DNA of 52,450 nt, taken from positions 1-52,450 of IMG/VR virus record IMGVR_UViG_3300017909_003089, one strand, 5' to 3'. Origin of the DNA: a virus. Lineage: Duplodnaviria; Caudoviricetes. The position numbers were made by a program, and so were the translations under genes. The notes below the pieces were generated by a model. That model did not search any database, was not told where the DNA came from, and saw only the letters and a program-made list of their open reading frames with translations. Positions 1 through 52,450 of this stretch are shown one piece after another (the first letter of the stretch is position 1; every line of letters begins with the position of its first letter).

Positions 1-119
1 ATTGTACCTTTAGGATTTTCATCAGTGTACAAGTCTGAATGACTAGAACTTCCGGTATGTTGGCCTTTTTTTCTAGGTGTTCTTTTTTCAGCTTCTAAAA
101 AAATCTTAAATGTTTTCAT
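1..119 (-). CDS. 5' part of a hypothetical virion-associated protein (runs off the window)
   Basis: Hand translation MKTFKIFLEAEKRTPRKKGQHTGSSSHSDLYTDENPKGT; preceded by late promoter TATAAATA at 125-132. Confidence 0.75.
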   Translation of the reverse strand, partial: MKTFKIFLEAEKRTPRKKGQHTGSSSHSDLYTDENPKGT

Positions 120-127
120 AATATTAT

Positions 128-1234
128 TTATAATTGTTTTATCCTTATATCTATACCATCGCCATCATTTCCAATAATTACTCCCTGCCAAGATGGTGTA
201 TCTGTTTCGACTGTAAATGAATTGCCTGTAGCTATTGTTATTTCAATTAATCCTTGGACATTTCTATATAATACCAAATCTCCATCTCTTAAAAATACAT
301 TATATTGTGATTCGTCATTTAAACCTCTTCTTGCACCTTTGATATCAAACTCTCCTAATGTATCAAATAAGTCTCCAGAATCAACGATGTCTAATACATC
401 TATTAAAAACTCTACATCTAATTCATCAATATCAAGTTCAGTAAAATCTTCAAGTTCGTCTTCTTCTAACTCATCTTCTTCTAATTCATTAAATTCTAAA
501 AAGTCGATATCAAGTAATCCTTGGTCTTCATTTTGTTCATCTGCTAATTCTTCTTCTATCTGTTGTTTTATATCTTCGGGCGGATTAACAATAAACATAT
601 TATCAATTAAAGCTGGTGTAATACCATTAATCACTGTTTCTTGTGTGGGCGGTCTATCATATGAAGCAACCATGGTCGCAGCATATGCTTCATCAAGTAC
701 TACTGTTCCACCAAGATTTGATACTTCAATAACTCCAGATGGATTACCTTGGTCATCTGGTAGTAATATAATTAAACTTCTTCCGATTTCATCAATCGTA
801 GTTGTAAAGTCTGTTCCTCTAACTGCTATCGTTGCAGTCGGAGTACTGATTTCTATATTTGCTTTATTAACTAATCCTAGAGAACCTGATGCAAACCTTG
901 CTGTTCCACTAACCATCTTCATAGTCATTTTAGAAAGATTAGGATTAGGGTCATAATAGACTGTGTCTATAATAACACGAGAATGTTCTTTGAGTTGAAG
1001 TTCTGCTTTATCTAAAAATTCAATAAGCATACGACCGTCAGCCGTTTCTGCTTTATCGTTTAGATTAATTTCGAGACCGACTTCGTGATTAAGTGTTTCA
1101 TTACCTCTAGTAATTCCACCGTATCCTTTGGTCTCTCTGATGTCGCCAATGGGCTCAGCATAACTGAACCCACTGATGAGTAAAAGACTAAGAGTCGTTG
1201 CCTGCGTCTTTTTGATTAAGTTGAATGATTGCAT
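128..1234 (-). CDS. FecR-domain protein with acidic C-terminal region
   Basis: Signal-like N-terminus; FecR-type segment ISTPTATIAVRGTDF; last gene of the curli-like operon. Confidence 0.8.
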   Translation of the reverse strand: MQSFNLIKKTQATTLSLLLISGFSYAEPIGDIRETKGYGGITRGNETLNHEVGLEINLNDKAETADGRMLIEFLDKAELQLKEHSRVIIDTVYYDPNPNLSKMTMKMVSGTARFASGSLGLVNKANIEISTPTATIAVRGTDFTTTIDEIGRSLIILLPDDQGNPSGVIEVSNLGGTVVLDEAYAATMVASYDRPPTQETVINGITPALIDNMFIVNPPEDIKQQIEEELADEQNEDQGLLDIDFLEFNELEEDELEEDELEDFTELDIDELDVEFLIDVLDIVDSGDLFDTLGEFDIKGARRGLNDESQYNVFLRDGDLVLYRNVQGLIEITIATGNSFTVETDTPSWQGVIIGNDGDGIDIRIKQL

Positions 1235-1925
1235 TATCTGATGTGATATCTAAAACAATGTTAGCATTAGGTGTTGCACATGCAACTCCTGCGCCAGATG
1301 CACAAGTACCAGATATTTGATTAATATCAACATCTGCAGAGTCACCATCTAAAGTGAACTCTAAGTTTTGTGAACCATCGTTTTGTAATGTGTTAATATT
1401 GTTTGAACTTCCTGTTACGTCAAAGTTCCATACGTTATCATCACTTTCCCAATCGATATCAAATACATTTGAATCACCGATTAATATTAAATCAGCATCT
1501 AACCTTTCTGCACTATAAACATAACCTTGGTCAATATCAAAAGTGTTTGAATCACCTGTGACATCAAAGTTTATGTTTGAATCATCTGAACTACCGATGT
1601 AACCAATATTCCAATCGATTTTATTTGAGTCTCCCGTAAAGTCTAACTTATAGTAAGAACTATCAGCTATGACAGGACCAAATAAAACGTTTTGATTACC
1701 TGTAAAATCTAAATCGAATTCTAAAGAACTACCTGTGATACTCATAGCAGAACCTGAGCCACTTGAAAAGTCGTCTCCACCAATTTTGTTTCCAAAACCG
1801 ATTTGGTCTACGTATAATTTTAATGTATCACCTGTTTGAGTGATTTTGATTTCGTTATCATCAGTGGCTTGTGCGAAAACAAAAGATGTCGACAATAGTA
1901 TTACTATACTTAAAAGTTTATTCAT
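1188..1925 (-). CDS. Secreted curlin-like beta-repeat protein
   Basis: Signal peptide ending FVFA; repeats FTGNQN, FTGDSN, VTGDSN, LIGDSN, VTGSSN; directly downstream of csgG. Confidence 0.7.
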   Translation of the reverse strand: MNKLLSIVILLSTSFVFAQATDDNEIKITQTGDTLKLYVDQIGFGNKIGGDDFSSGSGSAMSITGSSLEFDLDFTGNQNVLFGPVIADSSYYKLDFTGDSNKIDWNIGYIGSSDDSNINFDVTGDSNTFDIDQGYVYSAERLDADLILIGDSNVFDIDWESDDNVWNFDVTGSSNNINTLQNDGSQNLEFTLDGDSADVDINQISGTCASGAGVACATPNANIVLDITSDNAIIQLNQKDAGNDS

Positions 1926-2916
1926 TTTCGTTTACCTCTTCTAATTGATGTTTATCGTTTTTCCCATCTATTTGATGAGGGTGACGATGCCCATCTTTAA
2001 TTACCCAATAGCCTCTATCGTGGCCTTGGTATATTAATTCCAACACGGCAGCTTCAACAGCTGTCCTTGTCGCATATGTCACTGACTCATTATTACCCAC
2101 TCCGTCCTCATATTCTACTAATGTGGTACTATTATCTACGAATCTAAATATATCACCACTTCCACCATAACTAAGAATTGTTTTCTTAGCTTGGACATTC
2201 AATAATACTTCACCAGTTAAAACTGAAACAGCTCTAACTGATACGGTGACGACATCTTGTGTATATCGTTTACTTTTACCAATTCCTAAAAGTCGTGCGC
2301 CCCGACCTCCTGTTTGGATATTAGTATCATAGCCAATAATTCCACCTTCTATAATCATTCCGGCAAATAATAGTGGATTTAATGGTTGCGGACCACCGTC
2401 GCCCGCAAATTCTTGCCTAGCACTTCGTATAATTTGTCTTTCTCTTACCAAATTATCAATGCCTTGTCTTTCTACAACTCTAAACCATTTACCATCTCCA
2501 GCAGTCTTTAATGCATCAATTAGCATTTCAGTTCCGCCTTGTGTTACAGCTGTAGAGAAATCTGCTATACCTTCTCTTTCTTTTCTTTGTCCTGTTTTAT
2601 CAAGGAATCCATACACAGCTACGACAGGCATATCATCGGCAGCTGGTAGATTTAATAATTCCATATATGATGGTAATCTTACAACTTCTGGTTCCTCTAC
2701 ACATATATAAGAATGTTTTAATGTTTTTTCTAAACGAGCTTTTGCATTTTTTATAGATGAACTATGAAATATAGCATCAACATCTGATTCACCTTTTTCG
2801 TAATCAGATGGTGCAAAAGTTATTTGTTTACATTCTTGTGGCATTTCGGACCACACAGGGTCAGACGATTCATTCATCGCCCCTAATATAACTAATAATG
2901 CAAATAAACCTTCCAT
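1918..2916 (-). CDS. csgG: Curli secretion channel CsgG
   Basis: VAVYGFLDKTGQRK, FSTAVTQGG, WFRVVERQGIDNLVRERQIIR and IEGGIIGYD are CsgG motifs. Confidence 0.92.
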   Translation of the reverse strand: MEGLFALLVILGAMNESSDPVWSEMPQECKQITFAPSDYEKGESDVDAIFHSSSIKNAKARLEKTLKHSYICVEEPEVVRLPSYMELLNLPAADDMPVVAVYGFLDKTGQRKEREGIADFSTAVTQGGTEMLIDALKTAGDGKWFRVVERQGIDNLVRERQIIRSARQEFAGDGGPQPLNPLLFAGMIIEGGIIGYDTNIQTGGRGARLLGIGKSKRYTQDVVTVSVRAVSVLTGEVLLNVQAKKTILSYGGSGDIFRFVDNSTTLVEYEDGVGNNESVTYATRTAVEAAVLELIYQGHDRGYWVIKDGHRHPHQIDGKNDKHQLEEVNENE

Positions 2917-3420
2917 TTAGCCATCCGGGTCTTGGCCGAAATTACCAGAACCTATAGGTATTTCGATTACTGTAGTAGTACCGTCTTCTCCGACGATAGT
3001 CATTTTAATATATTCAGTACCATCAGCATTTGTAATTACTTCATATGTAACTACATTACCTTCTAAAGTAAATGATCCAAACCTTACTGAGTCATCGTTA
3101 CTGAACATTGACTCTACTAATTGTTTTGATAGCTGAGCATATATACGGCTTTCTAAGTTTCGTATAAATTTTGCCATAGTAGTATTTTCAGCTTCTCTTT
3201 CGGCCGCTTTACGAGCAGCTTCCATAGCATCTTTAATTGCTTTCTTTCTACTATGTTCTTGATTTTCAATGGTAAGGTAATGTGCTCCAGTACCTTGTCC
3301 ACTAAAAGATGGATTTTTAAATTTGTGAACTACATCAGCTGCTTCTAAAGGATTGCTTATTGCTAATATAGATATAAGAAAAATACTACCGAGTGTAGCT
3401 AACTCAAGTTTTGCCATCAT
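2917..3420 (-). CDS. csgF: Curli assembly protein CsgF
   Basis: Signal peptide then VHKFKNPSFSG; C-terminal GTTTVIEIP; ATG at 3420 with GAGGAGG SD; adjacent to csgG. Confidence 0.85.
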   Translation of the reverse strand: MMAKLELATLGSIFLISILAISNPLEAADVVHKFKNPSFSGQGTGAHYLTIENQEHSRKKAIKDAMEAARKAAEREAENTTMAKFIRNLESRIYAQLSKQLVESMFSNDDSVRFGSFTLEGNVVTYEVITNADGTEYIKMTIVGEDGTTTVIEIPIGSGNFGQDPDG

Positions 3421-3706
3421 TTCCTCCTCTTTTATTTCTCTTCTTTTTTTCATTCTCTTTATATTCTAAAACAACATTTACTTTTTGTTGTAAACGTATC
3501 ATATCTTGGTCCAACATTCTTACTTGGTCAATAACTCTGATTAATTGGAGATGCATCTTTTCGATTTGTGGGTCAATTTCTTCATTAATAAATTTATATA
3601 CAAAGTATACGAAATAACCTAATCCTACAACCATTACCACAGGAAATCCATAATCTTGGATTAGGGTAACAAGTGTAAAATCATCTTGCGTTAATGCTAC
3701 GTCCAT
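3404..3706 (-). CDS. Small membrane protein with coiled coil (paralog-like of 3708-4004)
   Basis: One TM helix after LIQDYGFP, then a heptad region. Confidence 0.7.
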   Translation of the reverse strand: MDVALTQDDFTLVTLIQDYGFPVVMVVGLGYFVYFVYKFINEEIDPQIEKMHLQLIRVIDQVRMLDQDMIRLQQKVNVVLEYKENEKKKRNKRGGNDGKT

Positions 3707-3707
3707 A

Positions 3708-4004
3708 TTAATCTCTTCTCACATCAAGTTTACCATCTTCGATAAAGTTTTCCGCTCTTGCGACTCTTTCGATATCTGGTCTTAGTTCAAGTGCACTACT
3801 TACTAGCATGTCGATTTTAATCATTTCATTTGACATACTTCTTGCTCTGTTTTCTAAAGATTCACAAAACATAGTAAGTGTTTTGATATCATCTACGATA
3901 CCTTCCATAATTTGTTTAATAATTATGAATATAAAAATACCCATAACCACAGCTCCCGCAATCGGCAGCCCAACGTCACTTATTAAACTAAATACTTCTT
4001 CCAT
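3708..4004 (-). CDS. Small membrane protein, first gene of curli-like operon
   Basis: LISDVGLP plus TM helix plus coiled coil; late promoter at 4014-4021. Confidence 0.7.
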   Translation of the reverse strand: MEEVFSLISDVGLPIAGAVVMGIFIFIIIKQIMEGIVDDIKTLTMFCESLENRARSMSNEMIKIDMLVSSALELRPDIERVARAENFIEDGKLDVRRD

Positions 4005-4013
4005 AATATAGTT

Positions 4014-4021
4014 TATTTATA
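4014..4021 (-). promoter_or_regulatory. T4-type late promoter TATAAATA driving the curli-like operon
   Basis: Exact TATAAATA 9 nt upstream of the ATG at 4004. Confidence 0.75.
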
Positions 4022-4042
4022 ATATTATGGTCTTTAAAAGCG

Positions 4043-4369
4043 TTAAATTGAGAAATTAATTGATACGCCACAACCGCAGGACGCGGTCTCTTTATCGTTA
4101 TAGAATTTAAAATATTCATTCAGTCCCTCTCTAATATAATCTATTGTCATACCTTCTAGATAAGGGACTGAATTGTTGTCAATTAGAAATTTCCACTTTC
4201 CATAGTCTAAGACTATGTCGTCAGAAGTTTGAATAGTATTAGTATGAAACACATACTCAAAACCAGCGCAGCCTCCGCCTGTGACCCCAAGCCGTATATA
4301 ATCAAATTGTTCTTCGGCTTGTTTTTGCACCAGTTTTTGAATAGCTTCATCTGTTATTTCTATTTGCAT
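4043..4369 (-). CDS. iscA: IscA/HesB A-type Fe-S cluster carrier
   Basis: GGGCAGFEY and C-terminal SCGCGVS motifs. Confidence 0.92.
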   Translation of the reverse strand: MQIEITDEAIQKLVQKQAEEQFDYIRLGVTGGGCAGFEYVFHTNTIQTSDDIVLDYGKWKFLIDNNSVPYLEGMTIDYIREGLNEYFKFYNDKETASCGCGVSINFSI

Positions 4370-4466
4370 CCTTCTTACGTTTCTTCTTTTTCTTTAACTC
4401 TACCATTCCACCTAGAGCAAAGATAGTGGCATAACTCTTACCAAGTTCTTTTCCTAATTTTGCCAT
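4347..4466 (-). CDS. Small basic hypothetical protein (39 aa)
   Basis: Hand translation MAKLGKELGKSYATIFALGGMVELKKKKKRKKDANRNNR; GGAGG SD. Confidence 0.55.
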   Translation of the reverse strand: MAKLGKELGKSYATIFALGGMVELKKKKKRKKDANRNNR

Positions 4467-4501
4467 GTGCCCTCCGTTTTTTTGGAGGATAAGATTGGAG
4501 A

Positions 4502-4765
4502 CTAGTTAGAGTATGCTACTGCTACTGCTTTAACACCAGTTACTGACCCACCTACTTCAAGAGTATGAGCAGTATTTTTTTCCAAGATTACATCAGTACC
4601 TGTTCGTACTGTAATAGTACCAACAACATCAGAACCATTTTTTACGGTTACTAATTGGTCTGCAGCATTAGAATTATATACTCTAATTAGCTTTTGTAAT
4701 CCTAAATTAGATGCAGTGTTGCTTAGAGCTACTTCTGATCCAACTAATTTTAATTGCTTTGCCAT
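4502..4765 (-). CDS. Hypothetical protein, possibly structural
   Basis: 87-aa beta-rich ORF in late region. Confidence 0.65.
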   Translation of the reverse strand: MAKQLKLVGSEVALSNTASNLGLQKLIRVYNSNAADQLVTVKNGSDVVGTITVRTGTDVILEKNTAHTLEVGGSVTGVKAVAVAYSN

Positions 4766-4776
4766 TTTATTTTACC

Positions 4777-5067
4777 TTATTTTTTAACTGTTTTTCTTGG
4801 TCTTCCTCTCTTGGCTGGAGCTTTTTTCGCAACTGCTTTTTTCTTTACAGGTGCTTTTTTCTTAACAGGAGCTTTTCTTTTTTTCTTGGCTGGTGTTTTA
4901 CCATCCTTATAAGCTTCGTTAACAAAAGGAGTGCTTTTATCATCTTTTACATAATGACCTTTAGCATTCCTTGCTCTTTCGCCAGAGGCAGGTTTTAGAT
5001 AATCGTAGGTAGCATATGCTATCACTCCGATAAATAAAACTCCAATCAATATAGAACCTAATTCCAT
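4777..5067 (-). CDS. Membrane-anchored protein with Lys/Ala/Pro-rich histone-like tail
   Basis: N-terminal TM helix; KKKAPV repeats; KRGRPRK AT-hook-like motif; late promoter at 5092-5099. Confidence 0.7.
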   Translation of the reverse strand: MELGSILIGVLFIGVIAYATYDYLKPASGERARNAKGHYVKDDKSTPFVNEAYKDGKTPAKKKRKAPVKKKAPVKKKAVAKKAPAKRGRPRKTVKK

Positions 5068-5161
5068 AATATCCTCCATTATTTATTATTATATTTATAA
5101 TACTCGATAAACTCTTTCCACTTAAAAAAGTCTTTTCTTTCGTGGCACCAAAATTGGCCTT

Positions 5162-5602
5162 TTATATCTTCTCGAGTCTCGTCATTAGCCTCTCGGCTCT
5201 GTTCGTCACTTGCTTGTACCATCTTGAATCTCTCCCTTCAATTGCGGCTGTTTTCCAATCACCACTTTGCAGCGCTGCGTTGTGGCGTTTAAATTTACTC
5301 AAGCGCGTGAGTCCCATATTAAACATCATGTTTGCGACAATCTGTTTTACCTCTTCTGGGTAACCGTCCCAACCATCATGTAATTTTTTGCAGTCTTCAA
5401 TGACTGTCTGAACGTCTTTTTCAAAACATTCATCAACCCTTTCCTCTGATACAAGTGTTCCCACTTCCTGACCATGTTCAGGGTCTGATTCTAAAACTAG
5501 ATGTCCAATACCAAATGTTGGATAACCAAGGTGATCTTTATATATGCTATATACCACACCTTCATCCACTTTTAATGTTTCTTTTAATTGTTCTATATTC
5601 AT
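5162..5602 (-). CDS. e: T4-type lysozyme (GH24 endolysin)
   Basis: DEG..YKDHLGYPTFGIGHL catalytic E/D/T region; DSRWYKQVTNRAERL. Confidence 0.93.
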   Translation of the reverse strand: MNIEQLKETLKVDEGVVYSIYKDHLGYPTFGIGHLVLESDPEHGQEVGTLVSEERVDECFEKDVQTVIEDCKKLHDGWDGYPEEVKQIVANMMFNMGLTRLSKFKRHNAALQSGDWKTAAIEGRDSRWYKQVTNRAERLMTRLEKI

Positions 5603-6319
5603 TTAAGCTCCTATTTTAAATGTGTATACATTATTTTCGTTTCTTAATAATTCCCATGTTGGATTATTTTCTTGAATCCATGATAATTTATAGGCTGAAA
5701 ATAATTGTGTTTTTTCTGTATTATTATCTATTTCTTCATCATATAATATATTATCTGTATTTTCCCAATACATTCTTTCACTAAATTCTTCAATAGAATC
5801 AATCCATGTTTTTGTATTTATATTTATATCATCAGAACGTTCTACATTTTTTTTAATAACTGCACTGAGTTCTATTAATTTTTCAGGCGAATATAAATTA
5901 AATATTATATATCCATTTTCATTTAACATACTTTGTAAATCAGATAATATTGGAAGTGTATATGATAAACTACAATGAGTAAATACATTCCATGCAAAAA
6001 TAATATCATATGTATCATGTAATATATCTGATAAATTTATTACTTTATTTCCGGAAAAATTATATGATGGATGATATTTATTAAAGTGAACAAAGTTATA
6101 ATTTGGATATTGTGTTGATAATTCATCGATAAATGTTTTTTGCACATCAACACCAGTATAGGAGCAATTTAAATCTTCTGGAAACGAAAAAGGTAAACGG
6201 CCAGAATTACACCCAAAATCTAATATTGATTTATTAGAACAATCTACGTTGAGCTCATCAGCATATGAATTTCCATAATGATAAATTCTTAAATCTTTAT
6301 CTGTTATGTTGTTTGCCAT
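5603..6319 (-). CDS. Class I SAM-dependent methyltransferase
   Basis: ILDFGCNSG motif I; YTGVD; YDIIFAWNVFTH. Confidence 0.8.
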   Translation of the reverse strand: MANNITDKDLRIYHYGNSYADELNVDCSNKSILDFGCNSGRLPFSFPEDLNCSYTGVDVQKTFIDELSTQYPNYNFVHFNKYHPSYNFSGNKVINLSDILHDTYDIIFAWNVFTHCSLSYTLPILSDLQSMLNENGYIIFNLYSPEKLIELSAVIKKNVERSDDININTKTWIDSIEEFSERMYWENTDNILYDEEIDNNTEKTQLFSAYKLSWIQENNPTWELLRNENNVYTFKIGA

Positions 6320-6894
6320 TTCATTTCCCTAAACTCTTTATCGAGCTTATTATATTTTTTATATGTTTTACATTCAGGTGTATTATATATATGTTGATTT
6401 TTTATATTAAATACTAGTTGAATAAAATCTTTTATTTCAATTGGATAATGTATATTTGCCTTACCATATCTAAATTTCATTTTATCACCAGTTTCTTTCA
6501 AAACAAATTTCCAAAAATATTTGTTTATTTTTACAGGTTCTGGATTTCTTCTAAAATTTTCTTTTAATTTATATTGTAATAAAGTACCATCAAAACAATG
6601 ATCACCTGTTCTATTATAATCTTCTATATGCTTAAACACTTTCGTATTTTCAAATACTTGTTCATCAATGGATATATTATAAGCATTTTTTGCAAATGCT
6701 TTAAAATCTAGTATTTTTTTTCCTAACTCTTCTGTAGGATTACCTATAAAAACTAAATCAATATCCCATGTAAAATTATATGGAAAATTACTCCATAAAT
6801 ATATTTGATACTTTTTAAAGATTTCTAAAAAATTATAATTTTCTAGACAATCAATAAAATCATCTATAACTGGTGTATTAAGAATTCGCATCAA
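6304..6894 (-). CDS. Hypothetical protein, possibly nucleotidyltransferase-like
   Basis: WDIDLVFIG DxD motif; very AT-rich. Confidence 0.5.
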   Translation of the reverse strand: MMRILNTPVIDDFIDCLENYNFLEIFKKYQIYLWSNFPYNFTWDIDLVFIGNPTEELGKKILDFKAFAKNAYNISIDEQVFENTKVFKHIEDYNRTGDHCFDGTLLQYKLKENFRRNPEPVKINKYFWKFVLKETGDKMKFRYGKANIHYPIEIKDFIQLVFNIKNQHIYNTPECKTYKKYNKLDKEFREMKWQTT

Positions 6895-7780
6895 AACTTT
6901 CTACATCCATACTAAATGAGCCAGTTCTTGTATATAAATCAACAACTGTATTTCCATTTGCTCTTAATTGTATTTTTAAACTATCACTTCCACTATATGC
7001 AATTTCAGCCTTTGAATATCCAGTAGAAGATGTTTGGTCACTGGAAACAGCTAACATAGCTGACATATTACCGCTTGTTGTTCTTAAAGAGCGATATGTA
7101 CCACTTGGTCCAGAACTTATATTATTAAAACTCGTAACTTCGGTACCAGTTGTGTTATTATTGTTTATATTTGATGTACTTAAATGAGATGTACTACTAA
7201 AAACTTCAAATACTTTTCCATCACTTGTACTAAATCCATTTTGGACAGTTATAGCTTGTCCTGAATGAACAAATCTTGCTTCTAAACTAGACAATATTCC
7301 ACTATAAGAAATTGAAGCTGTATTTGTTGAACCAATATTTGTATTAAATCCACCAGGACCATCAGTATTTGTAAATGTAAATGAAATAGTTTTTGTACTT
7401 GTATTTAATACCATATTACAAGCTGTACAATAATCAGTATCATTACCATTTCTATTTTGTTGTGAACCATTAAATGGATAAGTTGAATTAACAGAAATTG
7501 AACCTGGTGTTCCCCAAGTAAATTGACTATATCCATGAAACTCTGACATTGCAAAAGGTGCTGATTCATTTGGTGAACCATCACGGAACTCATTGATATC
7601 TCCATCATGTATAAAATCTCTTGCATGATTGCTTGCGCCAGGATTTACAGTAGTACCATTTACTGAAAAACCTGTTAAGCTAAAATCCTTATCATCTCCA
7701 GATCTTCTATTTGAAGAAAGGCCTGTTTTTTCTTGATATATATCCAACATGGATATTTGACCTGAATTTGGTAATGCCAT
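6878..7780 (-). CDS. Putative tail-tip/receptor-binding structural protein
   Basis: MALPNSGQISMLDI...AMSEFHGY N-terminal module typical of phage tail-associated proteins; Ser/Thr/Gly-rich body. Confidence 0.55.
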   Translation of the reverse strand: MALPNSGQISMLDIYQEKTGLSSNRRSGDDKDFSLTGFSVNGTTVNPGASNHARDFIHDGDINEFRDGSPNESAPFAMSEFHGYSQFTWGTPGSISVNSTYPFNGSQQNRNGNDTDYCTACNMVLNTSTKTISFTFTNTDGPGGFNTNIGSTNTASISYSGILSSLEARFVHSGQAITVQNGFSTSDGKVFEVFSSTSHLSTSNINNNNTTGTEVTSFNNISSGPSGTYRSLRTTSGNMSAMLAVSSDQTSSTGYSKAEIAYSGSDSLKIQLRANGNTVVDLYTRTGSFSMDVESFDANS

Positions 7781-8046
7781 TACTTAATAATCCCCGCTAT
7801 TAACTCTTCAAAAGCTTCTACTTTTTCCGTTCTCTTTGGCCAGTAGATATAATCTTTTTCTGGGTTCTTTTTTAAATTTGATAGTAAAGGTAATATAGAA
7901 TTATATAGCTTATTTAATTTGTCTTCAAGCTCTTCAGCTTTACCTGATGTTGATTCTAATTTTTGTGTTTGCTTTTGGACTACTTCCAGTTCATCTTCGT
8001 CTACTGCTGTAAATCCAAAATCAAATTGGTCTAAATCTATACTCAT
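7780..8046 (-). CDS. Hypothetical T4-like phage protein
   Basis: DFGFTAVDEDEL...NPEKDYIYWPKR; late promoter at 8068-8075. Confidence 0.7.
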   Translation of the reverse strand: MSIDLDQFDFGFTAVDEDELEVVQKQTQKLESTSGKAEELEDKLNKLYNSILPLLSNLKKNPEKDYIYWPKRTEKVEAFEELIAGIIK

Positions 8047-8048
8047 TT

Positions 8049-8234
8049 TTATTCCTCTGTATTATTATATTTATAATCTCTGGGTATGACTTTTGTCTTA
8101 TCTTTATGTATTTGTGTAGCACCATGTTTAGGTGTTTTCTTTCTAACAAATATCGTATCCCAGTTATCTTCAAACTCTTTTTGATTAGTTATAGGTCTCT
8201 GTTTAGAACCTTTTCCTCCGTGCCAACCGCTCAT
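8049..8234 (-). CDS. Small hypothetical protein
   Basis: WHGGKGSKQRP; translationally coupled to upstream ORF. Confidence 0.65.
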   Translation of the reverse strand: MSGWHGGKGSKQRPITNQKEFEDNWDTIFVRKKTPKHGATQIHKDKTKVIPRDYKYNNTEE

Positions 8235-8371
8235 TTCCCTTGGCCTCGATATTTCTTATAACTTCTCTTTTTCGCTTTATTCATTGTGGCCATTGACTTT
8301 GGATTCCTTCCAATCGATGTGCCCTTTCTTATTCCTGTATGTACACTAACATATCCACTTTTTGCTGCCAT
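8231..8371 (-). CDS. Small basic protein ending KKYRGQGK (46 aa)
   Basis: Hand translation MAAKSGYVSVHTGIRKGTSIGRNPKSMATMNKAKKRSYKKYRGQGK; GAGG SD. Confidence 0.7.
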   Translation of the reverse strand: MAAKSGYVSVHTGIRKGTSIGRNPKSMATMNKAKKRSYKKYRGQGK

Positions 8372-8383
8372 AATTACCTCTCA

Positions 8384-8536
8384 TTATATTACATAATTTA
8401 AATAAAAATATATAGAACTACCTATAAGTGCTATAGATGCTATTACTCTTAATACCCAAATCCAAAAAGCTCTTTTCTTCTTTTTATGGTATTCTTCTAA
8501 ATCTAATACTTGACGTATTCTATCTATCTTATCCAA
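8384..8536 (-). CDS. Small C-terminally anchored membrane protein (50 aa)
   Basis: Hand translation from TTG: MDKIDRIRQVLDLEEYHKKKKRAFWIWVLRVIASIALIGSSIYFYLNYVI. Confidence 0.55.
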   Translation of the reverse strand: MDKIDRIRQVLDLEEYHKKKKRAFWIWVLRVIASIALIGSSIYFYLNYVI

Positions 8537-8726
8537 AAACTACTCCGCCTCTTTTTACTAATTCGTTTTTAATTTTTTGCTTATCCTTTTTTCGTGTACT
8601 AGGATTATTATACTTTTCTATTAACTCTTGTTTACTAAATAGTTTTATGTAAGGATTCATTACTGTAACTTTCTTAGTAACTCTATCAATTTGCTTGTGT
8701 GATTTACCTAACTTAATTGGCATCAT
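8529..8726 (-). CDS. Small basic hypothetical protein
   Basis: GGAGG SD before MMPIKLGKS. Confidence 0.65.
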   Translation of the reverse strand: MMPIKLGKSHKQIDRVTKKVTVMNPYIKLFSKQELIEKYNNPSTRKKDKQKIKNELVKRGGVVFG

Positions 8727-8794
8727 AACCTCCCTGTCATTATAAGCCACCATCGGAAGTATCTTTTTCCTTCTCCGTACCTAGCGCTTCTCAT
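8723..8794 (-). CDS. Micro-ORF (23 aa)
   Basis: MRSARYGEGKRYFRWWLIMTGRL; stop overlaps next start (ATGA). Confidence 0.45.
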   Translation of the reverse strand: MRSARYGEGKRYFRWWLIMTGRL

Positions 8795-8805
8795 TTTATT
8801 ATACA

Positions 8806-9414
8806 TTATTTTATTCTTTTTACACTTCCTTTTAAATCTGCCAAATAAGCAAAAAACTCTACTTGTGGATATTCTCTTTGTAAATCCAATAGAGCTTTAA
8901 GGTTATCTTTATGGTCATCAAATAAACGCACTCTTGCGTATTCATTTGTATCTAAATATTTTCTAAACACAACAGTTTTATTTGCTGCGCTATTTTTACC
9001 ACCTACATTTCCAGCACGCTCAACATATACATTCTTCATTGGTATACCATGAGCTTCAAATGTTTTTATGAATAAGTCTTTATTATCCATGTCAGCTCTT
9101 GCTGTGACAATAATAACTTTACTACCTTTGGCTGTTGCGTTTTTAATAATTGCTTTAGCTTTTTGAACCATTCGTGCGATTGGTGTAGCTGTTTGATAAA
9201 ATAGTTTAGATGATTTAAATTCACCATAATCCCACTCCTCATCTTTACCTAATTTATAGGAATTATATTCTTGAGGTGTAAGTTCTTTAATTTTACCAGT
9301 GTTTTTATGTTTAACTCTTACTCTAGCTCTTGATACAAACATAGTATCATCTATATCAAATATAGTTAATCCTTTACCTGCTTTTTCCGCTAAAAATTCG
9401 TTAAACTTTTTCAT
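8806..9414 (-). CDS. HAD-superfamily phosphatase (polynucleotide-phosphatase-like) with CTS-like N-terminus
   Basis: IFDIDDT, IVTAR, K and LFDD HAD motifs; starts MKKFNEFLAE. Confidence 0.8.
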   Translation of the reverse strand: MKKFNEFLAEKAGKGLTIFDIDDTMFVSRARVRVKHKNTGKIKELTPQEYNSYKLGKDEEWDYGEFKSSKLFYQTATPIARMVQKAKAIIKNATAKGSKVIIVTARADMDNKDLFIKTFEAHGIPMKNVYVERAGNVGGKNSAANKTVVFRKYLDTNEYARVRLFDDHKDNLKALLDLQREYPQVEFFAYLADLKGSVKRIK

Positions 9415-9422
9415 ATATAGAT

Positions 9423-9451
9423 ATTATACCACACTTTTTGTGTTTTGTAAA
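9423..9451 (-). promoter_or_regulatory. Sigma70-type early promoter (leaderless)
   Basis: TTTACA(9451-9446)-17nt-TATAAT(9428-9423); 8 nt to ATG; a late TATAAATA lies at 9456-9463. Confidence 0.8.
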
Positions 9452-9458
9452 TATCTAT

Positions 9459-9656
9459 TTATAATTCTAAGTTCTTTATAGTGTTAATTTTATCTTGTGC
9501 TTCTGCTATTTTAGATACTTGAGTTTCAATTGCTTCTACTACTTCAGGATGTTCTCCAATCCCTGTAGAGTTTCTAGTATATACTAATATATTAGCTTTT
9601 GCTATTGCAATTTCACCTTCTAGTTTTTTAACTAAAGCTTCTAACATAAAGTTCAT
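9459..9656 (-). CDS. Small coiled-coil hypothetical protein
   Basis: NSTGIGEHPEVVE motif. Confidence 0.7.
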   Translation of the reverse strand: MNFMLEALVKKLEGEIAIAKANILVYTRNSTGIGEHPEVVEAIETQVSKIAEAQDKINTIKNLEL

Positions 9657-10333
9657 CGTGATTCCTCCCAAAACTTTTCCCTTTTATATTCTGATATTGT
9701 ATTTATTAGTTCTGCGGTCCAATTATCTCTATCTTCTATGAAAACTTGAGGACCTGTATCTCCAGCAATTGCTACTACTAATTGTTTAATTGGCATACCT
9801 GTCCTTTCTTCCCACATGATTGCATATGCTGCGGCCTGCATAAAGTAATTAGATATCCATTCTTTTTTCTTTTCTTTACGAGATGTTTTCCAATCGATGA
9901 TAGAATCTTTTCCATTCCATACACCAACGCAGTCAACTCTTCCAGCTACTCCTAAATGTTTAGAATATAAAGGTGCTTCTATTGAATATACTTTTGATAA
10001 GTTTTGGTCAACAATAGGTTGTATATCTTTAAATGTTTGTATGTTATGTGGCATTTCACCCTGTAGATATTCAGGGTCATTGGCAATATATTTTTCGATT
10101 ATATTATGGATTTTAGTACCACGCGAAGAGGCCACTCGGCTGATACGATTAGCCTCTTCTTCTCCAACTCTCTCCCTCCACTTTTGAATTGCTTCACGAG
10201 AAAGTATTGATAATACTGTTGTGATACTCGGATATTGATTACCCTCTGGGTCTACATAATGTCTACCTTTTGCTTTCGTTTCCGAATTTAAGTCACTATA
10301 ACCTAAATCAATTTCTTCATGTATAAAATTCAT
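9653..10333 (-). CDS. PD-(D/E)XK exonuclease (Cas4/RecB-like)
   Basis: YPSITTVL, RGTKIH, AGRVD, IIDWKTS, QAAAY. Confidence 0.85.
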   Translation of the reverse strand: MNFIHEEIDLGYSDLNSETKAKGRHYVDPEGNQYPSITTVLSILSREAIQKWRERVGEEEANRISRVASSRGTKIHNIIEKYIANDPEYLQGEMPHNIQTFKDIQPIVDQNLSKVYSIEAPLYSKHLGVAGRVDCVGVWNGKDSIIDWKTSRKEKKKEWISNYFMQAAAYAIMWEERTGMPIKQLVVAIAGDTGPQVFIEDRDNWTAELINTISEYKREKFWEESR

Positions 10334-10344
10334 ATAATTATTTA

Positions 10345-10635
10345 TTAGCCTCTAATATCAACAGTGGCAATTGGTGCAACAATAGCTGGACATCTTTTTT
10401 TGTTTTTAAATATTAACCAAGTAGCATTCTTTGCTTCTCTTCTATTTAAAACATCATCACCATTCTTATCTGCATGGTCAAACATTTTTCCAACTTTTTG
10501 ACAACCGCCCTGAATCAACTCAGCTTCACTTATTACATTATCTGCATTAAAATCAAATTTTCTCATTCTCCAATCATCAGCAAAAGCATCTGATATAAAC
10601 AATGAAAGAACTGATACACTTAATAGTTTTTTCAT
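10345..10635 (-). CDS. Secreted EF-hand protein
   Basis: Signal peptide; loops DFNADNVISEAE and DKNGDDVLNRRE. Confidence 0.75.
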   Translation of the reverse strand: MKKLLSVSVLSLFISDAFADDWRMRKFDFNADNVISEAELIQGGCQKVGKMFDHADKNGDDVLNRREAKNATWLIFKNKKRCPAIVAPIATVDIRG

Positions 10636-10636
10636 T

Positions 10637-10840
10637 TTAGTCTCCTACAATAAATGACCCAATTAACCAAAATGATAGTAACATAAATCCTACAGTGCAA
10701 ATTTGTACTACCGACATAATCGCTACAAACTTTAATTGCACATCACCTAATGGTAATAATTCATTATTTATCCACTCCTGTTGTTCTTCAGGAGTTGCAT
10801 CTCTCGGTTTATTTAATAATAATTCTAGTTGTTGAGCCAT
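10637..10840 (-). CDS. Small membrane protein
   Basis: C-terminal TM helix. Confidence 0.6.
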   Translation of the reverse strand: MAQQLELLLNKPRDATPEEQQEWINNELLPLGDVQLKFVAIMSVVQICTVGFMLLSFWLIGSFIVGD

Positions 10841-10900
10841 ATCAATAATATATATAATAGATTATAACTCAATAAGATAATACTAGAAAAATAATTGCAT

Positions 10901-11149
10901 TTATTTTGTTTTTATTCTATCTCTATCTCTTGGTGGTAACCCACTCTTAATTCTTGATTGGACTTCTTTCCAACCATCACCAGCTAATGTTTCTTTAGAC
11001 TTAAATCCGTTATAACTAAATCCTGGTGCTTGTGAATAATATCTTTTTATCTGTGGATTATCTTTCATATATTTATCATATTCAGATAATGATAACATCT
11101 TTTCAAATACTTCTTCTGTTTCAGTATTTATGAATTCATACATTGGCAT
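10901..11149 (-). CDS. FmdB-like ribbon protein lacking Cys
   Basis: MPMYEFINTETEEVFEK start with GGAGAGG SD. Confidence 0.65.
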   Translation of the reverse strand: MPMYEFINTETEEVFEKMLSLSEYDKYMKDNPQIKRYYSQAPGFSYNGFKSKETLAGDGWKEVQSRIKSGLPPRDRDRIKTK

Positions 11150-11702
11150 GTTGATAACCTCTCCACCATTCTGGTGCTTCTCTTCCCCATTCCCATTTAG
11201 CAAATGGTTTAGCTTCATGATAGTAATTACGATATGCTTGAACAGCATCGCCTGGTACTTTACATTGTGGGTAATGATTCATAGCTTGTGCAAATTCTGT
11301 TAGACCTATGTCAGGAATATTCTTTGGTGCTTTAGAAAGTATAGTACCTAATTTATTAAATGTAGCATGTACTTTTTTACGTCTGAACTCATATTCCAAA
11401 CTCATAGCTGTAAAATGTTTGTAATGCCAATTGTAATTATCTGCACTTTCCATAGTCCACGTTGTACACGGATGATATTTATGGACTGCTAGGTAATATA
11501 AATTATCTCTTTCATCTCCAAAAGTATAATACTGTTGCATTGTTTTGCCTGACTTTGATGGCCTTCGTTCTGGAGTACCATCCAACATGCGATGAGCTGT
11601 TGATAACATTTGTGCAGACTCAACAATCATTTTGGGTATATGTTTATCGCATAGCATTTGTGCAGCTATGACTGGATCATTATCTAATACAAATATGTTC
11701 AT
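11136..11702 (-). CDS. Pyrimidine-dimer DNA glycosylase-like protein (DenV/Pyr_excise family)
   Basis: MNIFVLD...CDKHIPKMIVESAQMLSTAH, HPCTTW, AYRNYY. Confidence 0.75.
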   Translation of the reverse strand: MNIFVLDNDPVIAAQMLCDKHIPKMIVESAQMLSTAHRMLDGTPERRPSKSGKTMQQYYTFGDERDNLYYLAVHKYHPCTTWTMESADNYNWHYKHFTAMSLEYEFRRKKVHATFNKLGTILSKAPKNIPDIGLTEFAQAMNHYPQCKVPGDAVQAYRNYYHEAKPFAKWEWGREAPEWWRGYQHANV

Positions 11703-11709
11703 AATATAT

Positions 11710-11738
11710 ATTATACCACAGTTTTAATTAAATGTAAA
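11710..11738 (-). promoter_or_regulatory. Sigma70-type early promoter (leaderless)
   Basis: TTTACA-17nt-TATAAT with TGTGG extended -10; 7 nt to ATG. Confidence 0.85.
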
Positions 11739-11897
11739 CTACTCCCTTTTCATATCTTGTAAGTAATCATTTAACACTAAAATTTTCTTTTTCATTTTAT
11801 ATGATAAATCTTGTTTACCCTTACAAGCCAATCTTCTAGAATAGTTTGTTGCTTTTGAAATATCTTTCTTCAGCTTTTCTACATTTACTGAACTCAT
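11739..11897 (-). CDS. Small basic protein (52 aa)
   Basis: Hand translation MSSVNVEKLKKDISKATNYSRRLACKGKQDLSYKMKKK...; AAGGAG SD. Confidence 0.65.
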   Translation of the reverse strand: MSSVNVEKLKKDISKATNYSRRLACKGKQDLSYKMKKKILVLNDYLQDMKRE

Positions 11898-11952
11898 AAA
11901 AACTCCTTATATAAAAATTAGTTAAGTTCATAATGTAGGTTTTCCTATAGGC

Positions 11953-12462
11953 TTACTCCTCTTCTTTTTTTGCTTTCTTTACAGTTTTCTTAGCTGGTGC
12001 TTTTTTCTCAGCTACTTTTGGTGCCTTTTTAATTAATCCAGGGAAAGCTTCCTGAACTACTTTTAAAGTTAATCCTTTATAGGCATCATATAATTTTCCG
12101 TCTTTTGCCAAACATAACATTTCAGCTTCATCACCATGTAATGATTCAAGTAAGCTAATAAACATACTTTCTCGCTTACCTTGATTAATACCACTATAAG
12201 CACCTTTAAAAAAGTATTTAAATTTTCTAAATCCTTTATGTAAAGTTGTGTATTCCATTCCAGCTGGAACATCATCTTTTTTATATGGTGGTATACCTTT
12301 TGGTAATAATGATACGATATCATCATCAAAATTGATTCTCAACACATCTCTCAGTGCTGGATATGAGTTATCTTTTAGATATTGAACTCTAAGCTTATGT
12401 AATTCTTTACCTTTTAAATCACTTAGCCCTTGTAATATTTCCGATACTAATGGTTTAGCCAT
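11953..12462 (-). CDS. Conserved T4-like hypothetical protein next to RNase H
   Basis: LPKGIPPY, KRESMFISLLESLH. Confidence 0.75.
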   Translation of the reverse strand: MAKPLVSEILQGLSDLKGKELHKLRVQYLKDNSYPALRDVLRINFDDDIVSLLPKGIPPYKKDDVPAGMEYTTLHKGFRKFKYFFKGAYSGINQGKRESMFISLLESLHGDEAEMLCLAKDGKLYDAYKGLTLKVVQEAFPGLIKKAPKVAEKKAPAKKTVKKAKKEEE

Positions 12463-13309
12463 TGTAAAATTCCTCCACGACTTCAATCAATAGATTGCAT
12501 CTTTTTTTAATTAAATAGTTTAACGTTTTCATTCTCATAGGAACCTTTTGGTTCTCATAAGTATTTATAATAGTTTCCTGGATATCATCAGGTATTTCTG
12601 TTAAATCAATAAGTTTTTTATTACGCTGATAATTCCTATATATTTCTTCTGGCATAACTTCTCTCAATCTGTCTGATTTTTCCAACCATTCATCAATTCT
12701 GTTTTGCCTTAAAGGTGTTTGAGATTTTTCACTCACAAATGTATCATCTGCTGATAATACATTAGGAACTCCATCACCTGTATCACCTCTCATAATATGG
12801 TTAAACGCATAAGTCCTTGGGTTCTTATCTGTAACCATTTTCTTTTGTATAGGACTAAATTGTTTTACATTATTGTATTTCTGTAATTGTATAAAATCTT
12901 TATCACTTGATACAATCATAATTTTTTCGTCCTTTCCAAACTCTTGACTTTCAATAACTAATGATGCAATAATATCATCAGCTTCTACTCCGTCCATGTG
13001 TATAACTTTATAAGGTAAATTCTCTGCTATTTCTTCTCTAACTAAATGAAGTATTCTAAATATTTCTGTCCAATCCTGGTCTGAATTATCTCTACCTTTT
13101 TTTCTGTTCGCTTTGTAATGCGGAAAGTAATCTTTACGCCAGGTATTCATGCCATCAGCACATATAACCATTTGGCCATACTCATCTCTATACCTTTTAT
13201 TATACATACGAATACTATTAAGTATCATATGTCTAATCATTTGTTCATCATTTAGTTTTTGCACAATAATATTGCTTAATGCAATTTGTGAATAATCAAG
13301 TAGTATCAT
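12455..13309 (-). CDS. rnh: T4-type RNase H (5'-3' exonuclease)
   Basis: YKANR, EADDII, SSDKDFIQL, GDTGDGVPN. Confidence 0.93.
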   Translation of the reverse strand: MILLDYSQIALSNIIVQKLNDEQMIRHMILNSIRMYNKRYRDEYGQMVICADGMNTWRKDYFPHYKANRKKGRDNSDQDWTEIFRILHLVREEIAENLPYKVIHMDGVEADDIIASLVIESQEFGKDEKIMIVSSDKDFIQLQKYNNVKQFSPIQKKMVTDKNPRTYAFNHIMRGDTGDGVPNVLSADDTFVSEKSQTPLRQNRIDEWLEKSDRLREVMPEEIYRNYQRNKKLIDLTEIPDDIQETIINTYENQKVPMRMKTLNYLIKKRCNLLIEVVEEFYNG

Positions 13310-13691
13310 TATCTTCTTCTTCCTCAAGTTGGTCTAGAAGTTTTTTAAGTTCTTCACGACCTTGTTCATTAGCGGCTAATAAAGCTTTAATTTCAATATA
13401 AGCTCTATCAAAAGTACGATGTAATCTATGAGGAATACCCATATATCTATTAAACATCGCATTTATCATATTTACTATCACAAACATATCTCTCGATTCT
13501 TGTACTGTTTCATCTCTAAAATTCATGTCCATAAAACGTCTTTCATCTGACGCTTGACCAGTAGTTATAAATTCTTCTAGGACTTCCATAAGAAATTGAG
13601 ATGTGCCAACACATTCATCTGAAATTGCATCAATGGGATTGATGTCTTGTTTGATTTCCTCACCTGTAGGAAATTTGAGTATTTTTGCCAT
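13296..13691 (-). CDS. Hypothetical protein
   Basis: 131-aa ORF starting MAKILKFP behind an early promoter. Confidence 0.7.
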   Translation of the reverse strand: MAKILKFPTGEEIKQDINPIDAISDECVGTSQFLMEVLEEFITTGQASDERRFMDMNFRDETVQESRDMFVIVNMINAMFNRYMGIPHRLHRTFDRAYIEIKALLAANEQGREELKKLLDQLEEEEDNDTT

Positions 13692-13702
13692 AATATTATT
13701 AT

Positions 13703-13731
13703 ATTATACCACAGTTTCTATATAATGTAAA
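13703..13731 (-). promoter_or_regulatory. Sigma70-type early promoter
   Basis: TTTACA-17nt-TATAAT; 11 nt to ATG; no SD. Confidence 0.85.
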
Positions 13732-13734
13732 TGG

Positions 13735-14157
13735 TTATTTTAAGTTTTTTACTGCATTGCCACCAATACGACAATTAATAATACCATTATAGTATTTATC
13801 ATCAATAAGCACATCTCTATCGAACTGTTCTTTAGCTTCCATATAAGCACATTCACCTTTTGTTTTACATAAGTGAAGTATTTCTCTATGAAACATTTCA
13901 TGGCCTTGTGTATCTACTTCTTCTTTAAGATGTACGTTACTCCCGTAATAATTTTTCCAATCTGACTCAACAAGTAATCTTTTTCTACGTTTTCTTGTCT
14001 TTGTTATTGGTAATGTTTTCTTGCTCCAAAAGAATTTCTTTCCGATATACATTCGTCCTGTCGCTCTGTTCGTTATCATGTAAACAAAACCGTATACGTC
14101 TTTGTGATCGTAGTCTTTCGGCATTTCGTATTTTTTGCCTTTGTAAACCCATTCCAT
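13735..14157 (-). CDS. GIY-YIG endonuclease
   Basis: GFVYMITN...YIGKK, YYGS, YYN. Confidence 0.85.
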   Translation of the reverse strand: MEWVYKGKKYEMPKDYDHKDVYGFVYMITNRATGRMYIGKKFFWSKKTLPITKTRKRRKRLLVESDWKNYYGSNVHLKEEVDTQGHEMFHREILHLCKTKGECAYMEAKEQFDRDVLIDDKYYNGIINCRIGGNAVKNLK

Positions 14158-14165
14158 ACTCTTAT

Positions 14166-14315
14166 TTATTCATCGAAATCTAACTCATCGACAGCTTCTA
14201 CTGCTGAACCACAATGTGGACAGTAAATAGGGTCAGGTCTTTCTTCTTCAAAATACATCTTTGTAGAAGTAAAACAAAACTCACAGTTGTGAGTGTACCA
14301 ATGATTTGGCTCCAT
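14166..14315 (-). CDS. Small zinc-ribbon protein (49 aa)
   Basis: Hand translation contains CEFC and CPHC. Confidence 0.7.
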   Translation of the reverse strand: MEPNHWYTHNCEFCFTSTKMYFEEERPDPIYCPHCGSAVEAVDELDFDE

Positions 14316-14318
14316 GGA

Positions 14319-14537
14319 TTATCCCAATTGTTCTTTTAGTTTATCGTATCCACCAATCTTTTCGCCATTGTATATAATCTGTGGAAACGTTCTCGCTCCT
14401 GGAAAAGTTTCTAACATCTCTTCTCTACCGAAGTCTGTACCTAATTGTTTGTATTCGTATTCTAATCCTTTTTGCTCACATAAGCTTTTAGCCATATCGC
14501 AAAATGGACACATTGTTTTTCCGTAAATAGTAATCAT
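14319..14537 (-). CDS. nrdC: Glutaredoxin
   Basis: CPFC, TFPQI, IGGY. Confidence 0.93.
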   Translation of the reverse strand: MITIYGKTMCPFCDMAKSLCEQKGLEYEYKQLGTDFGREEMLETFPGARTFPQIIYNGEKIGGYDKLKEQLG

Positions 14538-14965
14538 AATGTCTCCTCAATAAATTTACCAATTGTTTCAATATCTTGTTCTGATAACATTCCAGCTTGA
14601 GCCCACATAGTAGAACTCATAGCTCCAACTTCACCTCTATTTTTGTATGTAGTTAATCTATCTATAATGTATTCAGATGATTGACCTGCTAGTGCAGGAA
14701 ATGCTCCCATGCCTTGACCTTGCTGACCATGACATGCTGCGCATCCAGCCCATAGACCTCTAATAGAACTAAAAGGATCTTCATTAGCTGCAGCCTGTTT
14801 CATCTGTTCAATTTCTACTACAGTACCATTGAGTTTGACATATTCTTCATAGCATTCACCGTAACATCCATGAACTCTATCATACCCTTTGTATTCCAAA
14901 TTATTATATGCCATGGCAATAGTACCTGTCATAAATAAACATATTGTTAATATATATCCTTTCAT
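14534..14965 (-). CDS. Periplasmic monoheme cytochrome c (c553/c4-like)
   Basis: Signal-like N-terminus; CAACH; PALAGQ; distal Met in STMWAQA. Confidence 0.88.
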   Translation of the reverse strand: MKGYILTICLFMTGTIAMAYNNLEYKGYDRVHGCYGECYEEYVKLNGTVVEIEQMKQAAANEDPFSSIRGLWAGCAACHGQQGQGMGAFPALAGQSSEYIIDRLTTYKNRGEVGAMSSTMWAQAGMLSEQDIETIGKFIEETL

Positions 14966-15366
14966 TATGCCTCCTTGTCAATATCCCATGTGATTATATT
15001 TTTACCTTTCTTCGAAGGTCTGTTTTGCCAGAACTTCCATTGTTCTTGTTCTTGTCTCCATTCAAATAACCATGGAGCATTATCTCTTTCTGCATCTAAG
15101 AAGATTGCATTCGTAAATGCAAGTGGTATTAATACTCCTGCATGTACTACTATACTAAGTACTGTATTATATCCTAGCCATCCCATATAAAAAGATGCTA
15201 CAAATCCAAAATATACTGACCACATTGTAAACAATACTAACATAAAGTATGTCTGTAATGATGGGTCTGGTATATGCTTAAGTGGATTGTACTTAGCATT
15301 CATTACTAATCTCCAGCTGTCTACTATCCACATTGTCACTCGTCTAAATAAATTAGGTTTCTTCAT
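14965..15366 (-). CDS. Membrane protein coupled to cytochrome c
   Basis: Two TM helices; YNPLKHIPD; stop abuts cytochrome start. Confidence 0.7.
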   Translation of the reverse strand: MKKPNLFRRVTMWIVDSWRLVMNAKYNPLKHIPDPSLQTYFMLVLFTMWSVYFGFVASFYMGWLGYNTVLSIVVHAGVLIPLAFTNAIFLDAERDNAPWLFEWRQEQEQWKFWQNRPSKKGKNIITWDIDKEA

Positions 15367-16436
15367 AATTCCATTCCTTTAAAAGTATCTTCCGATACAT
15401 CTTGTTTAACTCCGCCAACAACATAAGAACTTATTTCTGTTTCTTGTGGTGCAACTTGTACATTACCTCCGGAAATCCATTTTTCCGTCCATGGAAGTGG
15501 ATTCATTTGAGGTACAGTATATGGACAAGTTAATCCTATTGCTCGCATTCTTTTACAGCCAATCCATTCAACATATTCTTTCAATATGGTTTCGTTTAAA
15601 CCAATCATAGAACCATTTTTAAATAGATAGTCCGCCCATTCCTTTTCTTGCTCAATAACTTTAACAAATAATTCTGTAGCCTGTGGCTCCATTTCTTTTG
15701 CTATCTTTTGCATATCCTTATCTTCTTTTAATAATAATTTAATCATTGTTGTGGTCGCAGCCAAATGTGTATTCTCATCACGGGCAATAAATTTAATAAT
15801 CTTTGCATTACCCTCCATCTTTTTGAGTTCAGCAAATGCCCAACTGCAGGCGAAGGATACATAAAAGCGAATTCCTTCCAGAGCATTGGCTGACATCAAG
15901 CACATATACAATGAACGTTTATGGTCCATTTTATTTGTAGCTGAATTATTATCTTTTATTAAATCATCATAATAAGTTGCAATATCGTTACCACATTCAA
16001 GTATTTCTTTTACATCAAGTAAACCATCAAACACATAAGATGGGTCAGGATAAACATTTCTAATAATATGTGTATATGACCTTGAGTGAATTGTTTCAAA
16101 AAAGGACCAGGTCTCAATCCAATTCTCTACTTCTGGTAGTGAAGCGATTGGTAAGAATGCAATATTTGGTGCTCTTCCTTGTACACTATCCAATAATATT
16201 TGACGTTTAAGATTAGATGTAAAGATATGTTTTTCGTGTTCAGTTAATGCATCAAAGTCTTTCTTATCTTTTGAAATATCAACCTCTTCTGGTCTCCAAA
16301 AGAATCCTAATTGCTTTTCTGTAATCTTTTCGATTTGTGGATACTTAAGTAAATCAAATCGCTGTATATCAACTGACTCATCTAAAAACATATTCTTAGT
16401 TAAATGAGACTTTTTATTTTTCTTCAGTATTGACAT
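15363..16436 (-). CDS. nrdB: Ribonucleotide reductase class Ia beta subunit
   Basis: FFWRPEE, ETIHSRSY, LEGIRFYVSF, DENTH, APQETEISSY. Confidence 0.96.
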   Translation of the reverse strand: MSILKKNKKSHLTKNMFLDESVDIQRFDLLKYPQIEKITEKQLGFFWRPEEVDISKDKKDFDALTEHEKHIFTSNLKRQILLDSVQGRAPNIAFLPIASLPEVENWIETWSFFETIHSRSYTHIIRNVYPDPSYVFDGLLDVKEILECGNDIATYYDDLIKDNNSATNKMDHKRSLYMCLMSANALEGIRFYVSFACSWAFAELKKMEGNAKIIKFIARDENTHLAATTTMIKLLLKEDKDMQKIAKEMEPQATELFVKVIEQEKEWADYLFKNGSMIGLNETILKEYVEWIGCKRMRAIGLTCPYTVPQMNPLPWTEKWISGGNVQVAPQETEISSYVVGGVKQDVSEDTFKGMEL

Positions 16437-16647
16437 CTCGCCTCCATGATATTGTTGATTTTGTTTCTATAGCATCTTGTGCACATTGTATATAATCCTT
16501 ATCCTCTTCGCTTAACACAGACCAAAACTTACTAATCGTCAATGTATGTTCATAGACGACTTCTGGTCTTTTCATGTGGTAATCTTGTTCCATCCAATTT
16601 TGCAGGATGTCCATTCTTTCGTTAATCTTATCTCTTAAATTTTGCAA
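16414..16647 (-). CDS. Hypothetical protein between nrdA and nrdB
   Basis: 77-aa ORF overlapping both neighbours. Confidence 0.65.
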   Translation of the reverse strand: MQNLRDKINERMDILQNWMEQDYHMKRPEVVYEHTLTISKFWSVLSEEDKDYIQCAQDAIETKSTISWRRDVNTEEK

Positions 16648-18935
16648 GAGTCACAATCCTCATCTTCGATATCTGGTGACGTACCACTTTCATAAGTGTG
16701 TAATTCTTCAACCATTTCACCCGCACCGTCATATGTATTGAAATAATATAATTGCTTCAATCCATATTTGTATGCGGTCACTAAGTCCTGTATCATTACG
16801 GACATAGGTATCTTATTATCCTCATAGTGTTCTGGATTATAAGATGTGTTAACCGAAATACCTTGGTCGATATATTTTTGTAATATACCACAGATGCCAA
16901 GATAGCCTGCCGGTGACTTTTGGTCCCAGAGTAAATCGTACTTGTTCTTAAGGTGGTGATAACCTGGTACTACTTGTGCCATTACACCATCTTTACTTTG
17001 TTTATATGATACTAAAGCTCTAGGAGGTTCAATACCATTTGTACTATTACTAATCTGAGCAGATGTTTCAGCCGGCATTAATGCCATGAGAGTAGAGTTT
17101 CGAATACCTGTTTCTCTGAGTTGCTTTCGCAAATCTTCCCACGGTAGACGTTCCTTATGCTCTGATAAATTATCTATCGCTCTCTTGTAAGTATCGATAG
17201 GAAGTATCCCTTTGGAATATTTCGTATCATTATTATATATTAGTTTTCCTTTTTCAACAGCTAGGTTTGCTGACGCTTTAATCAAATAATATGACCATGC
17301 TTCTGCAAATTCATCTACTATATCATATGCGGATTCATCATATTTAAGTCCACGTTTAGCTAGGAAATATGCTAGATTAATAATACCTATACCTAATGGT
17401 CTTCTATTCTCAGTTCCTCTTTGCGCAGCGAACACTGGATAATCTTGGTAATCTAATAATTCGTCGAGAGCTCTAACAGATAAGTCACAATACTTTTCAA
17501 ACTCATGTGGCTCATTTATTAAACCCCAGTTGATTGCTGATAAAGTACATAAAGAAATTTCACCATCATCAACAGGACCATCGTCCATAGGTTTAGTTGG
17601 TAAATCGATTTCACAACATAAATTACTCATGTGAATCGGTGCGACCTTAGGGTCAAAAGAACTATGATCATTTGCATGGTCAACATTCATTAGATATATT
17701 CTACCTGTATCTTTTCTTTCTGTTAAAAACATTTGGAATACTTCAAGAGCTGGCAATGTTTTCTTTCGAATAGAATATGCTCTTTCGTATTTTTCGTATA
17801 GTTCTTTAAATAAATCTTGGTCAGCAAAGAATGCTTCATATAATCCCGGTACATCATTAGGGTCAAAGAATGTTATATTACCACCAGTTAACAATCTTTC
17901 ATACATTAGTTTATTAAACTGGAATGCATAATCCATATGACGGACTCTTGTTTCTTCTGTACCTTTATTATTTTTGAGTACTACTAAATCTTCAAACTCA
18001 TAATGCCATACAGGTAGATATACTGTGGCCGCTCCACCTCTTACGCCACCTTGTGAACATGACTTAACAGCTGATTGGAAATATTTTAAGAATGGTATTA
18101 AACCTGTATGTACTACAGAACCATCACCTATCTTTGCACCTAGTGCTCTTATACCACCAGCACCGATTCCAATCCCAGCTTTCTTACTTATGTATTTAAC
18201 AATAGATGAAGCAGTAGCATTAATAGAGTCAAGACTATCCCCAGACTCAATAAGAACACATGAGCTAAACTGTCTAGTAGGTGTTCTAACTCCCGCCATG
18301 ATTGGCGTAGGTAACGAAATGTAAAATTGCGATATCGCATCATAGTAATCCTTTACGTATTTTAATCTGTTTTCTTTATATCCACTAAAGAGTGTAGCCG
18401 CGACCATCATGTATAACATCTGTGGCGTTTCATAATGTGTCTTATCTCTTCGGTCTTGAACTAAATATTTACCACGAAACTGTTCCATACCTGCATATGT
18501 AAATGTATCGTCTCTATCGTGTTTAATATAATCATTAAGTTCATCAATTTCATCTGGGCTATAATTTTGCATTATGGCTCCATCATATACTCCACGGTCG
18601 ACATTTGAAACTATAAGTTCTCTTAAATGCCATGGAGTATAATCTCCGTAAACTTCTTTTCTTAATTTATAAGATATAAGTCTAGCCGCTACGAATTGGT
18701 AATTTGGAGTTTGTTCTGATATAAGTTCAGATGCAGATTTAATTAATAACTCATGAATGTCATAAGCTGGAATTTTATCATAAAGCTGAATGTTTGCTTT
18801 AAGTTCAATCTCTGACATAGATACACCGCTGATATCTTCAACAGCCCATTCTAAAACTTTATGTACTTTATCTAAATCGAAAGGTTGAATACTTCCATCT
18901 CTTTTTGTGACGTTCATTGTGTTTATCCCATTCAT
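16635..18935 (-). CDS. nrdA: Ribonucleotide reductase class Ia alpha subunit
   Basis: ATP cone VTKRDG, FSSC, SNLCCEI, C-terminal CDSC. Confidence 0.97.
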   Translation of the reverse strand: MNGINTMNVTKRDGSIQPFDLDKVHKVLEWAVEDISGVSMSEIELKANIQLYDKIPAYDIHELLIKSASELISEQTPNYQFVAARLISYKLRKEVYGDYTPWHLRELIVSNVDRGVYDGAIMQNYSPDEIDELNDYIKHDRDDTFTYAGMEQFRGKYLVQDRRDKTHYETPQMLYMMVAATLFSGYKENRLKYVKDYYDAISQFYISLPTPIMAGVRTPTRQFSSCVLIESGDSLDSINATASSIVKYISKKAGIGIGAGGIRALGAKIGDGSVVHTGLIPFLKYFQSAVKSCSQGGVRGGAATVYLPVWHYEFEDLVVLKNNKGTEETRVRHMDYAFQFNKLMYERLLTGGNITFFDPNDVPGLYEAFFADQDLFKELYEKYERAYSIRKKTLPALEVFQMFLTERKDTGRIYLMNVDHANDHSSFDPKVAPIHMSNLCCEIDLPTKPMDDGPVDDGEISLCTLSAINWGLINEPHEFEKYCDLSVRALDELLDYQDYPVFAAQRGTENRRPLGIGIINLAYFLAKRGLKYDESAYDIVDEFAEAWSYYLIKASANLAVEKGKLIYNNDTKYSKGILPIDTYKRAIDNLSEHKERLPWEDLRKQLRETGIRNSTLMALMPAETSAQISNSTNGIEPPRALVSYKQSKDGVMAQVVPGYHHLKNKYDLLWDQKSPAGYLGICGILQKYIDQGISVNTSYNPEHYEDNKIPMSVMIQDLVTAYKYGLKQLYYFNTYDGAGEMVEELHTYESGTSPDIEDEDCDSCKI

Positions 18936-18945
18936 AATAATATAT

Positions 18946-18974
18946 ATTATACCACAGTTTACTTTATATGTAAA
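18946..18974 (-). promoter_or_regulatory. Sigma70-type early promoter of nrdA
   Basis: TTTACA-17nt-TATAAT; 10 nt to first ATG. Confidence 0.85.
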
Positions 18975-19259
18975 CTACTTTTTTTCTAATTCTTCTATTC
19001 TTTTTACCAAATCGTGGTAACCATCAAAATCTTCTAAGCAGATTGGTGGGTGAGAATCTCGTTCTAAAACGGCGATTCTTTTTGATATGCCTGGGTACTT
19101 TTCGTGAAACTTTTTCTCTTGTTTGATTATATCAATACCAAGTTTCTTTTCGCACCATGCATCTAGTTTTAACAACCAAGGATGTAGTGGTTTAAAGGCT
19201 ATATTCTTTGAAGCTAGAGAAAATATAAGTTTTAATACTTTTAATATTAAACCCCACAT
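18975..19259 (-). CDS. Hypothetical protein
   Basis: 94-aa ORF coupled to spanin genes. Confidence 0.65.
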   Translation of the reverse strand: MWGLILKVLKLIFSLASKNIAFKPLHPWLLKLDAWCEKKLGIDIIKQEKKFHEKYPGISKRIAVLERDSHPPICLEDFDGYHDLVKRIEELEKK

Positions 19260-19756
19260 TAGTTCTTCTCTACTTCAATTCCTACGCCTTCCTCACCATT
19301 TGGTAAAGTTACGTTACGATAATAAACTATAACTTCACCTAATTCTCTAATATATCTTCGAATCTCTTGATTATTAACTGTCATTTGTTTATAATCACCA
19401 ACAGTTGTAGCTACAAAAACAACATCTCCGTTATTTTGAGCTTTCATTTCGTCAAGAAATCTATCAAGGTATGTATATCCTACTGGCCAATCTGGATTTT
19501 CTCTATCCTCTAACTCACATGACTTAGGTCTTTTAGTTTCACCTTCAACCTTTTTACATGGGTTAGCAATTCTAGCTTCAGATACAACATACCATTTTGG
19601 AGTATTTAAAGAGACTTCCCTAGGCAGGGTTGGTTGTATGATTTGTAACTCTATCGGTTTAGATACAACTTCAACTTGTTTAGTTCCTAATAGTGAACAT
19701 CCACTAATCAGAACTATCGTTGCCAAGGTCACTAATGTTTTTAGTGTCATTTTCAA
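19259..19756 (-). CDS. Outer-membrane lipoprotein, o-spanin-like
   Basis: Lipobox LISGC; C-terminal IRRYIRELGEVIVYY; overlaps upstream i-spanin-like gene. Confidence 0.7.
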   Translation of the reverse strand: MKMTLKTLVTLATIVLISGCSLLGTKQVEVVSKPIELQIIQPTLPREVSLNTPKWYVVSEARIANPCKKVEGETKRPKSCELEDRENPDWPVGYTYLDRFLDEMKAQNNGDVVFVATTVGDYKQMTVNNQEIRRYIRELGEVIVYYRNVTLPNGEEGVGIEVEKN

Positions 19757-20084
19757 TCTCCTTTATCACTTCTTCTGTTCCTTTATTAAATCTGATTTCC
19801 ATTAAACCAGGTTTAGCAATGGCCAGTTTTTCAAAATTATGTTTAGATAATATACTTAAATACTTATCCTTATCTGCTTCAATCTGAGCATTCTTACGAG
19901 CAAGATTAGACAATTCTTTTCCTTGCCTCTCATAATTCTCTTTGATTGTATTTATGGTTTGCTTCTGTTCTTCAACAGCTGCTTCGAGTTTTACATTATT
20001 TGCGGAAAGTGTTTGATTCTCATTATATAACCAATAACCACCTAATCCTAATACTAATATAATTCCTATCAATACTTGTTGCAT
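19704..20084 (-). CDS. Inner-membrane spanin-like protein
   Basis: N-terminal TM helix, long coiled coil, AKPGL. Confidence 0.7.
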   Translation of the reverse strand: MQQVLIGIILVLGLGGYWLYNENQTLSANNVKLEAAVEEQKQTINTIKENYERQGKELSNLARKNAQIEADKDKYLSILSKHNFEKLAIAKPGLMEIRFNKGTEEVIKEIENDTKNISDLGNDSSD

Positions 20085-20314
20085 TACTGTTCCTCTATTC
20101 TATATCTCAATCCGCTTTCGCATTTAATATTAATACTTTTCTTATCTTCATCAATAAACCTTAATTCTTTAAATGTTTGTTTACTGATTTTACGAACATT
20201 CTTGAATGTTCTATCATCTGCATTACCCCATTCACTATCATACGAAATATGAATAGTATATCGTGTGGTAAATAAATCTATAAACCAATTAATTATTCTT
20301 TTTACGTGATTCAC
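20084..20314 (-). CDS. Hypothetical protein
   Basis: 76-aa ORF, translationally coupled. Confidence 0.6.
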   Translation of the reverse strand: MNHVKRIINWFIDLFTTRYTIHISYDSEWGNADDRTFKNVRKISKQTFKELRFIDEDKKSINIKCESGLRYRIEEQ

Positions 20315-20528
20315 GAGCTGCTCTCCTAGCGAGGATTCTATTTAAAAATTCTTTAGCCTCTTTAGTTCTGCCATCATAACGTTTCAAAACTTTTTTCTTT
20401 TTACCTGTTTGTTTATCAAATACTGCATCAGACGGAAGTGATACACCTCCTCCACCTACTGAGTTAGCTGCAGCCTCTTCCCACTGTTGAATATATTCTT
20501 GGAATGATTTTGTATATTTTGTTGCCAT
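20289..20528 (-). CDS. Small putative head/core protein
   Basis: TKSFQEY...EEAAANSVGGG, YDGRTKE. Confidence 0.6.
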   Translation of the reverse strand: MATKYTKSFQEYIQQWEEAAANSVGGGGVSLPSDAVFDKQTGKKKKVLKRYDGRTKEAKEFLNRILARRAARESRKKNN

Positions 20529-21122
20529 TTATCTCTCTATATCGTATTGTGAAATATAAACTTTTCTATTTGTTAAAATATGTTTAGCTTCATATATATT
20601 TATATTTAAAACTTTATCAACAGGAACTGTAAAATCTTCACACCTAACTTTTGTACCCTTTTTAAATATAGGGTCTCCTGTTGTTTCATCACAAATATTT
20701 TGCTTTAAAATATATGTGCCTGGTTTAAGTTCTTCAAAATCATTTATGTATAAACTACTTTCATAAATAAAATCATTTAAAGTTAATTCAGCTTTACTTA
20801 AAGCAATTTCAATTTCTTCATCAGACATACCTGTTTGTTCTCTAATTAAAAACAGTGCTGATGCATAAGAACCAAGTTTACCAAGTGGAATAATCTTTTT
20901 AAGATTAAATACTAATCTATGAAAAACAGTATAAGAATTTTTTTCGTCTTTAGTTACTCGTTCTTTACCTTTTTTAAGTACCTTCCCTTTGGCATCTATT
21001 ACGCCAAATTTAAAAGCATCTGTTTTTTCAAAAGGCGTGACCAATAGTTTTAAAAAACGAACAGCATAAGCAAAATCTGCTATTGCTTTTAATGATTCTC
21101 TAACTAATACTCTTTGTGTCAT
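20529..21122 (-). CDS. Conserved T4-like hypothetical protein
   Basis: RFLKLLVTPF, FHRLVFNLKK. Confidence 0.75.
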   Translation of the reverse strand: MTQRVLVRESLKAIADFAYAVRFLKLLVTPFEKTDAFKFGVIDAKGKVLKKGKERVTKDEKNSYTVFHRLVFNLKKIIPLGKLGSYASALFLIREQTGMSDEEIEIALSKAELTLNDFIYESSLYINDFEELKPGTYILKQNICDETTGDPIFKKGTKVRCEDFTVPVDKVLNINIYEAKHILTNRKVYISQYDIER

Positions 21123-21487
21123 AACTTTCTTAATACATCTACTATGTATGGGTCCATTGGTATTTCTACCTTTTCTTCTTCTGGTAAATAATGTAAGTAC
21201 ACTAGAAATGGTTTAATCATATTCCAATGTTCTTCATTAATTTTAAACCACATCATTTTATTACAAGCATCAATACCAAACACATTATATAAAACTATTA
21301 TATGGTTGAGTATTAATCTCTCTTGTAAATCACCAGTAAGCTCGTATCGTTTAAGCAATCTTTTTAAGTATTTAAATCTACTTAAGTCTTGTTTAAACTC
21401 TTCTATGTCTAAGCAATCTGGATTATCATAGTGCTTAGCTGCATAAAGCTTAAAATTCCTATGTGTCAATTTATCAAAGTTTTTCAT
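21119..21487 (-). CDS. Conserved T4-like hypothetical protein
   Basis: YDNP.C...RFKYLKRL...RLILNHIIVLYNVF. Confidence 0.8.
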   Translation of the reverse strand: MKNFDKLTHRNFKLYAAKHYDNPDCLDIEEFKQDLSRFKYLKRLLKRYELTGDLQERLILNHIIVLYNVFGIDACNKMMWFKINEEHWNMIKPFLVYLHYLPEEEKVEIPMDPYIVDVLRKL

Positions 21488-21515
21488 ATTATAAAATTAT
21501 ATATAACTTTATATA

Positions 21516-22226
21516 TTAGTCGCTTTCGTTATCAGCTTCGTAATTTTTATCCACGTAATTAAAAAATTCTTTTTTCTTATCTCCTTCAAGTTCAGCAGGT
21601 GATTTAACACCATACTTTTTCAAAGCAGCTTGAAAGAATTTTTGATATTTTTCTTTTTTACTTTCTTCTTTAGTAACCTTTTCCTCAACTGATTCTTTTT
21701 TAAGAGCTTTGATTTTATCTTCAAGCTTATCTATTTTATTTTGAGCTGATTGCCATAGGCCTTGGTAAAAATCCTCAGAGTCGTCCATCTTTTCTTTATC
21801 AATTTTTCCGTCTCTGAATTCTTTTTCTCTTTTATCTAACCTATCATCAGCGTCTTTTTGTTTTTTCTTAAGATCTTTAATCTCATCAGTATAAGATTTG
21901 AGTTTAGCAGCTTTTTTATCGCCTGATGTATCAGTACCAGCTACTTTATCAACTCCTCTTTGAATTCCTTTCTTAGCTTTTGAGGCGGCCTTTTTAGCAA
22001 ATCCCAATATCTCATCAACTTGTTCTTTATCTTCTTTAGTAACTGAGCCGTCTGGGTTCTCACCTGACTTCTTAATTACATGTTTCTTTTTGAATTCCTT
22101 TTCCTTTCCAGGTCTAGGTTCTTCAACCTCTTTTACGTTTTTCTTTTCTTTTTTGACAGCCTTTCCTTCCAACACATCTTTTACGACGGATGCAATCTCT
22201 AGGCCCTCTTTATCAGTAAGTTTCAT
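21516..22226 (-). CDS. Lys/Glu-rich putative prohead core/internal protein
   Basis: Highly charged; many xE sites; C-terminal KYQKFFQAALKKYGVKSP. Confidence 0.6.
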   Translation of the reverse strand: MKLTDKEGLEIASVVKDVLEGKAVKKEKKNVKEVEEPRPGKEKEFKKKHVIKKSGENPDGSVTKEDKEQVDEILGFAKKAASKAKKGIQRGVDKVAGTDTSGDKKAAKLKSYTDEIKDLKKKQKDADDRLDKREKEFRDGKIDKEKMDDSEDFYQGLWQSAQNKIDKLEDKIKALKKESVEEKVTKEESKKEKYQKFFQAALKKYGVKSPAELEGDKKKEFFNYVDKNYEADNESD

Positions 22227-22231
22227 TTCTG

Positions 22232-22555
22232 TTATCCTCCGTTAAAGTAACCACTGTGTAATACCATTTCCCAAGTAAATGCTGATATTAAACCAACAAC
22301 AATTACCCAGAAAACTTTATTAATTAAAGCAACAGTATTGGAATTGCCTGTCGCCAAACCTTCCACTCTGTCTATTCTATTTATAAGATTTTGTATCTGT
22401 TCTGACTGTTGTTTACTAAAACTTGTGAGCGTATGTATTTTCTCTTCAGCTCTAGCTAACATAACAATAGCCTCTCCCATCTGGTCAATCTTTTCTTCAA
22501 TTCTATCCAACCTTTGAGATTGGATTGTATAAACTTGTTTATTTTCATCACTCAT
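22232..22555 (-). CDS. Coiled-coil protein with C-terminal TM helix
   Basis: RLDRIEEKID...LARAEEK then hydrophobic helix. Confidence 0.7.
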   Translation of the reverse strand: MSDENKQVYTIQSQRLDRIEEKIDQMGEAIVMLARAEEKIHTLTSFSKQQSEQIQNLINRIDRVEGLATGNSNTVALINKVFWVIVVGLISAFTWEMVLHSGYFNGG

Positions 22556-22844
22556 TTCTGAATATAACCCTACATTTAAGAGGAGTTACTCCTCTGATTA
22601 ATCTATGGTATTCTCCTTTTTTAATTTCAAAAATCATACCTTCTTCTAACAAATATGGCAAACAATTCTCGTATTGAAATTGCCAACCTTCTCCCTCAAG
22701 TACTTCAATCTCACGGTTCTCTTTGTCCCGATGCCATACATATTCAGAATCATCTCGTGTAGGATAGAAAGTCCTTACGACTCCACCTATTTCTACTTCC
22801 TCAATAAAAGGAAAGTTTAGTTTACCAGAAATAGTTGCCGCCAC
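22548..22844 (-). CDS. Cupin-like protein
   Basis: WHRD.E.R and YHRL cupin motifs. Confidence 0.7.
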   Translation of the reverse strand: MAATISGKLNFPFIEEVEIGGVVRTFYPTRDDSEYVWHRDKENREIEVLEGEGWQFQYENCLPYLLEEGMIFEIKKGEYHRLIRGVTPLKCRVIFRNE

Positions 22845-23193
22845 CTTTCATCCCTAGTTCTTTTGCAAATTTTGGTAATCTGCATGCCCAGTATCCTGCT
22901 TTCATCTTATCTGTTTTTGTATCACAGTTATGTCTAGTAGCAAAATTCCTAGCCGCATCTCGATCATTTATCTTTGCAGATAAACCACCCTTTGCATCTC
23001 CAAAGTTAATCTTCTTTACATTACCTGTCTTTGGATCCTTTACGTATACAACATACTTACTTGGACCAGAAGATCTTTTTGGTTTATTTAATTCAGGTTC
23101 TTCTATCATAGGCATTTCTAAAGGTACATATTTACCTTCATAAAGGTCAAACCTTTTTTTCCATTCAGTAAATGTTTTAACCTCCGAACTCAT
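22822..23193 (-). CDS. Hypothetical basic protein
   Basis: KYVVYVKDPKTGNVKKINFGD, FATRHNC, AGYWAC; start uncertain. Confidence 0.7.
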   Translation of the reverse strand: MSSEVKTFTEWKKRFDLYEGKYVPLEMPMIEEPELNKPKRSSGPSKYVVYVKDPKTGNVKKINFGDAKGGLSAKINDRDAARNFATRHNCDTKTDKMKAGYWACRLPKFAKELGMKGGGNYFW

Positions 23194-23728
23194 GCCCTGC
23201 AACCCTTCTCATTTGTCTTTTAAATTCTGCGTAATCTGGTTTCTTTCTGTAGAGTTTAATAGATATTTCATCTCGCTCTTTACCTTTTATTCTCCACTTA
23301 TAACCTTTTTCTTTATGCTCTGGTTTAGTTGTTGGAACAACTCTTCTTTTGAATCCATCTTCCCAAGATTCACCTTTCTTTTTTCCTGTTCCTTCATTTG
23401 CTATAACTTTTTTTAGAGTACCTTTAGGTGGTAATTGACCCATTCTTGTATAATAGTTATAAGCTTTTTTTCTATCTTCTTGACCTTTTAATATTTTATC
23501 TATTTCTCTTTTTACACTTGGTGATAATTTATGTTTACCTTTTGGTCCATCTAATTTAAATCCAGGTCTAGGTTTACTTCTTTTATTCATGTGTGTAAAA
23601 CCTTCTTCTACTTCTTCTTTAGGAACACAATTAGGAACTTTTTTACCGTTCTTCATTTTAGTACCAACCTGGACATAACCTGGCCAACATGGTCCTTTAT
23701 TTTCGAAGAATGTTTTAAAATCTTTCAT
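23177..23728 (-). CDS. Modular basic putative internal head protein
   Basis: MKDFKTFFE; CWPGY...VPNCVP module. Confidence 0.7.
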   Translation of the reverse strand: MKDFKTFFENKGPCWPGYVQVGTKMKNGKKVPNCVPKEEVEEGFTHMNKRSKPRPGFKLDGPKGKHKLSPSVKREIDKILKGQEDRKKAYNYYTRMGQLPPKGTLKKVIANEGTGKKKGESWEDGFKRRVVPTTKPEHKEKGYKWRIKGKERDEISIKLYRKKPDYAEFKRQMRRVAGHEFGG

Positions 23729-24126
23729 TATGCTCCACCTCTTGAACCTGGCTTTTTACTTCTAAATCCTTTCTCTAAATTATATAGGAAGGCTCTATTC
23801 TTTTGCTGACCCTTAGTAGTTATTCTTAAACCAACAAGTCTACCAATATTGTTTGCTAATTCAGACTTTCCTTGTTTAAGTTCTTTTTCTAATTTAGCTT
23901 GAACATCTTTTAACATAATTTTAATTACGTTTGGTATATCAGCAACCAATGCACTTCTTTCATCGAGTTTACCACCCATTACAAGAGTAGATAATTGATT
24001 CACTACTGTTTGCAATACAGTTGCATTCATAGTACTTAAAGTAGTCATTTGGTCTTTAGTAATACCTTTAACCTTTTTAAGCTTTTTAATTAATGCTTGT
24101 CTGTTAAACTCTTTAAAACTTTTCAT
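23728..24126 (-). CDS. Putative internal head protein
   Basis: Starts MKSFKEF. Confidence 0.65.
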   Translation of the reverse strand: MKSFKEFNRQALIKKLKKVKGITKDQMTTLSTMNATVLQTVVNQLSTLVMGGKLDERSALVADIPNVIKIMLKDVQAKLEKELKQGKSELANNIGRLVGLRITTKGQQKNRAFLYNLEKGFRSKKPGSRGGA

Positions 24127-24668
24127 TACTTATCGTCTATAATTAAATCCATTGGGTCTCTAATTTCCAATGTAATACCTGGTGAAAATCTAACTTGTCC
24201 GCCTTTTACACTATCATAACCTCTAAGTGGTTTACTTCTAAAAGAACCCTTCATAGCTCTCATCATTGCTTTAAGTTCAGCTTGGTCTTCAGTACCTTGA
24301 ATCATTATAGAAAAATCATCTTGCATTCTGTAATAATCTTGTACATCTTCCATTGAGAGCGAATCTTCTTTAATCCATCTTCCGCCTTTATGTCCTTTCA
24401 TACCTATAAGTAAAAAAGTACCTTCTGGTAATTTAGCTTTCTTTTGCATTTGTAATACATAGTCAAGAACAATATCATATCCTTTTCTCATACACCAATC
24501 ACCCCACATTTTTGTGAGTTTCTTTTCATCAAGTTTGGACATTTTAACTTTCTCAACATGTTTCTTAAATGATTGAGCGACTACGCCACCAATTCTTGAC
24601 ATTGACCCTGCAGGTCTATATGCCTTTTCGTATAAATTTTTTCTTATTTCTTTAAATGATCTTTTCAT
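24126..24668 (-). CDS. Putative internal head protein
   Basis: Starts MKRSFKEIR after GGAG SD. Confidence 0.65.
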   Translation of the reverse strand: MKRSFKEIRKNLYEKAYRPAGSMSRIGGVVAQSFKKHVEKVKMSKLDEKKLTKMWGDWCMRKGYDIVLDYVLQMQKKAKLPEGTFLLIGMKGHKGGRWIKEDSLSMEDVQDYYRMQDDFSIMIQGTEDQAELKAMMRAMKGSFRSKPLRGYDSVKGGQVRFSPGITLEIRDPMDLIIDDK

Positions 24669-24669
24669 C

Positions 24670-25836
24670 TTAACTCCACTTAGGTGCTTTCTTTCTTTTA
24701 CCAACTCTCATTTTATCGATAGTAACTTCTTCGATTTCTTCTCTTACTCCAATCATATGTCCAATTGAAGCCCAGATTTCTTCTCTAGTCATTGTATCAT
24801 TCCAACCTAAATCTCTTGGGAATTTTTTAATTTCTGCACTTACTGCATCCCAGATTTCATCTGCTAAGTCGGTTGCTTTATTGGCTCCACCAGCTTTTCT
24901 GCCTTTAGCTACATTTTTTAAAACATCATTTAGTTTACTATTAAATTTAGTATTCTTCTTTTCATCATTTGATACAAATGCAAAATAGTAATCACCATCT
25001 CTTACTGGATAATCAAGTGATATCCAAGCTTTAGGTCTTGCTGATTTTGCTGATGAATAATCATTTTTTAAATCTTGAAATTGGTCCATAGCTAGGTTAT
25101 ATTTTTTCTGTATTTTTCTAGCTTCTCCATCAGATATCTTTTTAGATAGTGCTTCAGAAATTACGCCTTCTAATAAATCAGGATATAGTTCTTCAATATC
25201 CTCATCGTCCATCATATATGCATCTGATTGCAGAAGTTTAATGATATTAGCTTTATTACCAATTATATCAGCGGATGTTCTACCTGATGATTTAATTTTT
25301 ACCTTAAACTTCTTTTCCAACTTTTTTGTTAAATCAGAGTCGCCAATATAATCAACATCAGCTGTACCCTTTCCTTTACCTGGCTTTACTTTTTCAATAA
25401 CAGTTTCTTGTGGATTATTTTCTGTAACCCATTCTGACATTGCTTGAATTGCAAATGAATTTGATTTAGCAATTATTTTCTTATCATCAGATTTAACTCT
25501 TACTACATAGTGACCACCTTGTTGCTTTTCACTACTTACAACTTCTAGACCTTTAAGCTTTAATGCTTTCATCATAAACTTATTAAGGCTTTGCTTATCA
25601 AAGAATGCGTATGAAAAGTTTAGCTCACTTAATGTTTCTTCGTTTACACTTTCATTTGCTAGTCTTAAAGCATCTTTAACCATTGGGTCGTCCCCTAACC
25701 CACGTTTCATTTTTTCGATTTTCTTATAAGCACCAGTCATATTACCACCCATGTCAAGAGCAATCTTAACAGCTGCAGCAACTAGAGACGCTGGGAACTT
25801 ACTTCTGTATTTTTCTCTAATTTCTTTAAATTTCAT
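24670..25836 (-). CDS. Modular putative internal head protein
   Basis: MKFKEIRE; segments separated by xxE linkers. Confidence 0.65.
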   Translation of the reverse strand: MKFKEIREKYRSKFPASLVAAAVKIALDMGGNMTGAYKKIEKMKRGLGDDPMVKDALRLANESVNEETLSELNFSYAFFDKQSLNKFMMKALKLKGLEVVSSEKQQGGHYVVRVKSDDKKIIAKSNSFAIQAMSEWVTENNPQETVIEKVKPGKGKGTADVDYIGDSDLTKKLEKKFKVKIKSSGRTSADIIGNKANIIKLLQSDAYMMDDEDIEELYPDLLEGVISEALSKKISDGEARKIQKKYNLAMDQFQDLKNDYSSAKSARPKAWISLDYPVRDGDYYFAFVSNDEKKNTKFNSKLNDVLKNVAKGRKAGGANKATDLADEIWDAVSAEIKKFPRDLGWNDTMTREEIWASIGHMIGVREEIEEVTIDKMRVGKRKKAPKWS

Positions 25837-25845
25837 TTTTTTCTC

Positions 25846-27213
25846 CTAAACTTTAGCGGCAAGGTCTTTATCGGCGCCTCCCCATGTACCTTTTGATTTG
25901 GTAACAAAAGAATTCACTCTTGCTAATCCCCATTGTACAGGCGTAGTACCTGGTCTGTGTCCAGTTCTCCAAGCAGCTACTCCTCTATCAAAAACTTTTT
26001 TCAAAATACCATAAGGCATACCAGACTTATCAGCTTTCTTTCTCAATGCCTTTTTAGTATCTTGTTCTGTGACTGTAAAATCTTCAAATGTTAAATGTTC
26101 TGCCATCTCACCATACATTTGTTTAAATTTCTTAGTATGTTTTGATGGTTTAGTTTTAGCTGTTGCATCGCCTGGTGCTGGCTCATATGCCTTTGGATTA
26201 TCATCGTCCATTTTAGACTTTTTGGCAAAATGCGCAGCTCTTTTTGTTTTCGTTGATTTTGTTTTTATACCTTTATAATATCCAGCAGGCTGTGATCCTT
26301 TTCTATCTTTAATATCAGGGTCTTGTTTAACTTCTGAAAACGGAGTTGCTTTTAAATAATTCTTCAACGTTTTCTTAGTACCTACTTCATTATATTCTGT
26401 AATTTTTTCAACAGCATCTAACCAATATCTCTTTTTATTGTTATCTGTTTCTACGATTACATAGTTAGCACCGCAATGTGCGATTACACCTTCTTCATTT
26501 GATTCTTTAATGCGAACTTTATTTCCTGTTGTATATAGACTTCCTTCAATATACTCTTCTCTTGTTTCTGATACTGGAGATAATTGAATATGTTTTCTAA
26601 ATGAGTTCTTTTCTTTTAAACCCATTCCTTTTCTAACCGCATTAAATAAATCATTAGGATGGTATCCTGAAGGCAATCCTTTAGAAAAGCCTTCAAGATC
26701 ATTTTGTTGAGCGGCCATTCGCATCTTTGAAGCTGACATCCCAGTTGCGCCATCTGCATCTGGGTCCCTGTCTCCTGCGCTAACTATATTAATAGCACCT
26801 TGGAATTCGTAAAAACCGTGTCTTGATTTGACACCGTTGTATTTGTTTAGTAATATATCAAATTCTTTTATTCTATCTGACCCTGCAACCATAGTTACTT
26901 TAGTAAACCCTTGGTCATATAATTTAACTGCAATATCTAAAACAGTTCTTACATCTTTATCCGACATGACATTTCGTGCATGTTTTGGAAACATTTTTCT
27001 TAAGAATTTGATTTTATCTTTGAACTGAAGTGGATTCTTTTTGCTATCCACTGATCTTGATGCATATATACGATATGCTCCTCCACGGCTGATTTTTTTC
27101 AGAGTATCAAATAATTTTTCATGACCAATCGTTGGAGGATTAAATCTTCCAAATACGAAAGTAACTTCTTTTGTTGACTCTGTTAAAAAATCGCTAAATG
27201 ATTTAACTGACAT
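25846..27213 (-). CDS. Cytidylyltransferase-like (HIGH superfamily) protein with basic C-terminal modules
   Basis: FGRFNPPTIGH, AGSDR, MSASKMR; C-terminal RGVAAWRTGHRPG module. Confidence 0.8.
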   Translation of the reverse strand: MSVKSFSDFLTESTKEVTFVFGRFNPPTIGHEKLFDTLKKISRGGAYRIYASRSVDSKKNPLQFKDKIKFLRKMFPKHARNVMSDKDVRTVLDIAVKLYDQGFTKVTMVAGSDRIKEFDILLNKYNGVKSRHGFYEFQGAINIVSAGDRDPDADGATGMSASKMRMAAQQNDLEGFSKGLPSGYHPNDLFNAVRKGMGLKEKNSFRKHIQLSPVSETREEYIEGSLYTTGNKVRIKESNEEGVIAHCGANYVIVETDNNKKRYWLDAVEKITEYNEVGTKKTLKNYLKATPFSEVKQDPDIKDRKGSQPAGYYKGIKTKSTKTKRAAHFAKKSKMDDDNPKAYEPAPGDATAKTKPSKHTKKFKQMYGEMAEHLTFEDFTVTEQDTKKALRKKADKSGMPYGILKKVFDRGVAAWRTGHRPGTTPVQWGLARVNSFVTKSKGTWGGADKDLAAKV

Positions 27214-27233
27214 TTATTTCCTCGGTATCCCAT

Positions 27234-28469
27234 TTAGTTGGGGTTATCCCAACCTTTTATAATATCTTTGCTAAAGTTGTTTGTAGAAAATTCCATTCTA
27301 TCCACAAGCTTAACAGCACCACCTTCTAATCGGTCTATTGCCACAAAGCCTTCAACGCCGGTGACCTTAAACCCATTTTTAGTTTTTACAAACGTATCAA
27401 TTTTAGATAGTTTGTTTAATTTATTTATAATAATTAATTTGCTATCGATGACTAAATTCTGCAAATCAAAGATTAATTTTAAATTTTTTATGTTTTCTTT
27501 ACTGAAAAATGATAGTAATGCATCTCTTTTTTGAATTTGAGCATCTTTACCTTTTGGGGTACTTCTTTTATCAATTTCCTTTTGGTATCTATTACTTACA
27601 AACATAACTAATCCTGTAGCATGAGATTTAGTATTTGTAATTCTTTGTCCTTCTCTGACCTTTGTATTATTATATGTATTAATGATTAAATTAAGTTCTT
27701 TATTAGATTCAATCTCTTTTAATACTCCACTAGCAATCTTTTTAAATATTTTTCCTGCATCTGATAGCTTTTTAGAAATCTCTAAGTTATCATCTCTAGT
27801 TAAAGTAGCTGTCCCTGATAAATCTCTTAATGTTGCGTCGACCATCCATACCTTTGAGCTTTTTCGTAATTTAGGAACAATCTCTTTTCCAAACTCTGCA
27901 TTCATATTTTCAAATGTTCCACCTGAATATGTTGTATGCCATACTATTCCTATTTCAGCTTTACTTATTTCTTTACCTATTTGGCTTTTAGCTGGGACTG
28001 CATAAACAATCGTATTAGGATGGAAAGTAATATGTGTTTCACCATTAATCTTTTCTTTCTTTAAATCTTTTTTCTCAAACATAAAGTCGCCCTGGATAAC
28101 ACCTTTAATTCCAAGACCTTTAAGATTATCAAATGCCATTTTTAATTTACGATTTAAATCACCAGATGTATCAGCATCAATATCTTCATGATTTTTATAT
28201 ACCTTTGGATTGGCATTAAATATACCTTTCTTTGCTACAAAGAATTTTCCATCTCTTGGATCCTCTCCAGCAAATACGGCGGGGGCACCGTCCCACTTGA
28301 CAGTAATGTCCATTGGTGCTTTTGCATTACCGCTCAACATATCCCTCATTGACCTAAGCGCTAGGATTGCCTGGCGTGCCCCCTTAACTCCACCGTCCAA
28401 GATTAAGTCCTCAATATGAGTCATATGAGTGTTCTTGGATTCGGCTAAATAGTTATTAAAATTTTTCAT
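27234..28469 (-). CDS. Conserved T4-like protein with ligase/nucleotidyltransferase-like motifs
   Basis: TVKWDGAP (KxDG), QGD, EGFV, KLVDR. Confidence 0.65.
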   Translation of the reverse strand: MKNFNNYLAESKNTHMTHIEDLILDGGVKGARQAILALRSMRDMLSGNAKAPMDITVKWDGAPAVFAGEDPRDGKFFVAKKGIFNANPKVYKNHEDIDADTSGDLNRKLKMAFDNLKGLGIKGVIQGDFMFEKKDLKKEKINGETHITFHPNTIVYAVPAKSQIGKEISKAEIGIVWHTTYSGGTFENMNAEFGKEIVPKLRKSSKVWMVDATLRDLSGTATLTRDDNLEISKKLSDAGKIFKKIASGVLKEIESNKELNLIINTYNNTKVREGQRITNTKSHATGLVMFVSNRYQKEIDKRSTPKGKDAQIQKRDALLSFFSKENIKNLKLIFDLQNLVIDSKLIIINKLNKLSKIDTFVKTKNGFKVTGVEGFVAIDRLEGGAVKLVDRMEFSTNNFSKDIIKGWDNPN

Positions 28470-29088
28470 AATCGATAAAATCCATTAATTTATTTGCAAG
28501 TAATACACCTGCGTTATAATCAGCTGGGTAATGTAACCCTGCTATTACTCTTCCATATCCACATTTATTTGCCATAGCTTCTAAGTTAGATTTATGGTTA
28601 GAATATTTTCTAGCATAATGTAATGCTACGACTAATGGTTGAACGGTATGTCCTGAAGGATAAGAAGGTGTTTTTGATGTTTCTGTTTTAAACCTTCTAA
28701 GCTCTAAATTATAGTACGCAGCAACTTGATATGGTCTTGGTCTATTAAAATGATTTTTGTAGTGTCTGACAATCGGTACACATTGATCTTCTATGTATTC
28801 AATTACAGCATTATCATATTCTAAATCATTATTATCCATATATTTTTTTATGAAATATGATGCATCAGTATCACATAATTTATATTCTTCAATTTGTTCT
28901 TCTGTCGCTGAATGACATATTTCAATTACTTTATTAACTTCTACCTTTTCCGGGGGCGGAGGGGGTAGTTGTATTGTTTGCCATCCATCTCTAAAGATTT
29001 TAATATTATTATATTTTGCAGGCTTTAGCTCATCTTGTGGTTTATAAACTAATATATCTTCATTAATAAATTGTTTTAATCTACGCAT
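28456..29088 (-). CDS. PAP2-superfamily phosphatase
   Basis: K..FNRPRP, SYPSGH, RVIAGLHY. Confidence 0.85.
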   Translation of the reverse strand: MRRLKQFINEDILVYKPQDELKPAKYNNIKIFRDGWQTIQLPPPPPEKVEVNKVIEICHSATEEQIEEYKLCDTDASYFIKKYMDNNDLEYDNAVIEYIEDQCVPIVRHYKNHFNRPRPYQVAAYYNLELRRFKTETSKTPSYPSGHTVQPLVVALHYARKYSNHKSNLEAMANKCGYGRVIAGLHYPADYNAGVLLANKLMDFIDYEKF

Positions 29089-30485
29089 TATTTCCCTGCC
29101 TTAACATATGCACTTGATTCAGCTGTAGATGAACCTGCATAGTTTACAAAATTTGTTATAAGTTCATTTAATTTGCTTCTAGGTATATTATTAATATAAT
29201 ACCCTAATAATGTAATTCCAAATTTAGCGGAAATCCAATGTCCTGGCATAGTAATTACCTTTGCTTTAAAATCTTCATAAGACATATCTTTATAAAAATA
29301 ATTATAATATTTAAAATATTCTTTTATTGCCCTTTCATCTTTTTTCTTTTCAATACCTATAGCAACTTTTTTAGCATGTTTTGATACAGGTTGTAGTTTG
29401 AATTTTTTACCATATCTCTCAAGATATCCACTCATTACTTCCCAACCTAATCCACCACCTCTGGCTTTCTTACCTTTAATTTCCGCTTTAATAGAACCAA
29501 AGTGTTTACCATCTTTAATGGTCATTTCACCACCATCATAATCAATATGACCCATCTTAGATGACCAATAGTTTCCACCTTTTGATTCTAATCTAAAGTC
29601 TTTAAACTTATAAGTTTTAAGTAGAGATTTATCAATATTGTATTCCTTAATAGGAACAGTTTTTGTCATAGGACCTTTGAGAGAAATACCTACACAACTT
29701 CTGTTTAAATAATTTTCTAGTATGTCAGCATTTAATCCTTCAACTGTAGCTGTGTTTAAACTATTAATATCAAAAGATTTATCTACCGCCCATACATCAC
29801 CAGGATTCCATTTATCATCTTTAAGTGGCTTAATGCCCATGTTAGCAAATGCTTCGTTTTTCTTTTTATATATGCCATTCATTATTTTACTATTTCTATG
29901 AATAACATGTCCTTTTTTAACATAACCTAATTTAATTAATTCTTGTGATATATTATATGAAGATAACATCCAATCATCTGGTATATCTTCTAATTCATTC
30001 CAAGTAGCATCAACATCAGCAGACTTGTAAGCATTTTTTAATATATCGTTTGTAAAAAAGTCTAATGGCTGTTTATGACCATGCTCTAGCATAGCATGTA
30101 AAAATACAGCATTATGTGATTCATAAATTTTTGTATTTAAACTACCGCCACCAGCACCACCAGTTCCACCACCAAATACTTTTGATTTTTTAAGATCATT
30201 AGTATATATGGTACCACCGTTAGTTTCTAATGGAATTCCACCTCTACCAAAATGTAAAGGATTCTTTTTAAATAGTTTTATTTTTTCTAGGGCATCGTCA
30301 ATATTGATTACGACGACTGTACCACCTTTTGCTAATTCTAAAGGTTTACTTCCACGAACTAAATCACGAAGTATATCTATTCGTTCTTCTCCAGTTTTAG
30401 AATTTTTTTCGTCTAGAACAGACGGTGTAAGCTTTGTACCTTCGCTTATTACTTGTGGTTTTGTACTAAAAGTTTTAAAGTTCAT
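29088..30485 (-). CDS. Putative PD-(D/E)XK-like nuclease
   Basis: WNPGDVW...GISLK; Gly-rich GGGTGGAGGG linker. Confidence 0.5.
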   Translation of the reverse strand: MNFKTFSTKPQVISEGTKLTPSVLDEKNSKTGEERIDILRDLVRGSKPLELAKGGTVVVINIDDALEKIKLFKKNPLHFGRGGIPLETNGGTIYTNDLKKSKVFGGGTGGAGGGSLNTKIYESHNAVFLHAMLEHGHKQPLDFFTNDILKNAYKSADVDATWNELEDIPDDWMLSSYNISQELIKLGYVKKGHVIHRNSKIMNGIYKKKNEAFANMGIKPLKDDKWNPGDVWAVDKSFDINSLNTATVEGLNADILENYLNRSCVGISLKGPMTKTVPIKEYNIDKSLLKTYKFKDFRLESKGGNYWSSKMGHIDYDGGEMTIKDGKHFGSIKAEIKGKKARGGGLGWEVMSGYLERYGKKFKLQPVSKHAKKVAIGIEKKKDERAIKEYFKYYNYFYKDMSYEDFKAKVITMPGHWISAKFGITLLGYYINNIPRSKLNELITNFVNYAGSSTAESSAYVKAGK

Positions 30486-30509
30486 AAATAGATTCCCTTG
30501 TTACTAATC

Positions 30510-30517
30510 TATTTATA
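30510..30517 (-). promoter_or_regulatory. T4-type late promoter heading the internal-protein block
   Basis: TATAAATA in the intergenic region upstream of 30485. Confidence 0.75.
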
Positions 30518-30522
30518 CTTTT

Positions 30523-30708
30523 TTAAACTTTAAAATAAGGGTTTGGTACTATATTTCCTTTATTATCAAAAGAAATAACTTTGTTATCATGAAGTACTTC
30601 AATAGTACCTTCAGCTCCTGCACGGACTCCTTCATTATGACCAATTTTATATGAGCCATAATTACTACCGATGAGACATACTAAGGAAACTAAGATAATT
30701 AAATCCAT
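30523..30708 (-). CDS. Small membrane protein
   Basis: N-terminal hydrophobic helix. Confidence 0.6.
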   Translation of the reverse strand: MDLIILVSLVCLIGSNYGSYKIGHNEGVRAGAEGTIEVLHDNKVISFDNKGNIVPNPYFKV

Positions 30709-30935
30709 TTTCTATTCAACTCCACATCGTAGCCTTTTTCTACCATTTGCTTTTGAAACAATAAAGCTTCTTGCATTTTTTCAAAAATATAATCAGCAAC
30801 AGGTAATTTCTTTTTACCTTTAGTTGCAATTACTTGGAAAGCTTGGTTCTTGGTTTCCATATCGATTAATTTATCGATTTTTGACTCAATATCATCAAGT
30901 CTTGACATAACGTCATCAAAATTATAATAACTCAT
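30699..30935 (-). CDS. Hypothetical protein
   Basis: 78-aa ORF with GAGGAG SD. Confidence 0.65.
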   Translation of the reverse strand: MSYYNFDDVMSRLDDIESKIDKLIDMETKNQAFQVIATKGKKKLPVADYIFEKMQEALLFQKQMVEKGYDVELNRKWI

Positions 30936-31099
30936 TTTAGTTTCTCCTCAACTATTTTAATTACTTTTTCTTTTTTATACCACAGTCCTGAGTAGATTGT
31001 GGTTGCACCATCTTGCCATTCGACTATATATCTTTTATATCCAAATGGTCTTTCGGAGAATATTCTTACATCTCCATAATTAGCTTCTAATAATCTCAT
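30932..31099 (-). CDS. Small hypothetical protein (55 aa)
   Basis: Hand translation MRLLEANYGDVRIFSERPFGYKRYIVEW...; ATGA overlaps at both ends. Confidence 0.65.
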   Translation of the reverse strand: MRLLEANYGDVRIFSERPFGYKRYIVEWQDGATTIYSGLWYKKEKVIKIVEEKLK

Positions 31100-31482
31100 A
31101 AGACTTTCAGCTCCTGGATAAGGGCTCTACCCCTATCAGTAAATAGGAACCCATGGCTCCATACGAAGTATTCCAAATCTCCGCCATAATCCGAAGAATC
31201 TAGAAGCCATCTTAGAGCTGACTCTCTATTACCAGCACCAGACGCCTGGACTGATAAAATGAGTGACTCGAACTCATCAGCACAAAGCTCTTCTTGAGCT
31301 TTCTCTTGCTCATACACTTCGTTAGCAATAGTGCTAAGCTTATCAAGCTCAACCTTGAGCTCTTCCACAGACATGTGGTCATAGCCACCTCTAGGTCTGG
31401 ACCCATACGCACTCTTGTGCATATCGGAAATGTATTGGAGCAATTGCTCTTGCTCTGTGAGTTCGTCCCATTCTTTAATCAT
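31096..31482 (-). CDS. Early hypothetical protein
   Basis: ISDMHKSAYGSRPR; AAGGAG SD. Confidence 0.7.
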   Translation of the reverse strand: MIKEWDELTEQEQLLQYISDMHKSAYGSRPRGGYDHMSVEELKVELDKLSTIANEVYEQEKAQEELCADEFESLILSVQASGAGNRESALRWLLDSSDYGGDLEYFVWSHGFLFTDRGRALIQELKVL

Positions 31483-31792
31483 AATATTGTTCACTCCTTT
31501 CGTAAATATATAAATCAACTCTTTCCGCATGTCTCAAAGGTAATTCTTGGTCATACGCATAATAATTTCTGCCATCTTTAACTGCAGCTTCCTTTCTAGG
31601 TCCTCTTCCATGAAGCTGAACTCTATATCTTGGAAACTTTACACCAGCTTTATTTTTCCATGGACTTTTTTCTGCATCTTTAGATGTCCTATTAATAACT
31701 TTAACAACTTCTCTAATTTTAGAAACTTCTAACATATCTCCTGCACATTTAGTCCAATATGTTCCGACATAACTTTTTGATCCTCTAGCCAT
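31475..31792 (-). CDS. Early hypothetical protein
   Basis: RYRVQLHGRGPR; GAGG SD. Confidence 0.65.
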   Translation of the reverse strand: MARGSKSYVGTYWTKCAGDMLEVSKIREVVKVINRTSKDAEKSPWKNKAGVKFPRYRVQLHGRGPRKEAAVKDGRNYYAYDQELPLRHAERVDLYIYERSEQYYD

Positions 31793-31986
31793 TATACGCA
31801 CCTCTCTTCAAATCTTTGCATTACTAATCTTTCTCTTAGCATATCCATATCAGCAAAAGCTAAGAATTCATCAAATGAATCAGCAATAGGTACTATACCT
31901 AATTCATTAACTACTGACATTGATGATAGCTCATTGACCTCTTCAGCAATCTGCTCGAGGATTTGGTCGTTTATATTGTTTGACAT
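31792..31986 (-). CDS. Early hypothetical acidic protein
   Basis: AAGGAG SD; first gene after promoter 32016-32044. Confidence 0.65.
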   Translation of the reverse strand: MSNNINDQILEQIAEEVNELSSMSVVNELGIVPIADSFDEFLAFADMDMLRERLVMQRFEERCV

Positions 31987-32015
31987 ATTTTCACTCCTTT
32001 TTAAAATATAATACC

Positions 32016-32044
32016 ATTATACTACGGTCAACAGAAAATGTAAA
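32016..32044 (-). promoter_or_regulatory. Sigma70-type early promoter
   Basis: TTTACA-17nt-TATAAT without the TGTGG extension. Confidence 0.75.
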
Positions 32045-32059
32045 TAGCTAAAATGAAAT

Positions 32060-32100
32060 TGTTACACAATTGTTACATAACTGTAACACAATTGTAACAT
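32060..32100. repeat. Four 11-bp-period repeats of TGT(T/A)ACA, Pho-box-like
   Basis: TGTTACACAAT TGTTACATAAC TGTAACACAAT TGTAACAT. Confidence 0.8.
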
Positions 32101-32106
32101 TACTCT

Positions 32107-32129
32107 AAAAGAAAGGGGCCGAAGCCCCT
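32107..32129 (-). terminator. Intrinsic terminator with UUCG tetraloop
   Basis: AGGGGC-TTCG-GCCCCT followed by TTCTTTT. Confidence 0.9.
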
Positions 32130-32152
32130 CATGAACTTACAATTGCTTAAAA

Positions 32153-32338
32153 TTAAGCAACTTCTGATTTAACAAAAGTGTAGACACCGTAAGCGAGTGC
32201 TACCCAGGCTAACCAATCAATTAGTCCACCTAATAGGATATATCCTAGGGATAAACCTATAATCACACCGCCATCCCAAGTGGTTCTTTCGTTCCATCTT
32301 GCTACGACCCATTCTTTTGCTACATTAAATAGTTCCAT
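32153..32338 (-). CDS. Small membrane protein
   Basis: ERTTWDG plus two hydrophobic helices. Confidence 0.7.
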   Translation of the reverse strand: MELFNVAKEWVVARWNERTTWDGGVIIGLSLGYILLGGLIDWLAWVALAYGVYTFVKSEVA

Positions 32339-32350
32339 AAAGTTCTCCTA

Positions 32351-33736
32351 TTATACTTTAAAGTCAGCGAAAGAGTCTGGTTGTTCTCTTTCACCGAACT
32401 TATTTATTGGTTTGTCGGGGGTCATATCAGACATAATATCTGATTGAGCCGACTCTTCCACATCATATAGTTTCATGCGGGAACGATCCACGCCAACCAC
32501 GAACCTTCGATATTTGGTTGGATCGTTATACCTATTCTTCAATTGCTTTACCAATAATTGGCCTAACTCTTCAAGTTCCTCTGTTGAAATAAGAGCAAAC
32601 ATTAAGTCAGCCGTTGCTGGTAAACCAAAAGATTCAGATGTATCCTCAAGTCCGACATCAGTGTTACTGAACCCTGACCTTGTGGTCTGAGTTGCCGATA
32701 CTATTGGAACATTGAATTCCACAGCTAAACCACGAAGTTCTTCCGCGATAGCTTTAATGTATGTATAACTATTTATACTTCCGCCCATACCTCGCATACG
32801 CGATGAAGCACAAATATTTAAATAATCTATATAAATTATGTCTGGTTTAAAGTTTTTCTTGAGTTTTAGCTCATTGAGTAGTGCTCGGAAGTGGCCTGTA
32901 TGAGCTGAACCTGTTGGATATTCTTTTACAATAAGTTTACCAATTGCACCTTTTGCTATCTTTCCAATCTTATCATCAAAGACTCTTTTAGGTAAAGATG
33001 ATAATTGTTCAATAGGTAAATTCATAAGGTTAGCATCTATTCTTTCCGCTATTCTTTCTTCAGCCATTTCCAATGTAATGTATAAAACATTCTTACCTTG
33101 CTCTAGAACTGATGAGGCGCAATGACACATAAACAAAGACTTACCCACACCAGTCCCAGCAAGAGCGATATTTAAAGTTTTATTTGGAAGACCACCTTTT
33201 GTAATTTTATTGAAGTAATCTAAATCAAAAGGTATTCTATCTTCTTTTAAATTATAAAAATCAAACCTTTCAGAAGAATTATCAATATAGTCATGACCAA
33301 TAGCTTGGTCAAAACTAACGCCAAGAGCATCTGACAATATCTCAGGTATAGCACCTTCACTTCTTTTAGTATCCTTTTTATCGATAATCTGAATAGATTC
33401 CATTATAGCATTATAGACTGCTCTTTCCCTACACCAGTTTTCAGATTCTTTAATTAAGTAATCAGTATCAACATCTGACTTTTCTTGTATTTCTTCAATT
33501 AGTCTTGATGCTTGATTTAATATTTCTTCATGTGCATTTATTTTTTTCAGCTCAAGGTCCAATACTTTTGCTGTTGGTAATTTATTATGTGCATTAACAA
33601 AACTAACTATTAAGTCAAATACTGTTCTATGAGAACCATCAAAGTATTCCTTTTTAATATAAGGAATTACTCTTCTGCAATATTCTTCGTTATTGAGAAG
33701 ATGGTTCAGTATGTGTGTCGGTAGTGTCTGATTCAA
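32351..33736 (-). CDS. gp41: Replicative DNA helicase (T4 gp41)
   Basis: AGTGVGKS Walker A, IYIDY, ATQTTRSG, KQLKNRY. Confidence 0.96.
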   Translation of the reverse strand: MNQTLPTHILNHLLNNEEYCRRVIPYIKKEYFDGSHRTVFDLIVSFVNAHNKLPTAKVLDLELKKINAHEEILNQASRLIEEIQEKSDVDTDYLIKESENWCRERAVYNAIMESIQIIDKKDTKRSEGAIPEILSDALGVSFDQAIGHDYIDNSSERFDFYNLKEDRIPFDLDYFNKITKGGLPNKTLNIALAGTGVGKSLFMCHCASSVLEQGKNVLYITLEMAEERIAERIDANLMNLPIEQLSSLPKRVFDDKIGKIAKGAIGKLIVKEYPTGSAHTGHFRALLNELKLKKNFKPDIIYIDYLNICASSRMRGMGGSINSYTYIKAIAEELRGLAVEFNVPIVSATQTTRSGFSNTDVGLEDTSESFGLPATADLMFALISTEELEELGQLLVKQLKNRYNDPTKYRRFVVGVDRSRMKLYDVEESAQSDIMSDMTPDKPINKFGEREQPDSFADFKV

Positions 33737-34040
33737 TATTATTTCCTATCTTTGCTTTATCGTTTTCTAAGTTATTTATAATGATATGTCTTAACACATC
33801 ACCCATGTAATTTTTAAAGTGTTCACTTTTCTCTAGCTCATCAACGGTATGTTCTGCTGGGTCAGCTACTTGAAATGTAAACCCTAAACTAGCCATATCT
33901 AGTTCAGGGCTTTCTTTTATTGATACTGTGCCATACATTACGATAACGTCTTTATATTCTCCAGTTTTAAATCTTACACCTTGTATAGGATGTTTAGGAT
34001 TATCTACAAAAGCGTAGTCGTTTTCAGTAATATCTGACAT
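33690..34040 (-). CDS. Hypothetical protein at the T4 gp40 position
   Basis: Lies between uvsX and gp41. Confidence 0.65.
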   Translation of the reverse strand: MSDITENDYAFVDNPKHPIQGVRFKTGEYKDVIVMYGTVSIKESPELDMASLGFTFQVADPAEHTVDELEKSEHFKNYMGDVLRHIIINNLENDKAKIGNNIESDTTDTHTEPSSQ

Positions 34041-35089
34041 TATTCTTCCTCAAGATCCAAATCAATTTCAAGTAATGGTTTGTGACCAATAGAATAATAT
34101 GTTTTAATGAATTCTTTAAAGTCAGTTTCTTTAATAATTGGATCCCAGAACTTTTTAGTTTTAGTATCTTTTTCTCTAACTTTAGTATCTTCAATCTCTC
34201 CAGTTTCTCTATCGACTCTAGCATACCAACCAACATTTGGTTTGGTTACATATCCACCAGCTAGAGCAACATCTAGTAATCCACCATAATTTGCGATACC
34301 ACCTTCCCATGTTACTTCAACTGGGATTTTAGATTTTTCTTTTACAAACCTTGATTTCTCTACATTAATTATAAATTGATAACCTGATACTTCAGTACCT
34401 TTCTTCTGCTGACGTCTTCCAATAATCCAAATGTTATCAGCTGAATAATAAATCCCTGTACCACCAGAAACAATTGATTTAGGAAATAACCCAATCTCTT
34501 GATATGTATGGTTAACAGCGAGTAAAGGGACGTTCTTCATCGTAAGATAAGGAGTGACCATTCGGAACAATCCCTTTAACGCTTTTGCTCTCGACATGTC
34601 AGCAACTGACTTTTCATTGAGAGCATCTTCCAATTCTTTCTTAGATGCTAAGTTACCAATAGAATCAATAACGATTACTACTTTGTCTCCTCTTTCAATA
34701 TTTTCTAACTGACCAACTAAATCAAACTTTAATTGCTCAACATCAGTTATAGGAGTATGTAATACTCTACTTGTGTCAATACCAAATGACTCAAAGTATT
34801 TTTGTGGTGAACCAAACTCTGAATCATAGAATAGCATAACAGCATCTTCATATTTGTTAAGATAAGCTGCGCCCATAAGTAACGCAAAACTTGTCTTAAA
34901 GTGTTTTGATGGACCAGCTAAAACAGTAAGTCCTGATGATAGCCCTCCGTCCATATCTCCTGATAACGCTACATTGACCATAGGTACATCTGTAGCAATC
35001 ATATCCTTTTCGGCGAATAGCGGAGAATCAGATAGTACATCAGTACTTTTGATTTTACTATTCTTTTTTAATTTATCCATTATAGACAT
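34040..35089 (-). CDS. uvsX: UvsX RecA-like recombinase
   Basis: AGPSKHFKT, YDSEFG, IDSIGNLASKKE. Confidence 0.96.
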   Translation of the reverse strand: MSIMDKLKKNSKIKSTDVLSDSPLFAEKDMIATDVPMVNVALSGDMDGGLSSGLTVLAGPSKHFKTSFALLMGAAYLNKYEDAVMLFYDSEFGSPQKYFESFGIDTSRVLHTPITDVEQLKFDLVGQLENIERGDKVVIVIDSIGNLASKKELEDALNEKSVADMSRAKALKGLFRMVTPYLTMKNVPLLAVNHTYQEIGLFPKSIVSGGTGIYYSADNIWIIGRRQQKKGTEVSGYQFIINVEKSRFVKEKSKIPVEVTWEGGIANYGGLLDVALAGGYVTKPNVGWYARVDRETGEIEDTKVREKDTKTKKFWDPIIKETDFKEFIKTYYSIGHKPLLEIDLDLEEE

Positions 35090-35352
35090 TATCTTCTACT
35101 CCTGCCTCTTGGGCTATTTAATTGATTTTCCATTCTCAATGCTTTGAGATGGCGACTTCTTGCTTCAGCCTTTTTTCTTTTTCTTTTGGCTGTAGGCTTT
35201 TCATAAAATTCTCTTTTACGAACTTCTTGAACTATCCCAGCTTTTTCACATTGCTTTTTGAACTTTCTTAAAGCTACATCGAAAGGCATTGGCCTTGCTG
35301 GGCGTTTATCTTTTGGATGCCTCTTACGAGGTCTTAAATCTACTGACGGCAT
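35089..35352 (-). CDS. rpsU: Ribosomal protein bS21 with basic N-terminal extension
   Basis: [32 protein letters not shown]. Confidence 0.92.
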
Positions 35353-35383
35353 AGTCACTCCTATTTTTAAACATATATACTAT

Positions 35384-35412
35384 ATTATACCATAAATTCA
35401 TCTAGTTGTAAA
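35384..35412 (-). promoter_or_regulatory. Sigma70-type early promoter for bS21-uvsX-gp41
   Basis: TTTACA-17nt-TATAAT overlapping the end of the upstream gene. Confidence 0.8.
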
Positions 35413-36620
35413 TGGTTCTTTTCATATTCATACACTTTTCTTTTATTATCTTGTAGTAAATATTCTGTGTCAATTAAATCTAATCTACCATCAAAATAAA
35501 GCTTTATTTGTTCCATCATATCTTGAGCTGTTTTTACAGGTACATTTTGACATATATGATTATATGAACCTCTAGGATTAATTAATTCAAAATCTTGAGG
35601 TAAATACATTATACTTAACATTTCTCTGAAAGTTAAATATCTATCTTCTACTGGATGTACTAAGCATGATGGTAAGTGTCCAACGAATGCTCCAATATAA
35701 TCATTAGGTAAAGTAAGAGTTCTACGCATAGTAAATCCTCCAGCCTTTTCTTTGTCTGACATTCTTTTTAATACTCTATGCCATCTCTTAGCACCATCAT
35801 CATCTCTTTTTTCTAGGTCAGAAATAATATCATCCCAAGCTTCAAACTTAGTACTTCCCATTCTATCTAAAATGGTATATAAATTTTCATTTGGTTTTTC
35901 TAGTGATTCTACAAATTCTTTATGTGTCATACCATGTTTATCTAATATCCAAGCATATACAGTATCATCAGATGGTTTATTTTGATTATAAACTTCTGAC
36001 ATAGGATCACCTTTTTTATTTTTTACTGATTTAAGTAAATCCTCAATTCTTTGATGCGGTCTATGGATATAATTGAATAAAGGAACTTTATTACCTTTCC
36101 AAAAGAAATAGAATGTTCTATCTCTGATTTGTGAATACCCTTGAATTTTAGATTTTGTTTTATATATTGAAAGTGTATATCCATGTTTCTTACCAATTTC
36201 TCTTAGCTTTTTAACAACTGGGATTCCAGTGCTTTGTGCTAATCTTGGTGCGTTCTCTCCCCAAAATACTTTAGGTTTAATATTACCTAATACATATTCA
36301 GCTGATTCATACATCCAATTATTTGTTGGATTATCTCCAGACGATGCTGGACTTAATGATGATAAACCTGCACAAGGACATACAGTATTAACTACATCAA
36401 CCTTCTTTGCTTTATACTTCGGATTTTCATCAAGCAATACATAATCGCCTTCCCAACCTTTTTTATTTAAATAATTAAGGTAATGAGCGTCATTCTTTTG
36501 AAAGTCAGAATATGATAATACCCACTCTGGGTGCTGTTTACCTAGGGCTTCAGATATACCAATACTCTCACCTCCTATCAAAGGTACTATTGAACCATAA
36601 GTTATATTTTTGCTATCCAT
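35385..36620 (-). CDS. Atypical C5-cytosine methyltransferase-fold enzyme
   Basis: CPCAGLS (motif IV), GENAP (VI), QIRDR (VIII), R.LTFRE (IX), QNVP (X); motif I degenerate (IVPLIGG). Confidence 0.8.
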   Translation of the reverse strand: MDSKNITYGSIVPLIGGESIGISEALGKQHPEWVLSYSDFQKNDAHYLNYLNKKGWEGDYVLLDENPKYKAKKVDVVNTVCPCAGLSSLSPASSGDNPTNNWMYESAEYVLGNIKPKVFWGENAPRLAQSTGIPVVKKLREIGKKHGYTLSIYKTKSKIQGYSQIRDRTFYFFWKGNKVPLFNYIHRPHQRIEDLLKSVKNKKGDPMSEVYNQNKPSDDTVYAWILDKHGMTHKEFVESLEKPNENLYTILDRMGSTKFEAWDDIISDLEKRDDDGAKRWHRVLKRMSDKEKAGGFTMRRTLTLPNDYIGAFVGHLPSCLVHPVEDRYLTFREMLSIMYLPQDFELINPRGSYNHICQNVPVKTAQDMMEQIKLYFDGRLDLIDTEYLLQDNKRKVYEYEKNHLQLDEFMV

Positions 36621-37041
36621 TTTTTACTCTCTCCCTTAAATCACTTGATGAAAACGAATGTCTTCTTTTATTGTAGTGTATTGGACATAGTCCTTTACCT
36701 GTGTGTTCTACATCTTTATATTCTTCACCTACAATACGAATGTCTGGATTAATTGTTAAAATCATATCAATAATTTCTTCTTCAGTCGTGAATGGTATAA
36801 CTTCGTCCACATAACGACATGCTGATAGTTGTACATACCTTTCAAAAGGACTTTGTATAGGTTTATTTTTACTGTCAGGTCTATCGACTGTTGGGTCAAT
36901 TAATAATCCTACTACTAAATAATCACACATTGCTTTTGCTTCTTGTAACATTACAATATGCCCTGCGTGAAATAAGTCAAAGGTAGAACATGTAAATCCG
37001 ACCTTAGCGTCTTCAGGTAATTTCGTTTTATCTAAGAACAT
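36613..37041 (-). CDS. TagD-like cytidylyltransferase
   Basis: TFDLFHAGH, ERYVQL, VDEVIP, SSSDLR. Confidence 0.88.
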   Translation of the reverse strand: MFLDKTKLPEDAKVGFTCSTFDLFHAGHIVMLQEAKAMCDYLVVGLLIDPTVDRPDSKNKPIQSPFERYVQLSACRYVDEVIPFTTEEEIIDMILTINPDIRIVGEEYKDVEHTGKGLCPIHYNKRRHSFSSSDLRERVKNG

Positions 37042-38078
37042 TCGTTTCTCCTCCAAAAATCAGCTTCCGCTTGTTGTACTTTATTAAGTATGAATTGTTT
37101 ATCTGGATGATATTTGTATACTCTAATTATTTCTGACTTAACTAAAATATTAATATCTTCTTCATCAAAATTATTATATGCACATAACGCTCTCATAGCT
37201 AAACAAGTCATATCATCATATTGATTAATATATAGTGATGCTATAAATTTAGCAACATCAAGTTCAGTACATCCAAATGTATCTAAAATAGGGTCAATCA
37301 AATATAATTCATCGTGTTTAAATAACATATTTTTAACACCAAAGTCACCATGTGAAAACGTTGGTTGTAAGTCTAGGTCTTTTAATCTTTGCAATGTGTC
37401 AGTAAATTCTGGTATATTTCCAGATAATTCAATATGTCCTTCAATTCTATTTACATAATCATCAAATGTGTAGCTATTTTCTAATACATCCATATTTGAC
37501 ATTCTATCTAATGATTCTTGTATTAATCCTAATGCTCTATATGTAAAATTATTTAAATAAAATTCATCATGGTCAATATATTCCATTGTAATTGTTTGAC
37601 CTACAACTCTATCAATTCTTGGAACATTTAAATAACCATTTACATAAGAGAACCACGCATGAGCTAGGTGAGCATTATTAGCAGTCTTATGTACTAGTTT
37701 ACCATCAGTATAAATGTCTGACCCTGATAAACCACCTTCAAGTTCTCTAATATCTGTAAGTATAAAATCTTCGGGAGTAATACCTTTATCATCAATATAG
37801 TAAGCACCTAATGGTTTATCAAAAGATAACATATTATAATTTACATTATGATTATCTAACCAATCTCTAATTTGGTCACCATACTTTTCTTCCGCCTCAT
37901 CTCTTGTTTTACATGATATTGAACCTCTAGCTGTAAAAATATCTACAGTCCAACCTTCTTTACTAAGTTTATTTAATTTATTAATTAAATCCATATTTGG
38001 CATTGCATTTTCCCAATCTCTATTTTTGGTAAATGCTATTGTGTCGTCAAAATCTACTATAAGTCTTTTATTGTGCAT
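37032..38078 (-). CDS. HAD phosphatase fused to APH/choline-kinase-like phosphotransferase
   Basis: N-terminal VDFDDT/FTARG/YIDDK; C-terminal GGLSG, HGDFGVKN, LIDP. Confidence 0.85.
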   Translation of the reverse strand: MHNKRLIVDFDDTIAFTKNRDWENAMPNMDLINKLNKLSKEGWTVDIFTARGSISCKTRDEAEEKYGDQIRDWLDNHNVNYNMLSFDKPLGAYYIDDKGITPEDFILTDIRELEGGLSGSDIYTDGKLVHKTANNAHLAHAWFSYVNGYLNVPRIDRVVGQTITMEYIDHDEFYLNNFTYRALGLIQESLDRMSNMDVLENSYTFDDYVNRIEGHIELSGNIPEFTDTLQRLKDLDLQPTFSHGDFGVKNMLFKHDELYLIDPILDTFGCTELDVAKFIASLYINQYDDMTCLAMRALCAYNNFDEEDINILVKSEIIRVYKYHPDKQFILNKVQQAEADFWRRNECS

Positions 38079-39327
38079 AAGTTTTTAATTCTTCCATAAT
38101 TTTATTATTTAAATATGAACCATCATAGTATTCATCTTTAAGTAAGTTATCAAGTAAATCTCTAAGTTCTTGGTAAGCTTTTGGTTTTTCTTCTAAGAAT
38201 TTAATTTTATTAAATAAATCTTGAGAATCTTTTACCCTAATAAATTCAGGTACTTTAAGATTATCTTGTTCATCATATGTTGGATGTAAGAAAGGTATAA
38301 TACCATAGTGTGCCATTTCCCATACCTTAGCTGTTACCCAACCTTTTTTAATTGGAATACAAAATGTGTACTTTACTCTTGGTAACATTTGCATTAATTC
38401 ATTAAACTTTTTTGGTCCTTTAAATCTTTTATCATCACCTATTGTGTCAGGATTCCATTGACCATAAATGTCAACATCTTCTACATGGTCAAGTATATAT
38501 TTCTTTAAGTCAGGATATCTTGATGGTTTACCTTCATTACATACAATCATAAATTGTATATCTTTACCATCAGATGGTTTTTCTTCACCAAAGAATGATT
38601 CTAAACTATTAGGTACTTCCTCTAACATTTCACCACGTTTTTTACCAATAAGAAATGTTGTTTCTAAGGCATCATAACTACATTCAATATTATGTTCTTG
38701 TCTTGTTGGATCATCATACCCTGCATAGTTTTTATGTACTACGGATTCATTATACTGTGAAAATATTTTTCTTGGTGGATTCCATAAGTCTCTCATTTTA
38801 CCTGGGTATAATCTAGGGTCGTTTAATAGCATTATCCATGGAATATCTTTATAATGATTAAGGTAATATATTGGTGGACCCGCATATCTTCTTTGCATAT
38901 CAAGTGGTTTGGCTAGTGTTGTATGGTCGTTCATTAATTTAGAATGACCATGAATATTTGAAGTAGCTGACATACCCATCATAAAAACACCAACATCTAC
39001 TTTATATTTAGGATCTTTAATTAATACATCTTCCATAAATTCTTGTCTATCACTAGCTGGATGATTACGACTCCATTTACCAGATTGTTTCCAATTAACA
39101 AAATGTTCCCATGCATTTGTTAAATTACCATGTTCATTTATTTCTTGTTGTCTGTTTAAAGGTAACCTATCATAATCTGATGGACATACTAAAACAAACT
39201 CATGCTCTGGATTACTACGAATTAAATGTTCAAATAATATTGGTGCTTCGTTATCTCCGCCTACAGCACCCCATCGATTACTATCAAATAATACTGACTT
39301 ACCTATTTTACCTACACCTATTTTCAT
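38068..39327 (-). CDS. T4 beta-glucosyltransferase-like (GT-B) DNA glycosyltransferase
   Basis: LNDPRL resembles BGT TDIRL; WVTAKVWEM resembles BGT FITLRVWE; located in the gp42 cluster. Confidence 0.65.
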   Translation of the reverse strand: MKIGVGKIGKSVLFDSNRWGAVGGDNEAPILFEHLIRSNPEHEFVLVCPSDYDRLPLNRQQEINEHGNLTNAWEHFVNWKQSGKWSRNHPASDRQEFMEDVLIKDPKYKVDVGVFMMGMSATSNIHGHSKLMNDHTTLAKPLDMQRRYAGPPIYYLNHYKDIPWIMLLNDPRLYPGKMRDLWNPPRKIFSQYNESVVHKNYAGYDDPTRQEHNIECSYDALETTFLIGKKRGEMLEEVPNSLESFFGEEKPSDGKDIQFMIVCNEGKPSRYPDLKKYILDHVEDVDIYGQWNPDTIGDDKRFKGPKKFNELMQMLPRVKYTFCIPIKKGWVTAKVWEMAHYGIIPFLHPTYDEQDNLKVPEFIRVKDSQDLFNKIKFLEEKPKAYQELRDLLDNLLKDEYYDGSYLNNKIMEELKTYAQ

Positions 39328-39572
39328 ATAAAGCTTTTCCATAAGTTATTTAGTAGGAATAATAATCCCATACCGTTTAAAAGTATTAGTGCTCTATCAT
39401 TCCAAATGAGTGATACCCATAACCATAAACCTATACCTACAATACTTAAATATAAATCAATCTGAGCATATTCTGATACACCACGAATTGACATTGCACA
39501 TAACACAATAATTGAAGCTACCCATTTTAAATACCAATCTAATGTGTATTTTGGATTACGGGGCTCGTTCAT
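39324..39572 (-). CDS. Small three-TM membrane protein
   Basis: DWYLKWVAS...WNDRALILLN. Confidence 0.7.
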   Translation of the reverse strand: MNEPRNPKYTLDWYLKWVASIIVLCAMSIRGVSEYAQIDLYLSIVGIGLWLWVSLIWNDRALILLNGMGLLFLLNNLWKSFI

Positions 39573-39993
39573 ATTCTACTCCTGCTTCTGCGAATAATTC
39601 TTGAGTTAACATATTACTTTCTAACCATCTTACAGGTACGTCTTGTATTGCTTTCCAAACAACTCTTTTTATACCTACTTGAATAATACCTTTGGCACAT
39701 TCACTACATACAGGTAATCCATATATGTACATTGTTGCACCATCTAATTCTGTACCGAAATATCCTGCATTGTAAATACAATTCATTTCAGCATGAACTA
39801 CATACTTATATTTTAAATCTCTATCTCTTAATCTATCTCTTGAATCTAATATCCCTCTAGGAAATCCATTGAATCCTTGTGCAATTGTTCTTTTATCTTT
39901 TACAGCGATACAACCAATTTTTCTACTTGGATCTTTTGACCAACTTGATACTTCTTTTGCGACTTCTAAAAATCTTTTATCCCACTTATTCAA
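39556..39993 (-). CDS. cd: dCMP deaminase
   Basis: SKDP, GFNGFPRG, HAEMN, PVCSEC. Confidence 0.92.
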   Translation of the reverse strand: MNKWDKRFLEVAKEVSSWSKDPSRKIGCIAVKDKRTIAQGFNGFPRGILDSRDRLRDRDLKYKYVVHAEMNCIYNAGYFGTELDGATMYIYGLPVCSECAKGIIQVGIKRVVWKAIQDVPVRWLESNMLTQELFAEAGVEYERAP

Positions 39994-40234
39994 ATAATAA
40001 ACTCCATTTCATTAATTTGTTTTTCTTTTCTTTCATACGGTCTTCAATTTGTTTATCAGTAACATAGTTATTCATTTTAAGAATTTCAATCATCATCATT
40101 ACATCGCCGATTTCATCTTGTAAATTTCTTATGTATTTAGTATCACCTTTTGTTCTGATTACTTTACTACATGCTTGAATGAGTTCACCGCATTCTTCCA
40201 TTGTAATTACTAAAGCCTCTTCGTGTTTTTTCAT
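39986..40234 (-). CDS. MazG-like NTP pyrophosphohydrolase
   Basis: MEECGELIQACSK...DEIGD. Confidence 0.8.
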   Translation of the reverse strand: MKKHEEALVITMEECGELIQACSKVIRTKGDTKYIRNLQDEIGDVMMMIEILKMNNYVTDKQIEDRMKEKKNKLMKWSLLFE

Positions 40235-40956
40235 TTTACTAAATCGAAGTGTCTCTCATACACATGTAGGTTTTGCACCTGCCAATAGATATATCCTAGT
40301 TCAGTTTTAATACCATTATAATATAAGTCAGTTTGTAACTGTTCTTGGACATGTCTTTGCCATGCATAATCATTTCTATAACCAAAGATCACATCATTAC
40401 TTCTCATTTGAACTGTAGCATGAAGCATATTATCTCTAATGTAATATGTAACAGCATTAGTGCAAATGAAATCGTTTTTACCATTTTCTTTGTATTCTTT
40501 CCATATACTTGGTCTTTGATAAACCATACACGCTCTACGTGATGTAGGGTTCTTAAGTAAATCATTCAATACTTTATCGTATTGCTTGTGATATTTACCT
40601 GAGTAAATTAGTTTACCATAATTAGAATTGATTTCACCATGTTTGTTTGCTGTATATTTCCAAGCTTGTGGTGGTTCTTTTTTAAATCCTTTATGCTGTA
40701 AGTATACACCATCTTCACCAGGTTTATTATATATGTCATTAATATTTGTTGACTTAGAGTTATACCAATCAATCTCTGCTTTAATATACTCTTCATTCGG
40801 AGTACCAAAGATAGCAGGTTTATCTGCAACAAAAGATGCACCTAGTATTTCAATAGTTTTTACACCAGTCCTATCTTGTACAAAATTACCAGCTTCTAAA
40901 TGTTTCTTAAAGACATCTCTTATGTCTGCTGTGTTATTCACTTGATACATTATCAT
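40231..40956 (-). CDS. gp42: dCMP hydroxymethylase (T4 gp42 homolog)
   Basis: DRTGVKTIEILGASFVAD, GEINSNYG, DFICTN, MRSNDVIFGYRNDYAW, LHVYERHF match T4 gp42, including the cytosine-specifying Asp. Confidence 0.9.
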   Translation of the reverse strand: MIMYQVNNTADIRDVFKKHLEAGNFVQDRTGVKTIEILGASFVADKPAIFGTPNEEYIKAEIDWYNSKSTNINDIYNKPGEDGVYLQHKGFKKEPPQAWKYTANKHGEINSNYGKLIYSGKYHKQYDKVLNDLLKNPTSRRACMVYQRPSIWKEYKENGKNDFICTNAVTYYIRDNMLHATVQMRSNDVIFGYRNDYAWQRHVQEQLQTDLYYNGIKTELGYIYWQVQNLHVYERHFDLVK

Positions 40957-41299
40957 CTCCTTTTAGACCAATATTATTATTTGAATTGAATGCATCTTTG
41001 TTTAAGTCTTGACCTGGAATACCATGTCTGCAATATGCAACAAAGAATGATGCATAATTAATTAAATCTTTTGCTGAATCTTCAAGTGATTCAAAGTTTG
41101 GTTCATAATCACTACTTTGCATAGCTTCCATAACGGATGCCATTCTTAGCATTTTTGCATGCATAATGTCATGAATGGTTGTGATACCATTCGGATAATA
41201 GTCAGCTTGAGTTATTTTAGAATTTGGATTCTGATAGTCGTTAGACTTTTGTGTTTGTAACTCTGCGCATTCTTGTAGCACTCTCAAAGATTCTTTCAT
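40934..41299 (-). CDS. Nucleotide-modification-associated alpha-helical protein
   Basis: KSNDY...ESLEDSAKDLINYASF. Confidence 0.7.
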   Translation of the reverse strand: MKESLRVLQECAELQTQKSNDYQNPNSKITQADYYPNGITTIHDIMHAKMLRMASVMEAMQSSDYEPNFESLEDSAKDLINYASFFVAYCRHGIPGQDLNKDAFNSNNNIGLKGDDNVSSE

Positions 41300-41321
41300 A
41301 ATTTCTCCATAATATAACTAT

Positions 41322-41350
41322 ATTATACCACAGTTTTGGTATAATGTAAA
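41322..41350 (-). promoter_or_regulatory. Sigma70-type early promoter heading the modification operon
   Basis: TTTACA-17nt-TATAAT with TGTGG. Confidence 0.85.
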
Positions 41351-41358
41351 TAGCTAAT

Positions 41359-41775
41359 TTAGCCTTTGTAAATAATACCTTGTTCATTCAAAGCTTTTCG
41401 ATTCCATAAGTGACCTTGCTCCGTATCATCTTTAGATTGACCTAAGTATGGCACAGCATGGAATTCATCAATTTGTTGTTGGTTTATACTATACTTAGAA
41501 TCTCCAATGAATAACTCTCCAAGTATTCTACCAAACTTACCTTTATCATGTGATACCATTTGGATTTCTTTACCATCTAATATTTTAATTAAGTTAGCCT
41601 TTGATGCTTTACCATAAAACTTTTCTTCTAAGTTTCTTGTTCTACTTTCTGGCGTATCAATACCCATCATTCTAACTCTTTGCTTTTTATAAACCATTCC
41701 GAATCCTAAATCAACATCAACATCAACTGTGTCTCCGTCAACGACTCGTGTAACTTCTACTTTATATCTATACAT
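41359..41775 (-). CDS. Thermonuclease (SNase-like)
   Basis: RVVDGDT, GIDTPE, KFGRILG. Confidence 0.9.
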   Translation of the reverse strand: MYRYKVEVTRVVDGDTVDVDVDLGFGMVYKKQRVRMMGIDTPESRTRNLEEKFYGKASKANLIKILDGKEIQMVSHDKGKFGRILGELFIGDSKYSINQQQIDEFHAVPYLGQSKDDTEQGHLWNRKALNEQGIIYKG

Positions 41776-41783
41776 TTTTTCTC

Positions 41784-42299
41784 CTATCTATAAAACAAAT
41801 GGTTGTCAATAGTAACCATGTGTTCAAGTTCAGATGCCCAATAAGGTAATATATAATCAGCATGATAATATAATGCCCCCTCAGTTATATCTCTATAACC
41901 TACCTCTAATAATAAGTCAGCTATATACAATGAAGTCATCCATGTTTTGGAATCAACAGGTTCATCAGATTTACCATCACAGTACCAACTGAACTGACAT
42001 TGATTTCTAATAGGAACTTCATTTCCTTTCCAATTAATTCTTGTCTTTGCTTGATATACTACATCACAAACTTTATTGGGAAATTGTTCATCTCTTACTC
42101 TATTTATAACAACATGTCCTACAGCGAGCTTTCCTGCAAAAGATTGATTAGCTGACTCAAAGTATATGTTTTGTGCCATGCAATATCTTTCATCTGAACC
42201 ATAAGCTTTACCACTTACCAAGAATACTATCATAAATGCAATAAACCATCCTAAGTATAGTATTCCTTTATCTTCATTTTTACCTTTACGTTTCATCAT
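41784..42299 (-). CDS. SleB-like cell-wall hydrolase
   Basis: CMAQNIYFES, VINRV, CQFSWYCDG, GALYYHA, HLFY. Confidence 0.88.
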   Translation of the reverse strand: MMKRKGKNEDKGILYLGWFIAFMIVFLVSGKAYGSDERYCMAQNIYFESANQSFAGKLAVGHVVINRVRDEQFPNKVCDVVYQAKTRINWKGNEVPIRNQCQFSWYCDGKSDEPVDSKTWMTSLYIADLLLEVGYRDITEGALYYHADYILPYWASELEHMVTIDNHLFYR

Positions 42300-42432
42300 A
42301 CATCTCATTTAATAATGGTTCAAATATTTCTCTTCTAAAGTTTTCGATATCCATAATGTTTGAACCTTTTGGCATTGATTTGCAATAATCGTCGTAAGCT
42401 TCATACAAATAGCTTTCATGGTAGTAAATCAT
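42286..42432 (-). CDS. Small hypothetical protein (48 aa)
   Basis: Hand translation MIYYHESYLYEAYDDYCKSMPKGSNIMDIENFRREIFEP... Confidence 0.55.
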   Translation of the reverse strand: MIYYHESYLYEAYDDYCKSMPKGSNIMDIENFRREIFEPLLNEMYDET

Positions 42433-43346
42433 AAGTTATTTCTAAACACAAATTCAATTGCCCTCTCTGCCTCCTTATACATATCACGTTTTAAATACCA
42501 ATTACCTGTATCACCATCTAAATCTCTACATAAGTATTCGACCTCTTTAGCTGTAATTGGATAACCTTTGCTCATTGCGTTACCAGCGGTAGATACCATA
42601 ATCTGATACATCTTTGCATACCACCCAGTATCTGTAATTGCTTTATATTCTTCTACTTGTTTTTTATTTACAAACGGACAATCTTGATAACCTGTCCAAG
42701 AATAGTTTGTATTATTGAGTTGACCTTTTCTATGTTCGATTAAACCTTGTTTAATTGCTTCAGGTAATCTATCAAAGAAGTTTTCGTTTGGAACAACATA
42801 AGGGTGAGTATCCATAAGTAAGTTAGGATCCATAATTTCACCATCATGTGAGAATATAAAATTAAAACTGTTTTCATATTTTGCTGGTATGTAATACATA
42901 CGACTCAAATCTTTTGTTTGAGCATCTGCTATATCGCCAATCTCTTTATTAAGAGCATACCAAAAGTGTTTAATTTTTTCTTTATCAACAAATGTTGTAA
43001 GTGGAAACACTAATCTGAACTTTGGCTTTTCTTTGGTAGATGATGCAGTAGAATAACATACATATCGATATTTAGAATATTTCTCTTCGATATTTTTCAT
43101 ATCACCTTCATAATCATCAACGTCAAGAATACCGAATCCACCCCAACCTGTTACATTATCATTACCTCTTGTAGTATCAGGTATGTAAATAGCTGGGCTG
43201 ATTAGTGGTGCATCCTTTTTAGTTGGATATTTTTTAGATTCTGATAACTTATATAGAATAGCTTCAAACTCATCAAATGAGTTGTAATCCATTCTTTTAT
43301 TTGTTTTGTTATCGTATATCGAATCAAATATCGTTAAACTTACCAT
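42429..43346 (-). CDS. PrimPol/AEP-like primase
   Basis: ILDVDD (DxD), YSTASS, KFRLVFPL, DLSRMYYIP; helical C-terminal domain. Confidence 0.7.
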   Translation of the reverse strand: MVSLTIFDSIYDNKTNKRMDYNSFDEFEAILYKLSESKKYPTKKDAPLISPAIYIPDTTRGNDNVTGWGGFGILDVDDYEGDMKNIEEKYSKYRYVCYSTASSTKEKPKFRLVFPLTTFVDKEKIKHFWYALNKEIGDIADAQTKDLSRMYYIPAKYENSFNFIFSHDGEIMDPNLLMDTHPYVVPNENFFDRLPEAIKQGLIEHRKGQLNNTNYSWTGYQDCPFVNKKQVEEYKAITDTGWYAKMYQIMVSTAGNAMSKGYPITAKEVEYLCRDLDGDTGNWYLKRDMYKEAERAIEFVFRNNL

Positions 43347-43734
43347 GATTTCCTTCGTGTGATGGCGCCTCCCAACCTTCTGGTTTAACCAAGTCAGGTA
43401 CACCTAATGGGTTTGGCCTGGTTGGTTTTACTCCTACTTCTTTTGCCATGTTTGCTTTAAGAACTTCGTCCCATGCTTTATATGGGTCAACTCCGAACGC
43501 ATCAAGAGTACCAATAGCGACAACACATAAATCAATTAATCCATCAACTATTTCTTCAGGATCTTTTATTGCATGTGCTTCTCTAGTTTCATCTAGTTCT
43601 TCTTGTAAAAATCCAATACGAAACTTTAGGAATGCTCTGAGTTTTTCGGGATCATTACGATTATCCCATACCCAATCCCTAGTCTTGTATTTAGTTTGCA
43701 TATCATGTATATCTTTTACCCAGTCTTTACTCAT
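43324..43734 (-). CDS. All-alpha NTP pyrophosphohydrolase (candidate dCTPase/dUTPase)
   Basis: QEELDE, EIVDGLID, ANMAK, KPEGW. Confidence 0.8.
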   Translation of the reverse strand: MSKDWVKDIHDMQTKYKTRDWVWDNRNDPEKLRAFLKFRIGFLQEELDETREAHAIKDPEEIVDGLIDLCVVAIGTLDAFGVDPYKAWDEVLKANMAKEVGVKPTRPNPLGVPDLVKPEGWEAPSHEGNHGKFNDI

Positions 43735-44006
43735 GTTACTATCTTCTTTTCAGGGGTTACGATGCCAGAATCCATTTGCCTTACTTGGTCAATCAATTCA
43801 TCAATAGGGTCGACAACAAATACAATAAATTTATTATCGATTTCTATTCCATCTTTTGCTTTAGTATAAGCCATGAATGGCATAAATCCAATTCTTCCTT
43901 CTCCCGCAGGGATTAGAGAATATCCATCTTTTATTGTAATGGTATTAGTACCTTGTGTTACTTTACCAATAACTTCCTCTCCTGAGGAAAATCTAACTAA
44001 TTTCAT
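43731..44006 (-). CDS. Conserved T4-like small beta protein
   Basis: KLVRFSSGEEVIG, GFMPF, GIVTP. Confidence 0.7.
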   Translation of the reverse strand: MKLVRFSSGEEVIGKVTQGTNTITIKDGYSLIPAGEGRIGFMPFMAYTKAKDGIEIDNKFIVFVVDPIDELIDQVRQMDSGIVTPEKKIVT

Positions 44007-44027
44007 TTTTTTTCTCCATAGTTATAT

Positions 44028-44056
44028 ATTATACCACAGTATTGTGATAATGTAAA
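44028..44056 (-). promoter_or_regulatory. Sigma70-type early promoter
   Basis: TTTACA-17nt-TATAAT with TGTGG. Confidence 0.85.
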
Positions 44057-44060
44057 TAGT

Positions 44061-46580
44061 TTAACCAAAGAAATCCTCCAGTGATACAACCTCTTCTGAA
44101 TTCCAACCAACAGCATCTAGGATTGGTTCAATAGGGTCAAGGAAGGTTTTTTGGAATTGCATATCATAATCAATATACTTATGAAGGTTAAATTCTTCAG
44201 GTAAGTAATCAGGGAATGCAATTACATTTTCTTTGATAGTGTTTGGCGTTCGTAAATATACAAACTTAATCTTTTCGCCATTTTGAATTAATGCATACTT
44301 TTTAGTTAATGCTAAATCTTGGACTTGTTTGTTAAATAGTAAAGACCCACGAACATGTATTGGCGTACCTTTTTTGTATATAGTATTGTGATCTTTATAT
44401 TCTTTGACTTTTGATACTCCGCGTGGGAATGCAATTTCATCAGGTGGTAATGTCTTGAAGTAATTCTTAAATTGTTCAATAGACTTCTGAACTTCAGTTT
44501 CGTTACTTGACATGATAACTTTAAATAATTGTTTAAGTGCATCACGACATGGTTCTGGAGTAGAAGACTTAATTGCTTCAATACCCATAATCTTGAGCTT
44601 AGGTTCTTTATATCGAACACCTTCGTTATCCAATACATTAAGGATATACCTTTTCTTAGCAGTCCAAATACCACGGTCAGCAATAACTTCTCTAGCCATA
44701 ACCATTCTGTTTGATACTCCGCCTAACATAGAATATAAATCATCATATGATTTTGCCAACACTGGCTCAAGTGTATCACTACAAATTTTATCTAGGAAAT
44801 CAATTGGATTCTTTGGATTAAATTTGTTTACGATATCGTCTAGGCTAACATACAAGGAGTCTGTATCGATTGCGACGACATAGTCTTTAAACGATGTTGT
44901 TCGCATTGTTCGATTGAGAAACGAATTAAGTTCATATTCGGCCCATCGAATGGTGAGCTGACCGGTGAGGGTAATGGCTTCTGCGATTCTTTGGTCGAAG
45001 AAACGAAAATATTTGTTACCCATAGCACCATAAAGACTATTAAGAAGAATCTTAATTGCCATCTGGCTATTTTCAGCGATTGATATTTCTCTTTCAATCG
45101 AATAAAGTTCTTGTTTATCATTTTTATCCACCTTTTGTAATTTCTTTTGAGCTTTAATCATATCACCTTTTATAGTAACACGCTCTTGATACATTTCATC
45201 AATAATGGCTGGGATTATTCCAGGTTTGTCAGTATTGAAATATTGTCCATTTGCCGCTAGAGCTTTACCTTTATTATTAGGTCTTTGAGATTTTGTAAGT
45301 ACTTGTTCAATATCAACATTACCTATTTCACCATCAGCAATAGTTTCTGGTGACATATTATATTGCATGATGATTGAAGGATAAAGAGAGTTTAAATCAA
45401 AACTTACCAGGTTTTCATGTATACCAACTTGAGGTTCTTTTACATAACCGCCAGGATAGAATGTTTTTACTTTATCTTCTATGAATGGTATTACAATATT
45501 ATTTTCATGTAGCTTACGATAAATGATTGTGTCCCATATAGCAGTAGTACCAAATGTATCATTATAATTTACACCACCTTTATATGCCATAGTCATACAT
45601 AAAGTAATTAGACCCATCTTATCTTCTATTCGGTCAACTAACTCTACGTCTTTGATGTTATAGTCAATAAAGAGTTGATGATTATGTTTATATAAAGTAT
45701 GTAGGTTACCATATTCTTCATAAGATAACTTCTTCTCACCTAATACAACATGTGCAATATGATCCAATTTATATGATTCTTGTGGACCATAAGAGTAACC
45801 AAACTTTTGGAATAGGTCAAGATAATCAAGTTGAGATATACCTTTTAAGTCGTAAGATGTTTGAGTCCTACCCATCTTTGTAATATCTTGTCTATCAATC
45901 ATACCCCATGGACTCAATCTTTTTACATATGCTTCACCAATAAGTTTATGAATACGGTTTACCAAGTAAGGTATATCAAAGAACCTTGTATTCCAACCAG
46001 TGATAACATCTGGTACATTTGATGGTTGAGACCAATGTGTAATAAATTTAATAAGTAAGTCTGCTTCATTGTCGCATTTGTTATATATGACACGATGTGT
46101 TTTCATATATGTATTTTCTACATCATAGTCGCCGAGTCCCCATATATGATAAGTATTGTCGATATTATTTTTAATAGTAATTGAGATTACTTTATGCTCA
46201 GCTTTATCAGGCTCGGGAAAGCCATCGTCAGACGCAACCTCGATATCGATAGTAGTCACATTTATTTTGTTCCTATCGAATTCGATGTGACCAGGGTAAT
46301 GGTCATTGATAAAAGTTGAGATATACCGAGTGTTACCAAAAATATGGCGACCGGCAGTGTCCTTATTTGTCCTTACCCATTCGGTAGCTGTTCTCATAGA
46401 GTCAAATGCAACTTCACCAACTGATGTACCATCTAGTGTTTTCCATTTAGTTGGGCGGTTGGTACTCACATACAGCTTAGGACCGTATTTGATTTTTTCT
46501 GTAATTCTTTTGTTATGATCATAGCCACGTAGGAGAATCATATTTCCGTATCGTGACACATTAGTATAGAATTTTGACAT
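44061..46580 (-). CDS. gp43: Family B DNA polymerase (T4 gp43)
   Basis: DIEV exonuclease motif, FDLNSLYPSII, KILLNSLYG, IDTDS; C-terminal clamp motif SLEDFFG. Confidence 0.97.
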   Translation of the reverse strand: MSKFYTNVSRYGNMILLRGYDHNKRITEKIKYGPKLYVSTNRPTKWKTLDGTSVGEVAFDSMRTATEWVRTNKDTAGRHIFGNTRYISTFINDHYPGHIEFDRNKINVTTIDIEVASDDGFPEPDKAEHKVISITIKNNIDNTYHIWGLGDYDVENTYMKTHRVIYNKCDNEADLLIKFITHWSQPSNVPDVITGWNTRFFDIPYLVNRIHKLIGEAYVKRLSPWGMIDRQDITKMGRTQTSYDLKGISQLDYLDLFQKFGYSYGPQESYKLDHIAHVVLGEKKLSYEEYGNLHTLYKHNHQLFIDYNIKDVELVDRIEDKMGLITLCMTMAYKGGVNYNDTFGTTAIWDTIIYRKLHENNIVIPFIEDKVKTFYPGGYVKEPQVGIHENLVSFDLNSLYPSIIMQYNMSPETIADGEIGNVDIEQVLTKSQRPNNKGKALAANGQYFNTDKPGIIPAIIDEMYQERVTIKGDMIKAQKKLQKVDKNDKQELYSIEREISIAENSQMAIKILLNSLYGAMGNKYFRFFDQRIAEAITLTGQLTIRWAEYELNSFLNRTMRTTSFKDYVVAIDTDSLYVSLDDIVNKFNPKNPIDFLDKICSDTLEPVLAKSYDDLYSMLGGVSNRMVMAREVIADRGIWTAKKRYILNVLDNEGVRYKEPKLKIMGIEAIKSSTPEPCRDALKQLFKVIMSSNETEVQKSIEQFKNYFKTLPPDEIAFPRGVSKVKEYKDHNTIYKKGTPIHVRGSLLFNKQVQDLALTKKYALIQNGEKIKFVYLRTPNTIKENVIAFPDYLPEEFNLHKYIDYDMQFQKTFLDPIEPILDAVGWNSEEVVSLEDFFG

Positions 46581-46587
46581 ATAATAT

Positions 46588-46616
46588 ATTATACCATAGT
46601 TTAGTAATAATGTAAA
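46588..46616 (-). promoter_or_regulatory. Sigma70-type early promoter of gp43 (leaderless)
   Basis: TTTACA-17nt-TATAAT; 7 nt to ATG. Confidence 0.85.
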
Positions 46617-46631
46617 CCATTATTTTCATTC

Positions 46632-46662
46632 AATAAAGGTGGGGGTAATTTCTTACCCCCGC
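46632..46662 (-). terminator. Intrinsic terminator
   Basis: GGGGGTAA-GAAA-TTACCCCC then ACCTTTATT. Confidence 0.75.
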
Positions 46663-46675
46663 ATGATTTCAATTT

Positions 46676-46795
46676 TTAGAAACTCACCCAGGCTAGGTAG
46701 ATAGTGAATGGAGCCAATCCTAAAATTATACCACCAACTACTAACATTCCTAGGGTCTCTGCAATATCATCATATTTCGAAATGATGTATTTCAT
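46676..46795 (-). CDS. Small membrane peptide (39 aa) downstream of hsp20
   Basis: MKYIISKYDDIAETLGMLVVGGIILGLAPFTIYLAWVSF; GGAG SD. Confidence 0.6.
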   Translation of the reverse strand: MKYIISKYDDIAETLGMLVVGGIILGLAPFTIYLAWVSF

Positions 46796-46845
46796 TCTGT
46801 TCTCCAGTAAAAAGTTTATTACTATCTACTGGGTGTTCGCTGATA

Positions 46846-47301
46846 TTAGCCTTTCAAATATTGCTTTTTCTTTGATGCCCCAGCAGACCCTATTTCGATC
46901 TTCCTAGGACGCTTCTCTTCTGGGAGTTCTACTCTGGCATACACCACTAGTATTCCATCCACAAGGTCAGCACCATCTATAACGACAAATTCTGAGAGTC
47001 GGAAGCTTTTCTCAAATTTGCGAGATGAGATTCCTTTATAAGCATATTCTCTATCATCATTCTCAACAGCTCCTGAGATTTTAAGGATACCATCTTTAAG
47101 TTCGATATCAATATCATCCATTGAGAAACCTGCCACAGCCATTTCGATTAAGAATTTCTCTTCATCGATTTTAACAATGTTATGTGGTGGGTAGTTATCT
47201 GTTCCAGCTCTAGCACTTGTATGAATTCTTTCTAAGTCTTCAAACAAAGTATCAAAGCCAACGAATAATGAACGAGGTACGTTCAAAGTATTTCTTACCA
47301 T
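46846..47301 (-). CDS. hsp20: Small heat-shock protein Hsp20 (IbpA-like)
   Basis: NYPPHNI, AVAGF, KGISSRKF, DGILVV, PEEKRPRKI. Confidence 0.95.
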   Translation of the reverse strand: MVRNTLNVPRSLFVGFDTLFEDLERIHTSARAGTDNYPPHNIVKIDEEKFLIEMAVAGFSMDDIDIELKDGILKISGAVENDDREYAYKGISSRKFEKSFRLSEFVVIDGADLVDGILVVYARVELPEEKRPRKIEIGSAGASKKKQYLKG

Positions 47302-47309
47302 TTTAATTT

Positions 47310-47328
47310 CCTCCTATTTATAGCAAGG
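47310..47328 (-). promoter_or_regulatory. ROSE-like RNA thermometer hairpin
   Basis: CCUUGCUA-UAAA-UAGGAGG: UUGCU motif with bulged G pairs with the SD. Confidence 0.65.
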
Positions 47329-47373
47329 TTGCGGAACCCGAACCATTCGGCATTCCAATTATATTTATACAGG

Positions 47374-47799
47374 TTAACTCTCTGTTTGAGAATTTCCTAT
47401 ATTATATTTAGGACATAAATCCCATTGAGATTTTTCTTTAAAAGGGATAACCTTTATTTGTCTCAATGGAGCACAGTCCTTTGCAGACTCAGGTTTAACT
47501 ATACTGACTAAACCCCAGTCAGCTAACAGAGTAGCAATTGTATTTCTACGCTGTAAATCATTTTCTATTAGATTGGATGGTTTTCCATCTAATAAAAATA
47601 ATTCTTTAAAATGTACTATAAAATACCTACCTTGTTTGTGTAATATATGACAAGATTGGTATAGTTTGTTGTCTTTTCGCGATGCAACTCCAATACGAGT
47701 TAATGTTTCTCTTATCTTAAGAAAGTCATCGGGTTCATTAAGTGTGACTTCAAGCATATCATCTGAAGTCCAGTTATTAATTTGATTTTGTTCTTCCAC
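47374..47799 (-). CDS. regA: Translational repressor RegA
   Basis: DDFLKIRETLTRIGVAS, LYQSCHILHKQGRYFIVHFKEL. Confidence 0.96.
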   Translation of the reverse strand: MEEQNQINNWTSDDMLEVTLNEPDDFLKIRETLTRIGVASRKDNKLYQSCHILHKQGRYFIVHFKELFLLDGKPSNLIENDLQRRNTIATLLADWGLVSIVKPESAKDCAPLRQIKVIPFKEKSQWDLCPKYNIGNSQTES

Positions 47800-48163
47800 C
47801 TTTATTCATCCTTGTTTTTAACTCATCAATTTGTTCATTACTTAGTAGTGTTAAAACAGATTTAGCTTTTTCATTGCTATAACCATAACAATCTTTAATG
47901 AGTTGTAAATTCTCTACCTCACTTGGTTTTAACCATTTAGAGAATCTTTGTTTCTTTCTAATTATATTTATAAAAAAATCGAATTGAAGCCTATGGTCAA
48001 GATGATGGTATTTGTTCATTTCGTTAGCAAATAAGATAGTATCAGGAAAAAACGATAATGCCTTATTAATTATATAAGGGTTATATTCTTTCTCTGCAAT
48101 ATCATCAACCATAATATCTTTCTTATTATAGTTGATTGAGTTTACGTAGTCAAACGGATTCAT
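47777..48163 (-). CDS. gp62: Clamp loader small subunit (gp62)
   Basis: YNPYIINKALS, ANEMN, YGYSNEKA; position between gp44 and regA. Confidence 0.92.
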   Translation of the reverse strand: MNPFDYVNSINYNKKDIMVDDIAEKEYNPYIINKALSFFPDTILFANEMNKYHHLDHRLQFDFFINIIRKKQRFSKWLKPSEVENLQLIKDCYGYSNEKAKSVLTLLSNEQIDELKTRMNKGGRTKSN

Positions 48164-49095
48164 TTAAAATTTACCCCCGCCATCACTTCTGTTAAACAAG
48201 CAACCATGTTTAATTCATGGTCAGCTACGAAACTATCTTTATATTGATAATCAGCTAAGATAAGAACAAGCTGTGGAATTGATTGTGGGTCAACATAATC
48301 ATTCATACTATCATATAGTTTTCTAAAGATAGCGGTTGGTTCTATGTCAATATTATCGACTACCCACTTACGCATACCTTTAAAGTTTTTAATTTTAAGA
48401 TGATTAATAAGTGAGTCAATTGAAACATCAGAAACATTGACAAGTATACCTGAGTCAATTTTACCACCTACTGCATATCTTTGTAATTCATTTATGATTC
48501 TTCTGAAGTCTGGGAAGTGTTTAATAATAAACTCTACTAATACTTGTTTATCGTATTCAACCTTTTCTTCACCAAGGATATACATCAACCTAGCCATAAA
48601 GACTGAAGCTAACCTATCCTTTTCATTTCTCGGTAAGGCAAATTCAACTACTGAACATCTACTGTGTAATGGTTCAATAATTCTATTCTTAAAATTACAA
48701 GTAAGAATAAATCTACAGTTTTCACTGAACTCTTCAATAAACCCACGTAATGCGGGTTGGGTGGACTGTGGGTTCAGATAATCAGCTTCATCAAGAATGA
48801 CCAACTTGTGTCCACCCGAAAGAGAGACGCTTGACGCGAACTGTTTAATTTTGTTACGAAGTGTATCAATATTCCCTTCTTCGGATCCATTAATAATAAT
48901 ATAATCTAAATCTAATTCTTTAGCTATTGCTTTAGCTATAGTTGTTTTACCGACACCAGCTGTGCCAGTGAATAACATATTTTGTATTTCTCCCGCTTTA
49001 ACTATTTCACTAAATGTTTTGTGTAAGTCAGCGGAAAGTATACAATCATCGACCGTTTGTGGTCGGTACTTTTCTACCCATAAAAACTCATTCAT
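48160..49095 (-). CDS. gp44: Clamp loader ATPase (gp44)
   Basis: WVEKYRP, GTAGVGKT, LDEAD, SRC. Confidence 0.96.
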   Translation of the reverse strand: MNEFLWVEKYRPQTVDDCILSADLHKTFSEIVKAGEIQNMLFTGTAGVGKTTIAKAIAKELDLDYIIINGSEEGNIDTLRNKIKQFASSVSLSGGHKLVILDEADYLNPQSTQPALRGFIEEFSENCRFILTCNFKNRIIEPLHSRCSVVEFALPRNEKDRLASVFMARLMYILGEEKVEYDKQVLVEFIIKHFPDFRRIINELQRYAVGGKIDSGILVNVSDVSIDSLINHLKIKNFKGMRKWVVDNIDIEPTAIFRKLYDSMNDYVDPQSIPQLVLILADYQYKDSFVADHELNMVACLTEVMAGVNFK

Positions 49096-49349
49096 TAATT
49101 AGTATCCCATTGTTTAACTGTGTCCAATCTGAAACTCCTCCATGCTTTTTTATCTAGTGCCCAGCATGCGAAGTGGTCAGACTCTGCATTCATTTCGACT
49201 TTTACGTCGACTCCGTTTTCTTTTAATATGTTTTGGTCAAGTGTACAAGGCATAATCCTTAGTTCACCTGTTCCTACTTTTTCAAATGTTACAGTTACGA
49301 TACCTGTATTAAGAGCGTTTAATAGTTTTTGTTTTTCAGTTTGTTCCAT
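49095..49349 (-). CDS. Small SH3/WYL-like protein
   Basis: VTFEKV..ELR.MPCTL, KKAWRSFR. Confidence 0.7.
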   Translation of the reverse strand: MEQTEKQKLLNALNTGIVTVTFEKVGTGELRIMPCTLDQNILKENGVDVKVEMNAESDHFACWALDKKAWRSFRLDTVKQWDTN

Positions 49350-49364
49350 AATATAATCCTATTC

Positions 49365-49391
49365 AAAATAAAGGGGGAATTGCTCCCCCTT
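49365..49391 (-). terminator. Intrinsic terminator
   Basis: AGGGGGA-GCAA-TTCCCCCT followed by TTATTTT. Confidence 0.85.
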
Positions 49392-49394
49392 AAA

Positions 49395-49658
49395 TTAATC
49401 AGCTGAGCCTTCGGCTTCAACTTCATCGTTAACTTCCTCTACTGGCAAATTACCTTCGGCCTCTTGACCTTGTGCTTCTTGCGCAGCTTGAAGGAAAGCA
49501 ACGATTCTTGACCTAAGTCCACCAACTGCTTCTAATTCTGGTCCTTCAAACCCACCTCGTCTTGAGACTAAGTCGATAATTTGAACCATAGTAGCGATGT
49601 CGTTAAGACCTAGCTGTACACCTTCTGGTGCTTCTACGTTTACATTTTCTTCAGCCAT
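49395..49658 (-). CDS. Acidic hypothetical protein
   Basis: IIDLVSRRGGFEGPELEAVG; AAGGAG SD; late promoter at 49757-49764. Confidence 0.75.
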   Translation of the reverse strand: MAEENVNVEAPEGVQLGLNDIATMVQIIDLVSRRGGFEGPELEAVGGLRSRIVAFLQAAQEAQGQEAEGNLPVEEVNDEVEAEGSAD

Positions 49659-49759
49659 TTTTTTTCTCCTTTGCAAAGTTTAGACTAAATTCAGAGGCCT
49701 CCCCATGAGCACCTCCATACTTATCTCCATAATAATATGGAGAATAACTTCTAATATAT

Positions 49760-50455
49760 TTATACATTAAAAGTTGAGTTTTTCTCTAAAGCGATAAAAT
49801 ATTCCACAGGATAATTACTATTGGTCCAATTAGAGATTAGCTTTGAAGATATACTTACAAAGTAATCACCTGGTAGTAATTTCAAATTAGGAATACTTAC
49901 AATAAAGTTAAAGTCATTCTTACAAGAATTATCTTTATCCAACTCTATTGTATATGAATTAGATGTTGAGTCTTTAGTATCAACTACTGACGCTGTTACT
50001 AATCCATTTTCACCTTTAAGAGAAAGTTCTGTATGCCCTAGAACAGCTGCAGCTTTTCTTATCTGATTTAATACGTCTTCAGATAAAGAAACTCCTAATT
50101 CTGCATTAGGCATTTGAATATCCTTTTGTGGTGAAGTCAAGATATCTGTTTCAGAAAAGTAATATCTTACATTCTGATGATTTGACATTTGGCTTCCGCC
50201 CTCTGATGTCGATACCAATACGGACTTGTCTTCAAACTCAAGGACTGGGTTTTCAATCAAATTGAATACCGATAAGAATTCGTTTAAATCATAGATTCCA
50301 AATTCTTTTGGCATGTCTTCAACTATTTCAGCCTTTGCCATAATGGTTTTTGACTCAGATATAGTTTTCAGATTTTGCCCTGGTTGCATAACAATGTTCG
50401 GATTAATCGACGCAAAGTTTTTAAGTACATTCAATGTAGCGTTAGATAATTTCAT
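49760..50455 (-). CDS. gp45: Sliding clamp (gp45)
   Basis: MKLS..TL..LKNFASIN, FGIYDLNEFL, YFIALE. Confidence 0.95.
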   Translation of the reverse strand: MKLSNATLNVLKNFASINPNIVMQPGQNLKTISESKTIMAKAEIVEDMPKEFGIYDLNEFLSVFNLIENPVLEFEDKSVLVSTSEGGSQMSNHQNVRYYFSETDILTSPQKDIQMPNAELGVSLSEDVLNQIRKAAAVLGHTELSLKGENGLVTASVVDTKDSTSNSYTIELDKDNSCKNDFNFIVSIPNLKLLPGDYFVSISSKLISNWTNSNYPVEYFIALEKNSTFNV

Positions 50456-50478
50456 TTCATTTCCTCATTAATAATAAT

Positions 50479-50507
50479 ATTATACCACAGTTTTTGCATA
50501 ATGTAAA
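50479..50507 (-). promoter_or_regulatory. Sigma70-type early promoter of gp45
   Basis: TTTACA-17nt-TATAAT with TGTGG. Confidence 0.85.
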
Positions 50508-50510
50508 TGG

Positions 50511-50801
50511 TTAATTTGCCTTATCATGTTCGTTAAGAGCAATGATAGCATAATGCAATACCTTTTGCAAATCTTTTCTGTGGTCACCAGCCGTACCTTT
50601 TTTCCCATATCGTTGAGCATACTTAAGTATGTTACCAATGGCAAATCCTATACCGTGTCCACAGTCTGAAATAAATTCCGTTGATTGGAAATTATTTTTT
50701 GAGTAGTGACCACCGTAGGTACTATCTATATAATTCTGGAGCTCTTGAATTAGAGCTCCTTCATTAAACTTATATGTTATTTTATTCTGTTTCTTGTTGA
50801 A
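50511..50801 (-). CDS. DUF3310-like protein
   Basis: HY...GNILKYAQRYGKK...DLQKVLHY. Confidence 0.75.
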   Translation of the reverse strand, partial: FNKKQNKITYKFNEGALIQELQNYIDSTYGGHYSKNNFQSTEFISDCGHGIGFAIGNILKYAQRYGKKGTAGDHRKDLQKVLHYAIIALNEHDKAN

Positions 50802-51921
50802 CATTTTCCTCCTCATTACCTATTACTCCTGAATCCACTTTGGTATAAAGATCCAGGAAAGCTTCTTTAGTATCTAAGTCGAATCTTGAGATACACATAT
50901 CGATTGCTTTCATTCTATCTTTGAAGATAGAAAATGTTTGAACAATATGGCATAACCTTCTTGTAGAGATTACTTCATCGACTCCATCGTCATAGAATGT
51001 TTTTCTAATAACGTCTGCCCATGTGACAAGCTTATCAGCAAAGTCTTCATCAGCATTACCAAATTTGTCCATATGCTTGATTACGATTTTCTTTTCGATT
51101 ACAAGTGATGGAAAAGGTTGGTCAATAGATACTGTAAACCTTTCAAGGAAAGCTTCATCGATAATTGAAGCTGCAGTAAATCTACCATCTTCGGAACCTT
51201 TACCTTTTGTGTTAGCAGTTGCTATTACATTAAACCCAGGTGCCGGAGATATTGTTTCACCCGTCTTTTTAACAACAACAGGTTTACCTTCAAGTATACC
51301 TTGAAGACACATAATTTTATTTGTAGCTCTGTCGATTTCGTCAAGTAATAAGACTGCACCGTTTTCCATTGCTTTAAGAACCGGACCTTTAGAGAATACA
51401 GTTTCTCCGTTAATAAGTCTGAACCCACCAAGCAAATCATCTTCATCTGTTTCTGGATTGATTTGTACACGTATAAACTCCCTGTTTAATTTTGCACATG
51501 CTTGTTCTACCATGAATGTTTTACCATTACCTGATAGTCCACTGATGTATGTTGGATAGAACATCCCTGATTTTAGAATTTTAACCATGTCGGAAAAAGA
51601 ACCCCATGGTACGAATGTATCGTCTTTCTGAGCAAATGTTTTCTCATCATTAACTATTGATTGCATTGCCATAGCTTTATTTGGCATTGTGTTATTTACA
51701 GGTTGAATAGTTTCTCTAAGTGGAACTATTACTGACGATAAGTCATAAGTACCAATCTTGACTCTATTCTCTGCTGTAAGCAAACAATAAAAATCCTTTC
51801 CTGTGTAACCAAATTCTTTGGCTATGTCAACGATTGTTGACTTTTTGAATTCGTTACTGTCTGGATAACGTGTAGCCAATTCAGTAAGAATTTTTTGTGT
51901 AGATATTTTCAAGTTTTTCAT
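50782..51921 (-). CDS. cobS: CobS/MoxR-like AAA+ ATPase
   Basis: GLSGNGKT, LLLDEID, ATANTKGKG, AFLERF, ISTRRL. Confidence 0.88.
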   Translation of the reverse strand: MKNLKISTQKILTELATRYPDSNEFKKSTIVDIAKEFGYTGKDFYCLLTAENRVKIGTYDLSSVIVPLRETIQPVNNTMPNKAMAMQSIVNDEKTFAQKDDTFVPWGSFSDMVKILKSGMFYPTYISGLSGNGKTFMVEQACAKLNREFIRVQINPETDEDDLLGGFRLINGETVFSKGPVLKAMENGAVLLLDEIDRATNKIMCLQGILEGKPVVVKKTGETISPAPGFNVIATANTKGKGSEDGRFTAASIIDEAFLERFTVSIDQPFPSLVIEKKIVIKHMDKFGNADEDFADKLVTWADVIRKTFYDDGVDEVISTRRLCHIVQTFSIFKDRMKAIDMCISRFDLDTKEAFLDLYTKVDSGVIGNEEENVQQETE

Positions 51922-51955
51922 AATATAGTTTTTCTCCTTATCAATTTATAATTGT

Positions 51956-51985
51956 ATTATACCACAGTTGCGGTGGTAATGTAAA
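51956..51985 (-). promoter_or_regulatory. Sigma70-type early promoter
   Basis: TTTACA-18nt-TATAAT with TGTGG. Confidence 0.75.
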
Positions 51986-52014
51986 TAGCCAGAGTGAAAA
52001 AAGTGTGCTTAATT

Positions 52015-52449
52015 TCACATTGCCACCGCTTTTCCAAAGTTAGTCAATAGAGTTTTGTTTAACTTTTTTGACTTACTATGTTTTTTGAATGCATTAGTAA
52101 TTTGACCTTTAGTAGCATCTTCAGCTATATCAAATTCTTCTGCATTAGTTGTAATTTGTTTTGCTTTTAGAATATAATAGTTATCATATCCTTTTGCATC
52201 TTCAAATGTACATACCTTTTGTTTATTCATCATTTTTTGACAATCCTTTTTAAAAGATTGTAAATCATCCCACTCATCGAAACCTTTATCGTAGGCTACA
52301 TCTTCTAGTCTTCTTCTGTATTCCCATTGGTCATTAGCTAAGAAGAAACCAATAGTTGTTACACCGTAGTTTTTTCTTAGGTTATCTAAAAGAACTTCAG
52401 TACAATCTCTACCTAGGCTTGGTGTTTTAACTTTATGACCATCAAGATT
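52015..52449 (-). CDS. 3' end of a probable vWA/CobT-like partner protein (starts beyond the window)
   Basis: Frame appears open to the window edge (…LLDNLRKNYGVTTIGFFL…GYDNYY); lies upstream of cobS. Confidence 0.65.
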   Translation of the reverse strand, partial: NLDGHKVKTPSLGRDCTEVLLDNLRKNYGVTTIGFFLANDQWEYRRRLEDVAYDKGFDEWDDLQSFKKDCQKMMNKQKVCTFEDAKGYDNYYILKAKQITTNAEEFDIAEDATKGQITNAFKKHSKSKKLNKTLLTNFGKAVAM

Positions 52450-52450
52450 A

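Follow-up and report, generated by a model that had tools for sequence, protein, structure and literature searches.

What does a protein with the fold of a DNA cytosine-C5 methyltransferase do in a phage whose cytosines should already carry a substituent at C5? The question is raised by one open reading frame (ORF) in a 52,450-nucleotide stretch of viral DNA (the window; IMG/VR record IMGVR_UViG_3300017909_003089), the source of which is a marine, T4-like phage. For the pre-replicative pathways to 5-hydroxymethylcytosine (hmC), a gp42-type synthase with kinases and group transferases is taken to suffice, and a conserved, catalytically intact look-alike of the C5-methyltransferases (C5-MTases) beside the hmC genes is unexplained by this picture. 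The original prediction, made from the letters of the DNA, was that this methyltransferase-like (MT-like) enzyme may use a cofactor other than SAM, or substitute the hydroxyl of hmC as a second tailoring step. The features are collected in Table 1.

Table 1. Motifs of the MT-like protein and genes of the hmC context, with positions in the window and the basis of each assignment.
Feature	Position	Strand	Basis
MT-like protein, 411 aa, C5-cytosine methyltransferase fold, 'PLIGG' clade	35385..36620	(-)	Pfam, family alignment, AF2 model, structure comparison
Motif I variant I-V-P-L-I-G-G, residues 11-17	36570..36590	(-)	direct reading, hhalign, alignment
Motif IV V-C-P-C-A-G-L-S, residues 80-87, catalytic Cys83	36360..36383	(-)	direct reading, family alignment
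Motif VI G-E-N-A-P, residues 121-125, Glu122 invariant	36246..36260	(-)	direct reading, family alignment
Motif VIII Q-x-R-x-R (QIRDRTFYF, residues 164-172; Q164, R166, R168)	36105..36131	(-)	direct reading, alignment
Motif IX region H-P-x-E-D-R-x-L-T-x-R-E	35622..35657	(-)	direct reading, family alignment
Motif X variant C-Q-N-V-P, residues 357-361 (Q358, N359)	35538..35552	(-)	direct reading, alignment
Cytidylyl/adenylyl-transferase-like protein, 147 aa, 8-nt overlap with MT-like start	36613..37056	(-)	profile matches
HAD phosphatase + kinase-like protein, 348 aa	37032..38078	(-)	profile matches
GT-B fold glycosyltransferase, 424 aa	38068..39342	(-)	Foldseek PDB: top match T4 beta-glucosyltransferase 1qkj, E 7e-7
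Membrane protein, 82 aa; homologues in related loci have DUF6552	39324..39572	(-)	ORF, related loci
dCMP deaminase (cd)	39556..39993	(-)	profile matches
gp42-like dCMP hydroxymethylase, thymidylate synthase (TS) homologue, Asp at ThyA-N177 position	40231..40956	(-)	profile, alignment
MazG-like NTP pyrophosphohydrolase; candidate dCTPase	43324..43734	(-)	profile matches

Fold, catalytic residues and cofactor side

The protein matches PF00145 with 58.8 bits (cut-off 22; E 8.2e-16), but the Pfam alignment spans only positions 41-323 of the 324 in the profile, so that the part holding motifs I and II is unmatched; the NCBIfam dcm profile (TIGR00675) gives 30.2 bits, below its cut-off of 100.65. 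The AF2 model (pLDDT 96.1, pTM 0.93) has the predicted two-domain fold of the DNA cytosine-C5 methyltransferases: in VIA comparisons it superposes on M.HaeIII with Z 25.8 (rmsd 3.0, 279 aligned) and on M.HhaI with Z 25.6 (299/327 aligned, model residues 2-379 on chain residues 8-325), with 8yf3 (Z 23.4) and S. pombe Dnmt2 (Z 20.1) as further neighbours. A search of the ESM Atlas returned phage PF00145 clusters only, and a scan of a genome collection with the single protein returned two MAG contigs only, both resembling phage DNA. The ORF belongs to a phage-restricted clade of this fold, which comprises hundreds of marine phage contigs and three cultured groups (XG4, S-TIM5-like phages and Bacillus phage G). 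In the literature this clade, or a C5-methyltransferase in gp42-type clusters, was found nowhere described; supplements (PMC8256090, bioRxiv preprints) may hold relatives.

The family alignment has 122 rows: the window protein and 121 representatives, taken from the 150 listed at 50% identity after removal of 21 whose length falls outside 365-450 aa and 8 whose matches were partial or in two stretches. Gln164 is kept in 120 rows; Cys83 (121/122) and Glu122, Arg166 and Arg168 (122/122 each) argue for catalysis, in agreement with the earlier reading of the PC, EN and QxRxR motifs as intact. With these and Asn359, the residues needed to flip a cytosine-type base and to attack its C6 are all in place. 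Ala84 (A in 99 rows, S in 15, G in 5) aligns with HhaI Gln82, the Gln of PCQ, and Ala124 (117/122) with HhaI Val121, the Val of ENV; the two positions flanking C5 of the target base would both carry smaller residues. The target-recognition part (residues 181-320) shows low conservation (0.28-0.30 versus 0.53-0.59), and the recognition domain is mostly helical. One clade member (P0197) has lost the catalytic Cys, and one relative (P0182) carries a CXXC DNA-binding finger.

These residues bear on whether the target is a cytosine of the phage genome at all, since the protein might instead be an RNA m5C enzyme, as is Dnmt2, or might bind flipped hmC without catalysis. All the motifs of the DNA methyltransferases also occur in enzymes of the Dnmt2 type, S. 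pombe Dnmt2 is among the fold neighbours, and one clade member has lost the Cys; the conservation of the catalytic set, the DNA-binding finger of the other relative and an operon context of DNA modification nevertheless make both versions of this idea highly improbable.

The cofactor side departs further from the canonical pattern. The first Gly of the SAM loop is a constant feature of class I methyltransferases and, to our knowledge, essentially every characterised member of PF00145 uses SAM or a SAM derivative. In hhalign, the family profile sets V12-P13-L14-I15-G16-G17 opposite F-A-G-I-G-G of E. coli Dcm (probability 53%, E 1.3e-4), with P13 kept in 121, L14 in 120, G16 in 121 and G17 in 119 of the 122 rows; in motif X, the family HMM puts Q358-N359 opposite G-N of M.HaeIII and M.HhaI, Gln standing in 120/122 where the canonical enzymes have Gly, and the Asn being kept in 117/122. 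These departures, which had been read from the window protein as IVPLIGG and QNVP, are by alignment a signature of the family, neither chance nor a private mutation. The motif II acid has no conserved counterpart at positions 37-39, in a stretch whose sequence alignment is unreliable: after β2 (residues 33-36 in the AF2 model), position 38 is mixed (S 38, P 21, D 19, K 13, T 9 of 122 rows), as is position 39 (A 42, P 29, G 18, D 9, E 8), so that no conserved acid follows this strand; N43-D44 are conserved nearby. The same hhalign comparison that located motif I passed over the β2 of Dcm. In searches of the PDB, a profile built on the first 110 residues gave two unrelated hits and no methyltransferase up to E 10, and the single sequence reached E 0.14 at best. 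Other positions on this side are conserved, D/E64 in 99/122 and Trp102, aligned to HhaI L100, in 103/122.

The cofactor side thus appears to have been rebuilt, with Leu for the first Gly of FxGxGG, Ile or Val for its Phe and no conserved acid after β2. A remodelled SAM motif had been noted from the sequence; the remodelling seems wider, taking in the β2 acid, the Trp at the L100 position, Ala84 and Ala124. The pocket is nonetheless conserved, which argues for some ligand, and Asn359, G16-G17, D/E64 and Trp102 may still suffice to bind an adenosyl cofactor. With the cofactor site rebuilt and the catalytic machinery kept, chemistry other than plain methylation may be possible.

The main rival starts from the same residues: the protein would be a normal DNA C5-methyltransferase that depends on SAM and whose N-terminal part has drifted. 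It would methylate leftover cytosines ('polishing') or specific sites, and the 5mC would add to the protection given by glycosylation of hmC. Motifs IV, VI, VIII and IX and the motif X Asn are intact, G16-G17, D/E64 and Trp102 are conserved, the entire fold superposes on M.HhaI and M.HaeIII (Z about 25.6-25.8) and the recognition domain varies in the way known from sequence-specific enzymes; the near-invariant Leu14 at the first Gly of the SAM loop, the apparent lack of a motif II acid and the lost motif I Phe are hard to reconcile with it. With the genomic evidence given below, we consider this rival rather unlikely.

Operon and distribution

The MT-like gene is the last, overlapping member of an hmC-decoration operon, which is a new observation here. 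The order is dCMP deaminase, membrane protein, GT-B, HAD-kinase, nucleotidyltransferase and MT-like gene, with successive overlaps of 17, 19, 11, 25 and 8 nt from cd downwards; these overlaps and the GT-B neighbour support its proposed place in a tailoring operon. A promoter and terminator scan of 33500-41500 gave no excess over shuffles (51 vs 47.2 and 4 vs 2.4), and the borders of the operon are therefore defined by the gene overlaps alone.

The gp42-like protein is 51% identical to T4 gp42, 26% to the RB69-type homologue and 18% to the 'ThyA' of S-TIM54; it keeps 'YRND' with the dCMP-specifying Asp and scores just 55.3 bits as a Pfam TS. The premise of a gp42 in this phage holds, given the identity to T4 and the 'RND' Asp at the site of ThyA N177, and likeness to T4 points to hydroxymethyl, not methyl, as its product. 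The window phage very probably replaces cytosine with hmC, the replacement presumably being full, and little unsubstituted cytosine would be expected in its DNA. Pre-replicative replacement of cytosine is established for T4, and would leave an ordinary methylase little substrate. A 5-hydroxycytosine pathway of the RB69 type, as outlined in the accessible part of PMC13326640, was rejected on the identity of the TS homologue (26% against 51% to T4 gp42).

Among close loci with at least 5 kb upstream, gp42 and cd are present in 30/30. Distant clade members have a TS homologue in 28 of the 31 loci with at least 6 kb upstream, and of the three loci without it, one has such a homologue, of the Asp type, at another place in its record; the 97 loci of the distant-member set yielded 37 TS ORFs, and all of these have Asp at the ThyA-N177 position. 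The pairing recurs in Pseudoalteromonas phage XG4, cyanophage S-TIM54 and Bacillus phage G, and Asp-type TS homologues accompany the clade in four phage lineages. The gene is dispensable: it is absent from 6 of 40 gp42-anchored relatives with at least 7 kb downstream, and T4 itself is not known to have a C5-MTase-like gene.

Dispensability suits an ordinary methylase, but a generic anti-restriction gene would be expected also where there is no Asp-type TS, and no such case occurs among the informative loci. The TS homologue of S-TIM54 is more ThyA-like (172.5 bits) and, from the part of 10.1101/2024.12.05.627091 available, could be a dCMP methylase; if so, topping up 5mC would make sense.

In abundant ocean myophages, the interval between cd and uvsX is an exchangeable island for DNA decoration, whose glycosyltransferases were earlier read as LPS genes (PMC7029224, as far as its accessible text goes). 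Some related cassettes contain a TET-associated glycosyltransferase (PF20691). Most of the co-occurrence comes from related T4-like phages, in which the synteny is inherited. Over 58 de-duplicated loci (FastTree), the MT tree requires 14 changes of cassette label and the UvsX tree 18 (shuffles about 34.7 for both), a difference too small to be used for the idea that the MT-like gene tracks cassette type over backbone. The last gene of the MT-less cassette was considered as a decayed MT and dismissed (hhalign probability 0.16%, no PDB match at E <= 1).

The co-occurrence with Asp-type TS is strict whatever the cassette, and this, like the dispensability, would be explained by a weapon against cytosine-containing (host) DNA, which only a phage whose cytosines are substituted at C5 could afford. 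In the absence of SAM, such an enzyme would turn C into U by deamination, or would crosslink to or otherwise damage unmodified DNA, feeding the breakdown of host DNA. C5-MTases are known to deaminate when SAM is missing, and a remodelled SAM site would favour such cofactor-free side reactions. A small UDG-like ORF lies beside cd in 17 of the 47 analysed loci, its Pfam matches being weak (E 0.0004-0.0017, below cut-off); it is absent from the window. Smaller residues on the C5 side would be unneeded for unsubstituted C, and the gene lies in a modification operon and not amid host-takeover genes, so that a weapon is quite improbable.

Proposed reaction

The best explanation is that the MT-like clade is an accessory part of a gp42-dependent modified-cytosine module, and that its enzymes perform covalent C6 chemistry on the C5-substituted cytosines of the phage with a non-canonical cofactor or none; we give this chemistry a probability of about 0.4. 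The rebuilt cofactor side, the Ala residues at 84 and 124 and the scarcity of free cytosine make action on C5-substituted cytosines most likely. Working on replicated DNA of the phage itself, the enzyme would form an adduct between Cys83 and C6 of these cytosines (5-hmC or a derivative of it), and the outcome would be an edited or exchanged C5 substituent instead of sequence-specific 5mC. The identity of substrate and product is the least certain step. In a narrower and doubtful version, the enzyme would not transfer methyl from SAM and would edit the 5-hydroxymethyl group of hmC through the adduct, its hydroxyl being exchanged, or the one-carbon unit removed or replaced; substitution of the hydroxyl, as originally predicted, is hypothetical. 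The precedents invoked for it are in print: in vitro, M.HhaI supplied with formaldehyde places hydroxymethyl groups on GCGC, and thiols have been coupled to 5hmC with an engineered M.SssI (PMC7176277, in its accessible part). Taken as a whole, the original interpretation is partly supported, namely in its gp42 premise, remodelled cofactor side, operon and in vitro precedents, while its suggestion of carboxy-SAM is unsupported, for which see below.

If the protein acts on hmC, or without SAM, it would represent a new enzymatic route to DNA hypermodification and a natural scaffold for hmC-directed DNA labelling. Editing of hmC, if true, would give the 'atypical' reactions obtained with M.HhaI and M.SssI in the laboratory their first counterpart in nature, and gp42-type phages would have a second route of tailoring, at the level of the DNA. 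If the protein is a plain methylase, it would show that unsubstituted cytosines remain in these phages and receive protection of their own.

Comparison with known systems

CmoX of Synechococcus phage S-B43 (PDB 8YF3) is a phage DNA cytosine C5-carboxymethyltransferase that acts on unmodified C in GC sites; in the available part of PMC12783734, Phe25, Glu47 and Asp69 serve the adenosyl part, SPPC and Arg350 the carboxymethyl, and CmoA is the partner. The window protein resembles it as a C5-MTase fold of a marine phage with a putatively altered cofactor preference, in a context of hypermodification, and as a structural neighbour (Z 23.4), but has Asn359 at the position of the Arg (HhaI N304), VCPC for SPPC, and appears to have lost the equivalents of Phe and Glu. 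Neither the sole class I methyltransferase ORF (5603-6319) nor the other ORFs scanned (14 with NCBIfam, 69 with Pfam) matched CmoA in the window, which is about 29% of the genome. Because of Asn359 and the lack of a CmoA in the window, carboxy-SAM is unsupported, and with VCPC in place of SPPC this reading was rejected.

A more general form of this reaction is a group transferase acting on unsubstituted C with a bulkier or different donor, be it a CmoX-like SAM analogue, formaldehyde or methylene-tetrahydrofolate; a one-carbon donor would give DNA-level hydroxymethylation of leftover C. The site is enlarged by Ala at the Gln of PCQ, marine phages possess natural C5-carboxymethyltransferases, of which the neighbour 8yf3 is one, and M.HhaI makes hmC from formaldehyde in vitro. 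The CmoX features are absent, however, and we know of no folate-binding feature in the C5-MTase fold; such a transferase is very improbable.

The TET-associated phage C5-MTs cluster with DNA glycosyltransferases, epimerases and CTP-transferases, and make 5mC that TET then oxidises to 5hmC (PMC8256090; 10.1101/2023.12.21.572611, both as far as accessible). They share with the window a gene for the C5-MT fold beside glycosyltransferase genes, and PF20691 in some related cassettes; compared by description only, they differ in that the hmC of the window would come from a gp42 homologue before replication. Tet_JBP (PF12851) had no match among 69 window ORFs or in five related records; the control genomes were without a match too, which makes the negative in the related records weak evidence, and it is on this evidence that a TET-dependent pathway was set aside.

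With M.HhaI, M.HaeIII and Dcm, the protein shares the fold over both domains, Pro-Cys, the Glu of ENV, QxRxR, motif IX and the Asn of motif X. It differs in V-P-L-I-G-G for F-x-G-x-G-G, PCA for PCQ, ENA for ENV and QN for GN, in the Trp at the L100 position, the apparent lack of a conserved motif II acid and the largely helical recognition domain, and its clade is confined to phages with an Asp-type TS homologue.

Engineered M.SssI and M.HhaI carry a Gln-to-Ala exchange at PCQ, and this Ala occurs naturally as Ala84 in the window protein; we know of no natural enzyme dedicated to the 'atypical' reactions. These reactions share with the proposed one the activation of C6 by the Cys without methyl transfer (PMC7176277, accessible part), but are laboratory reactions of SAM-dependent enzymes.

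The hmC module of T4 consists of gp42, dCMP deaminase, dCTPase and alpha- and beta-glucosyltransferase. The window matches it in the gp42 homologue (51%), cd, a MazG-like pyrophosphohydrolase and a GT-B enzyme closest to T4 BGT; in contrast to T4, the sugar genes form an exchangeable cassette that brings its own genes for sugar activation, and the MT-like gene travels with this cassette.

Fold and motif signature of the methyltransferase-like protein

The original prediction had read this protein (here MT-like) as a C5-cytosine methyltransferase (C5-MTase) fold with a remodelled SAM motif, and both the fold and every motif named there are found in place. The AlphaFold2 model, built with the family alignment (pLDDT 96.1, pTM 0.93), opens with the usual β1-loop-helix-β2-helix-β3 and superposes in VIA-align on M.HaeIII (Z 25.8, rmsd 3.0, 279 residues aligned), on M.HhaI (Z 25.6, 299 of 327 aligned, model residues 2-379 on chain residues 8-325) and on the phage carboxymethyltransferase 8YF3 (Z 23.4), which is also among the approximately 45 Foldseek matches listed, all of them C5-MTases. 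The match to Pfam DNA_methylase (E 8.2e-16, 58.8 bits) covers only profile positions 41-323 of 324, the score against NCBIfam dcm is far under the cut-off (30.2 vs 100.65 bits), and among solved structures a profile of residues 1-110 found no methyltransferase with the threshold relaxed to E <= 10.

Positions of features in the window, in the MT-like protein and at related viral loci (L numbers)
Feature	Position	Strand	Details
Curli-type secretion genes	window 128-3453	-	CsgG (E 1.8e-49), CsgF, curlin-repeat protein, FecR-domain protein
Class I methyltransferase ORF	window 5603-6319
EF-hand protein	window 10345-10635	-	among replication genes
SegE-like GIY-YIG endonuclease	window 13735-14157	-	among replication genes
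Cytochrome c	window 14534-14965	-	among replication genes
Second nucleotide-transfer cluster	window 25846-29088	-	cytidyltransferase-like protein with DUF5824, DUF6267 (E 3.6e-101), PAP2 phosphatase
bS21	window 35089-35358	-	PF01165, E 2.7e-19
MT-like gene	window 35385-36620	-	411 aa
Variable stretch	window 36613-39572		equivalents in L001-L271
dCMP deaminase	window 39556-39993
gp42-like thymidylate synthase (TS) homologue	window 40231-40956	-	241 aa
MazG-like pyrophosphohydrolase	window 43324-43734
Motif I variant IVPLIGG	residues 11-17		MT-like protein
VCPCAGLS	residues 80-87		MT-like protein
GENAP	residues 121-125		MT-like protein
QIRDRTFYF	residues 164-172		MT-like protein
Motif X variant CQNVP	residues 357-361		MT-like protein
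S-TIM54 'ThyA'	L081:6117-6959
XG4 DUF6267 protein	L082:10132-11235		near MT-like gene
Phage G dCMP deaminase	L088:31-600
Phage G Asp-type TS homologue	L088:1111-2157		'PYD'
Small ORF adjoining dCMP deaminase	L045:659-1063; L100:8513-8893		approximately 115-134 aa; 15 more loci
MT-less cassette	L236:6870-11078; L244:10796-14145
Relatives of MT-less-cassette genes alongside MT-like gene	L104:4895-10004

When the family profile is aligned to E. coli Dcm with hhalign, F-A-G-I-G-G pairs with V12-P13-L14-I15-G16-G17, in agreement with the six-residue N-terminal offset between the model and the HhaI chain. In the family HMM, Q358-N359 pair with G-N of M.HaeIII and M.HhaI; in HhaI, the Gln of PCQ is matched by A84, the Val of ENV by A124 and L100 by W102. 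Relatives number 2525 at E <= 0.001 (90% clusters) and 729 among 50% representatives, 240 of these at E <= 1e-30; the family alignment holds 122 rows, the MT-like protein and 121 of 150 listed 50% representatives, after removal of 21 outside 365-450 aa and eight with partial or two-stretch matches.

Judged from these rows, the motif departures are a family signature: P13 and G16 are kept in 121 of 122 each, L14 and Q358 in 120, G17 in 119 and N359 in 117. The cofactor side appears conserved but non-canonical, with D/E64 in 99 rows and W102 in 103, and no conserved acid after strand β2 across the 122 rows (S, P, D, K or T at position 38; A, P, G, D or E at 39). The covalent-catalysis set is intact on the C5-MTase fold (C83 121/122; E122, R166 and R168 122/122 each; Q164 120/122), and two smaller residues are predicted beside C5 of the target base, A84 (99/122; otherwise S, G, T or N) and A124 (117/122). 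Action on RNA, or a role without catalysis, is the least probable of the readings weighed here. Among clade members, P0197 has lost the catalytic Cys, and P0138 has Gly at position 14 and K-S in motif X. Two further members are of unusual build, P0182 with a C-terminal CXXC zinc finger and P0211 with an extended low-complexity tail (1462 aa in all).

The modification operon and the state of cytosine C5

The window spans the whole of a 52,450-base record (estimated completeness 29%, G+C 28-35%), with all sizeable genes on the minus strand. By gene content it belongs to a marine T4-like myophage, replication and recombination being represented by gp43 polymerase, gp44/62 clamp loader, gp45 clamp, RegA, gp41 helicase, UvsX, RNase H and NrdAB, together with CsgG/CsgF curli genes, cytochrome c and ribosomal protein bS21. 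The MT-like gene is a member of a gp42-type modification operon, which runs from dCMP deaminase through an 82-aa membrane protein, a 424-aa protein, a HAD-plus-kinase protein (348 aa) and a cytidylyl/adenylyl-transferase-like protein (147 aa) to the MT-like gene, with successive overlaps of 17, 19, 11, 25 and 8 nt; 26 nt further on follow bS21 and, overlapping it by 1 nt, uvsX. For the 424-aa protein Pfam gives no match; its model (pLDDT 80.5) has a GT-B fold, with T4 β-glucosyltransferase as best Foldseek PDB match (1qkj, E 7e-7, TM 0.50/0.58) and T4 α-glucosyltransferase also among the matches. Directly upstream of the MT-like gene, the window thus carries genes for sugar activation and for an enzyme resembling DNA glucosyltransferases.

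The premise that gp42 fills C5 in this phage is supported by the TS homologue, which has a weak Pfam match (55.3 bits) and, as best phage matches, T4-type gene 42 proteins (approximately 49-50% identity); aligned, it shares 51% identity with T4 gp42, as against 26% with the RB69-type homologue from phage Mizar and 18% with S-TIM54 'ThyA'. It retains, in 'RND', the Asp at the ThyA-N177 position that marks dCMP-using TS homologues (10.1101/2024.12.05.627091). RB69-type homologues yield 5-hydroxy-dCMP (PMC13326640), and this identity is rejected, the protein being far closer to that of T4. We infer full replacement of C in the window phage; replacement before replication would leave little plain cytosine. 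An enzyme against host C-DNA, tolerable only to a C5-substituted genome, is an unlikely reading of the MT-like protein.

Linkage across related viruses

In 80 closely related viral contigs the order is pol, MazG, gp42, dCMP deaminase, a variable stretch of 0.8-5.9 kb, MT-like, (bS21), uvsX, gp41; gp42 and deaminase are present in all 30 loci with at least 5 kb upstream, and gp42 in 40 of 48 with at least 3 kb. The variable stretch is a swappable DNA-decoration island with at least six cassette types: T4-type α-glucosyltransferase (PF11440, E 5.9e-33; 28 loci), accompanied by an epimerase and UDP-glucose dehydrogenase; a type with TET-associated glycosyltransferase (PF20691); the GT-B type of the window; a phage-G gp306-like type; 5-hmdU-DNA-kinase helical domain with inositol-phosphate-synthase-like protein; and a PLP-enzyme-like set. 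Radical SAM/SPASM pairs and UDP-galactopyranose mutase also occur there. The small ORF adjoining the deaminase at some loci, absent from the window, has weak uracil-DNA-glycosylase-superfamily matches, below cut-off (E 0.0004-0.0017).

At 97 distant loci, with clade members 30-42% identical to the MT-like protein, a TS homologue is found in 28 of the 31 with at least 6 kb upstream, and all 37 TS ORFs found carry the Asp; two of the three exceptions are copies of one phage, whose record has, at a distance of 118 kb, an Asp-type homologue ('CND'), and the third comes from a fragment of 15% completeness. Conversely, anchored on gp42, 34 of 40 loci with at least 7 kb downstream have the MT-like gene. 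The other six share a cassette of DUF6552, a protein of approximately 385-416 aa, a PLP-enzyme-like protein and one of approximately 315 aa; this cassette has no recognisable glycosyltransferase, and the gene at its end is no methyltransferase remnant (hhalign probability 0.16%). One locus (L104) holds relatives of these genes alongside the MT-like gene. Taken together, these loci show the MT-like gene to be frequent but dispensable, and tied to no single decoration chemistry.

Relatives occur in eight of 50,697 phage records. In Pseudoalteromonas phage XG4, gp42-like, nucleotidyltransferase, glycosyltransferase-like, 368-aa and MT-like genes are consecutive; in cyanophage S-TIM54, of a different genus, the MT-like gene lies two genes from a 'ThyA' whose Asp ('PLD') predicts action on dCMP (methyl or hydroxymethyl), with a 560-aa protein without Pfam match between them. 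These two, aligned for the motif, retain P-L-(I/V)-G-G. In Bacillus phage G, gp301 (24% identity) lies among gp306, an α-glucosyltransferase homologue (see also PMC6024577), gp309 (sugar-phosphate thymidylyltransferase) and gp310 (HAD); from the Asp-type TS homologue beside dCMP deaminase, approximately 13 kb away, C5-modified cytosine is predicted for this giant phage, which additionally has a true ThyA ('PFN') with DHFR elsewhere (L089).

Literature searches, with supplements of related papers outside their scope, found no published description of the clade or of a C5-MTase in gp42-type clusters. The pelagimyophage survey reports two thymidylate synthases and dCMP deaminase in one group and takes glycosyltransferases for LPS genes; 'methyltransferase' and 'methylase' do not occur in its main text (PMC7029224). 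A glycosyltransferase preprint names methyltransferases among the neighbours of ThyS-linked glycosyltransferases, in that passage without further comment (10.1101/2023.12.21.572611).

Candidate reactions and known systems

In class I methyltransferases the leading Gly of the SAM loop lies packed against the methionine moiety of the cofactor; an invariable Leu in its place, together with the expected scarcity of plain cytosine, would make standard SAM-dependent methylation improbable. We tentatively favor, at a probability of roughly 0.4, that 5-substituted cytosines of the phage itself are instead attacked at C6, whereby the substituent at C5 would be edited. As precedents there are reactions achieved in the laboratory with M.HhaI and engineered M.SssI (PMC7176277). 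Against editing, the conserved Asn359, G16-G17, D/E64 and Trp102 could hold SAM, and an ordinary methylase topping up leftover C is a somewhat doubtful yet serious alternative. The recognition domain also varies as in sequence-specific enzymes (conservation 0.28-0.30 over residues 181-320 vs 0.53-0.59 in the catalytic core, 122 rows), the gene is dispensable, and its co-occurrence is mostly inherited synteny.

A transferase with another donor, or hydroxymethylation at the DNA level, is improbable. In a marine cyanophage, C5-carboxymethylation is carried out naturally by CmoX, whose defining marks are SPPC and an Arg in place of HhaI N304; this enzyme still contacts the adenosyl part through Phe, Glu and Asp, and CmoA is its partner (PMC12783734). 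The MT-like protein, in contrast, reads VCPC and Asn359, and the window's sole class I methyltransferase ORF gives no CmoA match; on these grounds the CmoX reading is rejected. Tet_JBP has no match among 69 window ORFs, nor in five related records, where control genomes gave none either. Engineered C5-MTases reportedly carry a Gln-to-Ala exchange at PCQ; the MT-like protein has this state naturally, in Ala84.
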